In this document: in pieces, positions 1 to 44,226 of the stretch
How positions within the stretch are numbered: the first letter of the stretch is position 1
How the letters are laid out: every line of letters begins with the position of its first letter
UHGV virus genome: UHGV-0346409
DNA from: a virus
Length of the DNA: 44,226 nucleotides
Strand: one strand, 5' to 3'
Translations under genes and position numbers: made by a program
Notes under the pieces: model-generated
The model's input: the letters and a program-made list of their open reading frames with translations, nothing else
Database searches by the model: none
Told to the model about the DNA's origin: nothing

Positions 1-93
1 CGTTTTGCTCGCAAACTCGTCACTTGAACAAAATTGCACGGACAGGGACTGTTAAAATGCCAAATTTCCTGGCATCATGGCAACCATCTGAAC

Positions 94-183
94 GGAGAGA
101 TGCCGGAGCGGCTGAACGGACCGGTCTCGAAAACCGGAGTAGGGGCAACTCTACCGGGGGTTCAAATCCCCCTCTCTCCGCCA
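94..183 (+). tRNA. serU: tRNA-Ser, anticodon CGA, type II tRNA with long variable arm; serves as phage attachment target
   Basis: Read directly: GGAGAGA acceptor 5' strand, CUCGAAA anticodon loop (CGA), GGTTCAAATCC T-arm, TCTCTCC acceptor 3' strand, CCA end. Symbol is by recall of the enterobacterial tRNA-Ser(CGA) gene, not searched. Confidence 0.85.
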
Positions 184-199
184 CTTTATCAATGACTTA
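123..199. repeat. attL core: left copy of 77-bp direct repeat (3' part of tRNA-Ser plus 16 nt downstream)
   Basis: Identical to 44128-44204 by direct comparison; identity breaks at 122/44127 and at 200/44205. Confidence 0.85.
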
Positions 200-268
200 C
201 GTCACTCACTTTTCACCGTCGATCCCCCTGTTAGAACGGACTTAGAATATTCACTTAGAATTAGACCG

Positions 269-1297
269 TCACGGGTTTCTGCTCAGAACTGTGACATCCA
301 GCACCGGAATATCCAGAGTCGGAGAAACTGCAGGTTTGCGATCATACGTCAGCACCTGCGCCTCAGTTTTGTGACCAGAGAACAACTGCTTTTCTTTACT
401 GCTTCCGTCGTAGTCTGAGATCCCCTTCGCTTTTAAATCGTGAAACGTTCCCGTAATCGGGTAGCCCAGCTTTTCACTTGCCGCCGCCCTGGCTTTACGC
501 CAGATATCGTTAAATCCGGTATAACTGTATTGCCCGCCATATTTGTTACAGACCACGAAATGTTGTCCTCCCAACGATTTCGCCTGCTCAAGTGCGAACG
601 TCAGTCGCTCTGAATACTGTTTGATCTGCTTTTTGCCAGTCTTACCCTGTTGGATAAACAAACCCTTACTCATAACCTGATCCCACGTCAGCTTTCGTAT
701 ATCGCCGATCCGCGTGGCGCACAGATAGGCGATCTCCATCGCGCACTGTAAAACGGGAGATGCCTCCTGATAAATTGCGATATATTCCTCGTCCGTGAAA
801 TAGTAGTCGCGGGGCTTGAGGGAAAATTTACTGACGCCCTGGCATGGATTCCCTTTTACGTATCCGCGTTCGTATCCCCAGCGGAATACTCGCGACATAC
901 TGGCTTTTTCATGGTTCGCCTGTGTTTTGCTTTTCAGCCCCCGCTTGTCCATATACAGCCGCACGTGAGCAGGTTTTATGTTGTCGGCTTTCATTTTCCC
1001 GAACGCGGCGAGTAATTTCTTCTGGTGCTGCAGATAATCCTTTTGTGTACGCTGACCGAGTTCCAGATAGTAGGTGCTGTTGAGAAATTTGTTCCAGAGT
1101 TTACTGAACGTCATGACATCAATAGCATCATTCAGGATCTCTTCGTATTTCACCCATACCTGAGCAATTGACAGATCATTAATTTTACCCAGCGTAATAC
1201 ACTCTCGGGGCGTTGGTTTGAAATAATAGCTGTATTTGTTTTTATAAACGCGGGGTGGCAGCTTATTATCTTCCGCGCTTTTTCGTGTTCTGCTCAT
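269..1297 (-). CDS. int: Tyrosine recombinase / phage integrase
   Basis: 342-aa ORF beside the tRNA att site; C-terminal region has the R..HxxR..Y-type layout of lambda-family integrases (recall); ATG start overlaps upstream stop (ATGA). Confidence 0.85.
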   Translation of the reverse strand: MSRTRKSAEDNKLPPRVYKNKYSYYFKPTPRECITLGKINDLSIAQVWVKYEEILNDAIDVMTFSKLWNKFLNSTYYLELGQRTQKDYLQHQKKLLAAFGKMKADNIKPAHVRLYMDKRGLKSKTQANHEKASMSRVFRWGYERGYVKGNPCQGVSKFSLKPRDYYFTDEEYIAIYQEASPVLQCAMEIAYLCATRIGDIRKLTWDQVMSKGLFIQQGKTGKKQIKQYSERLTFALEQAKSLGGQHFVVCNKYGGQYSYTGFNDIWRKARAAASEKLGYPITGTFHDLKAKGISDYDGSSKEKQLFSGHKTEAQVLTYDRKPAVSPTLDIPVLDVTVLSRNP

Positions 1298-1512
1298 CAG
1301 ATTGCATCAAAATTTGGTTGTTCTTCTTCGGCAATCTGCACGGACCTTGCTCCGGACAGCGCAGCGTTTACATGCGTCCATGTGACGCGAGGTCGCCCAT
1401 CGCGGCGTTTTACATAAGAGATCCCGGCACGGGTCAGGGCGCCGCATTGTTTTGACGGGAACTGGTAGCCGGTCAGTTCAACCAGTTCCTCGTCGTTTAA
1501 CAGATCGTTCAT
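1297..1512 (-). CDS. xis: Putative excisionase / small DNA-binding protein
   Basis: 71-aa basic ORF immediately upstream of int and translationally coupled to it; preceded by GAGGAAAGACC motif. Assignment is positional. Confidence 0.5.
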   Translation of the reverse strand: MNDLLNDEELVELTGYQFPSKQCGALTRAGISYVKRRDGRPRVTWTHVNAALSGARSVQIAEEEQPNFDAI

Positions 1513-1672
1513 GGTCTTTCCTCATTATGTAGCTTATTGCGTCATCTGCCACATGGCAGGCACGGGCAATATCAGACTCGGTCAAGGCCTGTTTCCTGAC
1601 GCTGGCCGACAGTCGGCCAATTTTGATATCAAATGCGGAGAGCAGAGTTGCTCCCGGTTGCCATCGCAGCAT
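1478..1672 (-). CDS. Hypothetical protein (64 aa from the ATG at 1672)
   Basis: Strong AGGAGG 7 nt upstream of the internal ATG; the ORF-track start at 1702 is TTG and lacks an RBS. Confidence 0.5.
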   Translation of the reverse strand: MLRWQPGATLLSAFDIKIGRLSASVRKQALTESDIARACHVADDAISYIMRKDHERSVKRRGTG

Positions 1673-1721
1673 TGTGATCCTCCTGTTACTGGTGAATCGC
1701 AATGCTAGCGATGGTGAGTTT

Positions 1722-1904
1722 TTATTTCTGATTAGGCGTAATCAGTTCTGGTGGGGGGAATGCCGATTTCTCCCGCGTGACCTTAATGTTTTCTGGCAGG
1801 TGTAGCCCAAGTTCGCAGCGACTCCGTGCTTCAATAATGCCATTGGTACCATCGGCAAGTACCAGGTGAACCGCGTCACCACGCTTTAATGTGAGTTTAA
1901 GCAT
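1722..1904 (-). CDS. Hypothetical protein (60 aa)
   Basis: ATG start overlaps stop of upstream gene (TAATG), consistent with translational coupling in the early-left operon. Confidence 0.45.
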   Translation of the reverse strand: MLKLTLKRGDAVHLVLADGTNGIIEARSRCELGLHLPENIKVTREKSAFPPPELITPNQK

Positions 1905-2473
1905 TAGCGTACCCTCAGCGAACGTTCGCCGCGTTCCAGATGTGCGCCTGGTACCGGGTTTAATAACTCGGCTGGTGGTGTTTCTCCACGCGCCAGTATT
2001 TCGGCGGCAACCGCCTCCGCAGATTCAATCACTTCTTTAATGGCTCGCTTGTTTGGTGTAATAACCGTTTCTACATCAACAAGTGACACGCCTTCATACT
2101 CATCCGGGATCTTATCTTTGCTATCGATAATTACCCGGATAGCCCCCTGTGCATCAGTAAATGTGTTTTTTGCGGTTTTTAGTTTATCCAGGCCAGCAGC
2201 TTGCAGGCAGGCGAGCATATGCTTCCGAATTGCTTTTTCCTTGCCTTCAAAGGACGTCTTACGGGTAGCCAGGCGAGACATTTCTTCAGCGCAGGTACTG
2301 GCATTGCCCTGTAAATTGCGGCAGATGACCATCATGGCGTCCAGTTTGTCTCCCAGTTCTCCTTCCATACCTTCAAGTGTGTCGGCGATCATCTCTGGCG
2401 TCAGTTCGTCGGAGGTTTCCAGCAGGTCAATCAGGCTGGCGTATTCTTTTGCAATAGCGATAGCGGTGCTCAT
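1904..2473 (-). CDS. Gp157-like protein (siphovirus Gp157 family, recombination-module associated)
   Basis: 189-aa acidic helical protein whose N-terminus resembles Gp157-family proteins that accompany ERF/RecT in phage recombination modules (recall); coupled to the upstream ERF-like gene. Confidence 0.45.
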   Translation of the reverse strand: MSTAIAIAKEYASLIDLLETSDELTPEMIADTLEGMEGELGDKLDAMMVICRNLQGNASTCAEEMSRLATRKTSFEGKEKAIRKHMLACLQAAGLDKLKTAKNTFTDAQGAIRVIIDSKDKIPDEYEGVSLVDVETVITPNKRAIKEVIESAEAVAAEILARGETPPAELLNPVPGAHLERGERSLRVR

Positions 2474-4692
2474 GCTGTTTGCTCCTGTGCGGCGGCGAGA
2501 GCGGCGAGGCGTTCGGTTTTGATTTCATTCAAACGGCGCAGGCGCGAACCAAGATAAGTTGAATACTCCTTATCACCTTTGGATTCTGCGGCTTTGCGGT
2601 GAACTTCTACTTCCCGCGCAATAAGGCCATAGACTTTATTAACTTCATTGGGGGTTACGGCTGCAGCCAGTGTTTTGGCAACACCTGAGAGTCGTTCATC
2701 CAGTTCTTCACGCAGTCGGGTAGCATCCTCTGCTTTCTCGCTTGCCTTCTTAATACCGTATTCTGTATTCAGCTCGGCGGTGTAGGCACTATCGTTATGC
2801 ATATCCATATAAACATCTGCCGCAAATCCCAGATGAGATAGTGCTTTGACGGTGGCATCAGTAAGAGACTTTTTGGAGGCCTCTTTTTCCATTACCAGTG
2901 CCCCTTTGTTATTTTTTGATATGTAATCCGTGTGGCCATATGACGGAATAAATCCTTTCACTCCGTTCCAGACGTACCAGAGATCTATCCGGATGGTGTG
3001 TACTGACAGGCAGAACAGGGAGCCGTCAGCATCCCTGACAGGTTTTTGTCCAATAATTTTCCCTGTCTGATCCTGTATAGGTTCAAGTAATGGCACACCG
3101 CGATCCACTCGCTCCTCCTTGATTTCAACTCCCCAACCAATGCCTTCCATTCCCAGCACTTCAGTCGCACGCATCAAAATATATTGTGCGCGTATGGAGT
3201 GCAGTCCTGCACCGTAATCATTATGTGTGACATACGCAGGATCGGTCCGCTGAACGCGATTCCAGATAGCCAAATTTGCTTTGCTCTGGTCATCATTCAT
3301 TGCTGACAGATAATGCTCCATGCGAATTGATGCAGTTTTTTCCTCGGTATGGATCCGCTCAACCAGAGCGTCAACGTTCTGCACCAGGTCTTTTACCTGC
3401 TCGCTAAGTTTTTCTTGTGGAGGAGTCTCTTCTTCCAGGATAACAGTTACAGATTCCCGCTGTGATACGGCGTTATTTTCTGGTACGCCATACACATGGC
3501 GGGGCGTGACAAACTGCTCACGCAACTGCTGCAAACTACGCTCTCCAGCATTTGCTGCTTCGCTTTTTTCGCCCTGATTTGAGGGGGGTTCTGACATCAT
3601 CCCATCGATTGAGAATCGCCCGCCGCCGTGGTTGGTGACTTTTACATCACCCTTTGGTGCTGCGTCCTTTGGCTTCTCTTCAACAGCATTTGCATCACGC
3701 TGCCCGTTAGCTTGCAGCCAGTTGTCGATGTGACTGCGCAGGGATTGCGGGAAATGGTACGTGTCTTTTGCGGGGGCACTCTGAACGACACCGAATACGG
3801 ATGCCCGGTCATAGGAAAGGATCTGATCCGTTGTGCGCAAGGCCATTGACCAGCGTTTAAAATCCTCCCGATCCTGGCTGATTATTTCGTCTGCCGCTTT
3901 CAGGACGCTGGGGGTGATTTTTTCCGGGCCAACGGGTAACAGAGCGCAGGCAATTTCACGATCCAGTGTAGCGTGAGTCTGTTTGTAAGGACGTGCGGAT
4001 GCTGTTTCTGGTTTTACCTCCGGCAGCATTTCATCGCGTTTACCGGGATTCTCTACCCATTTTTTTATAAATTTGGAGATAGTCCAACTGGTCGGGTTTT
4101 GTTCCTGGGTATCGCAACTTGCCAAAATTGCATGTACCAGATTATTCAATCCAGCAATATGCATGTACTCGATGGGCTTACACGCCACCATGGCATCAAG
4201 AACGATGCGGTTAAACGCGTCAACCTCATCCTCACTGTCAGTATCACTGTTGTCGAGCATCTCCAGGTATTCACGCGTCTGCGCAAGCAATTCACTGTTG
4301 ACTTCGTTGGCGTCGTGGCTGAACAGCAGAACGGCGGCGAATCGTTCACGAGCCGGCAGTTTCATCAGGTCGTTAACCTGTGCGATATCTGCTGAACCGC
4401 TATCTACAACGGGGGTGTTAACTACCCATTTTTCGCCATCAAAACTGTGTTCTGTGGCGAACGTCTCATCAAACTCACCAACGCCTGGGCGCGGTTGGCC
4501 CGGGGCATCTTCCCAGATTTTAGGTTTGAAATAGTTGTCGCCGTGGTCAGGGTAGGCTTCCCACAATTTGCCGATGATGATGTTCTCGGCAACTTTTTTG
4601 TTAGGGGCGTCGATGGCGATGGCCAGCGCCGGGATCGCGCCGTTTTTGAGCGCGCCTTTTTTCGCTTCTAACAAGCCGTTAAAAATGGTCAT
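2470..4692 (-). CDS. Large recombination protein with ERF-like single-strand-annealing domain in its C-terminal half and an N-terminal ~430 aa of unknown function
   Basis: 740-aa ORF; region around aa 450-640 (NDYGAG..IRAQYIL.., ..KKSLTDATVKALSHLGFAADVYMD) resembles the ERF family by recall; preceded by ATGAGGAAAGACCA motif. Confidence 0.5.
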   Translation of the reverse strand: MTIFNGLLEAKKGALKNGAIPALAIAIDAPNKKVAENIIIGKLWEAYPDHGDNYFKPKIWEDAPGQPRPGVGEFDETFATEHSFDGEKWVVNTPVVDSGSADIAQVNDLMKLPARERFAAVLLFSHDANEVNSELLAQTREYLEMLDNSDTDSEDEVDAFNRIVLDAMVACKPIEYMHIAGLNNLVHAILASCDTQEQNPTSWTISKFIKKWVENPGKRDEMLPEVKPETASARPYKQTHATLDREIACALLPVGPEKITPSVLKAADEIISQDREDFKRWSMALRTTDQILSYDRASVFGVVQSAPAKDTYHFPQSLRSHIDNWLQANGQRDANAVEEKPKDAAPKGDVKVTNHGGGRFSIDGMMSEPPSNQGEKSEAANAGERSLQQLREQFVTPRHVYGVPENNAVSQRESVTVILEEETPPQEKLSEQVKDLVQNVDALVERIHTEEKTASIRMEHYLSAMNDDQSKANLAIWNRVQRTDPAYVTHNDYGAGLHSIRAQYILMRATEVLGMEGIGWGVEIKEERVDRGVPLLEPIQDQTGKIIGQKPVRDADGSLFCLSVHTIRIDLWYVWNGVKGFIPSYGHTDYISKNNKGALVMEKEASKKSLTDATVKALSHLGFAADVYMDMHNDSAYTAELNTEYGIKKASEKAEDATRLREELDERLSGVAKTLAAAVTPNEVNKVYGLIAREVEVHRKAAESKGDKEYSTYLGSRLRRLNEIKTERLAALAAAQEQTA

Positions 4693-4722
4693 TGGTCTTT
4701 CCTCATTACAGGTCAGTGGTTT

Positions 4723-5043
4723 TTAGTAGGGGAGCTCATCGGTATCTGGCGTGTATTCGATGCAAAGTAACTGCTGGATTTTGTCATCGATAGCAGCAAT
4801 ACGCTGTTGAGCGTCGGCGGCTGTATTCTGTTTTTGCTCACGCAGCTGCTCGACCTGCAAACCGATGATGTCGATTGGCTGGGGCTGGTTGACGGTAATT
4901 TCAATTTCGCGGCTTTCCAGAAGGATGTACCTGTCTGGAAAATTTTTTGACATATCAACCGTCGCAATAAACAGCTTTTCATGGCTGAAAGTTGAAGTTG
5001 CATAATGAATAAAGAGTGTTACTGGGATGGTGCGCGCTTCCAT
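4723..5043 (-). CDS. Hypothetical early protein (106 aa)
   Basis: ORF with AAGGAG 5 nt upstream of ATG. Confidence 0.5.
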   Translation of the reverse strand: MEARTIPVTLFIHYATSTFSHEKLFIATVDMSKNFPDRYILLESREIEITVNQPQPIDIIGLQVEQLREQKQNTAADAQQRIAAIDDKIQQLLCIEYTPDTDELPY

Positions 5044-6039
5044 AGCGACTCCTTGGTGATGTATACTCGGGACCGATCAGCGAATATTGATCAGCTTCCA
5101 TAGCGTCAGTGTCGTTGGTCTTTCCTCATCACAAGTTTGGTCACTTGTGATAAATCCGAATGGTTTGGTCGCCGTTCGGGGTAACTGGCCCGCCTTGTGC
5201 GGGTCTTTTGCTATCTAAAGGGTGCCGGTTACGTTTCCGGCGTCGTTATGTTTCCATCACGACCGTACGGGGCTGGTCTTTCCTGTTTTGAGCTGGTCAG
5301 GCTCATGGTCAACGCTGGTCAGGCGTGGTACTTCCTCCGGTCTTTCCCTGGTGTCACGCTGCGGGTTTGGCCTCTCCTGTTGGGGACTCAGGCACAGCGA
5401 TAAAACCTGGCTGTGTGAAAAAATGGCCCATCGTGCGGACTGGGCAAAGACTAAACACAGCAAATTGATGATGGGCGCCCGGAATCGAACCGGGTAACGG
5501 GCAGGGAGTTCCCGTTAAACACCTGTTCACCACAACCGGGAGCGCACTCCGCCATTTCAAAATTTAACGACAAAGCTCAAAGTTGAGTCGATGAAGTGCG
5601 CTCTCGTGTTGTAGCCAGGACTCTTCCCTGGTGGTCACACCGTATCGCCTTGATGGTGAATCAATCGCTCATACCTGGCTGTGGCTTGCACATTCCGGCT
5701 ACCTGCTATGGAGACAACGCGTTAAGGCTCCGCTTCCATCCAGACCGCTTCGACACATGTGCCATATGCCGGCGAAGTCTTTCCCTCTGTCATCGTGTTG
5801 GCGCCGACGCGCAAAATTTGATGCCGTCTTTCCGGCTGTCAGAACGTGTTTCTGAACAACTGCCGCTGGGTAAGCGTTGTTGATGAAAGTGACTTTACAA
5901 TTTGTATTTGTAATGGTCAACGTATTTTTAAAAAATAATTTGTAGTTAGGGGCAAAAAAATATTCACTGTGTAAAGGTGTTTTTGTGTTAGGGGGAAAGT
6001 TGCATGCCAGCAGCGGCTGGCCTGAAAATTTGAACTGAA

Positions 6040-6453
6040 CTATTTTGTCTGGTTTTTGGCTTCAAGTAGTTCTTTTAGCAGTAGATCGAAGTGCTCTCTT
6101 TTTTCTTTTAGCTCATTGATTAATTTATTTTTTTCGCTCTCAGGCAGTCCTCTGAATAGTTGCAGTAGAGCCTGTTCTTGCGGGGTTAGTTCTTGATTGT
6201 AATTACCCGGGTGTAGCGTGGATTCATCCAAATATTCCCCTTCATTCATGAAGAAAAAATGAACAGGGTATCCGGTCACTTTTGCTAGCTTGTCTAATTT
6301 ATCTTTTCTTGGAGTTACCCCATTACACCATGCCTGAACTGATTGAGCCGTAACCCCAATATGGCGAGCTAACTCAGATTGAGACCAGCCTAAGTCTTTT
6401 AGAATCCGTTGTAGTCGGCTAGCAAAAGCCATGTTTTTCGTTTTTGTGTTCAT
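6040..6453 (-). CDS. Phage repressor, XRE-family HTH, no S24 peptidase domain (CI-like position)
   Basis: N-terminal HTH (LGWSQSELARHIGVTAQSVQAWCNG); helical C-terminus; divergent from cro-like gene. Start ambiguous (ATG 6453 or 6432; ORF-track TTG 6468). Confidence 0.7.
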   Translation of the reverse strand: MNTKTKNMAFASRLQRILKDLGWSQSELARHIGVTAQSVQAWCNGVTPRKDKLDKLAKVTGYPVHFFFMNEGEYLDESTLHPGNYNQELTPQEQALLQLFRGLPESEKNKLINELKEKREHFDLLLKELLEAKNQTK

Positions 6454-6551
6454 ACCGTAAGGATACAAGGTTTAATTGTAGGGATCATTGCAAATATAAT
6501 TTGTAATTACAGTTATGATTTGTAATGATGGCGCGGACACAAGGAGTCCAT
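6454..6551. promoter_or_regulatory. Divergent immunity-region promoter/operator between repressor and cro-like gene
   Basis: AT-rich intergenic region with repeated TTGTAAT-type half-sites, including the palindrome TGTAATTACA at 6503-6512; position between divergent HTH genes. Confidence 0.45.
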
Positions 6552-6782
6552 ATGGATAAACAACTGCAAGACAAAATTCTTTCCGTAATGAGTCAATCCG
6601 AGTTAGGGCGGCGATTAGGGAAAAAACCACAAACGGTAAGCCTCTGGTTCAAAGGAAGGGTTCCCGGTGAAGAGGTTTTGCGCACATCTGAAGCTCTTGA
6701 ATGGCGCGTGACCCCCCATGATCTTAGACCGGATCTTTACCCAAACCCAGATGACAGCTTGCCTAAAACGAAAGCAGCTTAA
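6552..6782 (+). CDS. Cro-like HTH regulator (Cro/YdaS-type)
   Basis: 76-aa ORF with AAGGAG RBS, HTH-like segment (SQSELGRRLGKKPQTVSLWFKG), divergent from repressor. Confidence 0.65.
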   Translation: MDKQLQDKILSVMSQSELGRRLGKKPQTVSLWFKGRVPGEEVLRTSEALEWRVTPHDLRPDLYPNPDDSLPKTKAA

Positions 6783-6840
6783 CTGTTGGTGAGCCCCAAA
6801 TCTGATTAAGCGTAATCAATTTTTAGCGACAGGAGACGCT

Positions 6841-7317
6841 ATGGAAAACCAAGAGGAATTACAAAAAGAGATTTTGACCTGGGCGGCAAGGGCAGGGCAG
6901 GAACTCGTCACGATTGAAATCTGCCGGGCCTAGTTCAGTCAGGGACGCAATGATGAGTTGAGACTACATGAATTTGAGGACGCGGACGGCAATGTGGACT
7001 GGAGAGCCATCAACAACAATCGGCAGAAAATCTTTCGCTGGTTACGTGGCGAGACAACGGCGGCGCGCCGAAAAACTCAGGTGCTGGCCAGTGTGATGAA
7101 AGCCGTGCTACCCGCAGAACGGCGGGCACGTCTGGAGTCGCCGGGCGATCCCGTTTTGCTGGCAACGCTGGCGGCAAAAGAAGGGGTGGAAGCGATTAAC
7201 GCTGTACATCTCCACTTCGCGCCAGAGTTAACTATCCAGGAAATTGACGAAGCAATAGCGGCGCTGGTAGCGACGCGAGGAGCAGTGATACGCACTGCGC
7301 AAGACCACCATGCATGA
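6841..7317 (+). pseudogene. cII/YdaT-like regulatory gene interrupted by a single in-frame TAG at 6931-6933 (30-aa N-terminal ORF plus 119-aa downstream ORF in the same frame)
   Basis: One frame is open from ATG 6841 (AGGAG RBS) to 7317 except for TAG 6931; the downstream ORF has no ATG and was called from TTG 6958; RWLRGET motif and position after cro resemble YdaT/CII-like proteins (recall). Confidence 0.5.
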
Positions 7318-7356
7318 GCGCCTGACCAGCGTTTAACTTATACCGAGGAAAGACCG

Positions 7357-7581
7357 ATGTTAAGACATATTGACCGCATTACCTGGCGTAACGGCTGGCA
7401 CCTGAATGGGCGCCCGGCACATGTTGCAGAGATCCAACCTATTTTTGATGGGCGTATGGCTGCCGCGCTTTCGGTGTGGGAGCAGTATGAATCCAGGAAG
7501 GTCGAGTTGCGCGACAAAGGGCTGAGCAATGCGGACTATGAAGCCGGTTGTCGTCAGATAGCCGAAGCTCTGGAGATCTGA
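7357..7581 (+). CDS. Hypothetical protein (74 aa)
   Basis: ATG preceded by CCGAGGAAAGACC motif. Confidence 0.5.
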   Translation: MLRHIDRITWRNGWHLNGRPAHVAEIQPIFDGRMAAALSVWEQYESRKVELRDKGLSNADYEAGCRQIAEALEI

Positions 7582-7583
7582 GT

Positions 7584-8648
7584 ATGAGTCGTTTGCTGAT
7601 TAACGAAAACCCCCTTCAGGTCCTGCCCACGTTGGCATGCACTATAGGGTTGAATGAAGCCATCGTTCTACAGCAAATCCACTACTGGCTGAATTCATCT
7701 CAAAATTTCTTCGAAAATCGCCACTGGGTGTACAACAGTGTGACCGATTGGCAAGAACAATTCCCGTTCTGGAGCGAGTCGACAATAAAACGCGTGCTGG
7801 CCAATCTGGAAAAATTGAATGTGGTATTTACTGGGAACTTTAACAGTGATGCCTGGGATAAAACCAAGTGGTATTCAATCAATTATGCCCAGTTATGTAA
7901 GATTGAAGAGACAACATTCCCTGTGGCCAATCGATTAGGTCAAGTTGACCCAATCGAAGAGGTCAATGTGACCCAAGCATCAGGTCAAGTTGACCCATGC
8001 GCTAAGGTCAAAATGACCCAATCTCTTACAGAGAATACAACAGAGAGTACTACAGAGATAAAAGATCCCCCTTACCCCCAAAAGGGGGAGGGCGAGGAAA
8101 TCATTCTCGCTGACGCTCAAAAAGCTCTGAACTACTACAACGAGAAAGTCGGTACACGCTGCCGCGATGTTAAACCGTTTGTCATGCTGCTGACTGCCAC
8201 CACCACCCGCGCTGGTTACAGCGTGGCTGAGATTCAGTTAGTAATTCGTTGGGTTATTGCGACATGGCGCCGTCGTAGCGGAAGCGTGCCGAAACCTGCG
8301 AACATTTGCCGCGTAAACCGGTTTGACGGATATCTGGCTGACGCTGAGGCGTGGGCCACTGCTGAGGCTGCCGTTGACCCTGCTGAAGTTGTGAAGAGCT
8401 ACAACGAGATTCTGGGCGACCTGCTACCTATAGCTGAAATTGATACTGACCGCCGTCGGGCAATCCTGCGCCTGCTGGCACATATGCGCACGCAAACTCT
8501 TGGCGCATTTATCGGCTACTTCGAAAAATTCCGCGATAACGCCCCAGACTTCTATTTCGGCGGCGAATATCGCACCGGCTGGCGGGCAGGGTTTGATTAC
8601 CTGATGAAGCCAGAAACACTGCGTAAAACCAGGGAAGGGGCATTATGA
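7584..8648 (+). CDS. Replication initiator (lambda O-like) containing the origin iterons
   Basis: 354-aa ORF from ATG 7584 (GGAG upstream); four iterons inside the coding sequence as in lambda O/ori; coupled (ATGA) to the helicase gene. Confidence 0.65.
   Translation: MSRLLINENPLQVLPTLACTIGLNEAIVLQQIHYWLNSSQNFFENRHWVYNSVTDWQEQFPFWSESTIKRVLANLEKLNVVFTGNFNSDAWDKTKWYSINYAQLCKIEETTFPVANRLGQVDPIEEVNVTQASGQVDPCAKVKMTQSLTENTTESTTEIKDPPYPQKGEGEEIILADAQKALNYYNEKVGTRCRDVKPFVMLLTATTTRAGYSVAEIQLVIRWVIATWRRRSGSVPKPANICRVNRFDGYLADAEAWATAEAAVDPAEVVKSYNEILGDLLPIAEIDTDRRRAILRLLAHMRTQTLGAFIGYFEKFRDNAPDFYFGGEYRTGWRAGFDYLMKPETLRKTREGAL
7938..8020 (+). repeat. Origin iterons: four copies of GGTCAA-NN-TGACCCA at 7938, 7961, 7983, 8006, followed by an AT-rich stretch
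   Basis: Read directly; 22-23 bp spacing (about two helical turns). Confidence 0.75.
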
Positions 8649-10036
8649 ATCCAGAAGAACTGGAAGCGATCGTTCTCGCTGGTCTGATTAACGGTGGCGC
8701 GACGCCTGACGCGTTTGATGTGATTGCCACTACTCCGGAGGAAGCCTTCAGCATCGTGTTTCACCGTCGCGCTTTCAGCGAAATCAAAAAGCAGGCACTG
8801 GCGAACGGCATGATCGACATGTTGTTTATCAGCGAAGCGCTGGGCGGTTCCAGCCTTGCGGATCTGTCTCAAATATCCCGGATCCCGGCAACGGTACCGA
8901 ATCTGAAAGGCTATGCCGGGAAAATGGTGCGGGCATGGCGGAGCCGCAAAATGGCGGCATTGTTGCAATCTGGCGCGGATGGTATCCGTAACGCTGTAAA
9001 CCAGAGTCAGCGTGATGAGGTTATTGAATCTCATGTTGCTCAGGTGCTGGATATGAGCGCCGCTACCGGCACAGTCCAGCCGGTACACATCAAAGAGCTG
9101 TTACCGCTCTACATTGACACCGTTGATAAACGGATGTCTGGTGACGCGCAGGAAATGATGCTGAAAACCGGAGTCGAGGATCTGGATGTCGCCCTGGGCG
9201 GTATCAACATGACCGATCTTGTTGTGGTTGCCGGTCGTCCAGGCATGGGGAAAACGGAATTTACCCTGAAGATTATCGATGGCGTTACCGCAGATGGCGG
9301 CGGCGCACTGTTTTTCAGCATGGAAATGGGCGCTCAGCAGATTGTTGAACGTACCGTTGCCGGGGCTGGGAATATGTCAACGTCGCGTCTGCGTAATCCA
9401 AAAGAAATGGACGATGAGGATTTGACCAGATTAACCGCCGCGCTTGCAATCATGCAGGATCGCGATATCTGGATTGTTGATGCCACTGATTTGACGATTG
9501 AGCAGATCCGCGCCATTGCAGAGACTCATAAACGCCGTTATCCGCACCTGAAGTTGATTGGTGTTGATTACATGGGCCTGATCAAAAAACCGAAGGCCGA
9601 GCGCCACGATCTCGCTGTCGGGCATATCTCCCGCAACATGAAGACTATGGCCATGCGTCTGCATACCCCTGTTTTTGCTCTTAGCCAGCTTTCCCGCCAG
9701 GTGGATTCTCGACCTGCTGGCCAGCGTCGCCCGGTGATGTCGGACCTGCGCGATTCCGGCAGTGTTGAGCAGGACGCTGACAGCATTTTGTTTTTGTACC
9801 GCGATGAAGTTTACACACCTGATTCACCTGCAAAGGGTATCGCCGAGGTGATTATCGGTAAAAACCGTTCTGGCGGGGCAGGTGAAATTATTTATCAGGA
9901 ATTCCGGAATGGGCATTTCCTGCCAATTGATCAACACGTAGCACGCGAAAAAATACGCATCCAGAAGGAGGCAGAGCAACCGAGAAAACGTGAAAAACGG
10001 TATTCAAACAAAAACTTTAATACGGACCCATTTTAA
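8645..10036 (+). CDS. Replicative DNA helicase, DnaB family
   Basis: 463-aa ORF with Walker A (GRPGMGKT), and DnaB-like motifs (recall); directly downstream of the initiator. Confidence 0.85.
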   Translation: MNPEELEAIVLAGLINGGATPDAFDVIATTPEEAFSIVFHRRAFSEIKKQALANGMIDMLFISEALGGSSLADLSQISRIPATVPNLKGYAGKMVRAWRSRKMAALLQSGADGIRNAVNQSQRDEVIESHVAQVLDMSAATGTVQPVHIKELLPLYIDTVDKRMSGDAQEMMLKTGVEDLDVALGGINMTDLVVVAGRPGMGKTEFTLKIIDGVTADGGGALFFSMEMGAQQIVERTVAGAGNMSTSRLRNPKEMDDEDLTRLTAALAIMQDRDIWIVDATDLTIEQIRAIAETHKRRYPHLKLIGVDYMGLIKKPKAERHDLAVGHISRNMKTMAMRLHTPVFALSQLSRQVDSRPAGQRRPVMSDLRDSGSVEQDADSILFLYRDEVYTPDSPAKGIAEVIIGKNRSGGAGEIIYQEFRNGHFLPIDQHVAREKIRIQKEAEQPRKREKRYSNKNFNTDPF

Positions 10037-10074
10037 CCACGCATGACCAGCGTGAAATAACCGAGGAAAGACCA

Positions 10075-10476
10075 ATGACCCAATTAATTAACCACACGAG
10101 TGCACACTATAGTGACGACGGTAAAAACTACCTGGATTCAATTCTGTGGCACATGAACGCAGCCGCGCGAGCACGTACCCGCTCGACATATTGCCCGCCA
10201 CCTAAAAACACTGACGTTGTGGTAATTGCAAAACCTGAGCACGTAGCAGTTATTCGCCCGGCAGAAATAACCTCAGGGACCGCCAAAACACATACCGGCG
10301 TTGTTATTAAAAATACTGGTGAGCGCACAGTAAAACTCCGCGAAACAGCGACTGCGTGGTCTGCGGGTGTAAGGGAGAACTACGATAAAAAAACAGGTTA
10401 CCGCTTAGGCGCATCAGGCAGCACCCGGTTGTTACTCGACACCGTGAAGCCCATCAGGAAGAAGGGCAAAAAATAA
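10075..10476 (+). CDS. Hypothetical protein (133 aa)
   Basis: ATG preceded by CCGAGGAAAGACCA motif. Confidence 0.5.
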   Translation: MTQLINHTSAHYSDDGKNYLDSILWHMNAAARARTRSTYCPPPKNTDVVVIAKPEHVAVIRPAEITSGTAKTHTGVVIKNTGERTVKLRETATAWSAGVRENYDKKTGYRLGASGSTRLLLDTVKPIRKKGKK

Positions 10477-10709
10477 TGACTGGCGCAGATTATCTCCCGG
10501 CTGGGTTGCCACACAACAGGGCAGCATGGCCGCAGGAGTATCAAATACTGGAACATTACGATTTGCGCGCCGCCGGGCTGATTCGCCAGTTATACGAAAA
10601 ACGAATACCACGCGGCACGGTTACAGAGGCGTTGAAAAATACTCCTGATAATTACCGGGAGTTTTTCAGGGACCGACTGAATTACTGGAGAGGGGAACGA
10701 GAAAAATGA
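10476..10709 (+). CDS. Hypothetical protein (77 aa)
   Basis: ATG overlaps upstream stop (TAATG). Confidence 0.45.
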   Translation: MTGADYLPAGLPHNRAAWPQEYQILEHYDLRAAGLIRQLYEKRIPRGTVTEALKNTPDNYREFFRDRLNYWRGEREK

Positions 10710-10930
10710 ACGAAATTTTACTCGCATTTATTCCACGATTTATTAACGACAAAGTGGCGTTGAGTGCCGTTAATGATCAATACGAAATTGTATGCAGCAT
10801 GATCGACATTATCCCCGGTGAGCAGTATGACGCGATGTGTGACCTGAAAATATTCACGTGGTTGGGGTGGGCCATTCCGTGTGGAGAGCCAACAAATATT
10901 CGCCCGTTTGAGGGCAGGGAGGCTGTATGA
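10706..10930 (+). CDS. Hypothetical protein (74 aa)
   Basis: ORF in operon context. Confidence 0.45.
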   Translation: MNEILLAFIPRFINDKVALSAVNDQYEIVCSMIDIIPGEQYDAMCDLKIFTWLGWAIPCGEPTNIRPFEGREAV

Positions 10931-11043
10931 GTGAGTTGAAAATACGTCGCAAGACAATAGCACGCGTTAAAAATCCATTACCGGCCCCCGCCGAATGCCA
11001 TTTTTGTGGTGGGAATGTACGGATTGGTACGTATGTATGGTGA
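10927..11043 (+). CDS. Small Cys-containing ORF (38 aa), not in the supplied track
   Basis: ATG overlaps upstream stop (ATGA); CxxC near the C-terminus. Confidence 0.3.
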   Translation: MSELKIRRKTIARVKNPLPAPAECHFCGGNVRIGTYVW

Positions 11044-11117
11044 TTGCGAAGTGACGTAAAACAAATCGTTGTGGGTGTAATATCGTCAATATCATTGGTT
11101 TCCTGGAGGGAAAGGAT

Positions 11118-11339
11118 ATGTTTGGCGATAACCTGGAGTTACCACGGAACGGGCGGATAGTGCTCTATATTTCAGATTACAAAGTAACCCGGGCTGAGGT
11201 GTTGGAACCGGAAAAACATTTGGTCACGTTACCGGACATTATTGAGTTGTATAAGCGGGTCGGATATGTGGACTTGCATCGCGATGATGTTCCCGTTGAG
11301 TGTATGGAATGTGAACACCGGAGGTTTGAAGTTGATTGA
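11118..11339 (+). CDS. Hypothetical protein (73 aa)
   Basis: GGAGGG RBS upstream of ATG. Confidence 0.45.
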   Translation: MFGDNLELPRNGRIVLYISDYKVTRAEVLEPEKHLVTLPDIIELYKRVGYVDLHRDDVPVECMECEHRRFEVD

Positions 11340-11431
11340 ATTGACTTAGAAAAAGCCCGGGGCTATAGTTTCCGCGCAGCCGCAAAATCGGTTGCCGGGA
11401 TTTGCACCCCGGATATCTAAAAGGCGACAAC

Positions 11432-11451
11432 GACGCGCCAGCGTCTTTTTT
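11432..11451 (+). terminator. Rho-independent terminator candidate
   Basis: GACGC-GCCA-GCGTC hairpin followed by TTTTTT. Confidence 0.5.
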
Positions 11452-11611
11452 ATTGTCGTGCGCACAGCCACATCCGCGATTTATGGTGGGGCGTGTAGGG
11501 GAGTCGAAAGGCTCGCCGGGTCCTTTTAGCCGGTAGTGCAAACCCTGCATGTCTCACCACCCAAAGATTTGCACCTGAGGGGGGTGATTATCCGACTAAA
11601 AGGAAATCGCT

Positions 11612-12406
11612 ATGACAACTCAAGTATCCGCAGCAGCCATCTCCCCGATTATCCACAACCAACTTCCCGTCCTCACCACCGAATTACTCGCGAATCTCTA
11701 TGGCACAGAGCCGGATTACATTCGTAAAAACCATAACCGGAACTCAGAGCGATTCGTGGTCGGGAAGCATTACTTTTTGCTCGAAGGTGAGGAGTTGCGC
11801 GAATTTAAGCACAGCATGTCTTTAAGACCTCCTGTGAAAATCGCCAGAAATGTCCGCTCTCTCATCCTCTGGACAGAACGCGGCGCAGCTCGCCATGCCA
11901 AAATGCTGGAAACAGAACAGGCCTGGGAAGTTTTCGAAAAGCTGGAAGATTGTTATTTTAGCCAGCGTCCAGAGAGGCGGAGTACAACCACCGATGACCG
12001 CACTCCCTTACGTGATGCCGTTAATATGCTGGTCGGTAAGAAAGGCATGATGTATCCCGATGCCTACACCATGATTCACCAACGTTTCGCCGTCTCTCAC
12101 ATAGAACAACTGTCACAGACGCAAATGTTAGAGGCGATTGAATACATCCACTGCCTGCTACTCGATGAAAATCAGCCAACCATTCCAGATTTTTCTTTTA
12201 TCACCACTATCAAAAATGGAAAAGTGACCAGGATGCGCCATGTTGCCAAAGGCGAACATCTGATGACGTTTGACGCTTTCAAAGAGATCGCTGAGCGGGC
12301 AGGGTATCTGGTGATCCACAGCGACAACCTGCGAAGTATGACGCTGGATAAATTGATGGTAATGGGGAAAAAGTCGGTTGTATCCGTTGCTGATTCAGCA
12401 TTTTGA
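11612..12406 (+). CDS. Antirepressor-like protein with ORF6N/Bro-N-type N-terminal domain
   Basis: N-terminal segment (LPVLTTELLANLYGTEPDYIRKNHNRNSERFVVGKHYFLLEGEELREFK) matches the ORF6N-type antirepressor N-domain by recall; own transcription unit after a terminator. Confidence 0.5.
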   Translation: MTTQVSAAAISPIIHNQLPVLTTELLANLYGTEPDYIRKNHNRNSERFVVGKHYFLLEGEELREFKHSMSLRPPVKIARNVRSLILWTERGAARHAKMLETEQAWEVFEKLEDCYFSQRPERRSTTTDDRTPLRDAVNMLVGKKGMMYPDAYTMIHQRFAVSHIEQLSQTQMLEAIEYIHCLLLDENQPTIPDFSFITTIKNGKVTRMRHVAKGEHLMTFDAFKEIAERAGYLVIHSDNLRSMTLDKLMVMGKKSVVSVADSAF

Positions 12407-12440
12407 CAGGTTGAATGTTTGGCGCGGTTATACTCTATTT

Positions 12441-12515
12441 GCGCTTAAAAAGGTATTTAGTCACAACCAGCACGAGGCCGAATACTCTGTCAAAGTACCG
12501 CCCATGTAAAACTGT
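12441..12515. repeat. Left copy of ~75-bp imperfect direct repeat; decayed remnant of the 3' end of a membrane-protein gene
   Basis: Aligns with 16042-16117 with 4 substitutions and 1 single-base indel; would encode ..FGLVLVVTKYLFKRK-stop on the minus strand but the frame is broken upstream. Confidence 0.7.
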
Positions 12516-12583
12516 TACGTATGTACTTGATGACTAAGCTGGCACCAGGTTAACACCAGGCGCCAGCTTGAAGGAAACTTCAG

Positions 12584-13507
12584 TTATTGGTTTCTGAGGA
12601 AAGCGATTCTTGAAAGGGTCATTTGCGTCTGGCAGTCGACCATTTTCTTGACTTCAGCATCTGTTCCCTGCATTGAAACTTTACCGCACATAGCATCCTT
12701 AGTTTTGATCCACTGACGCTGAGAAGGCAGCAACTCTTTTTTCTTCGCCGGCGTTAACCTGCCCCAGACTGTATTCAAATCAGAGTCAGCATTCGCAAAT
12801 GCCATTCGGGACTGATCAAGGCTTTCAGCTTTTTGCGGCTGAAGTTGTGCCTGCCTCTCTATTTGCTTCTCCGCCTCATACCTGGCCTGTTCCTGTGCCC
12901 TGAGTTGCACCTGTTGTTCCGCTTCAATTTGACTCTGTTGGGCATCCTTAGCCTGCTGGATTTTCTGCTGCTCAACGATCGGGTTGATAATGGAAAGCGA
13001 TGTCAGTAAAGCGGCGCCCACTGATATCGGATTATCAGAAGAGGTTTTTACAAAAACGTTTTTCTGATCGTCGGTCGCCTGCACGGTGTAGGTGATACGT
13101 TTTGAAAAGGCGTTTGCGTTGTTCTCCAAAAACAGATTTTCCATTTGCTTATCGAGATTACGATTAAAATTCTTTCGGTAAGCATCAGAAAGCTGGATGT
13201 ACTCGTTCGCAGGTAGAGTCATCGTCACGGTCCCTTCACAAGTTTTCATTGTGCTGCCCGTGTCACTTGATGTTGTGGAGATTTCAGAGACGGCTAGTTT
13301 GATCTTGTCCAGTGTGCTTCGTTTGGTCTGATTAGTGACATCAGGGTATTTATCGACCTGTTCAGAGAGTCCTTCATAAGCAGATTTTTTTAATAAATCC
13401 ATGAGAGCTGATTGGGTCATTTCCGAAGAACAACCGATCTCATCTTTTTTGTTATCACAGCCTGTAAGGGCAATGGCGAGTAAGAGTACTGAGTATTTTA
13501 ATCTCAT
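12584..13507 (-). CDS. Lipoprotein with coiled-coil Q/E-rich middle region and DUF1311 (LprI-like) C-terminal domain
   Basis: Signal peptide with lipobox LTGC; C-terminus LNTVWGRL..QRQWIKTKDAMC..DCQTQMTLSRIAFL fits the DUF1311 pattern (recall). Confidence 0.6.
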   Translation of the reverse strand: MRLKYSVLLLAIALTGCDNKKDEIGCSSEMTQSALMDLLKKSAYEGLSEQVDKYPDVTNQTKRSTLDKIKLAVSEISTTSSDTGSTMKTCEGTVTMTLPANEYIQLSDAYRKNFNRNLDKQMENLFLENNANAFSKRITYTVQATDDQKNVFVKTSSDNPISVGAALLTSLSIINPIVEQQKIQQAKDAQQSQIEAEQQVQLRAQEQARYEAEKQIERQAQLQPQKAESLDQSRMAFANADSDLNTVWGRLTPAKKKELLPSQRQWIKTKDAMCGKVSMQGTDAEVKKMVDCQTQMTLSRIAFLRNQ

Positions 13508-14133
13508 GAATTCCCTTTAGAGTAAGGATTGGTTTTTAAGACGCGGTCTGTAATCAGTTCCGAGAGCTACAGTAAACAACGCTGAGCACTGAACGCATCA
13601 CAGGCAAGGTAAAAGGTGATATCGGCAAAGGCTGTGAAACCTTTAATTCAACAGATGGGAACGGTATGCACAGGATCCTGTAACGACGCTCCCAAAACCG
13701 GAAACCTGTAAGGCATGTTTTCGCTGCTGAACTTAATATACGAACCTGCACTATCATGAACATATTTTATATCGTTATACCCCGAGTGATTGTGCCCGGC
13801 AATGGATAGTGTCCTGGAGGAACTATTTCTACTGTAAAAGGTAGACATTTAATTTCAGTGTGGAATTATTCCCTGCTGTTAATAACCATGGCTCTATATG
13901 GCACCGAGCGGACTAGTTAACTTGCCTGAAAGCCGCTATGAGTGAGGAGCGAATATTGGCACGATAGGATACCTGAACCATTTTTTGGACATGCGCTAAA
14001 AGCGAATGATTAGTTTTATCGGAATATTTACAGTATACTTACAAGGCAAGCTTGGCGTACCGTCTTGGGCGAGATTGCTTAAATTATTTTGTGGATATAT
14101 CATTCAAACAAAAGATAATAAAATGAGGTTGTT

Positions 14134-14331
14134 ATGTCATATATTCGCGTAGAGAAAGATGGCCTTCAGTATGAAGCAGAATACTTCCGTGAAGAGGATA
14201 TGGTCACAGTCTTTGGGGTTAGAGGAGGGCATTCCAGCGTGGTTCTAAATGGAATGACAGAAGTCGCGGCTGCTCGTACTGCGTTACGAAATCTTATTAG
14301 AGAAAATCAGGTTGATCCTCTAACTGATTAA
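14134..14331 (+). CDS. Hypothetical protein (65 aa), AT-rich cargo gene
   Basis: GAGG RBS; possible promoter-like elements upstream. Confidence 0.45.
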   Translation: MSYIRVEKDGLQYEAEYFREEDMVTVFGVRGGHSSVVLNGMTEVAAARTALRNLIRENQVDPLTD

Positions 14332-14535
14332 AAATAAGCCATCTTAACTGAGAGCATATTTTGATATAATTTAGATTAAATCTATTTTGAAGGTTAGTTT
14401 GGGATGAGAAGATTACATCAAAACCGTTATTACTAGCAATAAGTTGTGTAAATCAAATAATACATAATCAGGTGGTAATATATACTAAGCGTAGTAAAGT
14501 TTTTATATATTCCTGTAACTTTGTGAGAAACTTCC

Positions 14536-15201
14536 ATGAAAGCCGACAACTTAAGAATTATAGAGAATGGCAAATATGTTTTCGATATGTTCTTGGATAC
14601 TGGTGAATTTTACTATACAAGTCATGCCTTTGACACGAGAGAAGATGCAAAAAGCTGGATGGAAGAATGGCAGATTTGGGCAAATAATGTATCGAGTGGG
14701 AAAGTAAGTAGTATTTATTATATTTTACAAGTGCCTGATACTTGGGCCGGTTCTTCAGATAAAAATAACCCTTACTCGGGACTTTATGTGAAAATAGGGC
14801 GTTCCAATAATGTGCTAAAAAGGTTGTCTAACCTGCAGACAGGTGCATTTGGTCAATTAATATTACACGCTTTGGAACCAGGTGGTTCAGAAAAAGAAAA
14901 CTATCTTCATGAAAAATTTAGCAACGAAAGACGTCAAGGTGAATGGTTTGTTTGTACTAAGGAACTTACCAAGCATATATTTACAACATGGTTTAAAAAC
15001 AAAATGCTCCCACCAGAACATCAAATAAAAATAATGCAGCTCGCAGAAAGAATAGGTATTTATTCGCATGTTCATACACTAATGGGGGGGAAGCCAGACT
15101 TAGTAAACCCATCTATTAGTGAACCTTGGGAATGCGAAAAATATGTTTTGGTTGATATGATTTATAGCTCTTTAGCAAAGCAAGTTAATCATAAAAAATA
15201 A
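14536..15201 (+). CDS. T5orf172-domain (GIY-YIG-like) protein with unknown N- and C-terminal extensions
   Basis: Central region IYYILQ..GLYVKIGRSNNVLKRLSNLQTG..LHEKFSNERRQGEWF matches the T5orf172/MUG113 signature (recall); AT-rich coding sequence. Confidence 0.6.
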   Translation: MKADNLRIIENGKYVFDMFLDTGEFYYTSHAFDTREDAKSWMEEWQIWANNVSSGKVSSIYYILQVPDTWAGSSDKNNPYSGLYVKIGRSNNVLKRLSNLQTGAFGQLILHALEPGGSEKENYLHEKFSNERRQGEWFVCTKELTKHIFTTWFKNKMLPPEHQIKIMQLAERIGIYSHVHTLMGGKPDLVNPSISEPWECEKYVLVDMIYSSLAKQVNHKK

Positions 15202-15521
15202 AGTGTTACATTTTAACTATACAATTATTGATTCACTAATGAAGAGGTGATTTAGACGTATGAAGTTTTAATAAGCTCCAAGAATATTTTGTCATACATG
15301 GGTTAAAGAGTTATATAATAATATCTGCTTCTGGAACACAGCAGACAAGCACCTGCAGATAAAGGTCTGCTGAGAGCGAGAAGCGGATCATACGTTGGAA
15401 GTTGTTTAGGCAAATACGTTATAAACGTATTTGATTAAATTTACTTGGATCATAGTCTTCAATAACGCTTTATTATATTGTTTTTCATGCAGCAAACAGG
15501 TTCACAGGTAGGTAATAAGCT

Positions 15522-15926
15522 ATGAGTGGATGGAAAGAGCCTTTTACATTAGCAGAACAGATACAATTAGCATTAAATTTAGGTTATGAGGCTGTACCAG
15601 ATGAAGAGGCATATACTGGGGCATACTTCATTAAAGGTGGTAAGAAGTGGATCTTTAACATCATCGGTCTCAAAAAGACATTGAATATATCTTCAGATGA
15701 TGAACTAAGAGGGCAGGATTATGATGTTGATATGTATTTCGAAATTCGCCAAAATTGGGCACAATACCAAGATATGATCTTTGGAAGCGAAGATATCACT
15801 CCTTCACCTAAAAATGAACTTACTTCAATTTACCATGACCTGCAGGTAACGGATGAACCCAGGGAAATGGTGTATCTTTCTGATGGGATGTGGCTGGATC
15901 CCAACGGACGAATTGTACAACGATAG
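15522..15926 (+). CDS. Hypothetical protein (134 aa), acidic, AT-rich cargo gene
   Basis: ORF with AGGTAGG upstream; no recognisable motif. Confidence 0.45.
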   Translation: MSGWKEPFTLAEQIQLALNLGYEAVPDEEAYTGAYFIKGGKKWIFNIIGLKKTLNISSDDELRGQDYDVDMYFEIRQNWAQYQDMIFGSEDITPSPKNELTSIYHDLQVTDEPREMVYLSDGMWLDPNGRIVQR

Positions 15927-16035
15927 CACTCGAACACACTCAGTAATCGTCTATAAGGCCAGCACTTGTTACTTGGTCATTTGGGGTTGCTGGTCTTCTC
16001 CATTAAATCGACTAAAGTCTGTTCCATAGAGAGAG

Positions 16036-16641
16036 TTACTTGCGTTTAAAAAGGTATTTTGTCACGACCAGCACGAGGCCGAATACCTCTGTCAAAGTAC
16101 CGCCCATGTACAACTGTAGTGTTAAATCCTCAAATTCCAGCTTACCTGCGCCGTCGGCAATAAATACACCATTCATTATCAGAAGTTGGCAAGCAAGGAT
16201 AATCAGGAACCATTTCCCGTATCGTTTTTTTAGAGCGATTTCTGCTTCAAAATCTTTGTTGTTGAGTTGTTTGCGCTCATGCTCGGTATCAAGTGAATTC
16301 ACCTGTTTCACAGATGTGAACTCGGTCAAGATTTTACTCTCAGTACGGGTGACTTGTTGAGAGGGTGTAACAGTTGGAATTCTTTTGCTAGACGCAGCTA
16401 CAGCCATTTTGCGAGCTTCGGCAGCTCTTTTTCTGGCTATTCCGCGAATACGGACAGCCGTTTTTTTGGGGGCGTGCGAAACCTTTGGCTGAGGTGAAGT
16501 TTCGTCAGGAGACTGAACCGGGGTTTCATCGTCCCCCGGCTCAACCTCTTCTGCTAACTGACGGTGTAGGTTGAGGGAATCCTTCAGTCGGCGTGCAACT
16601 TCCTGTTTGAAACGGCTGTTAAAATCGTCATCCGATGGCAT
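16036..16641 (-). CDS. Membrane protein: charged, low-complexity N-terminal region and two C-terminal transmembrane helices
   Basis: Hydrophobic segments WFLIILACQLLIMNGVFI and LTEVFGLVLVV near the C-terminus; start 9 nt after the ImmA-like stop (operon). Confidence 0.6.
   Translation of the reverse strand: MPSDDDFNSRFKQEVARRLKDSLNLHRQLAEEVEPGDDETPVQSPDETSPQPKVSHAPKKTAVRIRGIARKRAAEARKMAVAASSKRIPTVTPSQQVTRTESKILTEFTSVKQVNSLDTEHERKQLNNKDFEAEIALKKRYGKWFLIILACQLLIMNGVFIADGAGKLEFEDLTLQLYMGGTLTEVFGLVLVVTKYLFKRK
16042..16117. repeat. Right copy of ~75-bp imperfect direct repeat, lying within the 3' end of the membrane-protein gene
   Basis: Aligns with 12441-12515 (about 93% identity). Confidence 0.7.
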
Positions 16642-16650
16642 TCTAAAGCG

Positions 16651-17139
16651 TTACCCCAACCTCAAGTTCTTTAAACGATAAGTCATCGCATCGTCAGATA
16701 CGCCAAAATAATGCGCCATTATATAACTTGGTTGGCCGTCAGCGTGCAGTTTTCTGACCTCATCAACCGGCATCAGAAGTTCTGCTGCGAACTTGTTCGC
16801 AAAAATTTCATCAGGATGCGTTCCGGCGCTTGCGGTTTCGCCACGTAAATCAACGTACTCATATTCATCACTATGCGATGCTTGCCGGGCGATGTAATGC
16901 CCCAACTCATGCCCACATGAAAAACGTTGACGAACTTTGTTGTCATCACTGTTTAGAAAGATCGCTGGATCTTGATCTTTTTGTTTAATCAGTGCGCCAG
17001 AAACTTTCCCAGGAAGATCGGTAATAAAAACATCTAATCCCATGTCGTGAGCAATTTTCGCTGGATCAACAGGGAAACCACGCCCGCACCAGAACGTGTC
17101 CAGCACTCGCCGGGCGTGCTCTCTTGGGTTGGTAGCCAT
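16651..17139 (-). CDS. ImmA/IrrE-family zinc metallopeptidase (COG2856/DUF955-like)
   Basis: HExxH motif (CGHELGHY) and downstream E..ANKFAAELLMP segment typical of ImmA/IrrE peptidases (recall); GGAGG RBS. Confidence 0.75.
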   Translation of the reverse strand: MATNPREHARRVLDTFWCGRGFPVDPAKIAHDMGLDVFITDLPGKVSGALIKQKDQDPAIFLNSDDNKVRQRFSCGHELGHYIARQASHSDEYEYVDLRGETASAGTHPDEIFANKFAAELLMPVDEVRKLHADGQPSYIMAHYFGVSDDAMTYRLKNLRLG

Positions 17140-17466
17140 AGCTCCTCCAGTTACTGCATTACGATTGTTGGTCGAAATATAGACAACATGTTCCGTACCA
17201 CTTTCCTGTGAAAGTGCAAATTCTGCACTTCTGGTACGATATTAACTGTTAGTAGTAAAGTCTTCCAGATAAATCACTTTAAAATCTTGTGAATTGCTTG
17301 CTTTTTACGCTGCATTGTGGATGGCTCAATGTTTCCAGTAAAAACATACATGATAATCATGACATTAGTGGTTTTTTAAGCGTCCATATGTTTCTTAAAA
17401 AAATGGATGCCACAAGAGGCCAGATGAGAACGGAAAGGGAAGGCTATTACATGTGTGATTTATTAC

Positions 17467-17486
17467 ATCTGTAAAAAAATACAGAT
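17467..17486. promoter_or_regulatory. LexA (SOS) box candidate: ATCTGT-AAAAAAAT-ACAGAT
   Basis: Exact CTGT-N8-ACAG with AT-rich spacer, in the intergenic region between the ImmA-like gene and a plus-strand small ORF. Confidence 0.5.
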
Positions 17487-17706
17487 CTAACTTGATCTTT
17501 TCATTGAAGTTTTTCTTGGTCCTGGATAGGATCTGGAGGTTGCGAAGTTTTTAGAGTCGCATCAAAGGGAAAGCCCTGACAGCGCCAACTGTCAGGGCCA
17601 TACAAAAACATCGGTTAATGCTTTCGTTGAGATCTCGGTTTGGGAGATTACCTCAACCGGGATCCCGTGTAAAGCATTCATTACCGAAAATGATATAGGT
17701 CAATGA

Positions 17707-17985
17707 ATGAAACACATCTGTAAAAAGTCACATCGTCACGACAGTATGTTTGATGTTCTTTCTGCAAATCAGGGTAACGTTGGGCGGCACAAGTGTTGTG
17801 GATGTGCCTATGATAAAGGTATGTGGCATGCATTAATCGGCGTTCCGCGTGCGGTTGATGACTCTGTTTTAGGTGATTTACCCGAAAGCCAGGCTGGGCA
17901 TGTCCGTCATAAAGATGCTTTTGAAGCATATAATATGGGCTATGACCATGGGATGCATAAAAAAGCCTACGGTATGGCCTCATAA
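17707..17985 (+). CDS. Small basic His/Cys-rich protein (92 aa)
   Basis: ORF followed 20 nt downstream by a strong terminator; about 220 nt downstream of the LexA box; weak RBS. Confidence 0.4.
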   Translation: MKHICKKSHRHDSMFDVLSANQGNVGRHKCCGCAYDKGMWHALIGVPRAVDDSVLGDLPESQAGHVRHKDAFEAYNMGYDHGMHKKAYGMAS

Positions 17986-18005
17986 TCTGGTGCAAATGAA
18001 TAACT

Positions 18006-18032
18006 AACCCGCTTCGGCGGGTTTTCTTTTTT
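18006..18032 (+). terminator. Rho-independent terminator
   Basis: AACCCGC-TTCG-GCGGGTT hairpin followed by TTCTTTTTT. Confidence 0.7.
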
Positions 18033-18103
18033 ATAGAACCCTGCGATGTGAAAACGAATAATAAATTTTGCAAATAATGCAGTTTTTATTATTCGAGGTA
18101 ATT

Positions 18104-18745
18104 ATGAAAACCTTCTATGAGGACTGGCCTGAAACTTTCGTTAGCCGATTAGATATGTTACGAGCTCTGGATGATCGCGGCTCGACCCGGAGGCTCTATC
18201 TTGAGCGGACCGGGGCAATATTTGACGCTCTGGCAGAAGAGATACGTACAGCCGTTGCCGGGCATCCTGAAATCGACGTGAGTGAACTTGATATCGGGCC
18301 GCTGTATCGCTATTACAAACGTGGAGAAAAGGGGAATCCGCTGGCTGACTTACTTATTGAGTTGGCTCCACCAACTTGTGAACGGGTTCGTATATCTCCT
18401 GAAGTGTACACAATCCCGTATCTGTTTTTTGCACTGTTGATAGCGCAAGGCGCTGACAACGATGCCCGCGATTTTTTCAATATGATGATGCGACCGTTGA
18501 TCATCGCCTACCGTTTCAAACAACTGGCGCGCTACCTTGGCACGAAGGGCGGAGGACGACCACAGCACAGATTAAAAAGCGAAGCCATTGAACTGGCTGA
18601 TCGTTTTTTTACTGAAAACCCGACAGCGCCATTATCGCGTGGTGTGCAATACATATCCGGTATTTTTGTGGCGAAATACTCTGACCCACCTGCAGCGTCG
18701 ACGATTAGAAAATGGTTAATTTCAATTTACAGGAGTGATAAATAA
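18104..18745 (+). CDS. Hypothetical protein (214 aa from ATG 18104)
   Basis: GAGG RBS 7 nt upstream of ATG; ORF-track start at 18068 is TTG. Confidence 0.5.
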   Translation: MKTFYEDWPETFVSRLDMLRALDDRGSTRRLYLERTGAIFDALAEEIRTAVAGHPEIDVSELDIGPLYRYYKRGEKGNPLADLLIELAPPTCERVRISPEVYTIPYLFFALLIAQGADNDARDFFNMMMRPLIIAYRFKQLARYLGTKGGGRPQHRLKSEAIELADRFFTENPTAPLSRGVQYISGIFVAKYSDPPAASTIRKWLISIYRSDK

Positions 18746-18838
18746 TGACCATAAACGGTTTAATCCCCTATAAAACCGTTTAATAAAATTCACGACGTGA
18801 ATATAATTGTTCATTATTCCCTCATTGTATTTGGCGTT

Positions 18839-18876
18839 ATGACAAATGCCATAAAATACTGTATAAATGTACAGGT
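18839..18876 (+). promoter_or_regulatory. SOS-type promoter: -35 ATGACA, 17-nt spacer, -10 TATAAA, overlapped by LexA box TACTGT-ATAAATGT-ACAGGT (18857-18876)
   Basis: Read directly; box is close to the TACTGTATATATATACAGTA consensus and overlaps the -10; 21 nt upstream of an ATG with GGGGGAAG RBS. Confidence 0.6.
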
Positions 18877-18896
18877 AATGGCGTTAGGGGGAAGAC

Positions 18897-19076
18897 ATGA
18901 ATATTCAAGAATCTATAGGCGAACTACCGGAAACATGCCGGGCTGTTATCAAGCGTAAGGACGGACACATCGTTGGTGTGCGTGTTCTGACCGATGATGA
19001 ACGGATTGCCAGCCTGATGGCGTTTCTCGAGTTGGCAGAAATAGCTGGATATACTATTACACCCCCTGATGCGTAA
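18897..19076 (+). CDS. Small SOS-regulated protein (59 aa), candidate antirepressor; below the ORF-track length cutoff
   Basis: ATG with strong RBS immediately downstream of the LexA-overlapped promoter. Confidence 0.5.
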   Translation: MNIQESIGELPETCRAVIKRKDGHIVGVRVLTDDERIASLMAFLELAEIAGYTITPPDA

Positions 19077-19152
19077 AACACGGTATAATGTCGGTGCTGG
19101 ATTGAACACCCAGCACCACTTCTGAACACTGCCGCGCCACCTGGAGTTAACC

Positions 19153-19749
19153 ATGGCGCAGCATTCATTTATCAGGGTATCCGGCGGTTCGCTAATACCC
19201 GCGACACCAGACACGCAACGCTGGTTGACTGAACGAGTCAAACCAGGTGCTGTTGTGTATGCAGATTTCAAACAGGCGCGTAATCCCGCGTTTCATCGTA
19301 AATTTTTCTCACTTCTCAACCTGGGCTTTGATTACTGGCATCCCTCCGGAGGGGCTATTTCTCCTGCGGAGCGCGAACTGGTTCACGGATACGTTAAGTT
19401 ACTGGCGTATTACGGTGGGCATGGTGATGTCATGGCTGAGCTGGCTGATCAGTATCTTCTCGATGAGTCGGAAAAGCGCGCGGGGAATATCAGTGCGGTG
19501 AAGTCGTTCGAGGCGTTTCGCGCCTGGGCGACTATGGAATCTGGATTTTATGACGTTCATCAGATGCCAGATGGTAGTTTGATGCGTGTACCTCGTTCAA
19601 TCTCGTTTGCTGCGATGGACGATCTTGAGTTCGGTCAACTGTATTCAGCCGTTTTAGATGTGCTGTGGAATTATATTTTGTTCCGCACGTTTGCCTCTCA
19701 GGAGGCCGCTGAAAATGCTGCCGCGCAGCTGTTGGATTACACATCATGA
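19153..19749 (+). CDS. Hypothetical Nin-region protein (198 aa)
   Basis: ORF with GGAG RBS, upstream of the Q-like gene. Confidence 0.5.
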   Translation: MAQHSFIRVSGGSLIPATPDTQRWLTERVKPGAVVYADFKQARNPAFHRKFFSLLNLGFDYWHPSGGAISPAERELVHGYVKLLAYYGGHGDVMAELADQYLLDESEKRAGNISAVKSFEAFRAWATMESGFYDVHQMPDGSLMRVPRSISFAAMDDLEFGQLYSAVLDVLWNYILFRTFASQEAAENAAAQLLDYTS

Positions 19750-20039
19750 AAAAAATCGACCTGAGAAAAGCTGCACGTGGTCGCGCTTGTACTGTGCGTA
19801 TCCCCGGTGTGTGCAATCACAATCCTGAAACCAGCGTACTGGCTCATTATCGTCTCGCCGGAATGTGCGGCACAGCCATCAAACCTCACGATATGCAGGG
19901 CGCTATCGCCTGCAGTGCGTGTCACGATGCCATCGACGGACGTACAAAAACGGATTACGAGCACGACTCATTGTTGTTGATGCACGCTGAGGGAGTTTTC
20001 AGAACACTGGCTATCTGGCGCGATGAGGAGTTTATCTGA
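19746..20039 (+). CDS. Cys-rich Nin-region protein (97 aa), possibly DUF1364/YbcO-like
   Basis: Multiple Cys/His (C..C, H..C); coupled to neighbours by ATGA overlaps; family by recall only. Confidence 0.4.
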   Translation: MKKIDLRKAARGRACTVRIPGVCNHNPETSVLAHYRLAGMCGTAIKPHDMQGAIACSACHDAIDGRTKTDYEHDSLLLMHAEGVFRTLAIWRDEEFI

Positions 20040-20710
20040 TGAGTAACGAGTATTTATTGGAATATACCCGCATAAAACTGCGCGCTGCATTACGGGATTT
20101 GTCTGGTGGTTCTAAGGGGCAACTGGAAGCATTGTGTGAGCACCCGCCAGCAGATAAAAACGCATACCCACGCAAACATATTCATCGTGTGCAACTGGAG
20201 GACCGGACCGTTGATGCTCTGGTTACGCCAGTTTATGCCCTGGAAAGTTTCAGCAGACGTCGTCCCGCGCCGCCGATGAATGATTATGAATTCGCTGATT
20301 CATCGTGGCGCCGCGCCGTGAATTCGCTCGACGTTAGCCAGCAGGCGTGGTTGCGCTATTGCTACGGTGGTCACCTGGCGTTCAAACACCAAACAGCTAT
20401 TTGTGAGGCTGTCTGGAGTCGCTATAAAGGACACATCCCCGCGTCAACTCAGAGAAAAGTAGCTAAGCGTCTGCTTTCGTTGGTGTGGTTGTCCGTGCAG
20501 GCGGTTGCAGCAGCAAATAAACGCGAGGATTTTAAGGAGATGGCTGGATCTGCGCTAGCTGGAATGTTGTCTGTTTCTCGTTCCACCTGGTGCGAAACAT
20601 ACTCCCCGCACTGGGTAGGAATGAAAGAGGCGGTGAGAGCACTTGATGAAATGGCACTTCTTGCAACTTTGCATCATTATCAAAACCATTTAGACGACGT
20701 TTGCGTATAA
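20039..20710 (+). CDS. Late-gene antiterminator, Q-like
   Basis: 223-aa ORF immediately upstream of a promoter-like TATAAT, a short-transcript terminator and the lysis cassette; family by recall and position. Confidence 0.55.
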   Translation: MSNEYLLEYTRIKLRAALRDLSGGSKGQLEALCEHPPADKNAYPRKHIHRVQLEDRTVDALVTPVYALESFSRRRPAPPMNDYEFADSSWRRAVNSLDVSQQAWLRYCYGGHLAFKHQTAICEAVWSRYKGHIPASTQRKVAKRLLSLVWLSVQAVAAANKREDFKEMAGSALAGMLSVSRSTWCETYSPHWVGMKEAVRALDEMALLATLHHYQNHLDDVCV

Positions 20711-20776
20711 TGCTTGCAAAACCGAACAAAACAGGCCATATTAAACGCTAATTTGGTATGTTGCCAAATTTCTAAG

Positions 20777-20806
20777 AACCTCGCCACGGCGGGGTTTTGT
20801 CGTTTC
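20777..20806 (+). terminator. Candidate tR'-like terminator downstream of the late promoter
   Basis: AACCTCGC-CACG-GCGGGGTT hairpin followed by a T-rich run, 60-90 nt after TATAAT at 20706-20711. Confidence 0.45.
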
Positions 20807-20822
20807 TGAATCAGGAAAAATC

Positions 20823-21206
20823 ATGTCTGAACCTCTAACCGCTGGCGTTGCTGCTGGCTCGGCGGGGGTGACGTTTGCTGCGTTATTTCCTGAGGCAACA
20901 CCTGCAGTGATGATCTGTGCGCTGGCTGGCGCAGCTCTCTATGTGTTGTCGTCCGGGCAGCATCGATTCTGGAAGCAGGTTATTTTCGCACTCATTTCGT
21001 TTGTTGGCGGTGTGTATTGCGCTGAGACAGCGTCAGCCATCATTACCGGTATTCTGAACGCGGTGCTGAGTCACCTGAACCCTCCCGTAACAGTAAAAGT
21101 CTCTCCCGCCATTGGTGCACTGGTTGCATCAGTAATCAGCGTTACATCACTGTTGCGGATCATGTCACAAGCTCGTTTATGGAAATCAGATAAGGGGATG
21201 AAATAA
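20823..21206 (+). CDS. Putative holin / lysis membrane protein (127 aa)
   Basis: Three to four hydrophobic segments; first gene after the late promoter. Confidence 0.5.
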   Translation: MSEPLTAGVAAGSAGVTFAALFPEATPAVMICALAGAALYVLSSGQHRFWKQVIFALISFVGGVYCAETASAIITGILNAVLSHLNPPVTVKVSPAIGALVASVISVTSLLRIMSQARLWKSDKGMK

Positions 21207-21490
21207 TGACCCTGCACTCTGTCCTCATTAATGCCAATGCAATTATCTGTCTGATGCTGGCACTGCGGTTGATGTTTTTTCAAAAAACAGGCCGCTATCG
21301 TTTTTTCATCTCACTAACTGCTTACCTGGCGATTCTGTCTGCTGCGTGGATAGCCCTACGAATTTTTTACGGGAAATACACGCAGGTTGATCCCGCAGAG
21401 TTCTTTCTCAATCTCACCATCTGTATTGCTGTCTGGCGGGCACGAGGGAATATTTCAAAAATAACAGGAGACAGGTATGACCGATCCTAA
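21206..21490 (+). CDS. Putative holin or lysis-associated membrane protein (94 aa)
   Basis: Three hydrophobic segments with charged C-terminus; coupled (TAATG) to the upstream gene. Confidence 0.45.
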   Translation: MTLHSVLINANAIICLMLALRLMFFQKTGRYRFFISLTAYLAILSAAWIALRIFYGKYTQVDPAEFFLNLTICIAVWRARGNISKITGDRYDRS

Positions 21491-21956
21491 ATGGCTAATT
21501 GAGGCACGAAAAAATCTCGGCATTCGGGAAATGAAAGGGAAGCAACATGCTGCAGAAATTGTGCAGTACTGGAAAGATATCAAACGCGGCGGCATTAAGG
21601 ATGATGAAACCCCGTGGTGCGCTGCCTTCACCGGAGCAATGCTGGAACGTGTAGGTATTCGCTCAACGCGTTTTGAGTCTGCGAATTCTTATCTCGATTG
21701 GGGTAATGAACTGAAGGAACCCGCCTATGGATGCATTGCTATTCTGTCTCGGTCTGGCGGTGGTCACGTTGGCTTTGTTGTCGGGAAAAATGCCGCCGGG
21801 GATTTAATGATTTTGGGTGGTAACCAGGCAGATGAAGTAAATATCAAAGCTTTTCCTCGTTCCCGCGTAACAGGCTACCGCTGGCCAGCAGGCCAAACTG
21901 ATGTTCCACAATCACTTCCATTCGTGAATGCTGAGAAATCTATCTCAGAAGCGTAG
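21477..21956 (+). CDS. Putative endolysin, cysteine-peptidase type (CHAP/NlpC-P60-like)
   Basis: AGGAG RBS; candidate catalytic Cys (PWCAAF) and His (GGGHVGFV); position in lysis cassette. Confidence 0.55.
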   Translation: MTDPKWLIEARKNLGIREMKGKQHAAEIVQYWKDIKRGGIKDDETPWCAAFTGAMLERVGIRSTRFESANSYLDWGNELKEPAYGCIAILSRSGGGHVGFVVGKNAAGDLMILGGNQADEVNIKAFPRSRVTGYRWPAGQTDVPQSLPFVNAEKSISEA

Positions 21957-21963
21957 GTAAAAC

Positions 21964-22158
21964 GTGAAAAAACTTCTCTTAGCTGTCGCGTTCTTCACGC
22001 TGGCAGGCTGCACACATTCGACATACACCGAAGCGACTCGCGCTGACGACAGCAGTATTAAACACGTGACGATCGCGCCGGGTACGAAGATTACAACAGC
22101 GAACGGTGGTTGTATTGATTCAACCGGGGCAGTGGCTTCATGCCCCGTTGGAAAATAG
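21964..22158 (+). CDS. Small lipoprotein (64 aa), possible outer-membrane spanin-like component
   Basis: Signal peptide with lipobox LAGC; GTG start; no partner inner-membrane spanin found. Confidence 0.45.
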   Translation: MKKLLLAVAFFTLAGCTHSTYTEATRADDSSIKHVTIAPGTKITTANGGCIDSTGAVASCPVGK

Positions 22159-22296
22159 GGTAATTTATCTTAATGAATTGACGATTGGTCATTTGGCCCA
22201 GGCAACCTGACCACACAAAGGTGCTAAAGACAGAATCATAAATATGACATATTTTTAAATGCCGATTTAACTGGGTATTTTTTAATAGGAAATTAT

Positions 22297-22575
22297 ATGT
22301 CACAGTTTTTGTTCGTTGGTGGGCCTTTTCACGGTCGTGTTGAAGACATTTATTCTAATTCCGCTATTGAACCCGTAGGTAGCACGGAGTTAAGGGTTTC
22401 TGTGGGGGATGAGGTAGTAATTTATGAACGCTCCGATTTTAGTCGATGGAATGGACCGCATTATCGCGTTGCAGTTGCAAATGGCGCGAGTGAGTTAATT
22501 CCTCAGACTATCGACGAGATGAATTATCACACATCTAAAATTTCTCCTATTTCGAAAGTTACTAGCACTGACTAA
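22297..22575 (+). CDS. Hypothetical protein (92 aa)
   Basis: AGGA RBS upstream of ATG. Confidence 0.4.
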   Translation: MSQFLFVGGPFHGRVEDIYSNSAIEPVGSTELRVSVGDEVVIYERSDFSRWNGPHYRVAVANGASELIPQTIDEMNYHTSKISPISKVTSTD

Positions 22576-22913
22576 TAGCCCGGATAGTGACCTTCAAAGA
22601 TGTGCACGGGATGTTTTGTACGTGCATATTCAGCAAGGATTTTGTTTGTTAAAGGTGTCTTGAGTGTTGTTGGCTCTTTTAATAGATCGATGGCATCAAG
22701 ACGCCTTAGTGCATCGCCCTTCAGATAATTTATCGTAATGGTTGTGATTAAAAAATCACCGCAAAAACCACTGCAATGAATTTTCCAGCACGTATCGTGA
22801 TTTGTCCATGTGGCATCAGAGCCGCATACAGGGCAATTTTTTGATTCCTGCATACCAATAACCATAGAGCATTTCTCTTCATTGAATGTTCGAGTTAAAA
22901 GCATAGACGACAT
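22572..22913 (-). CDS. Cys-rich hypothetical protein (113 aa), antisense moron in the late region
   Basis: CPVCG..C..HC..C cluster; opposite strand to the late operon. Confidence 0.4.
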   Translation of the reverse strand: MSSMLLTRTFNEEKCSMVIGMQESKNCPVCGSDATWTNHDTCWKIHCSGFCGDFLITTITINYLKGDALRRLDAIDLLKEPTTLKTPLTNKILAEYARTKHPVHIFEGHYPGY

Positions 22914-22944
22914 CTGGGCACCATGAGAATACAGTAGGATTTAA

Positions 22945-23112
22945 TTACATGAGCTAACCGGGACTGGGCTTGAGCTTCAGAAGCGATTCCTGTCCGAGTA
23001 CGTCAAATCATGTGTATCACCGAAAGAATGGTGTGACGCGCAGGGACTGAGCTTCGCAACAGCTCGCCGACGTATAAAAAACAACTGCGCAATGTGCCAA
23101 AGAGCTGGTGGC
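22945..23112 (+). pseudogene. Start-less ORF fragment with terminase-small-subunit-like HTH (recombination remnant)
   Basis: Open frame encoding ..LQKRFLSEYVKSCVSPKEWCDAQGLSFATARRRIKNN.. with no start codon; stop at 23113-23115. Confidence 0.3.
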
Positions 23113-23181
23113 TGATGAAAGAGACGCTTTACTTAAACGAGAGGCCGCCTTTTTGTTTTAAGGCGGCACACATTCAACAGG

Positions 23182-23427
23182 TTAAGGTAACCGATTTGAC
23201 CATTTAGTTGCACGCCAGTTGTTCTGAATCATAATCTCCTCAAGTATCTCATCTGAAGGCTCTGCTTCGCCGCTTAACCATTCTCTTAAAGTTGGACAAT
23301 GTAGGTAAGAGGAGTTCGCACGATAAAAAGATACGATGGCGTCCTCTGATAACTTCTCAGGAAATTTTTTGGGGTCAGCTTCTTTTAATATTACGCTCAT
23401 TAAGGCTTCGATTTTTTCTTTGTTCAT
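23182..23427 (-). CDS. Hypothetical protein (81 aa from ATG 23427), AT-rich
   Basis: Clean acidic sequence from the internal ATG; the longer track ORF upstream is low-complexity; no clear RBS. Confidence 0.3.
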   Translation of the reverse strand: MNKEKIEALMSVILKEADPKKFPEKLSEDAIVSFYRANSSYLHCPTLREWLSGEAEPSDEILEEIMIQNNWRATKWSNRLP

Positions 23428-23799
23428 TTTTTTTGTGTGCTCATGGTTGTTGCTTTTCTGTAAGAATATCAATAATTTCAAGATATATACACATAGGGAA
23501 AACTTTGTTCGGTAGTCTATCGATACAGCGCAAAAGGATGGCTCGCTGCCAAAGTGAAAGCTTACGCTGATAATGAGATACACAAAGCTGATGTATGCAA
23601 ACAAGTACGCCGCGAGGCTACAGTCGAGTTTGATGAACCTGATGCGAGCCCCCGATTCCTGTCCTGAAAGGGATATAGCCCCCCTGGTCGCGGGTCCTTT
23701 CCGAAATTCAAAACACCGAGGGTCGGTAGACGCGCAAAAACTCACTCATTTTTAGTATTTTTTCATTTTATGTATTTCCGGTTCCGGTGAGGATTTTTA

Positions 23800-24366
23800 A
23801 TGGCAAGTCAGGCTGAGGTCGCAGCACATTTACTGCTATCAGATCGTCGTCTGCGCGATCTCGCAAAACTTCCGGGAGCACCAGTCCCACAAGGACGTGG
23901 TGATTGGGAGCTAGACGCCTGGCGCCATTTCTATATTCATTATCTCCGGAGTAATAGACGCGACACAGTTGGTACTGACGAACCGGAAGTGGGGGACAAT
24001 TCTCCCGAAAAAAATCGCGAGCAGTGGCTGAAAAATGAGGAACGACAGGAGCGAATCCTGATGGCTCGCGTGAAACGCCGCATTCTTGCTAAACGCTACG
24101 CGCCAATTGAATTAATCAGCGTCGCTGTATCTCGCGTCGCAGTTGAATTACGTACCCGTGTCGAATCGTGGCCACCACGGTTGAAAAAGGTGTGGCCTGA
24201 AATGCCGCAGGAGGCGAGCAGTGTTTTACGAGAGGAGCTGGCGATAGCCCTGAATGAACTGGCAGACATACGAGTCGACTTCAGCGATTACGATGTCAGC
24301 GATATCGAACGCGATCTCGACAGGGTTGAATCCCTTGCGCGTGACGATACCGATGACGGGGGTTGA
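23800..24366 (+). CDS. Terminase small subunit (lambda Nu1-like)
   Basis: 188-aa ORF immediately upstream of and overlapping the large terminase gene; GAGG RBS; assignment by position and general resemblance. Confidence 0.55.
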   Translation: MASQAEVAAHLLLSDRRLRDLAKLPGAPVPQGRGDWELDAWRHFYIHYLRSNRRDTVGTDEPEVGDNSPEKNREQWLKNEERQERILMARVKRRILAKRYAPIELISVAVSRVAVELRTRVESWPPRLKKVWPEMPQEASSVLREELAIALNELADIRVDFSDYDVSDIERDLDRVESLARDDTDDGG

Positions 24367-26218
24367 GTGGGCTGATAAATATTTTTATCTCCCTGAGGGC
24401 TCCAGCCACATCGCTGGCCACTGGACGACTCAGCCGGTCCAGGTAGTGATGCTCAATATGATGACTAACGACGCGATAAAAATCGTGTCTGTTCGCAAAT
24501 CAGCTCGTCTCGGTTATACAAAAATACTCGTCGCGGCGCTGCTCTATTTCGCTGAGCACAAAAAACGTAGTGCCGTGGTCTATCAGCCTATCGATGACGA
24601 ATCGGATGGATTTGTTGCCGACGAGGTTGACCCCGCTATCGCCGAAATGCCGGTGATTCAGAAAATTTTCCCCGACTGGGATAAAAGCAACGAGCGTAAC
24701 AATCTCCAGCGTAAAGAAATGAGCGGCGCGATTATTGATTTTCGCGGCGCGAGTGCACCAGGAAATTTCCGGCGACTAACGAAACAGGTTGTCGAGGGTG
24801 ACGAAGTTGACGGCTGGCCGCTGGAAGTTGCCAAAAAAGGCAAAGGCGAGGGCTCGCCCATCGAACTGGCGCTCGTTCGAATTAAAGGGGCAGCGTACCC
24901 GAAGGCGATTTTCGGCTCGACGCCAACCGTCACCGGAAAAAGTCATATTGAAATGCTGGAGGATGCCGCTGACCTGACGTTTCGTTTTTACCTGAAATGT
25001 CCGCATTGTGGCGAGGAGCAGGTCCTGGTATTTGGTTTCGACGGCATCGAATATGGCCTCAAATGGGATAATAGCCTGCAGACAAATGAGGCGAAATCGT
25101 CGTCCGCGTATTACCAGTGCTGCCACTGTCCTGAGCATTTTTACTATCGCGATCTCGAAAAAATGGAGCTCGCGGGGCGCTGGATAGCAGAGGACTGCAC
25201 CTGGACGCGGGACGGTATTCGTTTTTTTGATCACGACGGTGGTGTCGTTCGCGCGCCGAAACACGCGGCGATCGTGATAAACGCCATGTATTCGCTGAAT
25301 CTCGACGGCTGGGGCGAGATTGTCAGCGAGTGGCTGAAAGCGAAGGGCGATCCGCTCAAAGAAAAGACGTTTCATAACACGACGCTCGGCGAACTCTGGA
25401 GTGACGTAGCCAGCGAGCAGCTGGAGCACGATATTCTGGTTAATCGCCGGGAAAAATACGCCAGCCAGGTTCCTGACGGTGTTGTTTATCTGACCGGCGG
25501 CATCGACTCTCAGACGTCCGGTCGCTACGAGTGTTACGTGTGGGGCTGGGGAGTGGAGGAGGAGTGCTGGCTGATTGATAAAACAATCGTCCTCGGTCGC
25601 TACGACGAGGAGGACACGCTGCAGCGCGTCGACGGAGTGATTCGCAAACAATACCGGCGCAGCGACGGGACCACAATCGGCGTCAGTCGCTGGGCGTGGG
25701 ATACCGGTGGTATAGATGCGCAGGTCGTTTATAACCGCTCGCTGAAACTCGGTCCGCTGTGGGTCATTCCAATTAAAGGTGCGAGTTCATACGGTCAGCC
25801 AGTCGTAAATATGCCGCGTACACGTAACGCGAATAAAGTCTATTTGTCGTTAATCGGTACTGATACGGCAAAAGATTTGCTCGCAATGCGCCTGCCGCTG
25901 GAACCCGATTCTAAATCGGCGACACCAAGTGCGATTCATTTTCCCAACGACGACGAAATATTCGGCACGACAGAGGCAAAACAGCTCGTCTCTGAAGTTC
26001 TGATCCCGAAACTGATTAACGGTCGCGTCGTTTATCGCTGGGACAACCAGGGCCGGCGAAATGAGGCGCTCGACTGCTGGGTATACGCGCTGGCAGCGCT
26101 ACGTATCAGTAAAATTCGTTTCCAGCTCAATCTCGAGACGCTCGCTGAGCAACGGAAAAAATCACAAAACAAACTGTCTCTCGAGGAGATGGCCAGAATG
26201 CTCGGAGGGAGCTCATGA
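24254..26218 (+). CDS. A: Terminase large subunit (lambda gpA-like)
   Basis: Long collinear matches to lambda gpA by recall (VEWAD.YYLP, KSAR.GY.K, CPHCGEEQ, TTLGE.W, YLT.GIDSQ, WGWG..EE.WLID, IPIKGAS.YG.PV, NEALDC.VYALAALRIS). Start may be 24254, 24293 or 24353. Confidence 0.9.
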   Translation: MNWQTYESTSAITMSAISNAISTGLNPLRVTIPMTGVEWADKYFYLPEGSSHIAGHWTTQPVQVVMLNMMTNDAIKIVSVRKSARLGYTKILVAALLYFAEHKKRSAVVYQPIDDESDGFVADEVDPAIAEMPVIQKIFPDWDKSNERNNLQRKEMSGAIIDFRGASAPGNFRRLTKQVVEGDEVDGWPLEVAKKGKGEGSPIELALVRIKGAAYPKAIFGSTPTVTGKSHIEMLEDAADLTFRFYLKCPHCGEEQVLVFGFDGIEYGLKWDNSLQTNEAKSSSAYYQCCHCPEHFYYRDLEKMELAGRWIAEDCTWTRDGIRFFDHDGGVVRAPKHAAIVINAMYSLNLDGWGEIVSEWLKAKGDPLKEKTFHNTTLGELWSDVASEQLEHDILVNRREKYASQVPDGVVYLTGGIDSQTSGRYECYVWGWGVEEECWLIDKTIVLGRYDEEDTLQRVDGVIRKQYRRSDGTTIGVSRWAWDTGGIDAQVVYNRSLKLGPLWVIPIKGASSYGQPVVNMPRTRNANKVYLSLIGTDTAKDLLAMRLPLEPDSKSATPSAIHFPNDDEIFGTTEAKQLVSEVLIPKLINGRVVYRWDNQGRRNEALDCWVYALAALRISKIRFQLNLETLAEQRKKSQNKLSLEEMARMLGGSS

Positions 26219-26448
26219 TGTCGCGCGAGGTTTTAACAGAACGGCTGCTGGAAGCTGAAATTGCCCTGCACAAATTATTAACGGGTAGATCGACTGTATC
26301 GCTGTCTCACGGCGATTCAGCGGGAAATAACCGGAGCTATCAATACTCACAGGCGAGTATTGAACAGCTCCGAACGTACATTATCGAGCTGAAATCACAG
26401 CTCGGTCTGAGTACGGGACGCCGCCGTCCCGTGGGAGTTCGATTATGA
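26215..26448 (+). CDS. W: Head-tail joining protein (lambda gpW-like)
   Basis: 77-aa ORF resembling lambda W by recall (..AL..L.TG..V.....D....Y....I..L.....); coupled to terminase and portal genes. Confidence 0.75.
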   Translation: MMSREVLTERLLEAEIALHKLLTGRSTVSLSHGDSAGNNRSYQYSQASIEQLRTYIIELKSQLGLSTGRRRPVGVRL

Positions 26449-28016
26449 CTGCTCAGCAGTTGCTCGGGCCTGACGGTAAAACGCCACTACGCCGTTACGC
26501 GGGGTATAACGGCGGCGGTCCCGGCTTCGGTGGCCAGCTGATTGACTGGAATGCACCACAGCAAAGCGCCGATGCGGCACTGCTGCCTAATTTTTATCGC
26601 GGTAACGCGCGAGCAGACGATCTCGTTCGTAATAACGGCGTCGCGTCGAACGCCGTGCAGCTGCATCAGGATCATATCGTCGGCAATCTGTTTAAGTTGA
26701 GTTATCGCCCTAACTGGCGTTACATCGGGATATCTCGCGAGGACGCCAGGGCGCTGGCGCGTGACGTTGAGGTCGCGTGGACTGAATACGCCGAGGACCC
26801 TCACTGCACGATTGATATCGAGCGGAAACGGACGTTCACAATGATGATTCGCGAAGGCGTGGCCACTCACGCGTTCAACGGTGAAACCTGCGTACAACCG
26901 GTGTGGGAGAGCTGCGCCGGCAGCGTTTTTCGGACGCGATTCAAAATGGTCTCACCGAAACGAATTCGAAATCCTGGCTACGCAGCTGACACTCAATTTC
27001 GCCGCGCCGGTGTTGATATCGATAAAAACGGGGCCGCGGTTGGGTACTGGATAGCCGAGGATACCTATCCCCTCGGCGGAGTTGGTAAATGCCGGCGCAT
27101 ACCAGCAAAACTCAGCAGCGGCAGACACGCATTCATTCACATATTCGAGCCGCTCGAGGACGGACAAACCCGCGGAGATAACATTTTTTACAGCGTAATG
27201 GAGCGGCTGAAAATGCTCGATACGCTGCAGCAAACACAGCTGCAGAGCGCCATCGTGAAGGCGATGTACGCCGCCACAATCGAATCAGAGCTCGACAGCC
27301 AGCAGGCGTTTGAATATATCGCCGGCGCGGGTACTGATATCGACTCGAACCCGCTGAGTTCGTTTATTCAGAGTTACGTGACGTACTACAACGGCGCAAA
27401 TATCAAGCTCGGTGGTGTGAAAGTTCCCCACCTGCATCCCGGCGACAAACTCAGTTTACAGACCGCTCAGAATGCTGATGCTGGTTTCAGTTCGCTGGAA
27501 AAATCACTCCTGCGTTACGTTGCCGCTGGCGTCGGCGCGTCATATGAGGAACTGAGTCGGGACTACAGCCAGGTCAGTTACTCCAGCGCGCGGGCCAGCG
27601 CAAACGTGAGCTGGCGTTTTTTCATGGGCCGTCGACGTTTTATCGCCGCACGACAGGCGTCACTGATGTTCTGCTGCTGGTTTGAGGAAGCTCTGGCGCG
27701 CGGAGTTATCACCCTGCCACGCTCAGCGGTCCGGTCGTTTTATGAAGCGCGGAACTCCTGGACGAACGCGCTCTGGATCGGCGCTGGTCGCATGGCGATT
27801 GATGGGCTGAAAGAGGTTCAGGAGAGCGCCATGCGCATCACGACTGGCCTCAGCACGTATCAGAACGAACTCGCGCTGCAGGGGCAGGACTACGAGGAGG
27901 TCATGGAACAACAGGAATACGAAATTCAGCGCCGGCGCGAAATGGGGCTGAGCGAACCATCCTGGTCAGTATCTCACCCCTCAAATACCAACGATAACGG
28001 CTGGGGAGGTAACTGA
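26445..28016 (+). CDS. B: Portal protein (lambda gpB-like)
   Basis: 523-aa ORF in the canonical position between W and the protease gene. Confidence 0.8.
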   Translation: MTAQQLLGPDGKTPLRRYAGYNGGGPGFGGQLIDWNAPQQSADAALLPNFYRGNARADDLVRNNGVASNAVQLHQDHIVGNLFKLSYRPNWRYIGISREDARALARDVEVAWTEYAEDPHCTIDIERKRTFTMMIREGVATHAFNGETCVQPVWESCAGSVFRTRFKMVSPKRIRNPGYAADTQFRRAGVDIDKNGAAVGYWIAEDTYPLGGVGKCRRIPAKLSSGRHAFIHIFEPLEDGQTRGDNIFYSVMERLKMLDTLQQTQLQSAIVKAMYAATIESELDSQQAFEYIAGAGTDIDSNPLSSFIQSYVTYYNGANIKLGGVKVPHLHPGDKLSLQTAQNADAGFSSLEKSLLRYVAAGVGASYEELSRDYSQVSYSSARASANVSWRFFMGRRRFIAARQASLMFCCWFEEALARGVITLPRSAVRSFYEARNSWTNALWIGAGRMAIDGLKEVQESAMRITTGLSTYQNELALQGQDYEEVMEQQEYEIQRRREMGLSEPSWSVSHPSNTNDNGWGGN

Positions 28017-29326
28017 TGCCGTGGAACAATTTTCCGCACCTCGCCGCTAGGGCGTTCAATCAACCGCTTTTGCTGGAGCCCGCCTACGCGCGGGTATTTT
28101 TTTCTGCGCTGAGCGACCGGTTCGGTACCGGGCGACTGATTGATACAGCGTCAGGAGAGGTAATGAACAGCGACGAAATGAACGCGCTCGCGATGGGGTG
28201 GGACAGCAGCGAGCGAACACGCCAGAAATCGTATCGCGTGGAGCGTGGTATAGCCGTTCTGCCGGTTACCGGGACGCTGGTTCATAAATTGGGTTATATC
28301 AATCCGGTCAGCGGGATGAGTGGTTACGACGGAATCGCAAAACGCCTGCAGCAGGCGATTTCTGATCCCGATGTTAAGGGGATCCTGCTGGATATTGATT
28401 CCCCTGGCGGTGAGGTCGCCGGCGCGTTTGATACCGCTGATTTAATCGCCCGGGCGCGAGAGCAAAAACCGGTGTGGGCGCTGGCCAGCGATACGGCCTG
28501 CAGCGCCGCATATTTGCTGGCGTCAGCGTGTTCGCGCCGGCTGATAACGCAGACCGGCACGGTTGGTTCAATCGGTGTCCTGATGGCTCACCGCTGCGTC
28601 GAAAAGGCGCTGGAGATTGCCGGCGTTGACGTGACGCTGATTTACGCCGGCGCGCACAAAGTCGACGGGAACCCGTATTCCCAGCTGCCCGACGACGTTC
28701 GCGACGAATTCCAGCTGAGTATTAACAGCACACGCGAGCAGTTCGCGCAAAAAGTCTCGGATTATACCGGGCTGAAAAAATCCAGGGTGCTGGCCACAGA
28801 GGCCGCAGTATTTATCGGCGCGGACGCGATTAAATCTGGTCTCGCTGATCAACTCGTTAATTACGCGGACGCTATCGCAGTGATGGCCGACGCACTGAAA
28901 CCAAAAACGGAGCGATTTATGCCAGGTACAACAGAAACCACGGCGGAGACCACGACCACAGAACAAACCGCGGCTACGACTACGGTCGCGCCGGTTGAGT
29001 CCAACGCGGAGCAGATTCGCGCGGACGCCGCATCGAGCGAACTGGCACGCGTGATGGCCATCATCAACTGTCCCGAAGCTGTTGGGCGCGAGGCGCAGGC
29101 AAAAGCGCTCGCTGCCGTCCCCGGGATGACGGTCGGGCAGGCGCAGGCTGTCCTCGCGGCAGCACCGCAAACAGCGCAGGCGCGGACAGAAACGGCGCTC
29201 GATACACTCATGAGCACTGAATCACCGGAAACTATTCAGGATGCCGGCAGCACCACGGCAACAGGAACAACCGCAAACGTCTCGATGCTGGTCGCGGCAG
29301 GGCGTTCAATTTTAGGGGATGAATAA
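28016..29326 (+). CDS. C: Prohead protease / scaffold (lambda gpC-like, S49 peptidase family)
   Basis: S49/ClpP-like segment (GILLDIDSPGGEVAG..AYLLASAC..GSIGV) and Ala/Thr-rich C-terminus. Confidence 0.8.
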   Translation: MPWNNFPHLAARAFNQPLLLEPAYARVFFSALSDRFGTGRLIDTASGEVMNSDEMNALAMGWDSSERTRQKSYRVERGIAVLPVTGTLVHKLGYINPVSGMSGYDGIAKRLQQAISDPDVKGILLDIDSPGGEVAGAFDTADLIARAREQKPVWALASDTACSAAYLLASACSRRLITQTGTVGSIGVLMAHRCVEKALEIAGVDVTLIYAGAHKVDGNPYSQLPDDVRDEFQLSINSTREQFAQKVSDYTGLKKSRVLATEAAVFIGADAIKSGLADQLVNYADAIAVMADALKPKTERFMPGTTETTAETTTTEQTAATTTVAPVESNAEQIRADAASSELARVMAIINCPEAVGREAQAKALAAVPGMTVGQAQAVLAAAPQTAQARTETALDTLMSTESPETIQDAGSTTATGTTANVSMLVAAGRSILGDE

Positions 29327-29655
29327 TGACCACAGAAACGTATAGCCCGGATGATTTTATTCTGGGACCCGATCTTGTTGTGACGACCGTCGGTCATTTT
29401 CAGGGCGGGATCAACGTACCCCGGCTGACACCGATTATGCTCGACGCTACTGCCGGGACGTTTAAAGTCTGGGACGGCTCAATTGGTAAGGCGGTTGGTC
29501 TCACAGCCACAGCAGTTAATACAGGCTCCAGTTCTGCAGACTGCTCGTACTACAAATCAGGATCGTTTCGTTATACGGCGATTAACTGGGGTACGGTTAC
29601 TGACGTCGCTAAACGCAAATCAGCGTTTGCTGGTACGCCAGTCAGCGTTGGCTGA
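29326..29655 (+). CDS. D: Head decoration protein (lambda gpD-like)
   Basis: 109-aa ORF matching lambda D by recall (P.ML.....K...WDG......YKSG.FRY......AFAGT..S). Confidence 0.8.
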   Translation: MTTETYSPDDFILGPDLVVTTVGHFQGGINVPRLTPIMLDATAGTFKVWDGSIGKAVGLTATAVNTGSSSADCSYYKSGSFRYTAINWGTVTDVAKRKSAFAGTPVSVG

Positions 29656-29678
29656 TAGCAAAAAAAAAACTCAAAACA

Positions 29679-29701
29679 AGCCGCCTCCGGGCGGTTTTTT
29701 T
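29679..29701 (+). terminator. Hairpin plus T-run between the decoration and major capsid genes (partial terminator or RNA-stability element)
   Basis: A-run, AGCCGCC-TCCG-GGCGGTT hairpin, then TTTTT. Confidence 0.45.
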
Positions 29702-29716
29702 ATACAGGATATATAA

Positions 29717-30751
29717 ATGAGCGATTCGTTTACTACGTCAGAACTGATTACCGCAACGCAGCAGGTATTTAAGTTCAATCCGTTGTTTTTAAGATTGTTT
29801 TTCCGTGAGACCTACACGTTTACGAGCGAAGAGGTTTTTCTGGATAAAATCCCGGGCAAAGTCAATATGGCGGTATATTGCGCGCCGATGATCACCGGCA
29901 AAGTTGACCGCACTCGCGGCTATTCAACGAACCATTTCAAACCGGGTTACACGAAGCCGAAACACACGATCAATCCGAATATGAGCATTAAGCGCGCCGC
30001 CGGTGAGCAAATTGGTCAGCCGGAAACGCCGGTCGAACGTCGTGCAAAAATCATCATGCAGAACCTGCTCGACGAGGAACTCAGCATCAGTCAGCTCGAA
30101 GAGTTCCAGGCAGTGCAGGCGGTTCTGTACGGTAAATACACAGTCTCCGGCAGCAATATCGAGACCTATGAGATCGATATGAGCCGCAGCGCGACGAATA
30201 ACGTCACTCAGTCCGGTTCGACAGCCTGGTCTACTCAGGACGCGGAAACGTATGACCCGAGCGACGATATCGAATCCTATGCAGACCTCGCCTCCGGTGC
30301 TGTTAACGTGATCATCATGGACGGTAAAGCCTGGAAGCAGTTGAAGCGCTTTAAAAAATTCTGGACGGCACTGGATACGCGCCGTGGCTCAAACAGCCAG
30401 CTCGAAGTCGCGCTGAAAAACCTGGGCGATGTCGTTAGCTTTAAGGGCTATTACGGCGACACGGCGCTGTTCGTTTACAAGGGGCAATATATTGACCCTG
30501 TAACAGGCATTGAAACGCGTTATATGCCGGATAACACGATGATCCTGGGCAACACAAAAAATCGCGGACTCCGCACGTATGGCGCGATTCAGGACGAAGA
30601 CGCGCTGAAAGAGGGGATCTGCGAGGCCACGCGCTATCCAAAAGTCTGGACGACGACCGGTGATCCGGCAGTGACGCAGACAATGACTCAATCCGCGCCA
30701 GCAATGGTGCTCACGGACGCTGATGCATTCGTCGTCGTAAAAATCGCGTAA
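29717..30751 (+). CDS. E: Major capsid protein (lambda gpE-like)
   Basis: 344-aa ORF with long collinear similarity to lambda E by recall (FKF.PLFLRLFFRE, PGYVKPKH, RRGSNS.LE, LPDNTM.LGNT..RGLRTYG.IQD, RYPK.W.TTGDPA). Confidence 0.9.
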   Translation: MSDSFTTSELITATQQVFKFNPLFLRLFFRETYTFTSEEVFLDKIPGKVNMAVYCAPMITGKVDRTRGYSTNHFKPGYTKPKHTINPNMSIKRAAGEQIGQPETPVERRAKIIMQNLLDEELSISQLEEFQAVQAVLYGKYTVSGSNIETYEIDMSRSATNNVTQSGSTAWSTQDAETYDPSDDIESYADLASGAVNVIIMDGKAWKQLKRFKKFWTALDTRRGSNSQLEVALKNLGDVVSFKGYYGDTALFVYKGQYIDPVTGIETRYMPDNTMILGNTKNRGLRTYGAIQDEDALKEGICEATRYPKVWTTTGDPAVTQTMTQSAPAMVLTDADAFVVVKIA

Positions 30752-30770
30752 GAGCCGAAAGGCTCTTTTT
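30752..30770 (+). terminator. Rho-independent terminator just after the major capsid gene
   Basis: GAGCC-GAAA-GGCTC hairpin followed by TTTTT. Confidence 0.55.
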
Positions 30771-30781
30771 AAGGAATCAAC

Positions 30782-31189
30782 ATGAGCACAAAAACAGAAT
30801 TGCTGGCGCGCATCGATGATCTGAGCGCCCAGCTTGGTCGCGAATTACCGCGTAGCGGGACTATTGCGGAACTGGAATCAATCGTCGCCGGCGCTGAGTC
30901 AGAGCTCGATATTCTGAACGAGCAATCCGGCGACGAGAGTGATGCCGACACTAATGCAAGCGCATCAGATGATGGTGACGGTGCCGAACAACCGTCAATC
31001 GCGAGCACGACGTCACAACCAGAACTGTCCCCCGCCACGCGCCGCGTCAGACTGCGTAACACGCTGGACGTTTATCACTACGTGAACGGGCGTCGCGTTC
31101 GCGAGATTGTTGCTGCTGGCCGGGAAATTGTTGTTGATTCACCGGAGGTTGCAGACCTCATCGCAGCTGATCACGTTTACGCGCTATGA
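30782..31189 (+). CDS. DNA packaging / head completion protein (lambda gpFI-like)
   Basis: 135-aa acidic ORF whose N-terminus (MSTKTELLARIDDLSAQLGRELPRSGTIAELE) resembles lambda FI by recall; position after E. Confidence 0.6.
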   Translation: MSTKTELLARIDDLSAQLGRELPRSGTIAELESIVAGAESELDILNEQSGDESDADTNASASDDGDGAEQPSIASTTSQPELSPATRRVRLRNTLDVYHYVNGRRVREIVAAGREIVVDSPEVADLIAADHVYAL

Positions 31190-31566
31190 GCTACTACGAT
31201 GACCTCCGGGCTGGCGACGAGGAGATGATCCGTGAGTGGGGATGGCCCGTTAAATTACGCGGTAAAACCGACCCTATTATCGCTATTTTCAACGAGCCTT
31301 ACGCGCGCGTTGACGTTCCTCACGCTGGTTTTATTACCGGTACAGTAACGAGCCTGACAGCGCTTTCAGACGACGTCGCTGGCGTTGTTGCGCGTGACGT
31401 TGTCCAGGTCCCAAAGCAGCGCAGTATCGCTGCTGACGGCTCTGTTACCTGGTCTGACTGGACCGATTACGTGGTTAAAGAGCCTCAACCGGATGGCATC
31501 GGTCTCACGAATATTTTTTTAGAGCCTCACACGTCCAGCGAAAACAGCGAGTATTCAAAATACTAA
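31186..31566 (+). CDS. Putative head-tail connector (FII-like by position)
   Basis: 126-aa ORF coupled to FI-like gene; positional only. Confidence 0.4.
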   Translation: MSYYDDLRAGDEEMIREWGWPVKLRGKTDPIIAIFNEPYARVDVPHAGFITGTVTSLTALSDDVAGVVARDVVQVPKQRSIAADGSVTWSDWTDYVVKEPQPDGIGLTNIFLEPHTSSENSEYSKY

Positions 31567-31587
31567 GTGGGACCGCGGTCCCACTTA
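31564..31587. repeat. Perfect 24-bp palindrome TAAGTGGGACCGCGGTCCCACTTA overlapping the stop codon of the FII-like gene
   Basis: Read directly; 12-bp arms with no spacer; 10 nt upstream of the RBS of the next gene. Confidence 0.8.
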
Positions 31588-31597
31588 AGGGGGAACC

Positions 31598-32278
31598 GTG
31601 GCCGATTTACGTAGTAACGCGCAGATGTTCGATATCGATGTTTCGGCGCTGGAGCAGCTCAGAGTCGAAATCAGCGCGACGCAACATCAGATGCTGATGG
31701 CATACAACAGAGCGCTGAACCGAACTGCAAAGCATATGCACCGAATTTCAGCAGGAATGATTTTGACTGCACTGGCAGCTAAAAATCATAAGGCCGTAAA
31801 TAAACGAATCAAACCGTTCATTAAGCGCCGCAATTTTACAAAAGAAGGGGCAGGAGATCTGAGTAGCGTAAAACTCTGGTACGGCCTGAACGATTTCCGT
31901 GTATCTGAGCTAAAGGGGCAATTACAAAATCCCAGGAAGCAGAAGCAGCCTCGCAATCCAGAGACCGGTCAATTTTTGAAAACAAAAAAAGGCGCTCGAG
32001 GGGCAACTTTTACGCCCAAAAGTGCAGGGCTGGCGATGATTAGTTGGCCAGATTCATTCGTAGCGAAACGCTACGGTGCGAAAAGCGTCTGGATTCGACT
32101 GGCTCGCGGAGGAATCGAAGAGGCTCGCGTACCTGTGCACGACGCGCTTGAGGATGCTATCGATGATTATATTTTTGAAAACATTGGCCCTGTTTTCATG
32201 GGCTTTTTTGAGAAAGATTTGCGCGGTCGAGTGAAAGGACGCGTTCACGTAGACCCTAAAACAGGTAAACGATTATGA
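31598..32278 (+). CDS. Virion morphogenesis / tail-associated protein (226 aa)
   Basis: GTG start with AGGGGGAA RBS; position between head completion and baseplate genes. Confidence 0.4.
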   Translation: MADLRSNAQMFDIDVSALEQLRVEISATQHQMLMAYNRALNRTAKHMHRISAGMILTALAAKNHKAVNKRIKPFIKRRNFTKEGAGDLSSVKLWYGLNDFRVSELKGQLQNPRKQKQPRNPETGQFLKTKKGARGATFTPKSAGLAMISWPDSFVAKRYGAKSVWIRLARGGIEEARVPVHDALEDAIDDYIFENIGPVFMGFFEKDLRGRVKGRVHVDPKTGKRL

Positions 32279-32811
32279 GCGGACTGGATGCATTTGACGA
32301 ATATCTTGATCGCGTTAAAGGCGCGGTTTTACAAATACCGTTCATCAAAACATTCGGAATTTATCCAGAAATTCCGGCAGGATTTGAAACGCCAGCTCTG
32401 TTCCTGGAAATCAGCAACTGGTCACAGAGTGACGAATCGGTTCCAGGCTCAATTCAGTCAGTCGAGCTGTCGTGTAATTTGTATTTGCTGCGTGAGTTTG
32501 CTGCGGATCGGTACGGACTGAAATCGCAGAATGCAGCGCTCTATATGACGAGCTGGATTGATGGGCGAATGTTCGGTCCCGGAACTAAACCGGCAAAATT
32601 CAGCGACGCGGAACCGTGTGACTGGATTAAAAACGGGCAGTCAGTCGGTTCGCATTCAGTTCAGTGCGTGTCGTTCACGCAGGTTGTCGGCGTTGGTCCC
32701 GATATTTTCGATTACCCATCACAGGGAACCCTGAAAAATTTATATGTCGGAATAGCGCCAGATATCGGCGCAGAACATGAGGGCGACTACTATGGCCCAA
32801 TCGGACGATGA
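32275..32811 (+). CDS. Virion structural protein (178 aa), possible tail completion or baseplate component
   Basis: Coupled ORF upstream of the baseplate spike gene; positional. Confidence 0.4.
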   Translation: MSGLDAFDEYLDRVKGAVLQIPFIKTFGIYPEIPAGFETPALFLEISNWSQSDESVPGSIQSVELSCNLYLLREFAADRYGLKSQNAALYMTSWIDGRMFGPGTKPAKFSDAEPCDWIKNGQSVGSHSVQCVSFTQVVGVGPDIFDYPSQGTLKNLYVGIAPDIGAEHEGDYYGPIGR

Positions 32812-33694
32812 ATATGCTGCAGCGGAGAACGCGCGCCGGCTGCGTGACGCAGTTAAACGCGGCACGATAGCTGCAGTTAAAATGAATCCTCCTCGCTGCC
32901 GCGTCTCATTTGGCGGCGAGCACCAGTCAGGCTGGCTGCAGTGGTTCACGCACGCGACATCGGAACGAGTGGATTGGAGCGCTCCATCAGTGGGTGATCC
33001 CGTTACCGTTGTTTCTGAGGGCGGGGACACGCGGAACGGCGTAGTTATGCTCGGGCTGCACATTGACAACAAAGCTCCGCCCAGTAATGACCCCCATGAT
33101 CATGTCACTGCATACTGTGACGGGGCTACGATGACGTATAACACAAAAAATCACACTCTGACATGGCAGGGCGTACCGGACGGCGTAGTAAAAATACTCG
33201 GTGAGTCTGAAATAGAAATATTCGGACGTGCAGACGTTACTATTAATAGCGAAAACGTTGTCAATATTCACGGTGGAAAATTAATTAACGCAGACGCTGA
33301 CATTATTAATGTGACAGCAACTGACACAATTAACGCACATGCTGATTTAGTGAACGTTATAGCAACGAGTTCTGTTAGTGTTACTGCTGCGAACAGAATA
33401 TCGCTGACAGCTCAAACAATCAGTGCGTGGGCTCCGGGTGGGATAACACTAGCTGGTCCAACGCATATCACCGAGACATTAATTGTAGATAAATTAGCGA
33501 CATTCCGTAACGATATTTCTGTCACTGGAGATAACGGTGGAACAGGTAATATCACAACTCGCGGTAGTGTGTTAGCAGGACAAGAGGTGCAGGATCGACA
33601 AGGCACAATAACTGAAGTCCGCACAACGTATAACGGACACACTCATACATGCCCGGACGGGGAAACACAACAACCGAACCAACCAATGGCGTAA
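32792..33694 (+). CDS. Baseplate central spike protein (P2 gpV-like)
   Basis: N-terminal gpV-like region and C-terminal beta-helix-like tandem repeats (VVNIHGGKLINADADIINVTATDTINAHADLVNVIATSSVSVTAANRISLTAQTISA); start at the ATG with GAGGG RBS (track start 32777). Confidence 0.65.
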   Translation: MAQSDDEYAAAENARRLRDAVKRGTIAAVKMNPPRCRVSFGGEHQSGWLQWFTHATSERVDWSAPSVGDPVTVVSEGGDTRNGVVMLGLHIDNKAPPSNDPHDHVTAYCDGATMTYNTKNHTLTWQGVPDGVVKILGESEIEIFGRADVTINSENVVNIHGGKLINADADIINVTATDTINAHADLVNVIATSSVSVTAANRISLTAQTISAWAPGGITLAGPTHITETLIVDKLATFRNDISVTGDNGGTGNITTRGSVLAGQEVQDRQGTITEVRTTYNGHTHTCPDGETQQPNQPMA

Positions 33695-33696
33695 AT

Positions 33697-34038
33697 ATGC
33701 TTGGAATGGACCGTAACACTGGTAAACCTTTATCCGGGGTTGACCACATTTGTCAGTCTATCGTTGATATTTTAACGACCCCGCTGGGAACCCGTGTAAT
33801 GCTGCCGGAATATGGGAGCAAATTATTTGACCTCGTTGATAATCCCACAGATCCATCACTGGCTATACGGATAATCATGGAAAGTGCTGGCGCAATAGCA
33901 CGCTGGGAACCACGCGTCAGAATTGACAGAATAAATGTGTTAGCAGTGGATATCGGGAAAATAACAATATTAATTATCGCAACAGATATCGAAACACAAC
34001 AGCGATTAGAGTTTAATAATATGGAGCTGATATTTTGA
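33697..34038 (+). CDS. Baseplate protein (P2 gpW / gp25-like)
   Basis: About 113-aa ORF with gp25/GPW-like features (recall); start at the first ATG after the upstream stop. Confidence 0.65.
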   Translation: MLGMDRNTGKPLSGVDHICQSIVDILTTPLGTRVMLPEYGSKLFDLVDNPTDPSLAIRIIMESAGAIARWEPRVRIDRINVLAVDIGKITILIIATDIETQQRLEFNNMELIF

Positions 34039-34079
34039 TAACATCAACAGTTCAGAACTCGATAGTGAAAACTATTGAT

Positions 34080-34955
34080 ATGAGTCTGCTGCCGCCGCCA
34101 GCATTCGTTAAAACCCCGTTATTTTCAGATGTTAAATCTAATCTACTGTCAGAGCTGCAGATATTATATCCACAATTTAACGCACTCCTGGAGTCAGACC
34201 CGGCAGTTAAACTGCTGGAAATAGTTGCATACAGAGAAATCATTATTACAGCTCGGGTAAATCAGGGGATGCTCGCTGTATTGCTCGCGTTTGCAAAAGG
34301 GACTGACCTCGACCAGATTGGCGCTAATTTTGACTGCCTGCGGCTGTTGATAACGCCAGCTAATCCCGACTCAGTCCCCCCGACTGAAGCGGTTTACGAG
34401 AGTGACGACGAGTATCGTCATCGCATACAACTATCATGGTACGCGCGTAATACTGCCGGCAGTACAAACGCGTATAACTATTTCGCGCTATCGAGTGATC
34501 CCGATGTTCTGTCAGCGCAGGCATACGGCCCGCCTGTGACTCAGCCAGGGTACGTCGATATGTACGTTTTGTCCCGGACAGGCGACGGTGTACCCCCGCA
34601 ATCACTACTGAATACAGTGAATGCGGCCCTGTCTCCTGACGACACTCGGCCACTAACTGATTTCGTGACCGTAAAACCTGCGTCGAACCTGAATTACCGG
34701 GTTGAGGCCGTTATCGTAGCGGGGCTCGGTCCCGACCAGAACGTATTACTCAACGGCGCGCAGAGCGACCTGGCGGTCTACGTGACCACGCAACATAAAA
34801 TCGGGGCAACAGCAGCCCTGTCGGGAATTTACGACGCAATACATCGTGACGGCACCGAACGTGTGATTCTGATATCGCCGACAGAGGACGTCATTGCAGG
34901 TGTCGGACAGGCACCATATTGCACCGAAATTAAACTCAGCGTACAGATGGGGTGA
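34080..34955 (+). CDS. Baseplate protein (P2 gpJ-like)
   Basis: Collinear similarity to P2 J by recall (ESDDEYRHRIQLSW...AYNYFALSSDP, PYCTEIKL); start placed at the internal ATG matching the P2 J N-terminus (track start 34035 is TTG). Confidence 0.75.
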   Translation: MSLLPPPAFVKTPLFSDVKSNLLSELQILYPQFNALLESDPAVKLLEIVAYREIIITARVNQGMLAVLLAFAKGTDLDQIGANFDCLRLLITPANPDSVPPTEAVYESDDEYRHRIQLSWYARNTAGSTNAYNYFALSSDPDVLSAQAYGPPVTQPGYVDMYVLSRTGDGVPPQSLLNTVNAALSPDDTRPLTDFVTVKPASNLNYRVEAVIVAGLGPDQNVLLNGAQSDLAVYVTTQHKIGATAALSGIYDAIHRDGTERVILISPTEDVIAGVGQAPYCTEIKLSVQMG

Positions 34956-34957
34956 CA

Positions 34958-35584
34958 ATGACGAGCCAGAGTGTACTGCCTCCTAACGCAGTAACACCAG
35001 AAAGAGCGCTGGAAGCCGTTTTATCTCACGTCGGCGATCTGCCTGGCGATATTCGAATTATTAAGAATCCCGATTTGTGTCCTGCAAATCTGTTGCCGTG
35101 GCTTGCGTGGGAATACGCCGTCACCTACTGGAACCCCGACTGGAGCGAGCAGCAAAAACGCGAAATTATTAAAGCAGCTGCGTGGCAGAACAAGCACCGC
35201 GGAACGCGTGGAGCTGTTGAACGAGCGTTATTAACAGTTGGATTTGAGAGCAAAATGAGAGAGTGGTTCGAAGCCGCGCCCAGGGACGACCCGTATACAT
35301 TCGCAATTAAAATATATCTGCTAAAAAATATGGGGTTAGATTTAGAGCTATTGAATACATTTATTGCACAAATATTTGATGCAAAAAATTGTCGCTCTTT
35401 ATTAAAAGAAATAAATTTCGAAACAGGTGTGGAAGGGGAATTTTTTATAGCTGGAACTCCTTACACAAAAATAGGCGTAAATATACCGGCAGATGGTGAT
35501 GGTGGCGTGAAATTAAATGGCGGATTATATATATCAGGCTCGCCAATCGTGAGTCTGTTAGTGGAGATTGGACCCAATGGCTAA
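34958..35584 (+). CDS. Baseplate / tail protein (P2 gpI-like)
   Basis: 209-aa ORF after J; GGGG RBS before ATG 34958; positional and general resemblance. Confidence 0.6.
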   Translation: MTSQSVLPPNAVTPERALEAVLSHVGDLPGDIRIIKNPDLCPANLLPWLAWEYAVTYWNPDWSEQQKREIIKAAAWQNKHRGTRGAVERALLTVGFESKMREWFEAAPRDDPYTFAIKIYLLKNMGLDLELLNTFIAQIFDAKNCRSLLKEINFETGVEGEFFIAGTPYTKIGVNIPADGDGGVKLNGGLYISGSPIVSLLVEIGPNG

Positions 35585-36530
35585 ATTAAAATCAAATCTG
35601 AAAGCTAACGCGAGCCAAGTTTATGCGGTGCTGACAGACCGTGGCGCGCAATTAGAAGCTGCGGCGCTGGCGTCAGGCGTGCCGGTAGTGCTAAATAAAT
35701 TCGTTATTGGTGACGCGAACGGAAATGACGACGTAACACCAGACCCGGCCAGAACGGCATTAATTCACGAGACGTATCGCGGAGATATTAAATCGTCAGA
35801 AAATAGCGGTAATCAGGTCATTTTTACACTGTACGTACCGCCGGAAACCGGCGGTTATACCATCCGCGAGGTGGGGATATTAACAGATAAAGGGGAACTG
35901 TACTCAGTTGCACGTTCACCGGATATTTTAAAACCTACGGACAGCAACGGCGCGCTGATTTCAATCACGTATAAATACACTCTCGCGGTGTCCAGCACGT
36001 CTACTGTTAACGTTGTTATTGATAACAGTAGCGGAATGAGCCAGGCAGATGCCGATAAACGATATTTGCAGATAGGTAAAAATTTATCTGAAATTAAAGA
36101 TAAAGGCACGGTGGCGCAAAAAACGGCGCGAGAAAATATCGGCGTAAATCTTGATAATTATTACACCAAAGAAGACGTTGATGATTTAATTGATGCTAAC
36201 GATGACCCTGCACCGGCGGTGCCTGCGTTTGCAGCTGTCGGCTCAGTTGTTTATGCTGGATTTACATTCGATAACTCTACTGTAATGCACTATAAACCTG
36301 GTGATCAGTTACAAGGTTCGATAATTTCCCCTGCATGCATTCAATGGAAATATACCGGAGGTGTCGGCTCTATGAGCGAAGCCACGCTTACGCTAACTTT
36401 TGGAAGTGAGCCATTGCCTGGTATTTGGCAATTGTGCGGACTGATCCCCCAGAGCTATGAGCCATCTTCCGGGGCTGGTGAAGATATCTATACTGGCAAA
36501 TTTGCAACTAATTTCACGAGGATAGCGTAA
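35577..36530 (+). CDS. Tail fibre protein (tail-collar-type N-terminal region)
   Basis: Position after gpI-like gene; N-terminal region typical of myovirus tail fibre proteins (recall); ATG 35577 preferred over track TTG 35568. Confidence 0.5.
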   Translation: MAKLKSNLKANASQVYAVLTDRGAQLEAAALASGVPVVLNKFVIGDANGNDDVTPDPARTALIHETYRGDIKSSENSGNQVIFTLYVPPETGGYTIREVGILTDKGELYSVARSPDILKPTDSNGALISITYKYTLAVSSTSTVNVVIDNSSGMSQADADKRYLQIGKNLSEIKDKGTVAQKTARENIGVNLDNYYTKEDVDDLIDANDDPAPAVPAFAAVGSVVYAGFTFDNSTVMHYKPGDQLQGSIISPACIQWKYTGGVGSMSEATLTLTFGSEPLPGIWQLCGLIPQSYEPSSGAGEDIYTGKFATNFTRIA

Positions 36531-36535
36531 AACAA

Positions 36536-36769
36536 ATGATAACAATTGATAACTTTTCAAATATAAAAACACAGCGCTATTCCAGCGCATCGAATAACAG
36601 TATTGATATTGTCTGTGACATACAAGGGATCGGTAATGCTATTTTATTTACTGCATCTAAGACAGACTCCACATTATATGGCCGAGAGTTATACGAGCGC
36701 GCCGCTTGCGGTGAATTTGGTGATGTTGCTGAATATGTGGCTCCAATTATAATCGAATCAGGAGAGTAA
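36536..36769 (+). CDS. Hypothetical protein (77 aa), possibly tail-fibre associated
   Basis: ORF between fibre and sheath genes. Confidence 0.35.
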   Translation: MITIDNFSNIKTQRYSSASNNSIDIVCDIQGIGNAILFTASKTDSTLYGRELYERAACGEFGDVAEYVAPIIIESGE

Positions 36770-36774
36770 AATTA

Positions 36775-38268
36775 ATGAGCACTAATTTTTTGCACGGCCC
36801 CCGCACGCTTGAATACGACGACGGCACAAAAGAGATCAGCGCGGTAGATATTTCGGTTATCGGGATTGTTGGTACTGCACCGGATGTTGGGCTGGGAGGA
36901 AGAGCTTCATTAACATGGGGGTCACCCTTGTCAGATAACGTGGTGACATTTCTCCCGGTTTATTCAGGGAGTTACGGAAATAAATTTGCAGTTGAAATTA
37001 TTAAGAAGGGCATTTCTGGAATTAAATACGGATATAGCACGTTACCGGACGGGACAATAAAATTAACGCTCGGAACAGATAGTACAACAACGCCAGAGGT
37101 GCTGTCACAAGACGTTCTGACTCACAATGAGGGACGGAACGCGGAGGATTATATTTTTGTAGCGTTGGATGAGGCCAGTAAAAATGATGGAATTGTTTAT
37201 CAGATGCCCGTCACGAGCCTGACGGGCGGTTCTGACGCTCCATTTCCAGTCAACATACCCACACTAATTGCAGGTAGTCAGAAAAAAGCGGCGCTCCTGG
37301 GTGCAGCAGGCACTCTCCCCGCAGCCATCACTGATATTTTAAATCAGACAGATGCGCTAATTGTTGTTGTTCGCGTAGACGAAAACACAGACGCGACAAA
37401 AGAGCGTGAGAACGTAATCAACGGCATTAACGCTATGTTAACATCGGGACAGATAAACCAGGTGACTCCACGAATTTTGATTGCACCTGATTACAGTGCT
37501 AATGACGACGTCGCTGCCGCGCTGGAGGTAGTCACAAATAAATTACGTGGAGTCGGCTATATTGATTCTCCACGCACGGCATCGCCCGCAGACGTCGTTA
37601 ACCGCCGCCATAAATATAGCGCGCGCATGGAAATACTACGCCCGCGTGTGTTTTCAGCTGGCGATCTCAGTGATCTGTCGCGTCCATATTCAGCTATCGC
37701 CGCTGGTTTACGAGCCAGAATTGATAATGAAAAAGGGTTTTGGTGGAGTAAGTCGAATCAAAATATTTATGGAATAACAGGGCTTGAACAAGTCGACGAT
37801 TTTATTATTGGTGAGACAAACTGCACAGCGAACCTACTGAACGCCAGCCAGGTCAGCACCATTATTCGCTACGATGGATTCCGGCACTGGGGTAACTATC
37901 TGTGCAGTCTGGATCCACAATGGTCGTTTGAATGCGTTCGTCGGACAGCTGACGTAATTGAAGATTCTATAGCCCGGGCAATGATGACAGATTTTATTGA
38001 TCGCCCGATAGACCTGCATCTCGGAACAGACGTTGTCGAGTCGATAAACGCATATCTGCACAAATTAGAGGAGCAGGGTGCGATTAACGGAGGGCGTGCG
38101 TGGTTAGACGGTGAGCTGAATACAAAAGAAAGTCTGGCCGCTGGCAATCTTTATATTAATGTTGATTTTGGTCCGAAATCTCCGGCACAAACAATTACGT
38201 TAATGTACTGTATTAATAATGACTATACAGTTGAGGCACTGGCCTCCCTTTTTAAAGAAACAGCCTGA
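36775..38268 (+). CDS. Tail sheath protein
   Basis: 497-aa ORF immediately upstream of a 170-aa tube-like gene; AGGAG RBS; size and order typical of contractile tails. Confidence 0.65.
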   Translation: MSTNFLHGPRTLEYDDGTKEISAVDISVIGIVGTAPDVGLGGRASLTWGSPLSDNVVTFLPVYSGSYGNKFAVEIIKKGISGIKYGYSTLPDGTIKLTLGTDSTTTPEVLSQDVLTHNEGRNAEDYIFVALDEASKNDGIVYQMPVTSLTGGSDAPFPVNIPTLIAGSQKKAALLGAAGTLPAAITDILNQTDALIVVVRVDENTDATKERENVINGINAMLTSGQINQVTPRILIAPDYSANDDVAAALEVVTNKLRGVGYIDSPRTASPADVVNRRHKYSARMEILRPRVFSAGDLSDLSRPYSAIAAGLRARIDNEKGFWWSKSNQNIYGITGLEQVDDFIIGETNCTANLLNASQVSTIIRYDGFRHWGNYLCSLDPQWSFECVRRTADVIEDSIARAMMTDFIDRPIDLHLGTDVVESINAYLHKLEEQGAINGGRAWLDGELNTKESLAAGNLYINVDFGPKSPAQTITLMYCINNDYTVEALASLFKETA

Positions 38269-38285
38269 TAATTTGGAGATTAAAT

Positions 38286-38798
38286 ATGTCAGACAGCAAC
38301 GCTTACCGCGCGTTTGCGCTATTCGTGCAGGGCGAACGGGTTTTAAATTGTACTGAATATACTCCAGTAGATATGAAAATAATCGAAGACGAGTTTAAAA
38401 CAGGCGCGATGGATACAGCTATCACTCTGGATGGGGGGATGGAGAAAATGTCAGCCAGTTTTAAAGTTTCAGGTTCTGATTCTGCTGTTATGAGCTATTT
38501 CGGGTTAATACCGGGAGTGAAGACGCGGTTTGAAATTCGTAGTGCGTACACAGACTCTTACGGAATAAACTTTGAGCGCATTGATACCTATGAGGGGCTT
38601 ATTACAGCAATCACTGATGATGCCCAGGGGACTGATTCTAAATCGTCAGTGGGGCAATCAGTAACGATTGCGCCGAGCTATTATAAACGAGTTCAAAATG
38701 GACGAATTATTTACGAAATTCATCCTGCAAAAATGAAACGCGTTATCAATGGTGTTGATGTTCTTGCGGGCGTCGCTCGAATCCTTCATGTATATTAA
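38286..38798 (+). CDS. Tail tube protein (P2 FII-like)
   Basis: 170-aa ORF following the sheath gene; size matches tube proteins. Confidence 0.6.
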   Translation: MSDSNAYRAFALFVQGERVLNCTEYTPVDMKIIEDEFKTGAMDTAITLDGGMEKMSASFKVSGSDSAVMSYFGLIPGVKTRFEIRSAYTDSYGINFERIDTYEGLITAITDDAQGTDSKSSVGQSVTIAPSYYKRVQNGRIIYEIHPAKMKRVINGVDVLAGVARILHVY

Positions 38799-38810
38799 AA
38801 GGTAAGTAAG

Positions 38811-39092
38811 ATGGAATCATTATTAGACAGTATGACTATTACGCTCTCTCGACCATTTATTATTAAGGGCGAGAGCTGCGATACAATTACTATTCGCGAA
38901 CCAAAATTACGCGACCGCATTATGTTCAGTAACGATAAAAGCGGTCTTGAAGAGCGGACAGCGACAATGCTGGCGCGCCTGGCAAATCTGGAGAGAGAGG
39001 ATTTATATGCGCTCCCCGCGTGCGATTACGATCAACTGGAGGCCGCGTTTAACGAACTGGTAAAGCACCCGAAAGACCGACATCAGATATAG
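38811..39092 (+). CDS. Putative tail assembly chaperone (P2 gpE-like position)
   Basis: 93-aa ORF between tube and tape-measure genes. Confidence 0.4.
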   Translation: MESLLDSMTITLSRPFIIKGESCDTITIREPKLRDRIMFSNDKSGLEERTATMLARLANLEREDLYALPACDYDQLEAAFNELVKHPKDRHQI

Positions 39093-39200
39093 TAATTCTG
39101 ATTCCGTTTATTGCGAAAAAACTTGCCATCCCGCCCGATACGCAAATGGACCTGCCGTATCGGGTTTTTAATTTCTATGTAAACGAGGTCATGAAAACCG

Positions 39201-40841
39201 ATGGCTATTTCTCAAAACTTTAAAACGCAGGTTGTATTTGGGGGAAGAATAGACCCGTCGTTTCGGCGCGGTACAACAGAACTCAACGATGCAATTCGGC
39301 AGACGTCGTCTACTGTCGGAAAATTAACGAAAAGCCAGGATAAATTAAAAGACAAAATCGCAGCAATGAAACTGGCGGGTAAAGACGTTTCTGATTTATC
39401 TGCTCAGTATCAAAAGCTGGACCGTCGGATAAAAGCGACAACACAGGACCAGGAAGCTCTGAATACTCAGCTCGCCAAAAAACAGCGGCTGGAGAAGTGG
39501 ACGGGGCGCGCAAAAGGTGCTGCAAAATGGGGAGGGCGAGCCGCCGCAGGTGCGGTGAGGGCCACGGGACGGGGTATCAAATGGGGGACGCTGGGGGCCG
39601 TGGGTCTGCTCGGCGGCGCGGCTGCTGGCGCGTTGGCAATGAATGCAGAGACGTCAGAAAAACTCGGTCTGGCGAAGTCCTACGGTGTTGGCATCGAAAA
39701 ATACGCTGCGTGGGAAAATATTGGTAAAGCTGCAGGGCTGAATGGCGAAAACGTAGGAGATCTGTCGGAGGAGTTGACTAATAAAATCGGGGAGGTTGGA
39801 AACGAAAAAAACCTGAACCCCATGTTGTTTCAAATTGGCCTGACAAAAAAACGGATGGCTAAATGGGATCGAGAAAAACAGTTCAATGAAGTTATGCGGC
39901 GTATCTCTGAAATGAAGGATGATCAACAGGCGGCGAGTCTGGCTGATCAGCTCATGGGGGGGGAAGCTAATAAAATAATGACTTATATGCGGGCGACTGG
40001 TAAAAGCTGGGAGCAGACTCTGTCGGACGCTCAAAAATCAAACCTGCTAACGAAAGAAGGGGCTGAGGGTGCAGCGCGCGCGCACGTATCCGTCACGAAT
40101 CTGTGGGGGGCAATCACATCGGGGCTGGCAGATACTCTCGGGAAAATCGGAGGGGAACTCGCGCCGACGTTTGACGCTATGCGAGACGGGCTGGCATCCT
40201 GGTTTAAAGAGAATCAAGGGGGGGTTGTTGATAGTATTAAAGAATGGGTTAAGCCAGAAAATATGAAAAAAATGTGGGAGGGGATAGTCAGTTTTGGCGA
40301 GGCGTGCGTTAAATTCGGAAAAATAATTTGGGCAGTCGTAAAAAAACTGGAGTGGTTAATACCGGACGAGAAAACAGACGAGGAGCAGCGCGTATATAAC
40401 GAAGAATATAATAAGGCGTATCAGGAATTCATGGATGGCGGAGGAAAATATTCACCAAACCCAGGAATGGCGGCGGATAATGTTGCAAAAGCAAAAGCCG
40501 CCGAAGCCGTGGATAATATGCGACACCCTGAACGTCTTGCTCGTGCAAAATCACAGGCTGAATCACTGCTCTCGTTTGCTAACCCGTTTACTGGATTAAT
40601 AAATAAAGGCTCAACGCCTGAATCACAAAACTCAGCAACGTTGAATATTGACGCGCTGAGACAAGCAGTCGCAACTCCAGCGCCAGAGCAAAACAATAAA
40701 ATTGAAATCAATATTATCGGAGCGGCAGATCCACAATCAACACAGCAGGCTGCTGCATCGGGTGTGCTCGACGGGCTGAGACAAGTTGCGAGTTCGTACA
40801 ACCGTGGTGCGATGTTTGATAAACCAGCGGCGGCGGGGTGA
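39201..40841 (+). CDS. Tail tape measure protein
   Basis: 546-aa helical, Ala/Gly/Lys-rich ORF with G-rich segment (GRAKGAAKWGGRAAAGAVRATGRGIKWGTLGAVGLLGGAAAGA); position before gpU-like gene. Confidence 0.65.
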   Translation: MAISQNFKTQVVFGGRIDPSFRRGTTELNDAIRQTSSTVGKLTKSQDKLKDKIAAMKLAGKDVSDLSAQYQKLDRRIKATTQDQEALNTQLAKKQRLEKWTGRAKGAAKWGGRAAAGAVRATGRGIKWGTLGAVGLLGGAAAGALAMNAETSEKLGLAKSYGVGIEKYAAWENIGKAAGLNGENVGDLSEELTNKIGEVGNEKNLNPMLFQIGLTKKRMAKWDREKQFNEVMRRISEMKDDQQAASLADQLMGGEANKIMTYMRATGKSWEQTLSDAQKSNLLTKEGAEGAARAHVSVTNLWGAITSGLADTLGKIGGELAPTFDAMRDGLASWFKENQGGVVDSIKEWVKPENMKKMWEGIVSFGEACVKFGKIIWAVVKKLEWLIPDEKTDEEQRVYNEEYNKAYQEFMDGGGKYSPNPGMAADNVAKAKAAEAVDNMRHPERLARAKSQAESLLSFANPFTGLINKGSTPESQNSATLNIDALRQAVATPAPEQNNKIEINIIGAADPQSTQQAAASGVLDGLRQVASSYNRGAMFDKPAAAG

Positions 40842-40843
40842 CA

Positions 40844-41266
40844 ATGAGTGATGCGATAAACGGTGCTGAGGATATCATGCTAGGCGTGGGTGATTTCATT
40901 TTTGCTATATCAACAGTAGCGTACAACAAACTGCAACGTAGTGACGCCTGGCGCTGGGCTCAGCAAACACGGTTCGGAAAAAACGACGCATTGCAGATAA
41001 CCGGACGACCGAACCCCACAATCACGATCGATGGGAAAATAAATGCCTTATTCCTTGATGGGTGCGGCATTGGCTTGTTAACAGATTTGCGGGCGCTGGG
41101 GAACTCGGGAGAACCCCAGCAACTGGTGCTGGGGACCGGGGAGGTGAAGGGGTACTGGGTTATCAGGGAGTTAACAGAAACGCAAAACAGTTTTCTGAAA
41201 GGAGGGACCCCAAAATCGCAGGACTTTTCACTCACGCTCGAATATTACGGAGCTTCGCTGGATTGA
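40844..41266 (+). CDS. Tail protein (P2 gpU-like)
   Basis: Collinear similarity to P2 U by recall (..W.W....RFGK.DA.Q..G......I.G.........G); GGGG RBS before ATG 40844 (track start 40838 is GTG). Confidence 0.7.
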   Translation: MSDAINGAEDIMLGVGDFIFAISTVAYNKLQRSDAWRWAQQTRFGKNDALQITGRPNPTITIDGKINALFLDGCGIGLLTDLRALGNSGEPQQLVLGTGEVKGYWVIRELTETQNSFLKGGTPKSQDFSLTLEYYGASLD

Positions 41267-41487
41267 ACTTCTTTCGGTTTTTTATCACCGAGAGCGGACC
41301 ACAGCAACAGAATGATCCACATCAAAAATATCCATCCGAATAATATATTCAGAATAACGACCATTGCGCAGCTTTTATGTCCCCTTATTAGAGCAATTAC
41401 TAACGGTATTACGTATAAAATGATGGATATTAACGGGTTCGCCATTAACCATATATACAGAGCGATAACCCACGCAAATAATTCCAT
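41245..41487 (-). CDS. Small polytopic membrane protein on the opposite strand inside the tail operon (moron; candidate superinfection-exclusion protein)
   Basis: Very hydrophobic 80-aa ORF (three predicted TM segments); GAGG RBS before the ATG at 41487; AT-rich; sits in the gap between gpU- and gpX-like genes. Confidence 0.4.
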   Translation of the reverse strand: MELFAWVIALYIWLMANPLISIILYVIPLVIALIRGHKSCAMVVILNILFGWIFLMWIILLLWSALGDKKPKEVQSSEAP

Positions 41488-41503
41488 TTGAGGCCTCATA
41501 ATC

Positions 41504-41716
41504 ATGATTACATATACGACGCGGGACGGTGACCGTCTCGATCAAATCTGCTTTGCGGTCTACGGGAGAGCGTCAAAAACGACAGAGACTGTTTTATATC
41601 AGGTTTCGAATTACGGCGTAACTGATATGTGTGCCGTGTTTCGTGCTGGAGAAAAAATTGTTTTACCCGATATCGAACCAGAACCGGTTAAAAAAGAAAC
41701 GCAATTATGGGATTGA
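41504..41716 (+). CDS. Tail protein (P2 gpX-like)
   Basis: 70-aa ORF resembling P2 X by recall (..GD.LD.IC...YGR......VL..N.......VF..G..I.LPD.......E...LW). Confidence 0.7.
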   Translation: MITYTTRDGDRLDQICFAVYGRASKTTETVLYQVSNYGVTDMCAVFRAGEKIVLPDIEPEPVKKETQLWD

Positions 41717-41719
41717 TGA

Positions 41720-42763
41720 ATGAGTGATTACGTAAATACTGGCGTGGAGGCGTGGAAACCTAATTTTTATATATCTGCTGATAATAAAAACATCACGGAT
41801 AAAATAAGAAAAGGTTTGATCAATATCACGCTGACAGATTACGGCGGTTCCAGTAAACAGACAGACGAACTCCGCGTAGCAATAGTTTCTGAAACTCTGA
41901 AAATTCCGGCCCGTGGAGTGAAAATTAGCATTGGGCTCGGTTTCGGTAATCAGATAATTGATAAAGGCATATACATCGTTGACGGTGCTAGCAGTGGCGG
42001 TGAACCCCGGGTAGTTGATTTCACAGCAAAAGCGGCTCCGATGAACGCGGCAAAGGGCTCTCCAACAGTTCAGAGCAAAAAGACGCGCTCATGGAGCGAC
42101 GTCACCGTCAGCGATATCGTTGCGACAATAGCGAGCGATAACGGGCTAAAACCTCGCGTATCAAAGCGGTTTGCAGACAACATTATCACGCAGCTCGATC
42201 AAGTCGGTGAGTCAGATATGCACCTGATGTCGAGACTAGCAACACGATTCGATGCGGTGAGCAAACCCGCAGGAGGGTACTGGATATTCCTGCCGCGTGG
42301 CGCGGGCGAATCTGTTAACGGAGCACCGCTTCTGCACTACACGCTCACGCGTCGTGATAACTCCAGCTGGGGTTATTCGAGAAATGGACAAAACGGCGAT
42401 AGTGGCGGAGGTGGCGAAAATTCGGAGCCGACATATCTGATCAAATACCACGATACGGCAACAGGGCAGATCAAGGAGCTGCGCACAGGCAGTGGTGGTG
42501 ATCCTGTCATTGAATGGCCGGCAGTTGAGCCGTCGCTCGACGCAGCGAAAGAGGCCGCGCCGGGGCTAAAAGGAGGTGCGGCTAAAAAAGAGTTTTCCAT
42601 GACGTACACAACGCCAGCAACGCTCGATTTAGTATCGCTGACTGCAGAATGCAAAGTCACAACACAAGGGTTCGGGACAGAGGAGGACCGAGACTGGACA
42701 ATCAATACGTTGACGCTGACGCTGGCTGAAAACGGATTCTCTGCGCGACTGTCGCTGGAGTAA
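41720..42763 (+). CDS. Tail protein (P2 gpD-like)
   Basis: 347-aa ORF with P2 D-like N- and C-terminal regions (recall: ..W....VSD.V..IA..NGL; C-terminal DWTI..LT..L...GF...L.LE). Confidence 0.7.
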   Translation: MSDYVNTGVEAWKPNFYISADNKNITDKIRKGLINITLTDYGGSSKQTDELRVAIVSETLKIPARGVKISIGLGFGNQIIDKGIYIVDGASSGGEPRVVDFTAKAAPMNAAKGSPTVQSKKTRSWSDVTVSDIVATIASDNGLKPRVSKRFADNIITQLDQVGESDMHLMSRLATRFDAVSKPAGGYWIFLPRGAGESVNGAPLLHYTLTRRDNSSWGYSRNGQNGDSGGGGENSEPTYLIKYHDTATGQIKELRTGSGGDPVIEWPAVEPSLDAAKEAAPGLKGGAAKKEFSMTYTTPATLDLVSLTAECKVTTQGFGTEEDRDWTINTLTLTLAENGFSARLSLE

Positions 42764-42768
42764 ATGAA

Positions 42769-43779
42769 ATGGCAATAATATCGGGTGTATACGCAAATGG
42801 GGTCGGCGAGCCCGTTGTCGGCGTTCAGTTAGTATTAACAGCACGGGTCACGAGTTCACGCGTAGTAATGACCACTGTTGTAGAGCAAGAAACAGGCGCG
42901 GCGGGTGAGTACAAATTTGATATGAATCCCGGAGTTTACGTTGTCACTGCTAGTGCGGCATATCTCGGCGTGATTAACGTTAACCCGGACAGTGTTGACG
43001 GCACGTTAAACGACTATTTGACTAATTTTAGCGCAGACGAACTGACGCCAGCTGCGTTGGCGGAGATTCAAGAGCTAGTATCGGCTGCGAAAAATGCTGC
43101 AGCAGCAGCAGACGCCAGCGCCAGTGCGGCGCACACATCTGAAACTAACAGCGCGAACAGCGCAGCAGCAGCAGCAGCGGCAGCCGCCAGTCTTGACTCG
43201 TCAAAATTCGCAAAACTCGATAAGGAAAATGAATTTCTGGAAAAAAACAAATTCAAAAAATTGGCGACATTTTTGTTGGGTGCCACGTTTGACTCACCGG
43301 CGACATTTAATAACAATATCCAGATAGGGAAAAATTCAGCAGGCAACACAAATACAGCATCATGCTATACTGACTTTGATTTATACTTCGGTCGTTCTGT
43401 CCGAATTTATTCCACTACAGTTGACGGGGTCAAAAAAAACGGTCAATTAGCATTTTGGAGTCCCGGAGGAATATTTCCTGACGCATATATAGAACGCAAG
43501 GAAAATTCTTATTTGCAGATTTACGATCACAACGCCTCTAGCCTAAAAATTGACTTTCCCTACGGTGCTGCAAATGGTCTGCAATACGTTGGGGCTGATA
43601 GGATTGCCCGATCAATATTTCATGATGGGCATCTCCCGCCCGCAGCAGCTGTAGTGAGTAAACTACCCACAGGAGCAGAACCTAAGACCGCGTTTTACTT
43701 CATCAGCGGAGACGAAAAACTTTATTTTGCATACGGAAATAAAAAATATTATATACCCGTGATCATTGATGATGATTGA
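42769..43779 (+). CDS. Side-tail-fibre-like protein (lambda Stf-type N-terminus, short, unrelated C-terminus)
   Basis: N-terminus (MAIISGVYANGVGEPVVG..GTLNDYL) then Ala/Ser-rich segment (SAAKNAAAAADASASAAHTSETNSANSAAAAAAAAAS) resemble Stf-type fibres by recall; no downstream tfa-like gene. Confidence 0.55.
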   Translation: MAIISGVYANGVGEPVVGVQLVLTARVTSSRVVMTTVVEQETGAAGEYKFDMNPGVYVVTASAAYLGVINVNPDSVDGTLNDYLTNFSADELTPAALAEIQELVSAAKNAAAAADASASAAHTSETNSANSAAAAAAAAASLDSSKFAKLDKENEFLEKNKFKKLATFLLGATFDSPATFNNNIQIGKNSAGNTNTASCYTDFDLYFGRSVRIYSTTVDGVKKNGQLAFWSPGGIFPDAYIERKENSYLQIYDHNASSLKIDFPYGAANGLQYVGADRIARSIFHDGHLPPAAAVVSKLPTGAEPKTAFYFISGDEKLYFAYGNKKYYIPVIIDDD

Positions 43780-43799
43780 TTTTGTAACGACAGAGGATC

Positions 43800-43892
43800 A
43801 TGCTACGTAACATGAAAATTTTCATCACCGATCTACAAAAAGCAGAGCTTGAACGTCTTCGCGATACCAGTTGTGACAGGCGGGCAAGGTGA
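43800..43892 (+). CDS. Short ORF (30 aa) near attR, possible truncated gene
   Basis: GAGG RBS 5 nt upstream of ATG; ends after 30 codons. Confidence 0.2.
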   Translation: MLRNMKIFITDLQKAELERLRDTSCDRRAR

Positions 43893-44127
43893 CAGCGGAT
43901 TGTCCGCTGATATACCGTGTATGATACGGGTCAAACGATGAAAATGGCATTCACCCAACTGCGTTTTAACTGTGTTGGGATATGCGATTTTATTCGTATA
44001 TCCCTTGGGGCAATTGACGATACTGCCAAATGACCATTATTTTACGCGTGGCCTTGATGTTGTGCACATGAGAGATTTATATTCTTTCAAACCTGATTAT
44101 ACCATTGATTTAATTATACTTTAGTAT

Positions 44128-44204
44128 GGTCTCGAAAACCGGAGTAGGGGCAACTCTACCGGGGGTTCAAATCCCCCTCTCTCCGCCACTTTATCAATGA
44201 CTTA
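44128..44204. repeat. attR core: right copy of 77-bp direct repeat (displaced 3' part of tRNA-Ser)
   Basis: Identical to 123-199. Confidence 0.85.
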
Positions 44205-44226
44205 TCTCCCGACTTCCCGCCTTGCT

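Follow-up and report, generated by a model that had tools for sequence, protein, structure and literature searches.

The window analysed here is the whole 44,226-nucleotide stretch of the UHGV virus genome UHGV-0346409. On its minus strand, at 2470..4692, lies a gene for a 740-aa protein in which an N-terminal module of the RecE-N / YdfE_N type is joined to a predicted Rad52-like annealase. The reading frame is free of interruptions, a ribosome-binding site (GAGGA) is found 7 nt 5' of the ATG, and phrog_2489 spans the protein from end to end (E=0, PHROGs). It is an E. coli prophage recombination gene, present with 100% identity in seven complete E. coli genomes and matched at least in part in 456 of 5426 such genomes (~8%). 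Full-length homologues of 710-757 aa fall into over 100 clusters, drawn from Salmonella, Klebsiella and Raoultella, and also occur in sequenced phages, namely Pectobacterium phage ZF40 and Stenotrophomonas phages. These identical and full-length copies show a single gene, not two genes joined by a sequencing frameshift, an error that the initial annotation had allowed for. An internal start yielding a short annealase was considered and rejected, as the nearest GAGGA lies 19 nt 5' of M458 and is too distant.

Immediately downstream is the Gp157-like gene that had been supposed to adjoin (1904..2473, minus strand; PF05565 Sipho_Gp157, E 2.5e-28; phrog_253). Its start codon and the stop codon of the 740-aa ORF share bases in the sequence ATGA, an AGGAG site is present, and the two genes are apparently translationally coupled. 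The adjacency of annealase and Gp157 is repeated in Salmonella and Morganella as well as in ZF40 and Pseudomonas phage PseuP_222; Gp157 invariably comes next downstream, its start codon overlapping the preceding stop. In PHROGs and RefSeq the Gp157 family carries the name 'Mu Gam-like', an annotation that stands for end protection. Comparison of Gp157 with Mu Gam by hhalign gave a probability of 0.7%, a weak negative given the shallow profile of a seven-sequence Gp157 alignment, and a PDB profile search with Gp157 returned no meaningful match.

Directly upstream, at 4723..5043 on the minus strand, is a gene for a 106-aa protein (phrog_2479) whose acidic end, ...TDELPY, resembles the C-terminus of SSB. 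It co-occurs with the fusion, being found directly upstream of it in L003, L006, L008, L009 and Stenotrophomonas phage BUCT708, and could tentatively be regarded as a third member of the recombination module. The 106-aa protein has no Pfam match, and a comparison with RacC was negative. The 740-aa gene takes the same place as that of RecE (exodeoxyribonuclease VIII of the Rac prophage) in a Rac-like early-left operon, which runs from the repressor/YdaS/YdaT side through the recombination genes to xis-like and int. The downstream partner of RecE is RecT, whereas that of the 740-aa protein is Gp157.

The N-terminal module and its linker

Residues 1-335 fold into three domains, which have their homologues in the N-terminal region of RecE-family proteins and in the YdfE remnant of E. 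coli K-12. The module opens with D1 (aa 1-92; 4417..4692, minus strand), a small alpha/beta domain. D2 (aa 106-224; 4021..4377, minus strand) is acidic and all-helical, with AF2 helices at 114-222, a pI of 4.57 and a net charge of -10; it is present twice in homologues P0029 and P0031, and a variant stands in its place in P0072. D3 (aa 233-335; 3688..3996, minus strand) is helical and the most conserved part in common with RecE. It matches positions 260-370 of the NCBIfam exoVIII model NF007259 (E 5e-13) as well as phrog_607 and phrog_2082 (PHROGs), and it aligns with K-12 RecE 254-352 by hhalign (E 1.3e-5, probability 81%); BLASTP gave E 0.007.

Furthermore, D1-D3 can be aligned along their full length with the N-terminal regions of RecE-family proteins from Serratia, K-12 RecE 1-380 used as a query directly finds annealase-bearing proteins, and a profile of aa 1-340 pulls in 38 proteins with PF06630. 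By these comparisons the 740-aa protein has the RecE N-terminal region, that is, a PF06630-type D1-D2 and the conserved D3; Pfam gave no direct PF06630 match on the window protein itself. A precomputed PF27430 (YdfE_N) match is present in all homologues among the 120 matches listed, which are up to 96% identical. YdfE, the namesake of PF27430 and of YdfE_C (PF27432), is the product of a Qin prophage pseudogene in K-12. It has a homologous D1 and the start of D3 (BLASTP E 3e-8 against D1) and is likewise encoded just upstream of an integrase, but it is truncated by IS2E.

The initial annotation had held that this half of the protein is acidic, matches nothing and could be a nuclease. Its acidity is borne out by a pI of 4.94 and a net charge of -21.6 over aa 1-430. 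The HMM scan and structure prediction that had been proposed as a check gave three folded domains of RecE-N / YdfE_N type, which overturns the second point, and neither a nuclease fold nor a nuclease HMM turned up in this region. As in RecE, which combines a PF06630 N-terminus with a DUF3799 nuclease, the three domains are followed by a long disordered acidic linker. Here about 90 residues (aa 336-427; 3412..3687, minus strand; AF2 pLDDT 30-43) connect the N-terminal module to the annealase and contain a conserved short motif, GRFSIDGMMSEPPSNQGEK (aa 358-376; nt 3565-3621). Its SN.GEK form is seen in 33 of 141 representatives, with differing C-terminal domains, and in the homologue consensus.

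An acidic N-terminal half and a strongly acidic helical D2 would also fit an anti-RecBCD, DNA-mimic or other anti-defence module, one that would allow the protein to act unaided in RecBCD+ hosts, and the recombination module has no exonuclease of its own, as is the case for P22 Erf with Abc. However, RecE bears the same N-terminal module, and a separate gene presumed to protect DNA ends, Gp157, is already there. RecE classically functions in recBC sbcA strains and is not known to be an inhibitor of RecBCD. Structural comparison of the N-terminal module found no informative match, Gam, Abc2, Ocr and other mimics included, and PADLOC, whose coverage stops short of anti-defence proteins, returned zero matches. 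An anti-defence function for this region is considered unlikely.

The C-terminal domain

The predicted fold of residues ~471-632 is that of the Rad52/Mgm101 annealases, and a conserved tail of three helices comes after them. In the AF2 model of the C-terminal part (mean pLDDT 80), the core (aa 471-632; 2797..3282, minus strand) is beta-beta-beta-alpha with the signature helix EASKKSLTDATVKALSHLGF, so that the predicted structure has both the core and the DNA-binding helix of the Rad52 N-domain. These predicted features are held in common with the human RAD52 N-domain, yeast Mgm101 and phage Sak, and the best structural and sequence signals come from RAD52 and Mgm101. Annealases of the Rad52 superfamily lack the extra ~450 N-terminal residues, comprising RecE-type module and linker, of the 740-aa protein.

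Sequence profiles left the window protein itself below the threshold for Rad52_Rad22. Rad52_Rad22 had no Pfam match on the window protein, whether whole or in halves, and sub-threshold matches in three of 13 relatives (best E 0.013, 15.9 bits against a cut-off of 20.3); it is the sole recurring Pfam family among these relatives, always below threshold. An hhalign comparison with a provisional RAD52 sequence was co-linear at low probability (E 0.031). Pfam and NCBIfam scans of the whole protein and its halves left ERF, RecT, Rad52 and nuclease families below threshold or absent, and searches of PDB sequences, whether by the single protein or by a profile, gave zero matches.

Stand-alone homologues of ~210-250 aa are encoded in Pseudomonas phages F116, PMG1 and PseuP_222, each followed by Gp157. 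The stand-alone phage proteins are 31-34% identical over aa 472-725, and one, again followed by Gp157, is annotated as a RAD52-like annealing protein. The tail (aa 633-740; 2473..2796, minus strand), which corresponds to AF2 helices 185-289 of the C-terminal model and has many invariant positions, is conserved along with the annealase and extends up to aa 705-725 in the stand-alone phage homologues. It may serve as an element for interaction with a partner or SSB, or for oligomerisation.

Genuinely stand-alone forms of the annealase are those of the Pseudomonas phages. A search seeded with the C-terminal domain found only eight homologues, probably as a result of the tool's candidate selection.

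In the initial annotation this domain was called ERF-like. ERF, Sak, Redbeta and Rad52 are considered to form a single superfamily (PMC2896510), and a module of annealase plus anti-nuclease function without an exonuclease belongs to the functional class of P22, as a 2025 survey describes it (PMC12315714). Yet PF04404 had no match at E<=10 on the protein or its halves and none in 13 relatives (E<=1), and P22 Erf aligned off-register by hhalign with a probability of 0.2%, while RAD52 and Mgm101 scored best. By every test P22 Erf is of another annealase family; it also lacks the RecE-type N-terminal module, and homologues of its partners Abc1/Abc2 are absent here. It is therefore very unlikely that the annealase is an ERF family member working like P22 Erf, and ERF is its relative at the superfamily level only (PMC2896510). 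The ERF label falls at the family level, no ERF domain having been found by HMM search, but the more general idea that an annealase domain occupies part of the C-terminal half stands, with a predicted fold of the Rad52/Sak type. The wider description of an oversized recombination protein with a C-terminal annealase, a large acidic N-terminal region and an adjoining Gp157 gene has held up.

Conservation, shuffling and relation to RecE

A profile search with the N-terminal module recovered 219 representative clusters. Among the best 150 of these 219, the C-terminal partner was this annealase in 25, the RecE nuclease in 25, a DnaQ-like exonuclease in 15 and another long tail in 38. The N-terminal module is thus found elsewhere joined to the PD-(D/E)XK nuclease of RecE, to a DnaQ-like 3'-5' exonuclease or to an uncharacterised domain, and homologue P0216 unites PF06630 (E 5e-77) with this annealase in one protein. 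Within the present family the annealase core is exchanged as a cassette, independently of the N-terminal module: compared with the window protein, P0002 has N-domains that are 96-97% identical and a core that is just 37% identical, and P0013 has N-domains at 47-72% and a core at 78%.

The fusion could also be read as a decaying or non-functional prophage relic, left when a RecE gene was broken by recombination with an annealase gene. The K-12 ydfE gene is a pseudogene, and split forms of the fused gene exist, with an in-frame TAG in L006, a frameshift in L008 and an in-frame stop in L009. All three of the stand-alone annealase genes examined in Enterobacterales, which had been candidates for a natural gene split, are such single-mutation derivatives of the fused gene. 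Against this reading, the intact architecture is kept at 34-60% identity across Escherichia, Salmonella, Klebsiella, Raoultella, ZF40 and Stenotrophomonas phages, conserved positions are spread through both halves of the protein in the homologue alignment, and ZF40 came from an induced lysogen. In addition, the conserved coupling to Gp157 argues for selection, and a decaying relic is highly improbable.

PHROGs (phrog_2489), RefSeq ('exonuclease family protein') and the ZF40 record ('exonuclease') label the protein an exonuclease, and the RecE homology across aa 1-335 is genuine; that it resects DNA ends like RecE can nevertheless be set aside almost entirely, as this homology is confined to the non-catalytic N-terminal region, Pfam shows no match to DUF3799/PD-(D/E)XK (PF12684) or DEDD families, and the C-terminal fold appears Rad52-like rather than nuclease-like. 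The 740-aa protein has no nuclease domain by HMM or fold match, and in particular lacks the PD-(D/E)XK 5'-3' exonuclease domain (DUF3799 / RecE 564-866) that occupies the C-terminus of RecE, where the predicted Rad52-like annealase lies here. A jackhmmer search from the K-12 RecE nuclease domain recruited 25 other proteins and none of the same-architecture homologues, in a searched set that excluded the window protein. With the nuclease domain absent and the C-terminal fold predicted to be Rad52-like, neither RecE nor 'exonuclease' is a suitable name under which to list the protein. The 'exonuclease' label, widespread in PHROGs, RefSeq and phage records, is probably wrong and would be corrected by this reading.

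The 'RecE-2' proteins of lambdoid phages (Zheng, Casjens, Davidson, Amundsen, Smith 2025) are described in that survey as distant RecE kin without a nuclease domain and with no role assigned, and ZF40 is listed there as being without a strand-annealing protein (PMC12315714). ZF40 gp07 is a full-length homologue of the window protein, with 34% identity over aa 1-725, and is followed by a 'Mu Gam-like' gene; it is probably among the RecE-2 proteins. The difference is that the C-terminal domain is identified here, from its predicted fold, as a Rad52-like annealase, which would supply the annealing protein for ZF40-type lambdoid recombination modules.

Proposed function and significance

The gene product is probably the strand annealer of a prophage recombination module without a nuclease, and built on a RecE chassis in which the C-terminal exonuclease has given way to a Rad52-fold annealase. 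By analogy with Rad52, Sak and Mgm101, the C-terminal domain would form oligomeric rings, bind ssDNA and anneal complementary strands. Because the module is without its own exonuclease, the ssDNA would be supplied by host nucleases or replication forks, and Gp157 could guard DNA ends or block a host nuclease. The N-terminal module would not act on DNA directly and might serve as an acidic protein-interaction scaffold, a role that is conjecture. The weakest step of this scheme is that the scaffold would carry its DNA-end-processing domain to a common host or phage partner. The 106-aa protein, the fusion and Gp157 may together form a complete recombination system that dispenses with an exonuclease and could be put to use in recombineering, and the cassette is a candidate tool of this kind for Enterobacterales.

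The N-terminal two-thirds of RecE boost linear-linear recombination. As the N-terminal module occurs with an annealase, with either of two unrelated exonucleases or with another domain, its job cannot depend on a nuclease, which narrows the hypotheses for the RecE N-terminal region and matters for direct-cloning technology. Perhaps, though we put it somewhat below even chances, the YdfE_N / RecE N-terminal module is a portable adaptor that phages join to a 5'-3' or a 3'-5' exonuclease, to a Rad52-like annealase or to some uncharacterised domain, doing the same nuclease-independent job everywhere, for example recruiting a host or phage partner through its folded domains and the conserved linker motif. 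If the adaptor reading is true, the annealase fusion would be a natural separation-of-function variant and would make the function of the RecE N-terminus directly testable.

A 2026 paper mapped an HDR-stimulating 'miniRecE' to E121-T222. It was rejected as a clue to the N-terminal module, as full-length K-12 RecE has P and L at those two positions, and its numbering therefore probably follows a truncated RecE.

Architecture and spread of the fusion protein

The window corresponds to an E. coli prophage that sits beside a tRNA-Ser gene (94-180) and adjoins mtfA on the chromosome. Its early-left operon (minus strand), read from the repressor side, opens with about 1 kb lacking convincing ORFs (5044-6039). 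There follow genes for a 106-aa protein (4723..5043, -), the 740-aa fusion (2470..4692, -), a Gp157-family protein (1904..2473, -), a 60-aa protein and a DUF4224 protein, and finally the integrase. The fusion ORF is preceded by a GAGGA ribosome-binding site 7 nt 5' of its ATG. The Gp157-like neighbour reported in the initial annotation directly adjoins it, the TGA stop of the fusion and the Gp157 ATG overlapping as ATGA, and these overlapping codons suggest translational coupling.

Seven complete E. coli genomes (cattle, human, dog, chicken and yak isolates) carry the ORF at 100% identity, and a partial match to it is present in 456 of 5426 complete E. coli genomes. In a protein search, the best 120 matches come from Salmonella, Klebsiella and Raoultella and are full-length homologues (710-757 aa); further homologues occur in Stenotrophomonas phages BUCT708/709 (45% identity) and Pectobacterium phage ZF40 (gp07, 34% identity over aa 1-725). 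The concern that two genes had been joined by a sequencing frameshift is thus excluded by the identical ORF in seven genomes and by full-length homologues across genera, sequenced phages included. Three candidate stand-alone annealase genes in Enterobacterales were all rejected as the fused gene broken by a single mutation, namely an in-frame TAG (locus L006, 5971-5973), a frameshift with a 95-nt overlap (L008, 6001-6095) and an in-frame stop (L009, 2942-2956).

The C-terminal half is a predicted Rad52-superfamily annealase. The annealing function initially assigned to it therefore stands as Rad52-like, whereas the ERF label does not: neither ERF nor any other Pfam family was found in the 740-aa protein or either half at E<=10, and hhalign of a 45-sequence domain alignment against P22 Erf and against RecT returned nothing. 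The same alignment gave a co-linear but provisional, low-probability match to RAD52, in which ATE.FG..G.GW lies opposite ANEMFGYNGW and KKSLTDA.KKALS.LG opposite KEAVTDGLKRALRSFG; K607, K608, T611, D612 and K616 of the latter helix are among the invariant positions of the family. Rad52_Rad22 is the sole recurrent Pfam family among relatives, at sub-threshold level (3 of 13, best E 0.013). Many Pseudomonas phages, F116, PMG1, LKA5 and PseuP_222 among them, encode a stand-alone counterpart of aa 472-725 (31-34% identity); the majority of matching phage records come from Vibrio phages. The PseuP_222 homologue was named 'RAD52-like annealing protein' by its depositors and has a Gp157-family gene directly 3'. 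In PHROGs, phrog_2489 covers the whole protein and phrog_7838 (a 242-aa family) matches aa 471-725, both labelled 'exonuclease'. The remaining high scores in the C-terminal structural comparison were helical-bundle proteins matching the tail (aa 633-740).

A model of aa 1-450 (mean pLDDT 70) divides the N-terminal half into an alpha/beta domain D1 (aa 1-92), two helical domains, D2 (aa 106-224, pI 4.57) and D3 (aa 233-335), and a disordered linker (aa 336-427). The half is acidic, as first described (aa 1-430: pI 4.94, net charge -21.6), but the statement that it matches nothing recognised was overturned. Positions 260-370 of the NCBIfam exonuclease VIII model fall on aa 230-335 (E 5e-13), where RecE-type PHROGs also match, and K-12 RecE 254-352 aligns opposite D3 (hhalign, E 1.3e-5). 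A search with aa 1-331 retrieved Serratia 'RecE family exodeoxyribonuclease' fragments aligned from residue 1 through D3. PF06630 ('Exonuc_VIII') spans roughly the first 200 residues of RecE-type proteins, equivalent to D1-D2; PF27430 (YdfE_N) is the precomputed family on all homologues; and D1 is matched (E 3e-8) by K-12 ydfE, a pseudogene of the Qin prophage that IS2E has truncated. Its sequence identifies this half as the N-terminal module of RecE and YdfE, and no evidence was found for the suggested nuclease. The finding is real and the outline of the initial annotation right, with both labels replaced; members of the fusion family are common and have entries in Pfam and PHROGs, though mis-annotated ones, and no paper describing it as an annealase fusion was found in the literature.

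Pfam takes the names YdfE_N and YdfE_C from K-12 ydfE (locus L015, 5079-5999), which is what remains of a gene that carried this N-terminal module. The acidic D2 is tandemly duplicated, as an insert after D2, in the Salmonella homologues P0029 (828 aa) and P0031 (804 aa), and in P0072 a divergent D2 copy stands in its place.

Exchange of modules

When a profile built from aa 1-340 was run against 1.84 billion representative proteins, it yielded 219 clusters, of which the 150 listed were sorted by C-terminal content using local HMM searches and Pfam. Among these, 25 carry a Rad52-like annealase of the fusion type, 25 the RecE PD-(D/E)XK nuclease (DUF3799), 15 a DnaQ-like 3'-5' exonuclease (Rv2179c-like) and 38 long tails without a Pfam domain (31 with a common uncharacterised domain), and 47 are short fragments. 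RecT was reported by Pfam in one of 73 scanned members, which a local jackhmmer search seeded with K-12 RecT did not recover. Canonical RecE N-termini also appear joined to the annealase: P0216 combines PF06630 (E 5e-77) with this annealase, and K-12 RecE 1-380 directly matches several annealase-bearing proteins. Compared with P0002, the fusion is 96-97% identical in the N-domains and 74% in the tail but only 37% in the core (aa 471-632), while compared with P0013 the values are 47-72% for the N-domains and 78% for the core. By these identities, the annealase core behaves as an exchangeable cassette within the family. The linker motif G.FS...LM..PSN.GEK is seen in proteins differing in C-terminal domain.

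The uncharacterised fourth C-terminal domain (P0204, P0208, P0217, P0284 and 27 other representatives) has no Pfam match and carries the motifs LSGRTDVM ... EIH.VATTILD.WSD ... QQL..AAL.G.CANP. Another linker motif, G(E/D)(F/Y)V(D/E)GISDP(N)DPKWV, occurs in K-12 RecE (aa 464-473) and in the linkers of the annealase fusions P0032 and P0059, and is not in the 740-aa protein.

Operon partners and proposed mechanism

Five compared loci (Salmonella, a JGI isolate genome, Morganella, a metagenome contig and ZF40) have a common order of small gene(s), fusion, Gp157, small genes, DUF4224/xis-like gene and integrase; the integrase was seen in four of the five, and the DUF4224/xis-like gene in those whose contig reaches far enough. 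On the far side, the three genomic loci carry a YdaS/YdaT-type immunity region and DnaB, ZF40 has cI/CII-like regulators and DnaB instead, and the short metagenome contig has a repressor pair only. No exonuclease gene was found within the operon carrying the fusion. The label 'Mu Gam-like end protection' is attached to Gp157 both by PHROGs and in the ZF40 record, but an hhalign comparison with Mu Gam came out negative, so its role is only putative.

Rad52, Sak and Mgm101 assemble into ssDNA-binding rings, and their annealing of complementary strands needs no ATP. Alongside the established domain identities, lack of a nuclease domain, conserved fusion-Gp157 pairing and modular exchange, a mechanism can be proposed in which the C-terminal domain would act likewise in ring formation, ssDNA binding and ATP-independent annealing. 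Because the module is without an exonuclease, the ssDNA would be supplied by host nucleases or replication forks. Most tentatively, the N-module may be a protein-interaction scaffold independent of the catalytic domain, a reading favoured by its acidity, its occurrence with four or more effector domains unrelated to one another and the long disordered tether with a conserved short motif.

A survey of lambdoid recombination modules (Zheng et al., 2025, PMC12315714) describes 'RecE-2' proteins as RecE-related, without a nuclease domain and with 'roles not known', and enters ZF40 with an anti-RecBCD gene and without a strand-annealing protein. The sequence of ZF40 gp07 suggests that it is the annealing protein absent from that entry.

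Further features of the early region

The 106-aa gene accompanies the fusion in E. coli, Salmonella, Morganella and Stenotrophomonas phage BUCT708, and all copies finish with an acidic tail plus (L/I)P(Y/F) (TDELPY, ESDIPF, NELPF, EALPY, EEIPY). Bacterial SSB has a similar C-terminal tip (...DDDIPF), and the 106-aa protein may be an SSB-like phage protein, or a mimic of the SSB tail, that belongs to the recombination module.

Between the repressor and 106-aa genes, 5044..6039 has no RefSeq annotation and, on the transcribed strand, no convincing ORF. Conservation of this region across 448 complete E. coli genomes is 97-100%, and folded as minus-strand RNA it gives z = -3.47 (only 20 shuffles). 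Its 33-nt stretch 5769-5801 is identical to a 'CRISPR'-annotated sequence of E. coli EC2001, probably a spacer. The octamer GGAAAGAC occurs nine times, a number reached in no shuffle, against 1.24 expected, at 1514-1521, 4695-4702, 5118-5125, 5276-5283, 5340-5347, 5777-5784 and 5826-5833 (-) and at 7347-7354 and 10065-10072 (+), always oriented with early transcription. Four copies directly precede an ATG start, three at a distance of 2 nt and the fourth at about 1 nt (the 740-aa and DUF4224 ORFs and those at 7357 and 10075), and five lie within the ORF-free region with no start codon after them.

Elsewhere, a low-GC island (14001-16000; GC 0.35-0.37 against ~0.50 in the remaining prophage) is possibly cargo or a moron. 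Adjacent Rfam matches above the gathering score were found to the isrK Hfq-binding sRNA (11376-11451, +, 76 bits) and C4 antisense RNA (11479-11564, +, 74 bits).

Follow-up and report, generated by a model that had tools for sequence, protein, structure and literature searches.

Between the early-left genes and the repressor gene of a lambdoid prophage lies about 1 kb in which the first-pass annotation found no credible ORF and for which it proposed gene decay, an unannotated structured RNA or an extended pL/nut-type regulatory architecture. What does this kilobase encode? The window, i.e., the whole 44,226-nt stretch analysed here, is an Escherichia coli lambdoid prophage integrated at tRNA-Ser (attachment site at 94-183), and positions 5044-6039, read on the minus strand, form the 5' portion of its early-left operon.

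Coding potential and the pL promoter

The absence of a credible ORF was confirmed. The longest ORFs on either strand are 68-95 aa long and gave no match to PHROGs or Pfam, and PGAP annotated nothing in 5044-6039 in 481 E. coli genomes. The flanking genes, encoding a 106-aa protein (phrog_2479) and a 142-aa HTH repressor, do match PHROGs/Pfam. A 73-aa minus-strand ORF starts at 5920, within the pL promoter. Among 68 homologues of the core element described below, variation had no 3-base periodicity and length differences were non-multiples of 3. The protein-coding test thus returned no conserved ORF, family match or codon periodicity, and a conserved ORF lacking a structured-RNA signal, which the first-pass annotation had named as one finding that would speak against its reading, was not found in the relatives. 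We infer from the sequence that the kilobase does not encode protein but opens the early-left transcript, as the first ~840 nt made from the repressor-controlled pL.

The pL promoter has a -35 hexamer TTGACC (5915-5920), a 17-nt spacer and a -10 hexamer TAAAGT (5892-5897), and it was the sole promoter-like site in a scan of 4900-6600. The operator-like repeats that overlap pL occur also in the cI/cro intergenic region, as repeat family D2 (5895-5915, 6488-6508, and 6507-6527) and repeat D13 (5931-5948 and 6492-6509). Transcription would start near 5885. The leader that follows is 81-82% identical in the BUCT708-like lineage and contains the hairpin GCCG-GAAAGA-CGGC (5825-5838), whose stem is GCCCG/CGGGC in relatives; this is the gain of one pair, with no compensatory change. 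The proposed extended pL architecture was borne out in outline: pL with operator-like repeats, an untranslated leader and an internal terminator are present, but no nut/N system was shown, and neither PGAP products nor the Pfam/PHROGs scans named an N-type antiterminator in this prophage. The features of the region are listed in Table 1.

Table 1. Features of the region between the early-left genes and the repressor gene, in order of predicted transcription
Feature	Positions	Strand	Evidence
pL promoter and operator-like repeats	5892-5948	minus	Promoter scan and repeat analysis
5' leader, ~110 nt, with small hairpins	5773-5885	minus	Comparison with relatives
Structured RNA core, P1-P5 and pseudoknot	5613-5772	minus	Covariance model R1, alignments
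P6, long helix closing a variable insert	5530-5612	minus	Inverted repeat, cognate duplexes, energies
Degenerate tRNA-like remnant	5465-5529	minus	ARAGORN/Rfam negative, comparison with relatives
RprA-3'-like tail UUGCUGUGUUUAGUCUUUGCCC and intrinsic terminator	5416-5464	minus	Rfam RprA, terminator scan
Leader block A	5285-5415	minus	Comparison with BUCT708 lineage; repeats I7, I15, I19
Leader block B, GC hairpin 5187-5205 with conserved flanks	5155-5245	minus	Comparison with relatives
5' UTR of the first early-left gene	5044-5154	minus	Motif, hairpin, comparison with relatives

A conserved structured RNA in the centre of the region

Comparison with relatives showed that the centre of the region (5530-5772, ~240 nt) belongs to a previously unannotated family of predicted structured RNAs of temperate Enterobacterales phages. 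The suggestion of an unannotated structured RNA was thus right, but the RNA is neither the tRNA-like piece nor one of the small palindromes to which attention had been drawn; P6 was the only part of it that had been seen. The whole fold consists of six helices and a pseudoknot surrounding an invariant strand of 19-21 nt. P1 is a hairpin with the pentaloop GGCAC. P2 is followed by the invariant strand GGUAGCCGGAAUGUGCAAG and then by P3. The UCACCA loop of P4 forms the pseudoknot with a downstream GGUG, and P5 is the hairpin CCAGG-GAAGAGU-CCUGG.

A covariance model of P1-P5 (R1) had a single match in the window, at the core (137.3 bits, E = 1.8e-41, model positions 1-153), although the window copy belonged to the R1 seed alignment and this match is partly by construction. 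R1 also matched 23 independent genome, P1 and Stx2c copies over their full length with 103-158 bits. In a MAFFT alignment of 67 sequences, 97.5% of the 1853 cells at the 30 pairs of the five helices and the pseudoknot were paired, compared with only 30-49% when the partners were slid. Changes on both sides were found at 12 pairs (156 cells), and the observed score was reached by none of 500 shuffles. Folding of the single sequence 5418-5885 was unremarkable (z = -1.6 for the sense and -1.4 for the antisense strand); these scores are uninformative, and the case for the fold therefore depends on the comparative data. The strand GGUAGCCGGAAUGUGCAAG occurs once in the window (5685-5703) and was invariant in 11 relatives found by BLAST (alignment A1) independently of the 19-mer collection; the viral and genome sets were gathered by the exact 19-mer, so that its invariance there is circular. 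The BLAST-found relatives in unrelated phages have invariant blocks in common.

The RNA is read from the minus strand because its G-U pairs would be A-C on the other strand; U-G is found at 46-108 in every one of the 67 sequences and a G-U pair at 23-33 in 50 of them. The neighbouring tRNAs are always on the same strand as the element. These observations bear on the possibility that the kilobase acts at the DNA level, whether as a single-strand hairpin origin, as a site of recombination or packaging, or as what is left of attP from a phage that integrates at tRNAs. Palindromes can fold from either strand, and the T-arm and acceptor-like end described below resembles the tRNA 3' halves of attP sites, but the G-U pairs are strand specific, the element keeps one orientation relative to tRNA genes, promoters and terminators wherever it occurs, and the real attachment site is at tRNA-Ser. 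A DNA-level role is hardly credible.

The core RNA was found in at least 112 distinct versions on at least 120 viral contigs. It also occurred in the genomes of 24 species, almost all belonging to Enterobacterales, and 665 of the 5426 E. coli genomes carry it (~12% of the complete genomes of this species, ST131 among them). It is present in much-studied phages, namely, in the trnI-ban gap of P1/P7 and beside the repressor in Shiga-toxin 2c (Stx2c) phages, and also in Uetakevirus and Lastavirus. None of the sequence records that carry the element annotate it. A search of Rfam 15 with the core (window, 10 loci, and the full Stx2c copy), a check that the first-pass annotation had recommended, gave no family, whether at the gathering score or with the limit relaxed to E <= 10. 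The same negative result (no Rfam match at E <= 10) led us to reject Y RNA/YrlA, SRP, RNase P, tmRNA, 5S, group I/II intron and retron RNA, which had come up through motif resemblances, e.g., GGUCCG and a GGAAAGUCC-like motif. Megablast against phages found nothing, and relatives emerged only in a sensitive BLAST mode. Literature searches on phage RNAs resembling RprA, on the Pas sRNAs of prophages, on the transcriptome of P1 and on a 50-genome survey of noncoding RNAs turned up no description of the element. Covariance model R1 is now at hand for annotating the family.

P6 and the architecture of the unit in relatives

P6 corresponds to what had been reported as a 9-bp inverted repeat (5541-5549/5598-5606). 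The repeat is real as a 12-nt pair (5537-5548/5595-5606, 92% complementary), the second arm having been placed ~3 bases off. The 5' strand of P6 spans 5595-5612 and the 3' strand 5532-5548, and the helix ends in the invariant GUUGUGG (5530-5536). Cognate duplexes averaged -22.9 kcal/mol, versus -17.2 for noncognate and -14.7 for shuffled partners, and many compensated variants occur among the cognate duplexes of relatives. P6 is followed in the window by the T-arm remnant and the terminator on the same strand, the order characteristic of the family.

In relatives, GUUGUGG abuts the 5' end of a tRNA-Arg(UCU) or a tRNA-like domain and overlaps the first four bases of the acceptor stem. A tRNA-Arg(tct) abuts the RNA in 22 versions. 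The relatives form a self-contained unit composed of a sigma-70 promoter, the core with P6, a tRNA-Arg(UCU) or tRNA-like domain starting inside GUUGUGG, and an intrinsic terminator. The order in SPN1S is TTGACA promoter, core, P6, tRNA-Arg and terminator; in the Stx2c phage it is terminator, promoter (TTGACA-16-CATAAT), RNA, and a hairpin with a U-run. A stringent terminator lies within 750 nt of the 19-mer motif in 72 of 102 versions, at a median distance of 324 nt. The P1 element is without P6 and continues straight into the ban ribosome-binding site as a 5' UTR, its core lying ~50 nt upstream of the ban Shine-Dalgarno sequence. Protein genes on the same strand follow the element in P1 (ban), Tyrion and SPN1S. 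The SopranoGao unit faces the genome end, with an ORF of at most 56 aa beyond it. A conserved RNA of this size with a pseudoknot, whether fused to a phage tRNA-Arg(UCU) or predicted to be made first from pL, probably serves a specific biochemical function.

This architecture could be that of a riboswitch-like sensor, in which a small molecule or a tRNA bound by the core sets termination at the site downstream of P6 (5419-5446) or the access of RNase P to the abutting tRNA. In such a sensor, the outer pairs of P6 and the acceptor stem would compete with each other, and the bases of GUUGUGG that they share fit this idea. The core looks like an aptamer, as it combines a pseudoknot and a multi-helix junction with a single strand that does not vary, and its position ahead of the ban Shine-Dalgarno sequence in P1 would also suit a sensor. 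However, the sequence between core and terminator is not conserved between lineages, so that no common expression platform is visible, no shared function of downstream genes hints at a ligand, and control of a tRNA is not known for any riboswitch. Both the sensor and its mode of action by helix competition are improbable.

The tRNA-like remnant and the RprA-like tail

The earlier report of a resemblance to a tRNA T-arm and acceptor end at 5468-5495 was accurate as to the sequence, which reads CCCGGTTCGATTCCGGG-CGCCCAT-CA from 5493 to 5468 on the minus strand, but its reading as a tRNA received no support. The remnant consists of GUGGUGAA (the start of the tRNA-like second domain of relatives), a hairpin, a perfect T-arm (CCCGG-UUCGAUU-CCGGG, 5477-5493) and CGCCCAUCA. 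ARAGORN in its default setting called no tRNA at the remnant and at an 80% threshold made just one implausible call. The Rfam tRNA-Sec model scored 19.3 bits against a cut-off of 47, and RF00005 gave no match. A 20-mer of the remnant has only 12 identical copies among viral contigs and is confined to this phage lineage; the BUCT708 lineage has an unrelated hairpin at this position. A tRNA gene or pseudogene at 5465-5555 was rejected on these results.

The remnant is followed by an RprA-like tail and an intrinsic terminator (5419-5446), with a stem at about 5426-5446 and a U-run at 5419-5424. This terminator is likely to be the 3' end of a ~465-nt RNA from pL, judging from the positions of the two motifs. 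The Rfam RprA model (RF00034) scored 37.4 bits in a 1.25-kb search (E = 0.014), below its gathering cut-off of 70. The match is near identical over model positions ~62-108, which are the 3' single-stranded stretch and the terminator. The RprA 5' stem-loops, including the seed hairpin, are unmatched: positions 1-60 align poorly with nonstandard pairs, and the corresponding stretch is the tRNA-like remnant. A full RprA homologue was rejected since the 3' tail alone matches. The tail was also found in 22 of 112 versions of the family, and a degenerate one follows the tRNA-Arg of SPN1S. Pairing of the tail with the ribosome-binding-site motif GGAAAGAC was judged a coincidence, as it comprises 6-7 contiguous pairs only.

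The leader of the early-left genes

Positions 5044-5415, the final 370 nt, form a putative leader that consists of degenerate junction cassettes with a few conserved hairpins, and not of genes. Block A, which is 89-91% identical in the BUCT708 lineage, contains in order CCAGG-GAAAGA-CCGG, ACCACGCCUGACCAGCGU and CCUGACCAGCUC, and AACAGGAAAGACC; its elements are degenerate copies, without a start codon, of the cassette found at the intercistronic junctions of the phage. The stem in block B covaries, being CCCGC/GCGGG here and CCCAC/GUGGG in the relatives L098 and L121. This is the hairpin plus T-run noted earlier at 5189-5209, which proved real as a stem followed by TTTTGCTATC on the plus strand. 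In the window the plus strand alone has a U-run, and in L098 the hairpin is terminator-like on both strands. An antisense sRNA ending at this plus-strand terminator (5187-5212) was rejected, as no convincing plus-strand promoter was found.

In the 5' UTR of the first early-left gene, the inverted repeat previously given as 8 bp at 5129-5150 has arms of 9 bp (5128-5136/5143-5151, 100% complementary); the hairpin (5128-5151) has a conserved loop, GACCAA, and a stem that is fully compensated in relatives. The true Shine-Dalgarno sequence, AAGGAG (5053-5058), precedes the ATG at 5043. The orphan ribosome-binding cassette GAUGAGGAAAGACCA-ACG was found at 5116-5129, one base from the reported 5115-5128, and it is followed by a stop (TGA) after 12 codons, as described. 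The window has exactly three copies of ATGAGGAAAGACCA (1512, 4693, and 5116; 0.22 expected), and the copies at 1512 and 4693 precede real ATG starts. GGAAAGAC occurs nine times (1.24 expected), always in the sense of transcription. The orphan motif is one of several degenerate copies of the gene-junction cassette, and in relatives the cassette has an ATG that opens short, nonconserved ORFs. An N-like peptide was considered and rejected: a 42-aa arginine-rich ORF of BUCT708 overlaps the 5187-5205 hairpin, is absent in L098, and here has ATA for ATG after an in-frame TAG. A CsrA sponge was rejected as well, the GGA motifs not exceeding chance (by our own estimate ~13 expected on one strand).

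These cassettes are also what a reading of the whole kilobase as decayed genes and mosaic debris would build on, with early-gene remains and repeats that are functionless relics. At least two junction cassettes in 5044-5415 are without start codons while true junctions carry the same cassette, the BUCT708-like cassettes have an ATG opening ORFs of 37 and 47 aa, the 42-aa ORF has lost its ATG here, and the tRNA-like piece is degenerate. Against this, the small ORFs are not conserved between relatives, blocks A and B are ~90% identical compared with ~45% (estimated by eye) for the adjacent 106/107-aa protein, the hairpins covary, and the core RNA is strongly constrained in structure in more than 100 versions from unrelated phages. 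Decay of the whole is very improbable. Gene decay, one of the first-pass proposals, applies to 5044-5415 only; for 5530-5772 it is refuted by the covariation.

A probable discrete early RNA or a possible cis-acting element

The observations to be explained are the family, its fold, strand and distribution, the architecture of the unit, the promoter and terminator motifs and the lack of a coding signal. The best overall explanation of the kilobase, and on balance a probable one, is that the pL unit makes a discrete, trans-acting early RNA. The unit would here have been placed directly behind pL, and its tRNA-like part would have decayed to the T-arm remnant. Upon derepression, pL would yield a discrete, stable ~465-nt RNA ending at the RprA-3'-like tail and terminator; in relatives, RNase P may trim the RNA at GUUGU/GG. 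The 3' tail would be of the type found in Hfq-binding sRNAs, and the RNA would act in trans on a host or phage partner. Expression of this pL RNA, its ends, its stability, Hfq binding and action in trans are what we infer. The early-left genes would be reached only by polymerases that read through the terminator.

The last step is also where the main rival arises. Neither here nor in the Stx2c phage was a separate early-left promoter detected beyond the terminator, and the early-left genes must therefore depend on read-through, which fits a role in cis at least equally well. The P1 element without P6, which behaves as the 5' UTR of ban, likewise speaks against a discrete trans-acting RNA. In the rival explanation, the RNA is a cis-acting processive antiterminator, the nascent transcript binding its own polymerase, like HK022 put or Bacillus EAR, carrying it past the RprA-like terminator and those that follow, and replacing N/nut. 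The RNA is the first to be transcribed from pL, a terminator precedes the early-left genes here and in the Stx2c phage with no second promoter past it, and the first genes have no N-like product (PGAP) or match (PHROGs/Pfam). The same-strand protein genes that follow in P1, Tyrion and SPN1S also fit this reading. In the right operon, the first terminator-like site is that of isrK at 11432, and a single RNA copy could therefore suffice for antitermination. However, R1 found nothing in the HK022 immunity region, so that there is no homology to put, and the majority of the family are closed RNA/tRNA units with a strong terminator; the SopranoGao unit has next to nothing beyond it to be read. Antitermination of the put type requires that the RNA be tethered to the polymerase, and RNase P would sever this tether in the 22 versions with an abutting tRNA. 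An antiterminator is unlikely, though the most serious rival to the discrete RNA.

A further reading, which is speculative, takes the core as a new class of protein-independent RNA machine, in which the nascent RNA binds polymerase or senses a ligand or tRNA. At pL it might conceivably decide between the RprA-like terminator, giving the ~465-nt Hfq-type RNA, and read-through into the early-left genes. Such a machine would, also doubtfully, match HK022 put in function as a much larger, unrelated RNA and would elsewhere gate the tRNA-Arg(UCU) unit or ban.

The RNA might control early transcription where no N is recognised, take part in supplying or processing tRNAs, or interfere with a host factor or a defence. 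The element is a concrete object for asking how lambdoid phages without a recognised N pass early terminators and what purpose is served by those RNAs of phage tRNA clusters that are not tRNAs.

Comparison with known systems

As at lambda nutL/boxB, the leader behind pL contains small GC hairpins whose loops are rich in purines (GAAAGA, ACAAG); that at 5187-5205 covaries. By the criteria of the lambda N/nut system, the relatives compared have no conserved N-like arginine-rich ORF and their boxA-like sequence is not conserved; the right operon contains no counterpart of the 5187-5205 hairpin. C4 and isrK are phage regulatory RNAs processed from longer transcripts, and both are found elsewhere in the window (11376-11564). 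They are unrelated to the present RNA in sequence and structure, and their Rfam models did not rise above noise in 5044-6039.

GOLLD and ROOL are also complex, conserved, noncoding RNAs of phages and prophages, often beside tRNA genes. Neither has an Rfam match here, and the present RNA is much smaller (core and P6, ~240 nt). Their hosts are Firmicutes and other groups, whereas the present hosts are Enterobacterales, and the RNA of this family is physically fused to the 5' end of the tRNA. Species 1 and 2 of phage T4 are stable non-tRNA RNAs that are cotranscribed with the phage tRNAs and freed by tRNA-processing enzymes. They are likened to the present RNA by description alone, and T4 is a lytic phage of another type.

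The element resembles HK022 put and Bacillus EAR in being a structured nascent RNA; protein-independent antitermination is a feature of put and EAR. It occupies the same position as HK022 put, just after pL and before a terminator in a lambdoid phage without a recognised N-type gene. A put-type system would have copies behind both pL and pR; the 44-kb window contains the RNA only once, and pR is not followed by a copy. The RNA is ~3 times larger than put, and a search of HK022 positions 24000-32000 with R1 gave nothing at E <= 1.

RprA carries its seed in a stem-loop near nt 31 (PMC5861431), within the 5' two-thirds of the molecule that are unmatched here. Its 3' end is nearly identical to the last ~50 nt before the U-run (UUGCUGUGUUUAGUCUUUGCCC, hairpin, UUUUUU). 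In RprA this end belongs to a core-genome sRNA; here it would end a ~465-nt phage RNA, and it recurs behind phage tRNA units, which suggests an evolutionary link between the core-genome sRNA and the phage RNA units.

Genomic setting of the kilobase without ORFs

The prophage is an E. coli lambdoid element whose integration site is a tRNA-Ser(cga) gene at window 94-183. The early-left kilobase is flanked by the repressor on one side and by the first early-left gene on the other, and it is naturally read on the minus strand. The first-pass annotation had listed the kilobase as free of credible ORFs, with an initiation motif lacking its gene, palindromes and a tRNA-like segment. No credible ORF was found within 5044-6039, where PGAP annotates nothing in 481 E. 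coli genomes, and all listed sequence items were present, at positions off by 1 to 3 bases. The observation itself was confirmed, and its interpretation was supported in part.

Features of the early-left region and its surroundings (window coordinates)
Feature	Position	Strand	Details
Integrase, DUF4224 protein, small hypothetical, Gp157-family, 740-aa and 106-aa proteins		minus	left of kilobase
HTH repressor, 142 aa	6040-6468	minus	right of kilobase
cro, YdaT-like gene, 74-aa ORF, 366-aa ORF with iteron-like repeats, DnaB-type helicase		plus	beyond repressor
Sigma-70-type promoter	5920-5892	minus	TTGACC, 17 nt, TAAAGT
Core RNA, single R1 match	5613-5772	minus	137 bits
Intrinsic terminator	stem about 5446-5426	minus	then AUUUUUU; about 465 nt past pL
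Inverted repeats	5128-5136 / 5143-5151; 5537-5548 / 5595-5606
T-arm-like sequence	5493 to 5468	minus
Hairpin with T-run	5187-5205
14-mer ATGAGGAAAGACCA	5116-5129		then ACG, stop 12 codons later
Full junction cassettes	7319-7359; 10036-10077
Ribosome-binding-site half of cassette	4693-4706 (cassette 4693-4730); 1512-1525

The 106-aa first early-left gene matched only phrog_2479, a family of unknown function, and a Pfam search of the 740-aa early-left protein (window 2470-4692, minus) gave no match. The repressor matched HTH families only in Pfam, with no peptidase family. At least three direct repeats of 22-23 nt (TGACCCAA..GGTCAA) at 7922-8011 (plus), inside the 366-aa ORF adjoining the DnaB-type helicase, look like origin iterons. 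The RNAs isrK (76 bits) and C4 antisense RNA (74 bits) form a tandem pair at 11341-11564 (plus), with a promoter of their own (TTGACT, 17 nt, TATAGT) in front and an isrK terminator; the arrangement hints at a control module of the P1/Gifsy type (antirepressor or anti-Q) in the lambdoid prophage. In strain RM9387, ISEc23 (IS66-family) separates the replication genes from the helicase gene (L001 9805-12221); the window has no ISEc23 at this position.

Discovery and distribution of the core RNA

When the kilobase was compared with phage genomes by sensitive BLAST, two syntenic relatives, BUCT708 and BUCT709, were found at 72% identity across the leader. These 'Stenotrophomonas phages' (OM816834 and OM816835) are syntenic with the E. 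coli prophage from integrase through DnaB, and their host label looks doubtful. A block of 90-170 nt (window about 5600-5771) was unexpectedly matched in quite different phages, namely Uetakevirus (SPN1S, Tyrion, PAT1 and BUCT554), Lastavirus SopranoGao, Klebsiella prophages and the P1-like phages SJ46 and D6. The block was without annotation almost everywhere in these phages, and its contexts varied (the terminase-portal gap, near lysis genes at the genome end, the trnI-ban gap). Alignment of the BLAST-found sequences revealed invariant blocks, e.g., GGTAGCCGGAATGTGCAAGCC, and hairpin stems with compensatory changes.

Viral contigs with an invariant 19-mer numbered at least 120 and yielded 112 distinct versions; the 19-mer also occurred in 24 species genomes, which were Enterobacterales throughout apart from two metagenome bins; its invariance in these later sets is by construction, and the independent evidence comes from the BLAST-found set only. 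By blastn, 665 of 5426 complete E. coli genomes carried the element, in 488 places on chromosomes and 196 on plasmids, none of them annotated. The plasmids are taken to be P1-like, judged from their size. In P1 itself (AF234172, 71009-71294; 132 bits), the core RNA lies in the 286-nt trnI-ban gap, which is blank in the detailed P1 record; this copy has no P6 helix and leads into the ban ribosome-binding site. Stx2c-converting phages also carry the element. The region is an ordinary pL leader, but the RNA it holds is extraordinary: found widely, under strong constraint and until now without annotation.

Comparative evidence for the fold

A hand-drawn structure was tested on a MAFFT alignment of 67 nonredundant sequences. 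It comprises P1, an 8-bp hairpin with the pentaloop GGCAC; the helices P2, P3 and P4; P5, a 5-bp stem with the loop GGAAGAG; and a pseudoknot of 4 bp joining the P4 loop UCACC to a downstream GGUG. Pairing was found in 97.5% of 1853 cells, compared with 30-49% when the 3' partners were slid by 1-3 columns. Both-sided changes occurred in 12 of 30 pairs (156 cells), and the covariation score was reached by none of 500 shuffles. Covariation was seen in P2 (C-G in 42 sequences, U-A in 25), P1 (A-U in 30, G-C in 19), P4 (A-U/U-G/C-G) and the pseudoknot (C-G in 57, A-U in 10). G-U pairs were numerous, one pair being U-G in all 67 sequences; since these would be A-C on the other strand, the folded molecule is that of the window's minus strand.

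A variable insert is enclosed by a long sixth helix, P6, the strands of which diverge widely among lineages but keep their complementarity (GCAACGGGTAGCTCACT/AGTGAGCTACTCGTTG versus CACAATCAAAGAGCG/CGCTCTTTTTGATTGTG), with duplex energies of -22.9 kcal/mol for cognate, -17.2 for noncognate and -14.7 for shuffled strands. The single-sequence folding energy of the region was unremarkable, and support for the fold therefore comes from sequence comparison. R1, the covariance model of P1-P5, gave full-length matches in every tested genome, in P1 and in the Stx2c phage. No family in Rfam 15 covers the core RNA.

Transcription unit and proposed function

The promoter is the sole promoter-like site within 4900-6600. 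Repeats overlapping it (TTACAATTTGTATTTGTAATG and relatives) are found again between cI and cro, and we read the site as pL with its operators. The terminator is the only terminator-like site of the minus strand in the region. The approximately 50 nt that end in it match the RprA 3' end at nearly every base. Over its full length, however, the RprA model scored only 37.4 bits against a cut-off of 70, and the RprA 5' part, which holds the known seed hairpin (PMC5861431), was unmatched there. This tail (GCUGUGU..UAG.CU.UUGGC, hairpin, UUUU, ACAC) occurs in SPN1S (L003 2720-2800) and the window (5416-5464) and is a common 3' end of phage RNA/tRNA units; common ancestry of these units and the RprA terminator module is a possibility.

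In relatives, the P6 3' strand ends in an invariant GUUGUGG. Within it, a tRNA-Arg(UCU) gene begins on the same strand in 22 of 112 versions, and a tRNA-like second domain begins there in 21. The RprA-like tail follows on the same strand in 22 versions, and trnI is directly upstream in 13 P1-type versions; no opposite-strand tRNA was found beside the element in the versions examined. SPN1S has the order TTGACA promoter, core, P6, tRNA-Arg and GCUGUGUAGCUAUUGGCGG hairpin with U-run. The Stx2c phage has the element downstream of a repressor-like gene's terminator and of a near-consensus promoter (TTGACA, 16 nt, CATAAT); there it closes with a hairpin and U-run about 130 nt ahead of the first early-left ORF. 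A stringent terminator was located within 750 nt of the 19-mer motif in 72 of 102 versions (median, 324 nt). From these neighboring tRNAs, promoters and terminators, the family is normally a closed transcription unit in which some 400 nt of RNA are combined with a tRNA or a mimic of one. The window's unit stands directly behind pL and ends at the RprA-like terminator, its second domain reduced to GUGGUGAA and a T-arm remnant found in the prophage's own lineage only.

The tRNA-mimicking domain, absent from the window, is seen in L168 (3240-3420), L019, L010, L006 and other relatives. It reads GUGGUGA-AU-GCGC[AGGCUGAU]GCGC ... GCCGG[AGAUCAGCA]CCGGC-CACCAC, Watson-Crick complementarity (GCUGAU/AUCAGC) links its 'D' and 'T' loops, and the place of the anticodon arm is taken by an insert that varies strongly.

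The analysis establishes that the structured RNAs form a family, which strand they are read from, how the unit is organized and that it is placed between a repressor-controlled promoter and a terminator. With moderate confidence, we propose that upon induction or infection pL would first make a discrete RNA of about 465 nt with an Hfq-binding type of 3' tail, that in relatives RNase P would separate the RNA from the abutting tRNA, and that the released RNA would work in trans on a partner. The main rival, a put- or EAR-like antiterminator acting in cis, would suit the lack of a second promoter after the terminator in the window and the Stx2c phage and of a recognizable N-like gene in the prophage, but it is opposed by the closed RNA/tRNA units, by an RNase P site at which cleavage would sever the tether needed in cis, by the absence of a match in HK022 and by the single copy in the window; we consider it unlikely. 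A riboswitch-like sensor is quite improbable and an element acting at the DNA level hardly credible, both ranking below the trans-acting RNA and the cis antiterminator.

Leader and junction cassettes

At true gene junctions of both early operons, a common cassette reads CCACGC(C/A)TGACCAGCGT, about 10 nt, then GAGGAAAGACC(A/G)ATG. Possible roles are that of a linker for recombination between mosaic modules and that of a shared translation-initiation region. The 14-mer occurs in three exact copies in the window, against 0.22 expected. The leader (5044-5415) holds degenerate cassette copies without start codons. In the BUCT708 lineage, two cassettes with ATG open ORFs of 37 and 47 aa, and a 42-aa ORF starts where the window reads ATA; none of the three is conserved across lineages. 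Two leader blocks are about 90% identical between lineages, compared with about 45% for the neighboring 106/107-aa protein, as estimated by eye from translations.

Two hairpins covary: that at 5128-5151 keeps its loop GACCAA on a wholly different stem in relatives, and that at 5187-5205 changes from CCCGC/GCGGG to CCCAC/GUGGG. The latter, which with its U-run spans 5187-5212, has this run on the plus strand, whereas pL is transcribed from the other strand. A search for a promoter upstream on the plus strand gave none, and in two relatives (L098 and L121) the hairpin looks like a bidirectional terminator. The earlier reading as a relic of a gene start is fair for 5116-5129 and holds for nothing beyond that stretch. 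Pure decay of the region is very improbable, less likely than either a trans-acting RNA or a cis antiterminator, and the most apt description of 5044-5415 is an untranslated leader under constraint, derived from decayed junctions.

Comparison with known systems

Prophage Pas sRNAs are situated near late genes (PMC13192938). The P1vir transcriptome paper treats trnI and ban, not the gap between them, and a 50-genome ncRNA survey contains no phage motif. The element was undescribed in the literature searched, in which subscription journals were partially covered, and an earlier description is possible. Membership in RprA, tRNA, put, nut/N, GOLLD, ROOL, C4 and isrK was tested, and each failed in a defining feature; the RNA is not a member of any other Rfam family either. 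It resembles put in the position of the element and RprA in the 3' tail. Its likeness to GOLLD, ROOL and the stable RNAs of T4 is that all are phage-borne, tRNA-linked structured RNAs without known function.

Follow-up and report, generated by a model that had tools for sequence, protein, structure and literature searches.

In the Gifsy prophages, the repressors GtgR, GfoR and GfhR escape cleavage and are inactivated through antirepressors under LexA control (PMC3121763), and repressors of this type have been predicted in most E. coli genomes (Lemire et al. 2011, PMC3121763). Similarly, repression by DicA of the Qin prophage is relieved by Rem (PMC10448788). The number of cognate antirepressors identified in E. 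coli is small; among them is Rem, which resides in a decayed prophage that is unresponsive to SOS. Here we analysed a 44,226-nucleotide stretch of a viral genome (UHGV-0346409; hereafter the window), in which a single, apparently intact prophage offers an identifiable repressor, candidate operators and a Rem-family antirepressor candidate behind a LexA box (Table 1). We consider it probable (roughly 70%) that this prophage uses induction of the Gifsy type, in which a non-cleavable repressor would be removed by an SOS-controlled antirepressor of 59 amino acids (aa).

Table 1. Features of the immunity region and of candidate induction modules in the window.
Feature	Coordinates	Strand	Details
Third operator-like site, candidate OL/PL	5895..5913		TTACAATTTGTATTTGTAA; one mismatch to the half-site consensus; putative role
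Repressor, CI position	6040..6453	minus	137 aa; HTH_3, disordered linker and C-terminal helical hairpin; DicA/GtgR family; no S24
Two abutting 19-bp operator-like palindromes, candidate OR	6488..6525		TTGCAAATATAATTTGTAA and TTACAGTTATGATTTGTAA; repressor/cro intergenic; putative operators
Cro-position gene, divergent	6552..6782	plus	76 aa; matches YdaS_toxin and HTH_3
YdaT-family gene, cII position	6841..7317	plus	interrupted in the window by TAG at 6931-6933
73-aa Rem-like ORF, candidate repressor-controlled antirepressor	11118..11339	plus	phrog_340; strong Shine-Dalgarno; last gene of the early-right operon
Near-consensus promoter, isrK RNA and C4-type antisense RNA	11341..11564	plus	TTGACT 11341-11346, TATAGT 11364-11369
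ORF6N/AnrP-type Ant protein	11612..12406	plus	264 aa; C-terminal aa 199-240 form a Rem-like domain
ImmA/IrrE-family metallopeptidase	16651..17139	minus	Peptidase_M78 7.7e-18; HELGH at aa 77-81
SOS promoter	18839..18874	plus	-35 ATGACA 18839-18844; 17-nt spacer; -10 TATAAA 18862-18867
59-aa small protein, proposed LexA-controlled antirepressor	18897..19076	plus	Rem/GfoA family (phrog_340)
DUF1367 gene, DUF1364 gene and Q antiterminator	19153..20710	plus	downstream of the 59-aa ORF; probably co-transcribed

The open reading frame of the repressor spans 6040..6468 on the minus strand, with an ATG at 6453 yielding the 137-aa protein. For the prophage of E. coli RM10042, which is 99.8% identical, the NCBI annotation (PGAP) places the start at the ATG corresponding to 6432, yielding 130 aa. 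Given that the N-terminal extension is kept in Salmonella, Klebsiella and Gifsy homologues of the repressor and the internal methionine is not, the 137-aa start is favoured. A Pfam scan of this protein identified HTH_3 at aa 14-65 (E = 1.7e-12) and related HTH models only, with no match to Peptidase_S24. As a positive control, the 229-aa CI of an Stx phage, the HTH of which is 53% identical to that of the repressor, was scanned likewise and matched Peptidase_S24 at 3.5e-17, and DicA, GtgR and the repressors of E24377A and Klebsiella showed no domain other than the HTH. Searches by tblastn with Stx-phage CI and LexA as queries, covering the whole window and thus also the DNA downstream of the repressor, detected no remnant of S24 coding sequence. 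An AlphaFold2 model (pLDDT 79.8) comprises five helices within residues 3-68, a disordered stretch at 75-86 and two further helices at 91-101 and 105-135, with no beta-rich domain, and sequence and fold searches against solved structures returned only generic HTH_3 domains. The Ser/Lys-dyad S24 module of the lambda CI/LexA type is absent from the repressor, and a trans-acting inducer is therefore needed. In these respects the first-pass annotation, which had described a repressor of about 137 aa with an N-terminal HTH and a helical C-terminus and had seen no S24 autocleavage module in it, was borne out. The range that it had reported, 6040-6551, is coding over 6040-6453 only; positions 6454-6551 correspond to the noncoding divergent promoter and operator region.

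GtgR of Gifsy-2 is a full-length homologue of the repressor (33% identity, E = 6e-23), and DicA of Qin aligns over aa 5-136 at 32% identity (E = 1e-17). Also, the best NCBIfam model was that for ‘transcriptional repressor DicA’ (aa 6-136), with a score of 72.6 bits that falls below the 101-bit equivalog cut-off, and a C-terminal LLxLFxxLPExE region seen in alignments of the homologues is present in the repressor. All eight database homologues are HTH-only proteins of 81-146 aa, the full-length ones measuring 130-146 aa and the shortest representing truncated gene calls. The closest phage repressor, at 42% identity, is that of Klebsiella phi5.1, the partner of which is a GftA-type protein. By sequence, the repressor belongs to the DicA/GtgR/GfoR family of non-cleavable prophage repressors. 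Hidden cleavage, in which RecA would promote cleavage of the repressor through a module unseen by current models, has in its favour nothing positive beyond the general caveat that a missing domain match does not prove absence, and we regard its probability as close to negligible: the C-terminal 50 residues are predicted to form two helices, as opposed to the beta-rich S24 fold, the sequence when read directly holds no Ala-Gly or Cys-Gly dipeptide that could serve as a cleavage site, and the homologues GtgR, GfoR and GfhR are among those shown not to be cleaved (PMC3121763).

Around the repressor gene, the organization is that of an immunity region with candidate operators on either side. The leftward operator-like site is overlapped by a predicted promoter (-35 TTGACC at 5921-5916, -10 TAAAGT at 5897-5892), and relatives display the same layout. 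This immunity region was identified in 480 of 5426 complete E. coli genomes, and a megablast search against phage genomes returned no close phage relatives of it. The element carries complete complements of replication, lysis, head and tail genes and appears to be an intact prophage of E. coli.

Outside the immunity region, we identified a candidate SOS-controlled gene with the placement expected of a Gifsy-type antirepressor. The -10 hexamer of the promoter at 18839..18874 is overlapped by a LexA box, TACTGTATAAATGTACAGGT, with its CTGT-N8-ACAG core at 18859-18874; two such sites occur in the window against 0.41 expected. The ATG of the 59-aa ORF lies 23 nt past this box, and is followed by the DUF1367 gene and then Q. 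The DUF1367 gene is 57% identical to Gifsy-1 STM2620 and occupies the position of irsA in Gifsy-1 as described by Lemire et al.; no dinI ORF was found in the operon of the 59-aa ORF. The predicted LexA box is kept in prophages of three genera, namely E. coli (alleles 75-100% identical), Salmonella and Klebsiella. In the Klebsiella prophages possessing the box, the small ORF is 40% identical and the repressor 66% identical to those described here, with flanking DNA that looks unrelated by eye.

The 59-aa protein matches the phrog_340 profile at 1.6e-20, compared with 4.4e-21 for Rem itself. Profile comparison by hhalign linked the family of the 59-aa ORF to Rem (92.5% probability, E = 4.9e-7) and the same profile to gp59 of SPN3UB (93.6%, E = 2e-7), an ORF lying between dinI and a gene annotated as DUF1367/NinB in this Gifsy-like phage. 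The C-terminus of GfoA, as read from a published primer, is RRLGYRVTPPSDI, and the 59-aa ORF ends in AGYTITPPDA, such that the two share the C-terminal signature GY-x-(I/V)-TPP. An HMM built without sequences from the window recovered the 59-aa ORF at 2e-25 among 3461 stop-to-stop reading-frame segments. These profile matches place the 59-aa ORF in the Rem family and, together with the LexA box and the gene order, make it the best candidate for the inducer; as a candidate, the ORF at 18897 that had been singled out for its SOS promoter has stood up, with a LexA box over its -10 and a phrog_340 product.

Searches for the wider family were less productive. No solved structure resembled the 59-aa protein by sequence or by fold (best E = 1.5), a narrow alignment of the 59-aa family matched a single genome locus, in E. 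whittamii, and its distant member P0017 was not found among viral contigs. Neither Pfam nor NCBIfam holds a model for the Rem/GfoA family, and PHROGs labels phrog_340 as ‘unknown function’. Relatedness of the 59-aa ORF to GftA, as a remote member of phrog_340, was considered and set aside: BLASTP returned nothing, hhalign gave 2-3% probability in inconsistent registers, GftA scored E = 0.23 against phrog_340 and E = 3.9 against the HMM, and the resemblance is suggestive by eye only.

Comparison of relatives revealed the 59-aa ORF to be the only candidate kept in every one examined with a visible SOS-module region. ETEC1738 has an identical repressor and lacks both the ImmA-like gene and the ORF6N gene; its LexA-like box has an N6 spacer, and the prophage is decayed. 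The Klebsiella relatives also lack the ORF6N gene. In E24377A, an identical 59-aa protein occurs together with a repressor only 33% identical to ours, and the pairing of the two is thus not allele-specific and would require a protein of broad specificity. A precedent for such breadth is GfoA, for which GfoR and GfhR are both targets. Conservation of the LexA box together with a Rem-family ORF across genera argues for selection on SOS control of this protein. It also weighs against a reading in which the prophage has no dedicated inducer and relies on a stochastic or Cro-type feedback switch, as for DicA/DicC of Qin, with the LexA-controlled operon serving DUF1367 and Q only. Such a switch would be in keeping with the dicB promoter of Qin, which turns on spontaneously and independently of RecA and Rem, and the amber codon in the cII-position ydaT gene hints at some decay, but the complete replication, lysis, head and tail gene sets speak against it and we judge it improbable.

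Also identified in the window were two further Rem-like modules. One, the 73-aa ORF at 11118-11339, constitutes a third module that was absent from the candidates of the first-pass annotation. Directly beyond it, the isrK RNA (11376-11451) scored 76.2 bits against a gathering score of 50, and the C4-type RNA (11479-11564) 73.6 bits against a gathering score of 45. The protein encoded behind these RNAs carries an ORF6N domain (1.2e-18), and its C-terminal domain matches phrog_340 at 3e-12. Over its N-terminal 118 aa, the protein shares 67% identity with Gifsy-1 STM2616, which, judging by gene position, we take to be the LT2 counterpart of SL1344 SL2578/AnrP. A Rem-like C-terminus in STM2616 itself was no more than marginal (hhalign E = 6.6e-4 at 27%; HMM E = 0.29), and is treated here as a lead. 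E24377A possesses an ORF6N protein 98% identical to the product of 11612-12406. Since it does so, a megablast count that gave the ORF6N gene a ‘full-length’ match in 16 genomes reflects fragmented matches, and was discarded.

These features open the possibility that induction is largely independent of SOS and driven chiefly by the ORF6N/AnrP-type Ant protein under gating by the isrK and C4 RNAs, with the 59-aa ORF playing an accessory role or acting on other prophages. Consistent with this are the two RNA models above their gathering scores directly upstream, the near-consensus promoter, the similarity to STM2616, the phrog_340 match of the C-terminal domain and the 98% conservation in E24377A, as well as the report that over-expression of AnrP induces Gifsy-1 (PMC4825925). 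However, the gene is missing from the Klebsiella relatives and from ETEC1738, despite the identical repressor of the latter, and the scan of the window for CTGT-N8-ACAG sites found no LexA box near it. Furthermore, the SOS route of Gifsy-1 runs through GfoA and not AnrP (PMC3121763), and the Ant and SOS routes are mutually compatible. On balance, we consider it unlikely that Ant is the principal inducer. The antirepressor-like gene that had been proposed at 11612-12406 nevertheless holds as a candidate, being of the AnrP/Ant type with a Rem-like C-terminus and situated behind isrK and C4 RNAs.

Proteases of the ImmA/IrrE type typically act on short HTH_3 repressors that have a helical C-terminus. 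An ImmA/IrrE-family peptidase could cleave the repressor in the manner of ImmA-ImmR of ICEBs1, IrrE-DdrO or CapP-CapH. The gene at 16651-17139 has a clear Peptidase_M78 match with an intact HELGH motif, its best match in a defence library is CapP (2.4e-25), and DdrO and the N-terminal domain of CapH are among weak fold matches of the repressor. Against this, the gene lies 10.2 kb from the repressor in a variable island of 41% GC and was counted as lying on the opposite strand to the repressor. No HTH partner gene adjoins it, including upstream; its paired neighbour encodes a 201-aa membrane protein, with which it looks like a separate two-gene cargo module. Also lacking it are E24377A, ETEC1738, the Klebsiella relatives and a number of viral contigs in which the SOS module is retained. 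The peptidase is thereby an unlikely inducer, and its cleavage of the repressor is in our view very improbable.

Taken together, the interpretation of the first-pass annotation was partly supported. Its core inference, that induction relies on a factor acting in trans, agrees with a repressor without S24 and of the DicA/GtgR family, in which induction through antirepressors has been demonstrated by experiment (PMC3121763, PMC10448788). The three ORFs that it had cited (11612-12406, 16651-17139 and 18897) are real and have the similarities ascribed to them, and two of the three remain as candidates. The claim of the ImmA-like peptidase as an induction device was unsupported, the gene being distant from the repressor, without an HTH partner, part of a variable island and absent from prophages with identical or related repressors.

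Our proposed mechanism of Gifsy-type induction builds on what was computed here, namely the absence of S24, the families of both partners, the promoter with its LexA box, the conservation of these elements and the common gene order. In the lysogen, the 137-aa repressor, probably dimeric via its C-terminal helical hairpin and incapable of self-cleavage, would bind the palindromes in the divergent promoter region (6488-6525) and the one over the leftward promoter (5895-5913), while LexA would sit on the box over the -10 of a promoter 12.4 kb away (18839-18874). Upon DNA damage, active RecA would lead to self-cleavage of LexA and the SOS promoter would fire, producing the 59-aa protein and probably also the products of the DUF1367, DUF1364 and Q genes. 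We infer that the 59-aa protein would then bind the repressor, docking on its C-terminal domain, and strip it from DNA, such that the early operons open and the prophage is induced. The 73-aa ORF is a probable extra input: because it lies in the early-right operon, it would feed back positively on induction or target other prophages in trans. Another probable input, independent of SOS and gated by the isrK and C4 RNAs, is the ORF6N/AnrP-type protein.

A number of observations run against the Gifsy-type model. The 59-aa ORF is unlike GftA, and the phi5.1 repressor is paired with a protein of the GftA type. There is no dinI in the operon, the LexA-like box of ETEC1738 has an N6 spacer, and Qin is unresponsive to mitomycin C.

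More tentatively, the Rem/GfoA domain may be a portable repressor-binding module, an idea that we would sooner doubt than accept. Three copies in this genome would be placed under three controls, comprising LexA, the early-right operon and an isrK/C4 switch with fusion to ORF6N, all converging on the C-terminal hairpin of a DicA-type repressor. If so, the induction circuit would have multiple inputs and its own positive feedback. Heteroimmune prophages could then induce one another, since an identical 59-aa protein travels with repressors only 33% identical, and, at the level of the domain, a single mechanism would unite small antirepressors (GfoA, Rem and FsoA-like) with large ones (AnrP/Ant). 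Naming of the Rem/GfoA family would improve both prophage annotation and the prediction of inducibility, which is relevant where SOS-triggering antibiotics mobilise prophages.

Set against known systems, the locus resembles ICEBs1 ImmR/ImmA, DdrO/IrrE and CapH/CapP in that one element combines a short HTH_3 repressor with a Peptidase_M78 gene; here, however, the two genes are neither adjacent nor inherited together, and the peptidase resides in a cargo island without an HTH partner. The 73-aa ORF recalls FsoA of Fels-1, a product of the early-left operon under control of the phage repressor (PMC3121763), in lying inside an early operon, and its expression would likewise follow derepression. 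The FsoA operon is leftward, whereas the 73-aa ORF is in the rightward one, and FsoA was compared by its first and last residues only, as given by primers. In Stx phages, a phrog_340 gene is found in the early-left operon next to an S24-type CI.

The arrangement of isrK- and C4-type RNAs directly before an ORF6N Ant-type gene on the same strand is shared with isrK-orf45-anrP of Gifsy-1 (PMC4825925) and with immI (c4-icd-ant) of P1/P7. In the present genome this module is located before the cargo island and not after Q as in Gifsy-1, and its product measures 264 aa against the 187 aa of Gifsy-1 STM2616, the Rem-like C-terminal domain being clear here (3e-12) and marginal there. With Qin (PMC10448788), the likeness extends to both partners: the repressor shares the LLxLFxxLPESE motif with DicA at 32% identity, and Rem and the 59-aa ORF both belong to phrog_340. 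Rem is longer, with 83 aa and an extra N-terminal hairpin, and has no LexA box within 12 kb, whereas the LexA box here is intact; the Rem/DicA pair belongs to a decayed prophage that does not respond to mitomycin C, whereas the present prophage looks complete.

The closest resemblance is to Gifsy-1, -2 and -3, in which GfoR, GtgR and GfhR are paired with LexA-controlled GfoA, GftA and GfhA (PMC3121763). As in these, the repressor is short and HTH-only, with homology over its full length, and the gene for the candidate antirepressor is separate from the immunity region, follows a LexA box and directly precedes irsA/DUF1367 and Q. Judging from the C-terminal signature and the match to SPN3UB gp59, the small protein would be of the GfoA type of Gifsy-1; no similarity could be detected between it and GftA, which partners GtgR in Gifsy-2. 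The operon is headed by dinI in Gifsy but not here. The present prophage differs further in its E. coli host, in virion genes that combine a lambda-like head with a P2-like contractile tail, and in two more copies of the antirepressor domain. These comparisons suggest a known strategy, that of the Gifsy type, of which the locus would be a clear example and a refinement of a known mechanism rather than a new principle.

The repressor at the CI position carries an HTH domain and no detectable autocleavage module. Although PGAP places its start at 6432 (130 aa), the 137-aa form is likelier since homologues keep the N-terminal extension and lack the internal Met. A Pfam scan identified HTH_3 (aa 14-65, E 1.7e-12) but no domain akin to Peptidase_S24, a negative made meaningful by a comparable scan of a 229-aa Stx-phage CI, in which Peptidase_S24 was recovered at 3.5e-17 and whose HTH is 53% identical to that of the repressor. 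Tblastn with Stx-phage CI and LexA queries found no S24 remnant in the window, and the repressor sequence holds neither an Ala-Gly nor a Cys-Gly dipeptide. In its AlphaFold2 model (pLDDT 79.8), five helices make up the HTH domain (residues 3-68), residues 75-86 are a disordered linker, and helices 91-101 and 105-135 form a hairpin; a fold search with this model retrieved HTH_3 domains only. The Pfam scan with its control, the tblastn search and the helical model confirm the first-pass annotation's proposal of a short repressor without an S24 module, the Peptidase_S24 HMM search it had suggested having yielded HTH_3 and not S24.

Full-length homology relates the repressor to GogR/GtgR of Gifsy-1/-2 in LT2 (33% identity, aa 10-137, E 6e-23), to DicA of the Qin prophage (32%, aa 5-136, E 1e-17) and to the repressor of the related prophage in E. 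coli E24377A (33%), all of which share the C-terminal motif LLxLFxxLPExE. The best NCBIfam model was 'transcriptional repressor DicA', at 72.6 bits against an equivalog cut-off of 101 bits. Domain scans of DicA, of GtgR and of the repressors from E24377A and Klebsiella likewise identified HTH alone. Gifsy-type repressors, among whose homologues DicA and RacR are named, are not cleaved; small antirepressors, whose genes lie elsewhere than the immunity region and are controlled directly by LexA, inactivate them (PMC3121763), and Ragunathan et al. found DicA repression to be relieved by Rem (PMC10448788). Conservation with the E24377A and DicA repressors is higher in the C-terminal domain (44% and 40%, respectively) than in the HTH domain (29% each), which would fit docking of an antirepressor on the C-terminal hairpin.

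Features of the lysis-lysogeny region and candidate induction loci (window positions)
Feature	Position	Strand	Details
Leftward-transcribed region	5044-5890		~850 nt 3' of leftward promoter
Third operator-like copy	5895-5913		overlaps leftward promoter (TTGACC, 17 nt, TAAAGT)
Repressor ORF	6040..6468	minus	137 aa from ATG at 6453
Operator-like palindromes	6488-6506 and 6507-6525		19 bp, abutting; divergent intergenic region
ydaT-like gene	6841-7317	plus	Trp31 codon TGG is TAG (6931-6933)
73-aa Rem-like ORF	11118-11339	plus	strong Shine-Dalgarno; last early-right operon gene
isrK RNA	11376-11451	plus	Rfam 76.2 bits, above gathering score
C4-type antisense RNA	11479-11564	plus	Rfam 73.6 bits, above gathering score
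Two-gene unit	16036-17139	minus	201-aa membrane protein (hydrophobic C-terminus), ImmA-like peptidase
Second CTGT-N8-ACAG site	17469-17484		238 nt 5' of 92-aa gene
92-aa gene	17707-17985	plus	Cys/His-rich, phrog_3941; followed by clean terminator
LexA box TACTGTATAAATGTACAGGT	18859-18874		over -10 element of ATGACA-17-TATAAA promoter
59-aa ORF	18897-19076		ATG 23 nt past LexA box
TATAAT	19084-19089	plus	perfect; between 59-aa ORF and DUF1367 gene
Hairpin GGTGCTGG-N9-CCAGCACC	19093-19117	plus	same gap; no T-run behind

Two CTGT-N8-ACAG sites were found in the window (0.41 expected by chance), one being the LexA box ahead of the 59-aa ORF. This ORF is followed by a DUF1367 gene, a DUF1364 gene and Q, an order like that of Gifsy except that dinI is missing. 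The DUF1367 protein shares 57% identity with Gifsy-1 STM2620, presumed from its position after dinI and gftA to represent the irsA homologue described by Lemire et al. The TATAAT and hairpin preceding the DUF1367 gene may form an internal promoter or attenuator for the genes toward Q.

Despite lacking a Pfam or NCBIfam match, the 59-aa ORF matched phrog_340 (1.6e-20), as did Rem (4.4e-21), and a full-library HMMER search returned a family of mostly 55-66 aa with the signature LPxxGRvvI..nG.v.s.rvL..dEhiAtL.aF.ElAe.AGYtI.pP. The family profile matched Rem with 92.5% probability (E 4.9e-7) and gp59 of the Gifsy-like phage SPN3UB, an ORF between dinI and a DUF1367/NinB-annotated gene, with 93.6% (E 2e-7). 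An independent HMM, built without window sequences and searched against 3461 stop-to-stop reading-frame segments, recovered the 59-aa ORF (2e-25), a Klebsiella 63-aa ORF (4e-26), gp59 (3.6e-7) and Rem (1.2e-5). The final 13 residues of the Gifsy antirepressor GfoA, deduced from a primer used for tagging (Lemire et al., Table S1), read RRLGYRVTPPSDI, and the 59-aa ORF ends in AGYTITPPDA; a relationship of GftA to the family was not detectable. The predicted fold (pLDDT 80.5) runs from a short helix through a beta-hairpin into a long helix, and no similar solved structure was found for it.

Across relatives, a LexA box lies directly 5' of every family member that precedes a DUF1367 gene and has visible upstream DNA, except in E. 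coli ETEC1738. It is kept upstream of E. coli alleles 75-100% identical to the small ORF, some with the perfect core CTGTATATATATACAG, in a Salmonella prophage with an 87% identical repressor, and in Klebsiella prophages (repressor 66%, small ORF 40% identical) in which the surrounding DNA looks unrelated by eye. The ETEC1738 box, CTGTATATATACAG (upstream of 15379), has lost 2 nt from a TA run, leaving a 6-nt spacer. This decayed prophage, which also carries an IS3 insertion and has its terminase genes broken, retains the repressor and Cro unchanged together with a small ORF of 76% identity. Since the Klebsiella prophages (no ImmA-like gene, no full ORF6N gene) and ETEC1738 lack both other candidates, and E24377A (98% identical ORF6N protein) lacks ImmA, the small ORF is the sole candidate retained in all relatives with a visible SOS-module region. 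E24377A encodes an identical 59-aa protein despite its merely 33% identical repressor; not being tied to one repressor allele, the small ORF, if active at all, would have broad specificity, for which GfoA, acting on both GfoR and GfhR, provides a precedent (PMC3121763).

The ORF6N gene is a credible second, SOS-independent antirepressor candidate. Directly 5' of it on the same strand lie isrK and C4 RNAs, headed by a near-consensus promoter (TTGACT-17-TATAGT; region 11341-11564), a layout reminiscent of isrK-anrP in Gifsy-1 and of immI in P1. Over its N-terminal 118 aa the product shares 67% identity with STM2616 of Gifsy-1 in LT2, an ORF6N protein taken to be the counterpart of SL1344 SL2578/AnrP because both genes lie downstream of Q. 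In Gifsy-1, IsrK activates translation of anrP, and AnrP over-expression leads to prophage induction (PMC4825925). Residues 199-240, toward the C-terminus, matched phrog_340 (3e-12), the independent HMM (3.9e-10) and the 59-aa ORF directly (E 9e-6). A third copy, the 73-aa ORF (phrog_340 3.6e-21; independent HMM 4e-10), is annotated in E24377A and unannotated in E. coli O43 RM10042; as with FsoA of Fels-1, its expression would have to await derepression. In Stx phages the early-left operon includes a phrog_340 gene, next to an S24-type CI (Stx2a phage Stx2_EH2246, 5514-5696 and 6942-7631), suggesting possible induction of co-resident prophages with DicA-type repressors, as for FsoA.

Induction through proteolysis of the repressor by the ImmA-like protein appears highly improbable. 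The protein is a true Peptidase_M78 containing the HELGH motif, and a defence library gave CapP as its best match. Its gene is located in a 41% GC island, 10 kb away from the repressor gene and on the opposite strand, has no neighbouring HTH gene, is paired with a membrane-protein gene, and is not co-inherited with the repressor. The best matches of the peptidase are CapP and the RmrA peptidase domain. This two-gene unit may serve in defence or as a toxin-antitoxin type system, outside the lysis-lysogeny switch. The second LexA-like site occurs only in loci with the 92-aa gene, travelling with that gene and not with ImmA, and the 92-aa gene may be SOS-inducible cargo. Of the alternative trans-acting inducers proposed from the first-pass annotation, the small ORF behind the LexA box and the isrK/C4-associated ORF6N protein hold up as candidates, and the peptidase is judged unlikely.

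The window represents an E. coli prophage, whose immunity region is 99.8% identical to that of RM10042; among 5426 complete genomes of E. coli, 480 carry this region at 95% identity or higher. In the RM10042 annotation, the integrase gene adjoins tRNA-Ser and mtfA, the early region is lambdoid, the head resembles that of lambda and the contractile tail is P2-like. Within 5000-8000 the window and RM10042 differ at four positions, two of which fall in regulatory DNA: 5892, the final base of the leftward -10 element (TAAAGC in RM10042), and 6485, which flanks the first OR palindrome. The three palindromes, similarly arranged in relatives, are candidate operators. The cII-position YdaT-family gene is interrupted in the window copy by its Trp31 stop codon, Trp being present in RM10042, E24377A and ETEC1738. 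The leftward-transcribed region, with neither a credible ORF nor an Rfam match, is 77-84% identical to its counterpart in Salmonella and Klebsiella relatives and holds five of the nine GGAAAGAC motifs in the window (1.24 expected; nine reached in 0 of 100 shuffles), all nine oriented with transcription; its transcript may act as a structured leader or in antitermination. A conserved 157-aa gene without a Pfam match lies directly 3' of the repressor in Salmonella and Klebsiella relatives (L020-L026; e.g. L020, 10431-10904) and is absent from the window, where tblastn found no remnant.

The Rem-like domain occurs three times in one genome under three different controls, once fused to an ORF6N domain, which suggests a portable repressor-binding module. 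Homology, gene order and LexA-box conservation provide good support for the prediction that the DicA-family repressor is paired with an antirepressor of the Rem/GfoA family that is still under LexA control; their binding, its docking site and induction itself are inferred. Taken together, these findings point, with a probability of roughly 0.7, to induction of the Gifsy type, a known kind of system, in an E. coli prophage.

Follow-up and report, generated by a model that had tools for sequence, protein, structure and literature searches.

Within the immunity region of an E. coli prophage, a short ORF ends after 30 codons at a TAG, and the same frame then runs on into a second ORF that lacks an ATG. 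This arrangement raises the question of whether a single regulatory gene has been interrupted by an amber codon, and, if so, whether the regulator is lost or is still made across or beyond the stop. The stretch of DNA analysed here (44,226 bp, hereafter the window) is a complete-looking prophage beside a tRNA-Ser(CGA), with the tRNA site at 94–183, and it carries an integrase, an immunity region, genes for replication and lysis, Q, a head module like that of lambda and a contractile tail of the P2 type.

One ydaT gene and its stop codon

The 30-codon ORF, credited in the sequence-only reading with a good ribosome-binding site, begins with an ATG (6841–6843) that is preceded by AGGAG at 6831–6835 with a 5-nt spacing. 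Thirty sense codons are followed by the TAG at 6931–6933, past which the frame remains open up to a TGA at 7315–7317, confirming that a single in-frame amber codon splits one gene. Reading through the stop yields the 158-aa product that had been described, containing ...QKIFRWLRGET.... The downstream 119-aa ORF has no ATG start, as also stated in that reading: past the stop, the frame offers TTG 6958 as its first start codon and GTG 6994 as its second, with no ATG before codon 86. The coordinates of this gene and its surroundings are collected in Table 1.

The proposal that this gene, located after cro, encodes a YdaT/CII-like regulator was upheld by Pfam, PHROG, fold, gene position and the YdaT-box. 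The restored product matches the Pfam family YdaT_toxin (PF06254) with 57.4 bits (cut-off 21, E 2e-15) and PHROG 163, ‘CII-like transcriptional activator’, over residues 2–155 (E 2.7e-42), while phmmer aligns it with the PDB entries 3c4r and 8bt1 (YdaT) from residue 5 on. The intact allele is named ‘toxin YdaT family protein’ (158 aa) in RefSeq. An AlphaFold2 model of the restored product, built on a 26-sequence alignment (mean pLDDT 91.4), gave 8bt1 and 3c4r as the best PDB matches in Foldseek (probability 1.0). In this model, the helices of the HTH domain span residues 4–18 (a1), 20–33 (a2), 54–69 (a3), 73–89 and 92–99, the Arg-Trp pair R66-W67 sits in the recognition helix a3, and two C-terminal helices of the modelled monomer follow at 104–123 and 128–157. 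Membership of this gene in the YdaT/CII-equivalent family is thus well supported.

A comparison with homologues was carried out to see whether they span the stop, and they do. In the alignment of 26 family members, the first 30 residues are matched in every member, with M1, W14, A15 and G19 invariant, and position 31 is mostly aromatic; the residue at the stop position is W in Stenotrophomonas phage BUCT708 and F in gp12 of Pectobacterium phage ZF40. The homologues therefore cover the N-terminal 30 codons rather than starting at the equivalent of 6958, and these codons belong to the gene. Because of the TAG at codon 31, the window copy does not encode a complete translatable protein and is a nonsense allele (pseudogene). 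The same alignment also gives the family a mosaic appearance: the window YdaT has an N-terminal domain of the ‘QQIFRWLRG’ type, common to Klebsiella and Citrobacter homologues, and a C-terminal module, ‘RARLESPGDPVLLA...KEG.EA.NAV’, that is otherwise paired with a different N-terminal type (‘QRVQRIYRG’).

The gene order, i.e., a cI-like gene on the minus strand, ydaS/cro-like, ydaT, a 74-aa ORF and replication genes, is the lambdoid immunity arrangement, and ydaT occupies the place expected of its family, after ydaS/cro, with a divergent cI-like gene and with replication genes downstream. At the ydaS-ydaT junction, the predicted box CTGATTAAGCGTAATCAA (6802–6819) is the sole match to TTGATTN6AATCAA with at most one mismatch in the 44-kb window, where 0.12 would be expected by chance, so that a candidate cognate operator is present at the sequence level. 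A consensus scan of 5900–7400 on both strands found no sigma-70-like promoters, and PR/PRM and PRE-like promoters were not placed; the candidates picked by hand inspection of this interval were weak and were not taken as findings. The cI-like repressor (130–142 aa) is a short HTH protein in which Pfam detected no peptidase domain, and the prophage also has an ORF6N-domain (antirepressor-type) protein at 11612–12406 (+) and an ImmA/IrrE metallopeptidase at 16651–17139 (-). On the basis of these three gene predictions, induction may proceed via an antirepressor or protease route instead of RecA-mediated self-cleavage.

Table 1. Positions of ydaT, its parts, its neighbours and the private substitutions in the window
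Feature	Position	Strand	Evidence or remark
cI-like HTH repressor gene, divergent	6040..6432	-	Pfam HTH_3 E 1.9e-12; RefSeq CDS
Private substitution G>T	6485		cI/cro intergenic, 2 bp left of the tandem 19-bp operator-like units
Two tandem 19-bp operator-like units, cI/cro intergenic (6433-6551)	6487-6505, 6506-6524	.	Repeat search
ydaS/cro-like HTH gene, directly upstream of ydaT	6552..6782	+	Pfam YdaS_toxin and HTH_3; PHROG 35 transcriptional repressor; RefSeq ‘transcriptional regulator’
YdaT-box-like inverted repeat CTGATT-aagcgt-AATCAA	6802..6819	.	Between ydaS stop and ydaT start
ydaT (CII-equivalent regulator), 158 codons, amber-bearing	6841..7317	+	Intact CDS with the same coordinates in TUM11353, RM10042, STEC434, E24377A; Pfam, PHROG, Foldseek
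Residual N-terminal 30-aa ORF, helix a1 and most of a2	6841..6933	+	Frame; AF2 model; conserved N-terminal residues
Amber TAG replacing TGG (Trp31)	6931..6933	+	DNA alignment with relatives; mutated base 6932 (G>A)
Private substitution G>A	6932		Amber in ydaT
Downstream 119-aa ORF, ydaT remnant, TTG = codon 40	6958..7317	+	JGI gene call P0012 (L-start)
74-aa ORF	Between ydaT and replication initiator		Order only
Replication initiator gene	7584-8648		
DnaB gene	8645-10036		
Private substitution C>T	19864		T40M in DUF1364/YbcO gene (19746-20039), just upstream of the Q antiterminator gene

Origin and distribution of the amber allele

One intact 477-nt CDS lies at these coordinates in five complete E. 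coli genomes (RM10042, STEC434, E24377A, TUM11353 and Z0117EC0040). A DNA alignment with the near-identical prophages shows one difference at the stop, TGG>TAG, and since these prophages carry TGG at codon 31, the gene has been altered by one G>A transition, at position 6932, that converts Trp31 to amber, in agreement with the nonsense mutation that had been suggested to interrupt the regulator. Using a 61-bp probe centred on the stop, the stretch was found in 448 complete E. coli genomes, none of which carries the TAG version, and TGG stands at codon 31 in all 17 relatives that were fetched (14 IMG/VR viral contigs and 3 genomes). A 33-mer containing the TAG gave no match among IMG/VR viral contigs, GTDB representative genomes or JGI metagenome contigs. 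The missing TAG in the relatives indicates a derived, lineage-private allele rather than a programmed feature.

The TAG allele was found solely through an exact-product look-up of the complete 30-aa ORF, with codon 31 checked in each record. Seven separate public records were obtained, namely ENA ERZ28649270 (SAMN26286675), ERZ27293720, ERZ917242 (run SRR413684, PRJNA422434, human gut) and ERZ1310416 (three samples), Logan SRR18173910 and SRR34361765, and JGI 3300055598, which bears the 119-aa gene call P0012. All seven share the same sequence context around codon 31, and stretches of 17.3 kb (L029), 6.1 kb (L024) and 8.9 kb (L040) from three TAG contigs are 100% identical to the window. An apparent divergence of scaffold L039 from the window was rejected, the differences being a run of N only. 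Six further matches (L026–L028 and L048–L050) were rejected as amber alleles, as their 30-aa ‘product’ is created by the contig end; L048 extends two bases past the 30-aa ORF and reads TG at codon 31, and L026–L028 have the wild-type G at 6485. An exact look-up of the 119-aa product with an M start gave no match, the JGI entry starting with L. The amber is thus a real, inherited knockout present in several independent gut metagenomes. However, the seven records may stem from one clonal lineage, so that they demonstrate heritability rather than recurrence of the amber mutation.

Compared with four near-identical prophages, the window has three private substitutions (Table 1), each absent among 5,426 complete genomes. 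The T at 6485 occurs in none of the 437 complete E. coli genomes with that stretch, is linked with the amber in L024 and L029, and adds one complementary pair to the 23-nt inverted-repeat arms 6484–6506 and 6507–6529. T40M is found on 9 contigs (NCBI, JGI, ENA and Logan), including the NCBI isolate protein EPE3993002.1, and its distribution matches that of the amber, so that it can be used to mark the amber lineage. Of the 60 CDS annotated in the window, ydaT alone has an internal stop. The small number of private substitutions and the lack of any other broken CDS indicate that the knockout is recent and that the rest of the prophage is undamaged. Among the near-identical prophages, Z0117EC0040 (L021), whose ydaT is intact, has a 1-bp deletion (near window position 6254) that splits its cI-like gene into CDS 6040–6231 and 6246–6452; this split (locus 6040–6452) is either an independent immunity-region lesion or a homopolymer sequencing error.

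Predicted consequences of the knockout and alternative explanations

The YdaT proteins of CP-933P and Rac are functional equivalents of lambda CII, i.e., tetrameric POU-like HTH proteins with an essential Arg-Trp pair in a3, whose binding site, (T/A)TGATT-N6-AATCAA, lies at the ydaS-ydaT junction or at the start of ydaT, and which increase repressor expression by activating a reverse PRE-like promoter (PMC9986795, PMC11879457, PMC8630535). The OM operator of CP-933P, which has the same motif as the window box, was footprinted (PMC9986795), and the Rac YdaT-box is ATGATT-N6-AATCAA (PMC11879457). By analogy with these proteins, intact YdaT of the window would bind the NTGATT-N6-AATCAA box at 6802–6819 and would activate a leftward PRE-like promoter, raising repressor synthesis, although this regulatory role is transferred from homologues just ~23–26% identical (Foldseek structural alignment, 8bt1 and 3c4r).

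The G>A transition at 6932 has very probably knocked out ydaT in an otherwise intact lambdoid prophage. In a non-suppressor host, translation would break off within helix a2 of the POU-like HTH domain, leaving a 30-residue peptide without the recognition helix a3 and without the C-terminal helices that tetramerise the characterised YdaT proteins. According to the AlphaFold2 model, this 30-aa peptide should be incapable of DNA binding or oligomerisation, and since the stop in a2 lies before both a3, with its R66-W67 pair, and the C-terminal helices, the product should be null. The loss of YdaT should impair the establishment of lysogeny after infection, with a cII-like clear-plaque phenotype expected, and the maintenance of an existing prophage should be unaffected, which fits the persistence of the amber allele in several samples. 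The locus is thus very probably a genuine natural nonsense null allele of a CII-equivalent regulator of lysogeny establishment.

The simplest reading of the mutation is that it reflects neutral decay of a resident prophage. It may also have been mildly favoured, since the Rac YdaT is toxic when derepressed. Other broken ydaT alleles, collected via a look-up of the 107-aa C-terminal product and a homology search, bear on this point. Three Logan assemblies of one related prophage background (L030–L032) have lost 5 bp at a tandem AGGGC-AGGGC repeat; in the window, this repeat, AGGGCAGGGC, lies at 6885–6894 (nt 45–54 of ydaT), and deletion of one copy causes a frameshift. Other lesions comprise a 16-bp deletion (L033), G103T turning Gly35 into an opal codon (L035) and a 1-bp deletion (L037), and six frameshifted alleles show at least 97% identity over the aligned part (P0049, P0052, P0053, P0054, P0081 and P0118); some of the frameshifted alleles sit on multi-megabase contigs. 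The scaffolds L036 and L038 have N-gaps exactly at the 6885–6894 repeat, which may be prone to slippage or may vary within samples. This pattern of lesions is what a gene not needed to maintain the resident prophage would show, and mild selection against a protein that, in Rac, is toxic when derepressed would agree with it as well.

A stronger proposal would be that the knockout was positively selected as a host-protective domestication, possibly together with the operator-region substitution at 6485, YdaT being harmful when the switch leaks. It draws on the several independent ydaT lesions in other assemblies, on the filamentation and death that follow Rac YdaT expression (PMC11879457), and on the two private substitutions, out of three, that fall inside the 1.28-kb immunity region. 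However, the YdaT of CP-933P is not toxic (PMC8630535), and, with the amber taken as given, one of the two remaining substitutions would fall in this region too with a chance of ~0.06, which is only suggestive. Intact alleles occur on >2,000 contigs versus tens of broken ones, which is compatible with neutral decay of a gene not needed for maintenance. Positive selection is therefore considered unlikely. A still more specific version, in which ydaT is a recurrent target of host-protective inactivation and the amber and 6485 G>T form a linked pair reshaping or disarming the immunity switch, appears slightly less likely again; if true, this pair would be natural evidence that YdaT expression costs the host.

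Beyond the question of selection, some product might still arise from the amber allele through low-level natural UAG read-through or through restart at TTG 6958 or GTG 6994. These two starts lie 8 and 20 codons past the stop, and gene callers annotate the corresponding products, the 119-aa version in the JGI entry and the 107-aa version from GTG 6994 in the ENA and Logan contigs. In the model, the resulting fragment would hold a3–a7, so that neither the recognition helix nor the C-terminal helices would be lost, and it could have partial or altered (e.g., dominant-negative) activity. However, inspection of the upstream sequences showed that neither start is preceded by a well-spaced Shine-Dalgarno sequence. 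In addition, the YdaT DNA-binding domain is a compact five-helix unit (PMC9986795), from which the fragment would lack a1 and a2, including the conserved W14, A15 and G19, making correct folding of the HTH domain unlikely. An active restart product is thus judged improbable.

Production of full-length YdaT through amber suppression, conditionally, or through programmed read-through at a set low level, which includes the earlier suggestion of a gene relying on amber suppression, is less probable still and did not stand up. The frame is fully open past the TAG, with no further damage downstream, and the prophage adjoins the tRNA-Ser(CGA) gene, which we take to be serU, from which the amber suppressor supD arises by one anticodon change. 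However, ARAGORN run on the window finds this tRNA-Ser as the only tRNA, with its wild-type CGA anticodon, so that the window encodes no cognate suppressor, and the serU neighbourhood is regarded as a curiosity rather than a mechanism here. The TAG, private to one lineage, is conserved in no relative (see the counts above), which argues against programmed read-through, and the missing decay is explained by a recent mutation, given only three private substitutions in 44 kb. The base directly after the stop is a T, which in E. coli makes for efficient termination. As a further effect of the stop, Rho-dependent polarity on the replication genes downstream was considered and rejected: G exceeds C throughout the untranslated stretch, so strong polarity of this kind is not predicted.

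Finally, the idea that the organism has an intact gene, with the TAG introduced by an error of sequencing or assembly, is hardly credible, even though only one base differs from ~450 relatives, as the same TAG recurs in seven assemblies from very different run-accession series, produced by varied assemblers (MEGAHIT-style k109/k127 names, SPAdes NODE names, Logan and JGI), and co-occurs with the private substitutions 6485T (L024 and L029) and T40M.

Comparison with known YdaT and CII systems

The family and its role were already known, as was the annotated intact allele, and nonsense decay of prophage genes is commonplace; the amber is an ordinary case of such decay rather than a new mechanism. 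The analysis does correct the annotation, in that one interrupted ydaT should stand in place of two ORFs, one of 30 aa and a ‘YdaT_toxin’ ORF of 107 or 119 aa. Moreover, the amber prophage and its TGG counterparts, the intact ones being present in sequenced strains, form a natural near-isogenic pair suited to testing the need for YdaT in lysogeny establishment and its toxicity in this prophage family.

The closest structural counterparts, YdaT of CP-933P (E. coli O157:H7, 8bt1) and of E. coli O6 (3c4r), belong like the window protein to PF06254, are encoded after ydaS/cro and have the ‘FRW’ motif of a3 in common with it. In CP-933P, as in the window, the junction of ydaS and ydaT additionally carries the operator motif (T/C)TGATT-N6-AATCAA. 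In contrast, both proteins are only ~23–26% identical to the window YdaT in the Foldseek structural alignment, and the window copy has a premature stop at codon 31. The C-terminal third is also of another sequence type than that of CP-933P, whose YdaT has one 29-residue C-terminal helix, compared with the two predicted for the window protein.

The Rac YdaT of E. coli K-12 is likewise a CII-analogous tetrameric HTH factor that activates the reverse promoter of the repressor gene. Its box lies where its own gene starts, and the window box differs from it at the first base only. For the Rac protein, toxicity and host targets (rcsA) have been described. The Rac ydaT locus was reported to be unmutated despite this toxicity, in contrast to the naturally knocked-out ydaT of the window, and the recurrent ydaT lesions hint that some homologues depart from the statement that the ‘toxic ydaT locus remains unmutated’.

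Full-length homologues in the same cI-cro-cII-replication arrangement are found in Pectobacterium phage ZF40 (gp12, 150 aa) and Stenotrophomonas phage BUCT708 (WCS67729, 148 aa), which differ from the window gene in being intact, in their hosts and in a divergent C-terminal third. Lambda cII occupies the same position as ydaT of the window, after cro and before the replication genes, and ydaT presumably shares its role in establishing lysogeny, although no sequence homology between lambda CII and the window YdaT is detectable beyond a similarity in a3 (PMC11879457). Nonsense mutants of lambda cII form clear plaques, and by analogy the window amber would be expected to give a similar phenotype with maintenance intact. 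However, the cII mutants are laboratory mutants, whereas the amber described here is a natural allele in a resident prophage.

What the first reader, a model, noticed from the sequence alone, without database searches (positions are those of the whole stretch)
12441..16117. Cargo cassette bracketed by ~75-bp imperfect direct repeats, one a decayed copy of a gene 3' end
12441-12515 and 16042-16117 align with 4 substitutions and 1 single-base indel (about 93% identity). The right copy encodes the last ~25 codons of the membrane-protein gene 16036-16641; the left copy, just after the antirepressor-like gene, has lost the frame. The ~3.5 kb between them carries the DUF1311-like lipoprotein gene and the three AT-rich plus-strand ORFs. 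This is the signature of cargo inserted by recombination at short homology, duplicating the target gene end, i.e. a moron or defence hotspot.
Basis: seen in the sequence. Interest (0 to 1): 0.7.

Follow-up and report, generated by a model that had tools for sequence, protein, structure and literature searches.

The report
Recombination scar in prophage defence hotspot
The two ~81-base repeats are real: one is the working end of a prophage membrane-protein gene and the other a stranded older version of that end, and together they mark a spot where related E. coli prophages keep swapping anti-phage genes, which is a well-documented example of a known phenomenon rather than a new kind of element.

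Summary
The repeat is confirmed: 12435-12515 against 16036-16117, with 6 substitutions and 1 deletion (blastn-short E 2e-26). The window is an E. coli lambdoid prophage integrated at tRNA-Ser. The right copy is the stop codon plus the last 26 codons of a membrane-protein (TM) gene paired with an ImmA protease gene. The left copy is a stranded TM 3' end. All six substitutions fall on third codon positions, so it began as a different allele. It is still in frame in ST131-type relatives.

The exchanged unit is not the whole bracketed 3.5 kb. The LprI lipoprotein block (12516-13908) is constant. Only 13909-16004 (36.5% GC) varies. At that slot, sibling prophages carry PD-T4-3, HEC-08, a DUF262/NsnA-like gene, or SMEK-domain and methyltransferase genes. 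E. whittamii carries PDC-M25 in a second slot.

The block is a live recombination substrate. Strain GPEC172 lost the cassette through a crossover inside it. The E. whittamii left copy is chimeric.

The window's cargo is two small units that also occur elsewhere: a 65-aa ORF plus a T5orf172 GIY-YIG gene, and a 134-aa ORF. Their function is unknown.

Verdict: a recombination scar in a prophage defence hotspot, a new member of a known kind.

The parts
11612..12406 (+). ORF6N-domain antirepressor gene. It is the left neighbour of the island and is preceded by isrK/C4 antisense-RNA elements.
   Evidence: Pfam ORF6N E 1.2e-18; phrog_4792 anti-repressor E 2e-149; Rfam isrK/C4 at 11363-11564.
12435..12515 (-). 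Left copy: a stranded 3' end of a TM gene (TAG stop plus 26 codons, with a 1-nt deletion after about position 49). Its inner end is joined abruptly to the LprI 3' flank.
   Evidence: The junction ...ACTGT|TAC(G/A)TATG is identical or nearly so (single-base variants) in window, ST131-type, E24377A-type, HCP5S3_I2 and E. whittamii copies.
12516..12583 (.). LprI 3' flank with an inverted repeat AAGCTGGC...GCCAGCTT (about 12538-12571).
   Evidence: Read from the sequence. Conserved together with LprI in relatives.
12584..13507 (-). LprI/DUF1311-family lipoprotein gene (lipobox LTGC). It is the constant left part of the bracketed interval.
   Evidence: Pfam PF07007 E 5.4e-8; phrog_5094 E 1e-183; RefSeq name 'lysozyme inhibitor LprI family protein'; present in most cargo variants.
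13508..13908 (.). Conserved region upstream of LprI, acting as the left homology anchor of the variable slot. Homology to relatives ends at 13903-13951.
   Evidence: blastn against L002, L004, L005 and L006; junction sequences.
13909..16004 (+). Variable, AT-rich cargo slot (GC 0.365).
   Evidence: Other gene sets occupy this position in sibling prophages.
14038..15387 (+). Cargo unit A: a 65-aa ORF (14134-14331) plus a 221-aa T5orf172/MUG113 GIY-YIG protein (14536-15201). The unit ends in an imperfect hairpin with 24-nt arms (15323-15388).
   Evidence: 84-86% DNA identity over exactly this span in an Enterobacter ludwigii island and a Morganella morganii prophage at icd. Pfam. AF2 model, pLDDT 86.9. 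Hairpin z-score -3.15.
15416..16008 (+). Cargo unit B: a 134-aa ORF (15522-15926) of unknown function, preceded by a terminator-like hairpin at 15405-15439.
   Evidence: 82-84% DNA identity over this span in Proteus and Citrobacter prophage ends. Hairpin z-score -6.7.
16005..16035 (.). Remaining 31 nt of the TM 3' flank. In other lineages this flank is 120-278 nt long and contains the TM terminator hairpin.
16036..16117 (-). Right copy: the functional 3' end (TAA stop plus 26 codons) of the TM gene.
   Evidence: Identical in every full-length copy of the common and mosaic alleles compared, from the stop through nt 81.
16036..16641 (-). TM protein gene (201 aa). The N-terminus is hypervariable, there are two C-terminal membrane helices, and the last 29 residues are almost invariant across Enterobacterales.
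   Evidence: (phrog_5346).
16651..17139 (-). ImmA/IrrE (Peptidase_M78) metalloprotease gene. It is always found immediately upstream of the TM gene.
   Evidence: Pfam E 7.7e-18; PADLOC capP E 2.4e-25; the pairing is conserved in Leclercia, Buttiauxella, Klebsiella and other E. coli prophages.

Best explanation
The repeats are a recombination scar at the right-hand anchor of a prophage defence/moron hotspot.

The anchor is the 3' end of the TM gene of a two-gene ImmA-protease/membrane-protein module. Its last ~27 codons are so constrained at the protein level that E. coli alleles keep enough DNA identity there to recombine.

At some point an older TM allele sat directly after the antirepressor gene. 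One ancestral event joined it, 81-82 nt from its stop codon, to DNA carrying the LprI gene, a cargo region and a second TM-ImmA module. That stranded the old 3' end as the left copy. The event is inferred.

Since then three things have happened:
- The stretch between the LprI upstream region and the TM 3' flank (window 13909-16004) has been overwritten repeatedly with different, mostly defence-type genes, by recombination in the conserved flanks. The variation is shown; the mechanism is inferred.
- The stranded copy has decayed independently in each lineage (shown).
- The two copies, and copies in co-resident or co-infecting relatives, recombine with each other. This produced a precise loss of the cassette, a second cargo slot beside the stranded copy, and mosaic TM alleles (shown from sequence).

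The cargo in this window is two small self-contained units (65-aa ORF plus T5orf172 GIY-YIG nuclease; 134-aa ORF). They circulate separately among prophages and islands of other genera and are most likely lysogen-expressed accessory genes, possibly anti-phage (inferred, untested).
For: Codon pattern of the differences:
- All 6 left-right substitutions are at third codon positions of the TM frame (chance about (1/3)^6 = 0.0014). The stop codon is retained in register, TAA versus TAG.
- The four differences shared by several lineages are all third-position. Lineage-specific ones include first and second positions, a frameshift and a nonsense codon.

Single origin:
- The same junction (with single-base variants) is found in all lineages, including E. 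whittamii.

Conserved flanks, variable middle:
- The LprI block is conserved up to 13903-13951. TM plus its flank is conserved from 16005-16014.
- Cargo at the slot in siblings: PD-T4-3 (E 5.7e-138 and 1.7e-137), HEC-08 (1e-173), a DUF262/NsnA-like gene (4.6e-41), an SMEK/Aga-like gene, a methyltransferase, and the ST131 232-aa protein.

Recombination inside the block:
- GPEC172 matches the ST131-type prophage at 99.96% and 99.86% in its flanks but lacks exactly the inter-repeat DNA. Its single copy is left-type up to position 43 and right-type afterwards.
- That chimeric protein occurs on 23 contigs.
- The E. whittamii left copy is right-type for its first 13 nt, is preceded by the TM 3' flank, and has PDC-M25A/B (E 8.5e-157 and 4e-96) beyond that.
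- A divergent TM allele has 0 mismatches in nt 1-81 and then 17 mismatches in nt 82-126.

The TM protein tail:
- It is nearly invariant across homologues that are only 41-50% identical overall.
- The DNA is not conserved across genera, so the constraint is on the protein.

Composition and cargo:
- The slot has GC 0.365, against 0.446 for the LprI block and 0.465 for TM.
- The cargo units are found as discrete DNA blocks elsewhere.
Against: - No full-length TM gene with a left-type 3' end sitting next to ORF6N was found. The only such arrangement is a secondary deletion, so the ancestral state is inferred.
- The founding event cannot be resolved. It could be an illegitimate joint between two phages, or a single-crossover integration of a circular or foreign donor at the short homology.
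- Third-position bias would also arise if a true duplication were followed by allelic replacement of the functional copy.
- The left-right homology ends within 1 nt of the breakpoint in the mosaic TM allele (82|83 against 81|82). This coincidence is not explained by a single random illegitimate joint.
- No expression or phenotype data exist. Promoter and terminator scans are not above chance.
- The window's own cargo has no strong match to any known defence model.
Confidence: 0.7

Rival explanations
1. Literal version of the first reader's model. One insertion of the whole 3.5-kb cassette duplicated about 81 nt of the resident TM 3' end. The non-functional left duplicate then drifted neutrally and lost its frame.
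For: The direct repeats bracket foreign-looking DNA. The left copy is frameshifted in this window. A single-crossover integration of a circle carrying the block would give exactly this topology, and the reverse reaction is seen in GPEC172.
Against: Neutral drift should hit all codon positions, but 6 of 6 differences (and 4 of 4 shared among several lineages) are at third positions, and the stop codon is preserved. The left copy is in frame in the ST131-type and HCP5S3_I2 lineages. Only the right 2.1 kb of the interval is variable cargo.
Confidence: 0.15
2. The repeats are attL/attR of a small integrative element that targets the 3' end of the TM gene and carries a replacement 3' end, as phage 21 and e14 do at icd.
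For: The topology and the synonymous-difference pattern are what such elements produce (own knowledge of icd/e14/phage 21). There is a 29-nt identical core within the block, and a precise excision-like loss in GPEC172. One cargo variant carries a 200-aa integrase fragment.
Against: No integrase or other recombinase is present in the window cassette or in the ST131-type cassette that was lost. Exchange points differ between events: between positions 43 and about 67 in GPEC172, between 10 and 25 in E. whittamii, and at 81|82 in the mosaic allele. That pattern indicates homologous rather than site-specific recombination. The cargo turns over inside the interval, not at the repeats.
Confidence: 0.05
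3. The left copy is kept by selection as a functional element: a 23-codon membrane mini-ORF (MGGTLTEVFGLVLVV(T/V)KYLFKRK), or a terminator or regulatory element for the antirepressor or LprI genes.
For: It is in frame, with an ATG and a stop, in the ST131-type copies. It persists even where the TM gene is gone, as in E24377A and TUM13936.
Against: It is frameshifted in the window, E24377A and E. whittamii lineages. The second stub in HCP5S3_I2 carries a nonsense codon. It is cut down to 13 nt in L030. No Shine-Dalgarno sequence is visible upstream of the ATG (read). No Rfam match.
Confidence: 0.05

Closest known systems
Prophage-encoded defence hotspots (P2 and P4 hotspots: Rousset et al. 2022, PMC9122126; Vassallo et al. 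2022, bioRxiv 10.1101/2022.05.12.491691)
   Same: A fixed position in closely related prophages, bounded by conserved genes, carries many unrelated and often AT-rich gene sets. These include validated or candidate anti-phage systems: here PD-T4-3, HEC-08, PDC-M25 and DUF262.
   Different: The phage family is different (a lambdoid prophage at tRNA-Ser, with the hotspot between the antirepressor gene and the DUF1367/DUF1364/Q-antiterminator late-regulatory genes). The anchors are themselves accessory genes (LprI, ImmA-TM), not core phage genes. A stranded partial copy of one anchor is present and takes part in recombination.
Morons and mosaic joints of lambdoid phages (Juhala et al. 2000; Hendrix's model of illegitimate recombination plus selection; conserved 'boundary' sequences at module borders). 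Cited from own knowledge.
   Same: Small self-contained units of deviant composition with hairpin ends lie between phage genes. Mosaic boundaries fall at gene ends. Short conserved stretches are used for homologous exchange.
   Different: Here the joint left an 81-nt relic that can be dated relative to lineage splits and can be shown to have been reused several times. The genes flanking the cargo are not adjacent in any ancestral-looking relative.
Duplicated, synonymously diverged icd 3' end created by integration of e14 and phage 21 (own knowledge)
   Same: A direct repeat made of a working gene 3' end and a displaced allelic 3' end that differs mainly at silent sites.
   Different: That case is integrase-mediated at a defined att core in a host gene. 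Here there is no integrase, the exchange points vary, and the target is a phage accessory gene.
PD-T4-3 and other GIY-YIG defence nucleases
   Same: The window's main cargo protein belongs to the GIY-YIG superfamily (T5orf172/MUG113) and sits in a slot that holds PD-T4-3 in sibling prophages.

Membership tests
Prophage defence/accessory hotspot | Conserved flanks in closely related prophages | tested here: met
   The LprI block is conserved up to 13903-13951, and TM plus its flank from 16005-16014, at 90-99% identity in L002, L004-L006, L026, L028 and L030.
Prophage defence/accessory hotspot | Unrelated gene content at the same position in different relatives | tested here: met
   At least seven cargo types were seen.
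Prophage defence/accessory hotspot | Enrichment for known or candidate anti-phage systems | tested here: met
   PD-T4-3 E 5.7e-138 and 1.7e-137; HEC-08 E 1e-173; NsnA-like DUF262 E 4.6e-41; PDC-M25A/B E 8.5e-157 and 4e-96.
Prophage defence/accessory hotspot | The cargo of this particular window protects against phage | not testable with these tools
   Only weak PADLOC hits (PDC-S57 E 0.0037). A plaque assay is needed.
Transposon/IS target-site duplication | A short exact duplication (2-14 bp) flanking terminal inverted repeats and a transposase | tested here: not met
   The repeat is 81 nt and imperfect. There are no terminal inverted repeats at the cassette ends. No transposase is present in the window cassette.
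Integrase-mediated integrative element (attL/attR) | A recombinase gene inside the element | tested here: not met
   None of the ORFs in the window cassette (Pfam scan) has a recombinase domain, and none is annotated in the ST131-type cassette.
Integrase-mediated integrative element (attL/attR) | Exchange confined to one core position | tested here: not met
   Three events map to three different intervals of the block.
Integron gene cassette | An attC site (R''/L''...L'/R' with a GTTRRRY core) and an IntI/attI platform | tested here: not met
   No Rfam match in 10.5-19.5 kb at E<=1 other than isrK/C4. The hairpin at 15323-15388 has no GTTRRRY core nearby (read). No integrase is present. No dedicated attC finder was available.
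Moron (autonomous unit inserted between genes that are adjacent in related phages) | The flanking genes are adjacent in a relative that never had the insert | tested here: inconclusive
   The only relative with ORF6N next to TM (GPEC172) is a secondary deletion carrying a chimeric copy.
Moron (autonomous unit inserted between genes that are adjacent in related phages) | Own promoter and terminator; deviant composition | tested here: inconclusive
   The composition is clearly deviant. Strong hairpins lie at the unit ends. Promoter and terminator scan counts are not above shuffles.
GIY-YIG / T5orf172 nucleases (cargo protein 14536-15201) | Pfam domain above the curated threshold and conserved motif residues | tested here: met
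PD-T4-3 defence system (cargo protein 14536-15201) | Match to the PD-T4-3 profile | tested here: not met
   The window protein has no PD-T4-3 hit, whereas sibling cargo proteins hit it at about 1e-137.

The most novel reading that the evidence does not exclude
The conserved TM 3' block, together with its 3' flank, may work as a portable landing pad. Cassette units that end in a copy of the block could pop out by recombination between copies and re-enter any prophage carrying an ImmA-TM module. That would build tandem arrays of defence cassettes by homologous recombination alone, a recombinase-free analogue of integron cassette traffic. Exchanges would pile up at the end of homology, which would account for the coincident 81|82 and 82|83 breakpoints. 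Three architectures fit this reading: E. whittamii (PDC-M25 - block - LprI/T5orf172 - block - TM), the two-stub arrangement in HCP5S3_I2, and the GPEC172 deletion. In the same reading, the uncharacterised 65-aa/T5orf172 pair would be a new anti-phage system.
Probability: 0.2. Interest if true: 0.6.

Novelty: new member of a known kind. Interest (0 to 1): 0.4.

Why it matters
This defines a previously unlisted, easily searchable defence hotspot in a prophage family. That family is present in several hundred of 5,426 complete E. coli genomes (452 to about 900, depending on the query), including the ST131 lineage. The anchors are the LprI upstream block on one side and the TM 3' end/ImmA on the other.

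Hotspots of this kind have been productive for finding new anti-phage systems. Here several occupants are uncharacterised: the 65-aa/T5orf172 pair, the 134-aa ORF, the ST131 232-aa protein, and the ImmA-TM pair itself.

The locus is also a clean natural record of how an 81-nt homology can mediate gain, loss and rearrangement of prophage cargo. One precise loss and one cargo gain can be read directly from sequence.

Tried and rejected
- INPHARED phages: near-identity DNA search and tblastn with the TM and LprI proteins. There were no matches to TM or LprI, so this prophage lineage is absent from sequenced phage isolates.
- Search for an ancestral 'empty site' using an artificial ORF6N+TM junction query. 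It gave 1 hit in 452 genomes, which proved to be a secondary deletion.
- GTDB species-representative scan with the TM alignment. Only 3 loci were returned.
- Test of whether the three cargo ORFs form one system. Rejected. The 134-aa ORF travels alone. The 65-aa ORF accompanies T5orf172 only in close relatives (88-90% identity). More distant T5orf172 homologues stand alone in a PARIS-adjacent island, a Vibrio cassette array and an inovirus prophage.
- Idea that a 68-codon antisense ORF running from the TM 3' flank through the block explains the block's conservation. Rejected. Its frame is not kept between flank types, the flank is missing in this window, and the block DNA is not conserved across genera.
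- A boundary motif, GCTNNGAGYGAGRAGCGRAT, shared by the left slot edge and the end of cargo unit A. The pattern was derived from those two sites, so the test is circular. My rough chance estimate is about 0.1. Not pursued.
- attC-like reading of the hairpin at 15323-15388. No core motifs were found.
- PDB sequence searches and NCBIfam scans of the cargo proteins were uninformative.

Full report
**Observation.** The two copies are real. The left copy is 12435-12515 and the right copy is 16036-16117. They differ by six substitutions and a 1-nt deletion in the left copy. blastn-short gives E = 1.9e-26 within the window. Every other repeat in 9-21 kb is at most 27 nt and at most 81% identical. Exact repeated 14-mers number 19, against 0.39 expected from shuffles.

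The right copy is the TAA stop plus the last 26 codons of ORF 16036-16641 on the minus strand. The left copy lies 29 nt after the ORF6N antirepressor gene. Between the copies lie an LprI/DUF1311 lipoprotein gene on the minus strand and three plus-strand ORFs. GC is 0.365 across 13909-16004, 0.446 for the LprI block, 0.465 for the TM gene and about 0.50 for the replication-gene flank.

**Context.** The window is a lambdoid prophage integrated at tRNA-Ser next to mtfA. It is 100% identical over 11000-18000 to several complete E. coli chromosomes. Hundreds of other genomes, including ST131 strains, carry a sister prophage with the same layout but different DNA in the AT-rich part. The island lies between the replication/antirepressor genes and the DUF1367, DUF1364 and Q-antiterminator genes.

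**What the left copy is.** In the TM reading frame, all six substitutions between the window's left and right copies fall on third codon positions. Five leave the amino acid or the stop unchanged (TAA versus TAG, in register) and one is L>F. The chance of six out of six is about 0.0014.

The ST131-type left copy has no indel, is in frame, and still has 7 of 10 differences at third positions. Differences shared by several lineages are all third-position. Lineage-specific ones include first and second positions, the frameshift in the window/E24377A/E. whittamii lineage, and a nonsense codon in a second stub in strain HCP5S3_I2.

So the left copy started as the 3' end of a different, functional TM allele and has decayed since. 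The inner junction (...ACTGT|TAC(G/A)TATG, the start of the LprI 3' flank) is the same, apart from single-base variants, in all lineages examined. That indicates a single founding event.

Third-position bias would also be seen if a true duplication were followed by allelic replacement of the working copy. I cannot separate that from a joint between two different phages, nor from a single-crossover integration of a donor carrying the block.

**What actually varies.** Homology between the window and five sibling prophages runs from the antirepressor gene through the left copy and LprI to 13903-13951. It resumes at 16005-16014, about 22-31 nt beyond the TM stop codon. So the bracketed 3.5 kb is not the exchanged unit. 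LprI and its upstream region are the left anchor, and the TM 3' flank and gene are the right anchor.

The slot holds the following in different relatives:

| Relative | Cargo at the slot |
|---|---|
| TUM13936, E24377A | PD-T4-3 (PADLOC E 5.7e-138) plus an HNH protein |
| IMG/VR contig L026 | PD-T4-3 plus DUF6650; LprI truncated |
| M21816 | HEC-08/DUF3644 (E 1e-173), an ETEC_3214-family protein, an integrase fragment |
| HCP5S3_I2 | DUF262/GmrSD_N NsnA-like gene (E 4.6e-41), an IS3 element |
| L030 | SMEK-domain and methyltransferase genes; only 13 nt of the left copy survive |
| ST131 type | one 232-aa protein |

This is the pattern of a prophage defence hotspot as described for P2 and P4 (PMC9122126; bioRxiv 10.1101/2022.05.12.491691).

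**The block is a live recombination substrate.** Four observations support this.

- *Loss in GPEC172.* An artificial 'ORF6N directly joined to TM' query found one genome out of 452 with that arrangement, GPEC172. Its flanks are 99.96% and 99.86% identical to the ST131-type prophage, and it lacks exactly the inter-repeat DNA. Its single copy carries the left-type bases at positions 1-43 and right-type bases thereafter. This is a crossover inside the 29-nt identical stretch, so it is a secondary precise loss and not an empty ancestral site. The resulting chimeric protein is recorded on 23 contigs, so it is not an assembly artefact.
- *Gain in E. whittamii.* The left copy is right-type for its first 13 nt. 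It is preceded by the TM 3' flank and, beyond that, by a PDC-M25A/B candidate defence pair (E 8.5e-157 and 4e-96) inserted between ORF6N and the stranded copy. A new cassette was therefore acquired using the stranded copy as the homology.
- *Mosaic TM allele.* A divergent full-length TM allele (L030 and the E. whittamii right copy) has no mismatch in nt 1-81 from the stop, then 17 mismatches in nt 82-126. That is a mosaic breakpoint within one nucleotide of the end of the left-right homology.
- *Two stubs in HCP5S3_I2.* This prophage has two flank-plus-block stubs and no TM gene at all.

The coincidence of the breakpoints is not explained by a single random joint. One possibility is that exchanges between a stub and a full gene resolve at the end of homology. 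This was not tested.

**Why this stretch.** TM homologues occur only in Enterobacterales. Their N-terminal parts are hypervariable, but the last 29 residues (LTLQLYMGGTLTEVFGLVLVVTKYLFKRK) are nearly invariant even at 41-50% overall identity. The DNA of the block is not conserved across genera, nor in a more distant E. coli allele. So the constraint is on the protein, and closely related alleles simply retain enough identity there to recombine.

TM is always preceded by an ImmA/IrrE protease gene (Pfam E 7.7e-18; PADLOC capP E 2.4e-25). The pair occurs at other places in other elements:
- between tRNA-Ser and int in another E. coli prophage;
- next to int in Klebsiella;
- in a Leclercia island.

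The 'target gene' is therefore itself mobile cargo of unknown function.

**The window's cargo.** The slot consists of two DNA units found elsewhere with the same ends.

- *Unit A, 14038-15387.* It carries the 65-aa ORF and the 221-aa T5orf172/MUG113 GIY-YIG protein. It is 84-86% identical to DNA in an Enterobacter ludwigii island and a Morganella prophage at icd. It ends in an imperfect hairpin with 24-nt arms (z-score -3.15).
- *Unit B, 15416-16008.* It carries the 134-aa ORF. It is 82-84% identical to DNA at Proteus and Citrobacter prophage ends. A strong hairpin separates the two units (z-score -6.7).

No known defence model matches these proteins strongly. A role in phage exclusion is plausible by position but untested.

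**Rivals.**
- A transposon-type target duplication is excluded by the length and imperfection of the repeat and by the absence of inverted repeats and a transposase.
- An integrase-driven element is unlikely. No recombinase is present in the window cassette or in the ST131-type cassette that was lost, and the exchange points differ between events.
- A functional mini-ORF or regulatory role for the left copy is unlikely, given its independent inactivation and truncation in several lineages.
- An attC-type cassette boundary was not supported.

**Verdict.** It needs correcting on three points: what the left copy is (an allelic relic, decayed only secondarily), what the mobile unit is (about 2.1 kb, not 3.5 kb), and what the one 'empty' relative represents (a secondary deletion).

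This is a new, well-resolved member of a known kind. It is of moderate interest as a searchable hotspot in a very common E. coli prophage, and as a natural record of cargo gain and loss through an 81-nt homology.

Noticed in passing
window 11363-11564 (+): Rfam isrK (76 bits, E 2e-15), C4 antisense RNA (73.6 bits) and c4 a1/b1 target elements sit immediately upstream of the ORF6N antirepressor gene. This looks like a P1/P7 immI-like or Gifsy-1 isrK-anrP-like antisense-controlled antirepressor module.
   Followed up: no
window 13476-13507, PAM at 13473-13475: A type I-E CRISPR spacer (GCGAGTAAGAGTACTGAGTATTTTAATCTCAT) matches the start of the LprI gene perfectly, with an ATG PAM. It appears to be present in roughly a hundred complete E. 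coli genomes: the 90-95% identity class of 120 records, and all 13 sampled rows are annotated CRISPR.
   Followed up: partly
window 16054-16085, PAM at 16051-16053: A second type I-E spacer (GTATTTTGTCACGACCAGCACGAGGCCGAATA, in NZ_AP045800) matches the right copy of the repeat perfectly, with an AAG PAM. The window's left copy differs from it at two positions.
   Followed up: partly
window 16036-17139 (-); loci L010, L019-L024: The ImmA protease and TM protein form a conserved two-gene module with no HTH partner. It is found between attL (tRNA-Ser) and int, or next to int, in other prophages. The last 29 residues of TM are nearly invariant while the rest is hypervariable. Function unknown. ImmA resembles CBASS CapP.
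   Followed up: partly
window 16117 / 12515; L030 and L008: A mosaic TM allele is identical to the common allele for nt 1-81 from the stop and then very divergent (17 mismatches in nt 82-126). That breakpoint is within 1 nt of where the left-right repeat homology ends. Unexplained.
   Followed up: partly
window 17401-18006: There is a second variable spot to the right of ImmA. Homology to ST131-type prophages stops at 17401 and resumes at 18006. The window has a 92-aa ORF (17707-17985, phrog_3941) where the relatives have a 77-aa minus-strand ORF.
   Followed up: no
L002 7571-7848 and equivalents in L004, L006, L008, L026, L028, L030: A TM 3' flank of 120-278 nt, with a hairpin (AAGGCCCTTTGATCAGGGCCTT), is conserved downstream of the TM stop under every cargo type except the window's, where cargo replaces it up to 31 nt from the stop. 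An ORF of about 68 codons, antisense to TM, can be read from the sequences through this flank and the block in the ST131-type copies. It is probably spurious.
   Followed up: partly
L008 12637-14579 (E. whittamii): A PDC-M25A/B candidate defence pair and a transposase fragment are inserted between the antirepressor gene and the stranded TM copy. The antirepressor C-terminus is altered there.
   Followed up: partly
window 13935-13954 and 15369-15388: A 20-nt motif (GCTNNGAGYGAGRAGCGRAT) occurs at the left edge of the variable slot and as the 3' arm of the hairpin that ends cargo unit A. The ST131-type slot edge has a similar sequence. My rough estimate is that the significance is marginal, and the pattern test was circular.
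   Followed up: partly

Follow-up and report, generated by a model that had tools for sequence, protein, structure and literature searches.

T5orf172/GIY-YIG effectors are catalytically active in conflicts with phages, as illustrated by SNIPE E414A (PMC13190303), and a T5orf172 nuclease with glutamate-dependent activity has been described (PMC10448857). PD-T4-3, which was recovered when the E. coli pangenome was screened functionally (PMC9519451), has been shown experimentally to be CMoRE, a single-protein type IV restriction enzyme built from a GIY-YIG nuclease and a modification-sensing domain (PMC12923530, PMC12366544), and it is restrained by that sensing domain together with an acidic inhibitory loop (PMC12923530). 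SNIPE is composed of a transmembrane (TM) segment, a DUF4041 domain and a GIY-YIG domain, with restraint provided by membrane tethering and DUF4041 (PMC13190303). Among the homing endonucleases of ICP1, T5-like and other phages, T5orf172 is also the leading family, and the nuclease genes there mark the boundaries of genetic exchange (PMC10448857), and according to the accounts of PMC8263062 and PMC8096241 as relayed in PMC10448857, the T5orf172 proteins Odn and CapR take part in the conflict between ICP1 and PLE.

The window analysed here, which is the whole 44,226-nucleotide stretch of virus genome UHGV-0346409, encodes a 221-aa protein with a T5orf172-type core that can be set beside each of these systems (Table 1). 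It resembles CMoRE/PD-T4-3 in being the product of a single gene, in combining GIY-YIG with non-catalytic domains, in having no methylase or other partner, and in occupying the same prophage slot. It is unlike PD-T4-3 in sequence, with a BLASTP E of 1.0 against the copy in E. coli E24377A and no match to the PADLOC PD-T4-3 model at E<=1. The nuclease domain is N-terminal in CMoRE but central in the 221-aa protein, the accessory domains are unrelated, and the core belongs to the T5orf172 clade, with adjacent tyrosines Y61-Y62 and the motif S-I-Y-Y-I, whereas CMoRE has GIYxY. The proposed enzyme shares with SNIPE a single-protein organization, a GIY-YIG catalytic glutamate, and accessory domains for self/non-self discrimination; it differs in having no DUF4041 domain and no transmembrane segment (the highest Kyte-Doolittle 19-residue mean is 0.49), and is predicted to be soluble. 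With the homing endonucleases of ICP1 and T5-like phages, and with Odn and CapR, it has in common the T5orf172 domain and a virus-encoded position at a mosaic junction (PMC10448857), but it is without the zinc-finger repeats of the ICP1-type enzymes, its family is absent from sequenced lytic phages, and its mobility and genomic contexts are different. Judging from sequence searches and the structural model, the architecture appears to match no PADLOC defence family, Pfam architecture, homing endonuclease or solved structure.

The window matches, with 100% identity, a prophage that E. coli O43 RM10042 carries beside tRNA-Ser and mtfA. The prophage encodes an integrase, a cI/Cro-like switch, replication genes, a Q antiterminator and lysis genes, together with a lambda-like head and a P2-like baseplate and tail, and the three-ORF cargo maps to the interval that corresponds to the lambda nin region, with the replication module on one side and Q on the other. 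The RefSeq CDSs in the RM10042 prophage are the same three ORFs, identically annotated. Values of dN/dS against orthologues are 0.11-0.21 for the 65-aa gene, 0.11-0.13 for the 221-aa gene and 0.13-0.19 for the 134-aa gene; all three are therefore real, constrained protein-coding genes under purifying selection, and all lie on the + strand (Table 1).

Table 1. Features of the cargo region, in window coordinates.
Feature	Coordinates	Strand	Description
Variable cargo slot	13909..16013		Between an LprI-like lipoprotein gene and a 201-aa/ImmA gene pair
Module A (65-aa + 221-aa genes)	14038..15387	+	One DNA block common to Enterobacter/Citrobacter islands
65-aa protein gene	14134..14331	+	Acidic, pI 4.8; independently mobile small gene
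221-aa protein gene	14536..15201	+	T5orf172-clade GIY-YIG predicted nuclease; conserved unit; candidate defence effector
N-domain, residues 1-55	14536..14700	+	pI 4.45; three strands + helix, possibly a UPF0339/YegP-like fold
Catalytic core, residues 56-141	14701..14958	+	GIY-YIG / T5orf172 fold; pI 8.8
C-domain, residues 142-221	14959..15198	+	Helical, basic (pI 9.1), conserved within the family
Hairpin at A/B junction	15405..15439	+	16-nt arms, 88% complementary, 3-nt loop
Module B (134-aa gene)	15416..16009	+	Separately mobile block
134-aa protein gene	15522..15926	+	Strongly acidic, pI 4.4, net charge -11

The cargo had also been described as visibly AT-richer than the phage backbone, with AT-rich intergenic regions, and both descriptions hold. 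The slot has a GC content of 0.365 compared to 0.484 for the whole window and is its most AT-rich segment of ~2.1 kb, since GC as low as this is found in only 7 of 843 overlapping 2105-bp windows, every one of which overlaps the cargo block; the intergenic regions have GC contents of 0.275-0.38. Promoter-like matches upstream of the genes (8, with 9.4 expected from shuffled sequence) are no commoner than by shuffling, so that independent promoters for the three genes are no more than plausible. An Rfam scan of positions 13500-16200 gave no match.

Pairwise blastn comparison with the sister prophages of strains 81009 and E24377A (loci L002 and L003) places the slot breakpoints at 13908/13909 and 16013/16014. 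The cassette of ~2.1-2.2 kb is present in 18 of 5,426 complete E. coli genomes, chromosomal every time, and its backbone flanks are present in roughly 430 of the same genomes, which bears out the proposal that the block is foreign cargo rather than conserved backbone. A megablast search of the cassette against a phage collection of 50,697 records returned no match. The alternative alleles of the slot are not empty sites but hold other cargo of similar size. Strain 81009 and most related prophages carry instead a gene for a 232-aa predicted membrane protein that is weakly similar to a DRT-associated TM protein, and E24377A carries genes for an HNH protein, several uncharacterised proteins, and a 268-aa protein that is a full-length match to PD-T4-3 (PADLOC, E 5.7e-138); an NCBIfam search of this alternative cargo gave no match. 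The presence of PD-T4-3/CMoRE in a sister prophage indicates that the slot is a site where this prophage lineage keeps defence cargo. The E. coli prophage hotspot that runs from the LprI-like gene to the 201-aa/ImmA pair is now defined and can be mined for further cargo.

The central region of the 221-aa protein had been assigned from its sequence to T5orf172/MUG113, and profile searches agree: Pfam MUG113 (PF13455) matches residues 85-147 with an E of 6.4e-10 and 39.9 bits (cut-off 22.3), and T5orf172 (PF10544) matches residues 74-152 with an E of 4.4e-7 and 30.8 bits (cut-off 20). The N- and C-terminal segments, which the same reading had been unable to place, have no Pfam match either. The full length is matched by phrog_8130, a functionally unannotated family (E 3.6e-78); there is no NCBIfam match, and no known defence family is recognised in PADLOC. 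An AlphaFold2 model computed from a 28-sequence alignment (pLDDT 89.6, pTM 0.85) has a GIY-YIG core flanked by the two further domains. The N-domain, putatively a sensor or dimerisation domain, may be like UPF0339/YegP (DUF1508) in fold but has no PF07411 match at E<=1, and it is present here as a single copy fused to the nuclease. A role as Whirly-like nucleic-acid sensors has been proposed for the paired DUF1508 domains in the N-terminal part of Menshen NsnA (PMC12065111), and by analogy this offers the sole functional hint for the YegP-like fold. The C-domain, with modelled helices at residues 142-155, 160-183 and 212-220, has no fold match, no sequence match and no recognisable relative. 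The fold of the whole protein finds no library match, with query-normalised TM-scores of at most 0.37 against solved and viral predicted structures; the best solved nuclease fold matches are the structure-specific endonucleases Slx1 and HIGLE, CMoRE PDB entries are absent from the fold matches, and a family profile search against PDB sequences returned nothing.

Conservation extends across all three domains. Among 28 homologues with 39-90% identity the invariant core residues are Y61, Y62, K86-I87-G88, R96, E121 and H125, together with the motif R132-R133-x-G135-E136-W137-F138; W45 and W48 are invariant in the N-domain, and L158, P159, N191, P192, W198 and D207 in the C-domain. By analogy with the enzymes of PMC10448857 and with E414 of SNIPE (PMC13190303), E136, R96 and Y61/Y62 are predicted to be the catalytic residues. 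Cysteine occurs just twice in the protein, and no CxxC motif is present.

A word-indexed search recovered 34 relatives, nearly all of 211-242 aa and aligning end to end. In an exhaustive profile search of 1.84 billion representatives, only 12 proteins scored at E<=1e-30, and beyond these the scores fall sharply, with 29,613 proteins matching the T5orf172 core alone; the three-part architecture is therefore confined to a small subfamily with sharp limits inside a very large domain family. P0107, which is among the closest of the relatives sharing just the core, contains CxxC repeats. Two other candidates, P0115 and P0238, were considered as domain-swapped relatives and rejected, being a transposase fusion and a frameshifted fragment. 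About 17 full-length members are present among 185,579 species genomes, and the family is found in Enterobacterales, Vibrio, Moritella, Pseudoalteromonas, Colwellia and Thiohalophilus, as well as in cyanobacteria, Dehalococcoidia, Acidobacteriota and Planctomycetota, a scattered distribution that suggests horizontal spread. A tblastn search with the 221-aa protein found zero matches in 50,697 phage records and 72,556 plasmids, and only three of 2.9 million viral contigs contain a full-length member, two of these being the prophage of the window itself.

Comparison of 20 nuclease loci from six phyla shows that the nuclease is their only conserved gene. In V. vulnificus and V. pacinii the nuclease ORF constitutes a one-gene integron cassette, immediately bounded on either side by VCR-type attC repeats, and this provides the strongest evidence that the nuclease works alone; two published accounts of integron-cassette screens mention no GIY-YIG or T5orf172 cassette, and a literature search on the three RefSeq accessions found no match. 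Elsewhere the neighbours include defence genes. The nuclease lies in an E. cloacae chromosomal islet convergent with PARIS AriA/AriB, it adjoins a HEPN_AbiV gene in Enterobacter genomosp. O, and in a Citrobacter island and a viral contig it is located between a complete Shango SngABC system and an MkoC-like helicase gene. Its surroundings in an Enterobacter island are anti-restriction, RadC and DUF932 genes, and a second T5orf172 gene is close by. A raw scan of 127 neighbouring ORFs at 14 loci also identified BrxC, BrxHI, PtuA, an Eco29kI-type restriction-modification pair and a DRT-type reverse transcriptase, but housekeeping genes too.

We note that the three cargo genes do not travel as one unit. 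The segment 14038-15387 (module A), and exactly this segment, has 84-86% nucleotide identity to loci L004, L028, L029 and L052, and module B has 82-84% identity to prophage edges in Proteus (L012-L014) and Citrobacter (L015-L017); the hairpin at their junction, which encloses a terminator-like scan match at 15411-15433, is possibly the terminator of module A. A smaller segment of the 65-aa gene plus a few tens of flanking bases (~14067-14395) is shared with loci that have no nuclease. An all-vs-all ORF comparison of the 20 nuclease loci found sharing of one gene besides the nuclease, the 65-aa gene, at four loci where the nuclease is at least 90% identical; only the nuclease exceeds that number. 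With the window and L052 included, six nuclease loci have the 65-aa gene (the window, L004, L027-L029 and L052) and 14 of 20 lack it, single-gene integron cassettes among them, and the 134-aa gene is absent from every other nuclease locus compared except those of the same prophage lineage. By these comparisons of DNA and protein, each of the three genes (65-aa, 221-aa, 134-aa) moves independently, the slot being a stack of three mobile units, and the two small genes appear to be separate cargo and not required partners of the nuclease. The sequence-only reading had put forward one anti-phage or abortive-infection module centred on the nuclease. Its T5orf172 core and its defence context are upheld, the latter by PD-T4-3/CMoRE in the same slot of E24377A and by PARIS, AbiV and Shango next to homologues; the three-gene module is contradicted by the separate mobility of its parts, and nothing points specifically to abortive infection.

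From what is observed, namely the identity of the domain, the conserved catalytic-motif residues, the fold, the mobility of the gene on its own, its defence-rich surroundings and the hotspot, we infer nuclease activity, an anti-phage phenotype and a mode of target discrimination for the 221-aa protein. Our best explanation, to which we give about an even chance, is that it acts as a self-contained single-gene defence nuclease whose target is picked by the flanking domains. The nuclease would protect the lysogen, and hence the prophage, by direct cutting of incoming foreign DNA. Cutting would be carried out by the T5orf172-type GIY-YIG core, with E136 in the G-E-W-F motif, R96 and Y61/Y62 serving as catalytic residues, and the acidic YegP-like N-domain and basic helical C-domain would select the target and spare the host chromosome. 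The choice of target may depend on a feature of phage DNA such as base modification or unusual structure, or control may instead come from autoinhibition that is relieved upon infection; in any specific trigger, modified bases for example, we have much less confidence than in the defence-nuclease reading. The proposed logic is modelled on CMoRE/PD-T4-3, the occupant of the same slot in a sister prophage.

The T5orf172 domain also raises the prospect that the 221-aa gene is selfish, a free-standing homing endonuclease, or a decayed one, that would persist by cutting alleles free of the nuclease and copying itself into them, with no benefit to the host. The dominance of T5orf172 among the homing endonucleases of ICP1, T5-like and other phages favours this, as do the location of the 221-aa gene at a mosaic boundary and the CxxC repeats of P0107, which are of the type found in such endonucleases. 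The 221-aa protein itself, however, has no CapR, DUF723 or DUF4397 zinc-finger domain (Pfam, E<=1) and only two cysteines, the family is missing from the phage records and nearly so from the viral contigs, and the alternative alleles hold other cargo rather than an empty target site; moreover, mobility in Vibrio is that of an integron cassette, other members reside in chromosomal islets beside PARIS, and the 221-aa gene has no essential phage gene beside it. We consider homing improbable, and regard as equally improbable an Odn-like role, in which the protein would be a sequence-specific weapon directed at a single competitor, for example a satellite, plasmid or rival prophage. Odn and CapR provide the precedent, and the carriers of the family include a prophage and integrative islands that also hold anti-restriction genes, but a narrow target is a poor fit with a full-length architecture kept from Enterobacterales to cyanobacteria and Planctomycetota, and no sequence-reading domain is recognisable. 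This explanation overlaps with the defence nuclease, the difference being the breadth of the target alone.

A toxin-antitoxin or abortive-infection pair, in which the 65-aa protein restrains a nuclease toxin that is freed on infection, seems very unlikely. The 65-aa gene is directly upstream of the nuclease in all relatives of ~90% identity or more (the six loci listed above), its product is small, acidic and well folded, and the Vibrio cassette arrays are rich in toxin-antitoxin genes. The pairing is nevertheless not conserved, given the 14 nuclease loci where the 65-aa gene is missing, integron cassettes included; the gene is found without the nuclease after Lamassu and in CP4-57-like islands; and the 204-bp AT-rich gap between the two genes in the window is unlike a tight operon. 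Least probable of all is a housekeeping function as a structure-specific endonuclease for prophage recombination or DNA processing, comparable to Rap/NinG of the lambda nin region. The slot between the replication genes and Q is indeed the nin-equivalent position, and the closest solved nucleases, Slx1 and HIGLE, are structure-specific, but the rarity of the gene, its foreign composition and its distribution outside phages do not fit.

If the 221-aa protein does protect its host, it would represent a third single-protein GIY-YIG defence architecture after CMoRE and SNIPE, and a very compact one, fitting a one-gene integron cassette; how a partnerless soluble nuclease of 221 aa spares the chromosome bears on self/non-self discrimination. 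A bolder extension, in our estimate unlikely, is that the YegP/UPF0339-like domain is the infection or DNA sensor of a new immune nuclease and that the 65-aa protein, instead of riding along passively, is a portable accessory such as a regulator or adaptor for otherwise unrelated systems, among them Lamassu, Shango and the nuclease; were the sensor reading true, it would give a widespread orphan fold its first function.

The 65-aa protein deserves attention for its own contexts. In E. coli and Xenorhabdus (L022-L026) its gene comes 39 bp after LmuB, at the downstream end of a complete Lamassu operon (LmuA-LmuC-LmuB); it follows Shango at L028 and L052, and in Citrobacter freundii it is part of a CP4-57-like island without the nuclease; ABC-3C systems are members of the Lamassu superfamily (PMC10586767). 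This recurrence at the edges, 3' of Lamassu and Shango operons, flags the protein and suggests an accessory or regulatory role. It has no match in Pfam, PHROG, PADLOC or NCBIfam, and its model (pLDDT 94.6) consists of four strands and one helix. A profile search of the family against PDB sequences gave weak but recurrent matches to CsrA (E 0.14-1.2), and since the fold neither confirms nor excludes CsrA, this likeness is a lead only. The notion that the 65-aa protein mimics the N-domain of the nuclease was rejected (hhalign probability 0.5%).

The 134-aa protein likewise has no match in Pfam, PHROG, PADLOC or NCBIfam, and a profile search of its family against PDB sequences returned nothing. 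Its homologues, all of 134 aa, are found in Proteus, Providencia, Serratia, Citrobacter and Yersinia, and its gene is present alone at the edges of unrelated Proteus and Citrobacter prophages; on this distribution the gene is a moron in its own right, with no partnership with the nuclease, and may serve defence, anti-defence or something unrelated. In one case it has an ApeA-type HEPN gene as its neighbour, and in another it is found past ogr, where a P2-like prophage ends.

The edge of a defence operon is a recurring position for homologues of the slot's 65-aa gene, which are found beside both Lamassu and Shango. Their positions, together with those of the other genes discussed here, are listed in the table. 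The Shango-bearing viral contig L052 also encodes a 219-aa protein for which no family match was found; it shares 49% identity with the 134-aa slot protein over residues 100-134, the last ~35 residues of the latter, and this similarity suggests that the two proteins possess a common C-terminal module.

Positions of genes at the cargo slot's flanks and at comparison loci
Feature	Location	Strand	Remarks
65-aa gene homologues	L022-L026 (Lamassu loci) 4001-4198		39 bp past LmuB of a complete Lamassu operon; E. coli, Xenorhabdus
65-aa gene homologues	L028, L052 (Shango loci) 7552-7749		~250 bp past SngC of Shango; Citrobacter
219-aa protein gene	L052 9064-9723	-	end shared with the window's 134-aa protein
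E24377A slot contents	L003 (sister prophage) 8461-13965		PD-T4-3/CMoRE, 411-aa HNH_2 protein, 186-, 459- and 220-aa proteins
232-aa protein gene	L002 (sister prophage) 4339-5037		commonest alternative slot cargo; in strain 81009 and the majority of related prophages
ImmA/IrrE metalloprotease and 201-aa protein gene pair	window 16036-17139	-	conserved backbone, immediately right of slot
LprI-like gene	window 12584-13507	-	lipoprotein-like product; LprI lysozyme-inhibitor domain at its C-terminus (Pfam, E 5.4e-8)
Second T5orf172/MUG113 protein (268 aa) and paired 302-aa protein	L004 (Enterobacter island) 3176-4892	-	~1 kb upstream of 65-aa gene

The Enterobacter island that carries the 65-aa and 221-aa genes encodes a further, unrelated T5orf172/MUG113 protein of 268 aa; neither this protein nor its 302-aa partner has a PADLOC match. 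The best relatives matching only the T5orf172 core of the 221-aa nuclease are P0108 (591 aa) and P0107 (446 aa), each of which, as read by eye, has two T5orf172 domains. In P0108 these appear to follow an N-terminal hydrophobic stretch and a long charged region, an architecture that is SNIPE-like in look, and in P0107 both appear to be preceded by CxxC repeats, giving a homing-endonuclease-like look.

Other genes occupy the same slot in the sister prophages. The 411-aa HNH_2 protein of E24377A and the 186-, 459- and 220-aa proteins encoded with it are further candidate hotspot cargo; none of the family matches of the latter three is significant. The 232-aa protein carries a hydrophobic segment at its N-terminus and weakly matches a DRT-associated TM protein (E 1.8e-5 to PADLOC RTasTM), and upstream of its gene lies ~0.8 kb of DNA without annotation.

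To the right of the slot, the ImmA/IrrE metalloprotease matches PADLOC capP (E 2.4e-25) and Pfam Peptidase_M78, and the 201-aa protein is a member of phrog_5346 whose C-terminal stretch reads by eye as hydrophobic; no HTH repressor adjoins the pair. On the other side, the LprI-like gene, whose product matches phrog_5094, is transcribed in opposition to the early operon and lies within a repeat-bracketed segment. We note that the 81-bp direct repeat (window 12436-12515 and 16037-16117), with copies 92-97% identical and 3.6 kb apart, encloses both this gene and the cargo slot. The right copy forms the 201-aa gene's 3' end, and the left one is a relic; the repeat may provide homology for cargo exchange at the slot.

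Spacers in E. coli type I-E CRISPR arrays match the prophage backbone, and among these matches there is no spacer targeting the cassette. One spacer, adjoining cas2e in NZ_CP028578 for example, matches window 13472-13515, over the beginning of the LprI-like gene (93% over 45 nt), and another, in NZ_CP178438, matches window 16899-16933 within the ImmA gene (100% over 35 nt).
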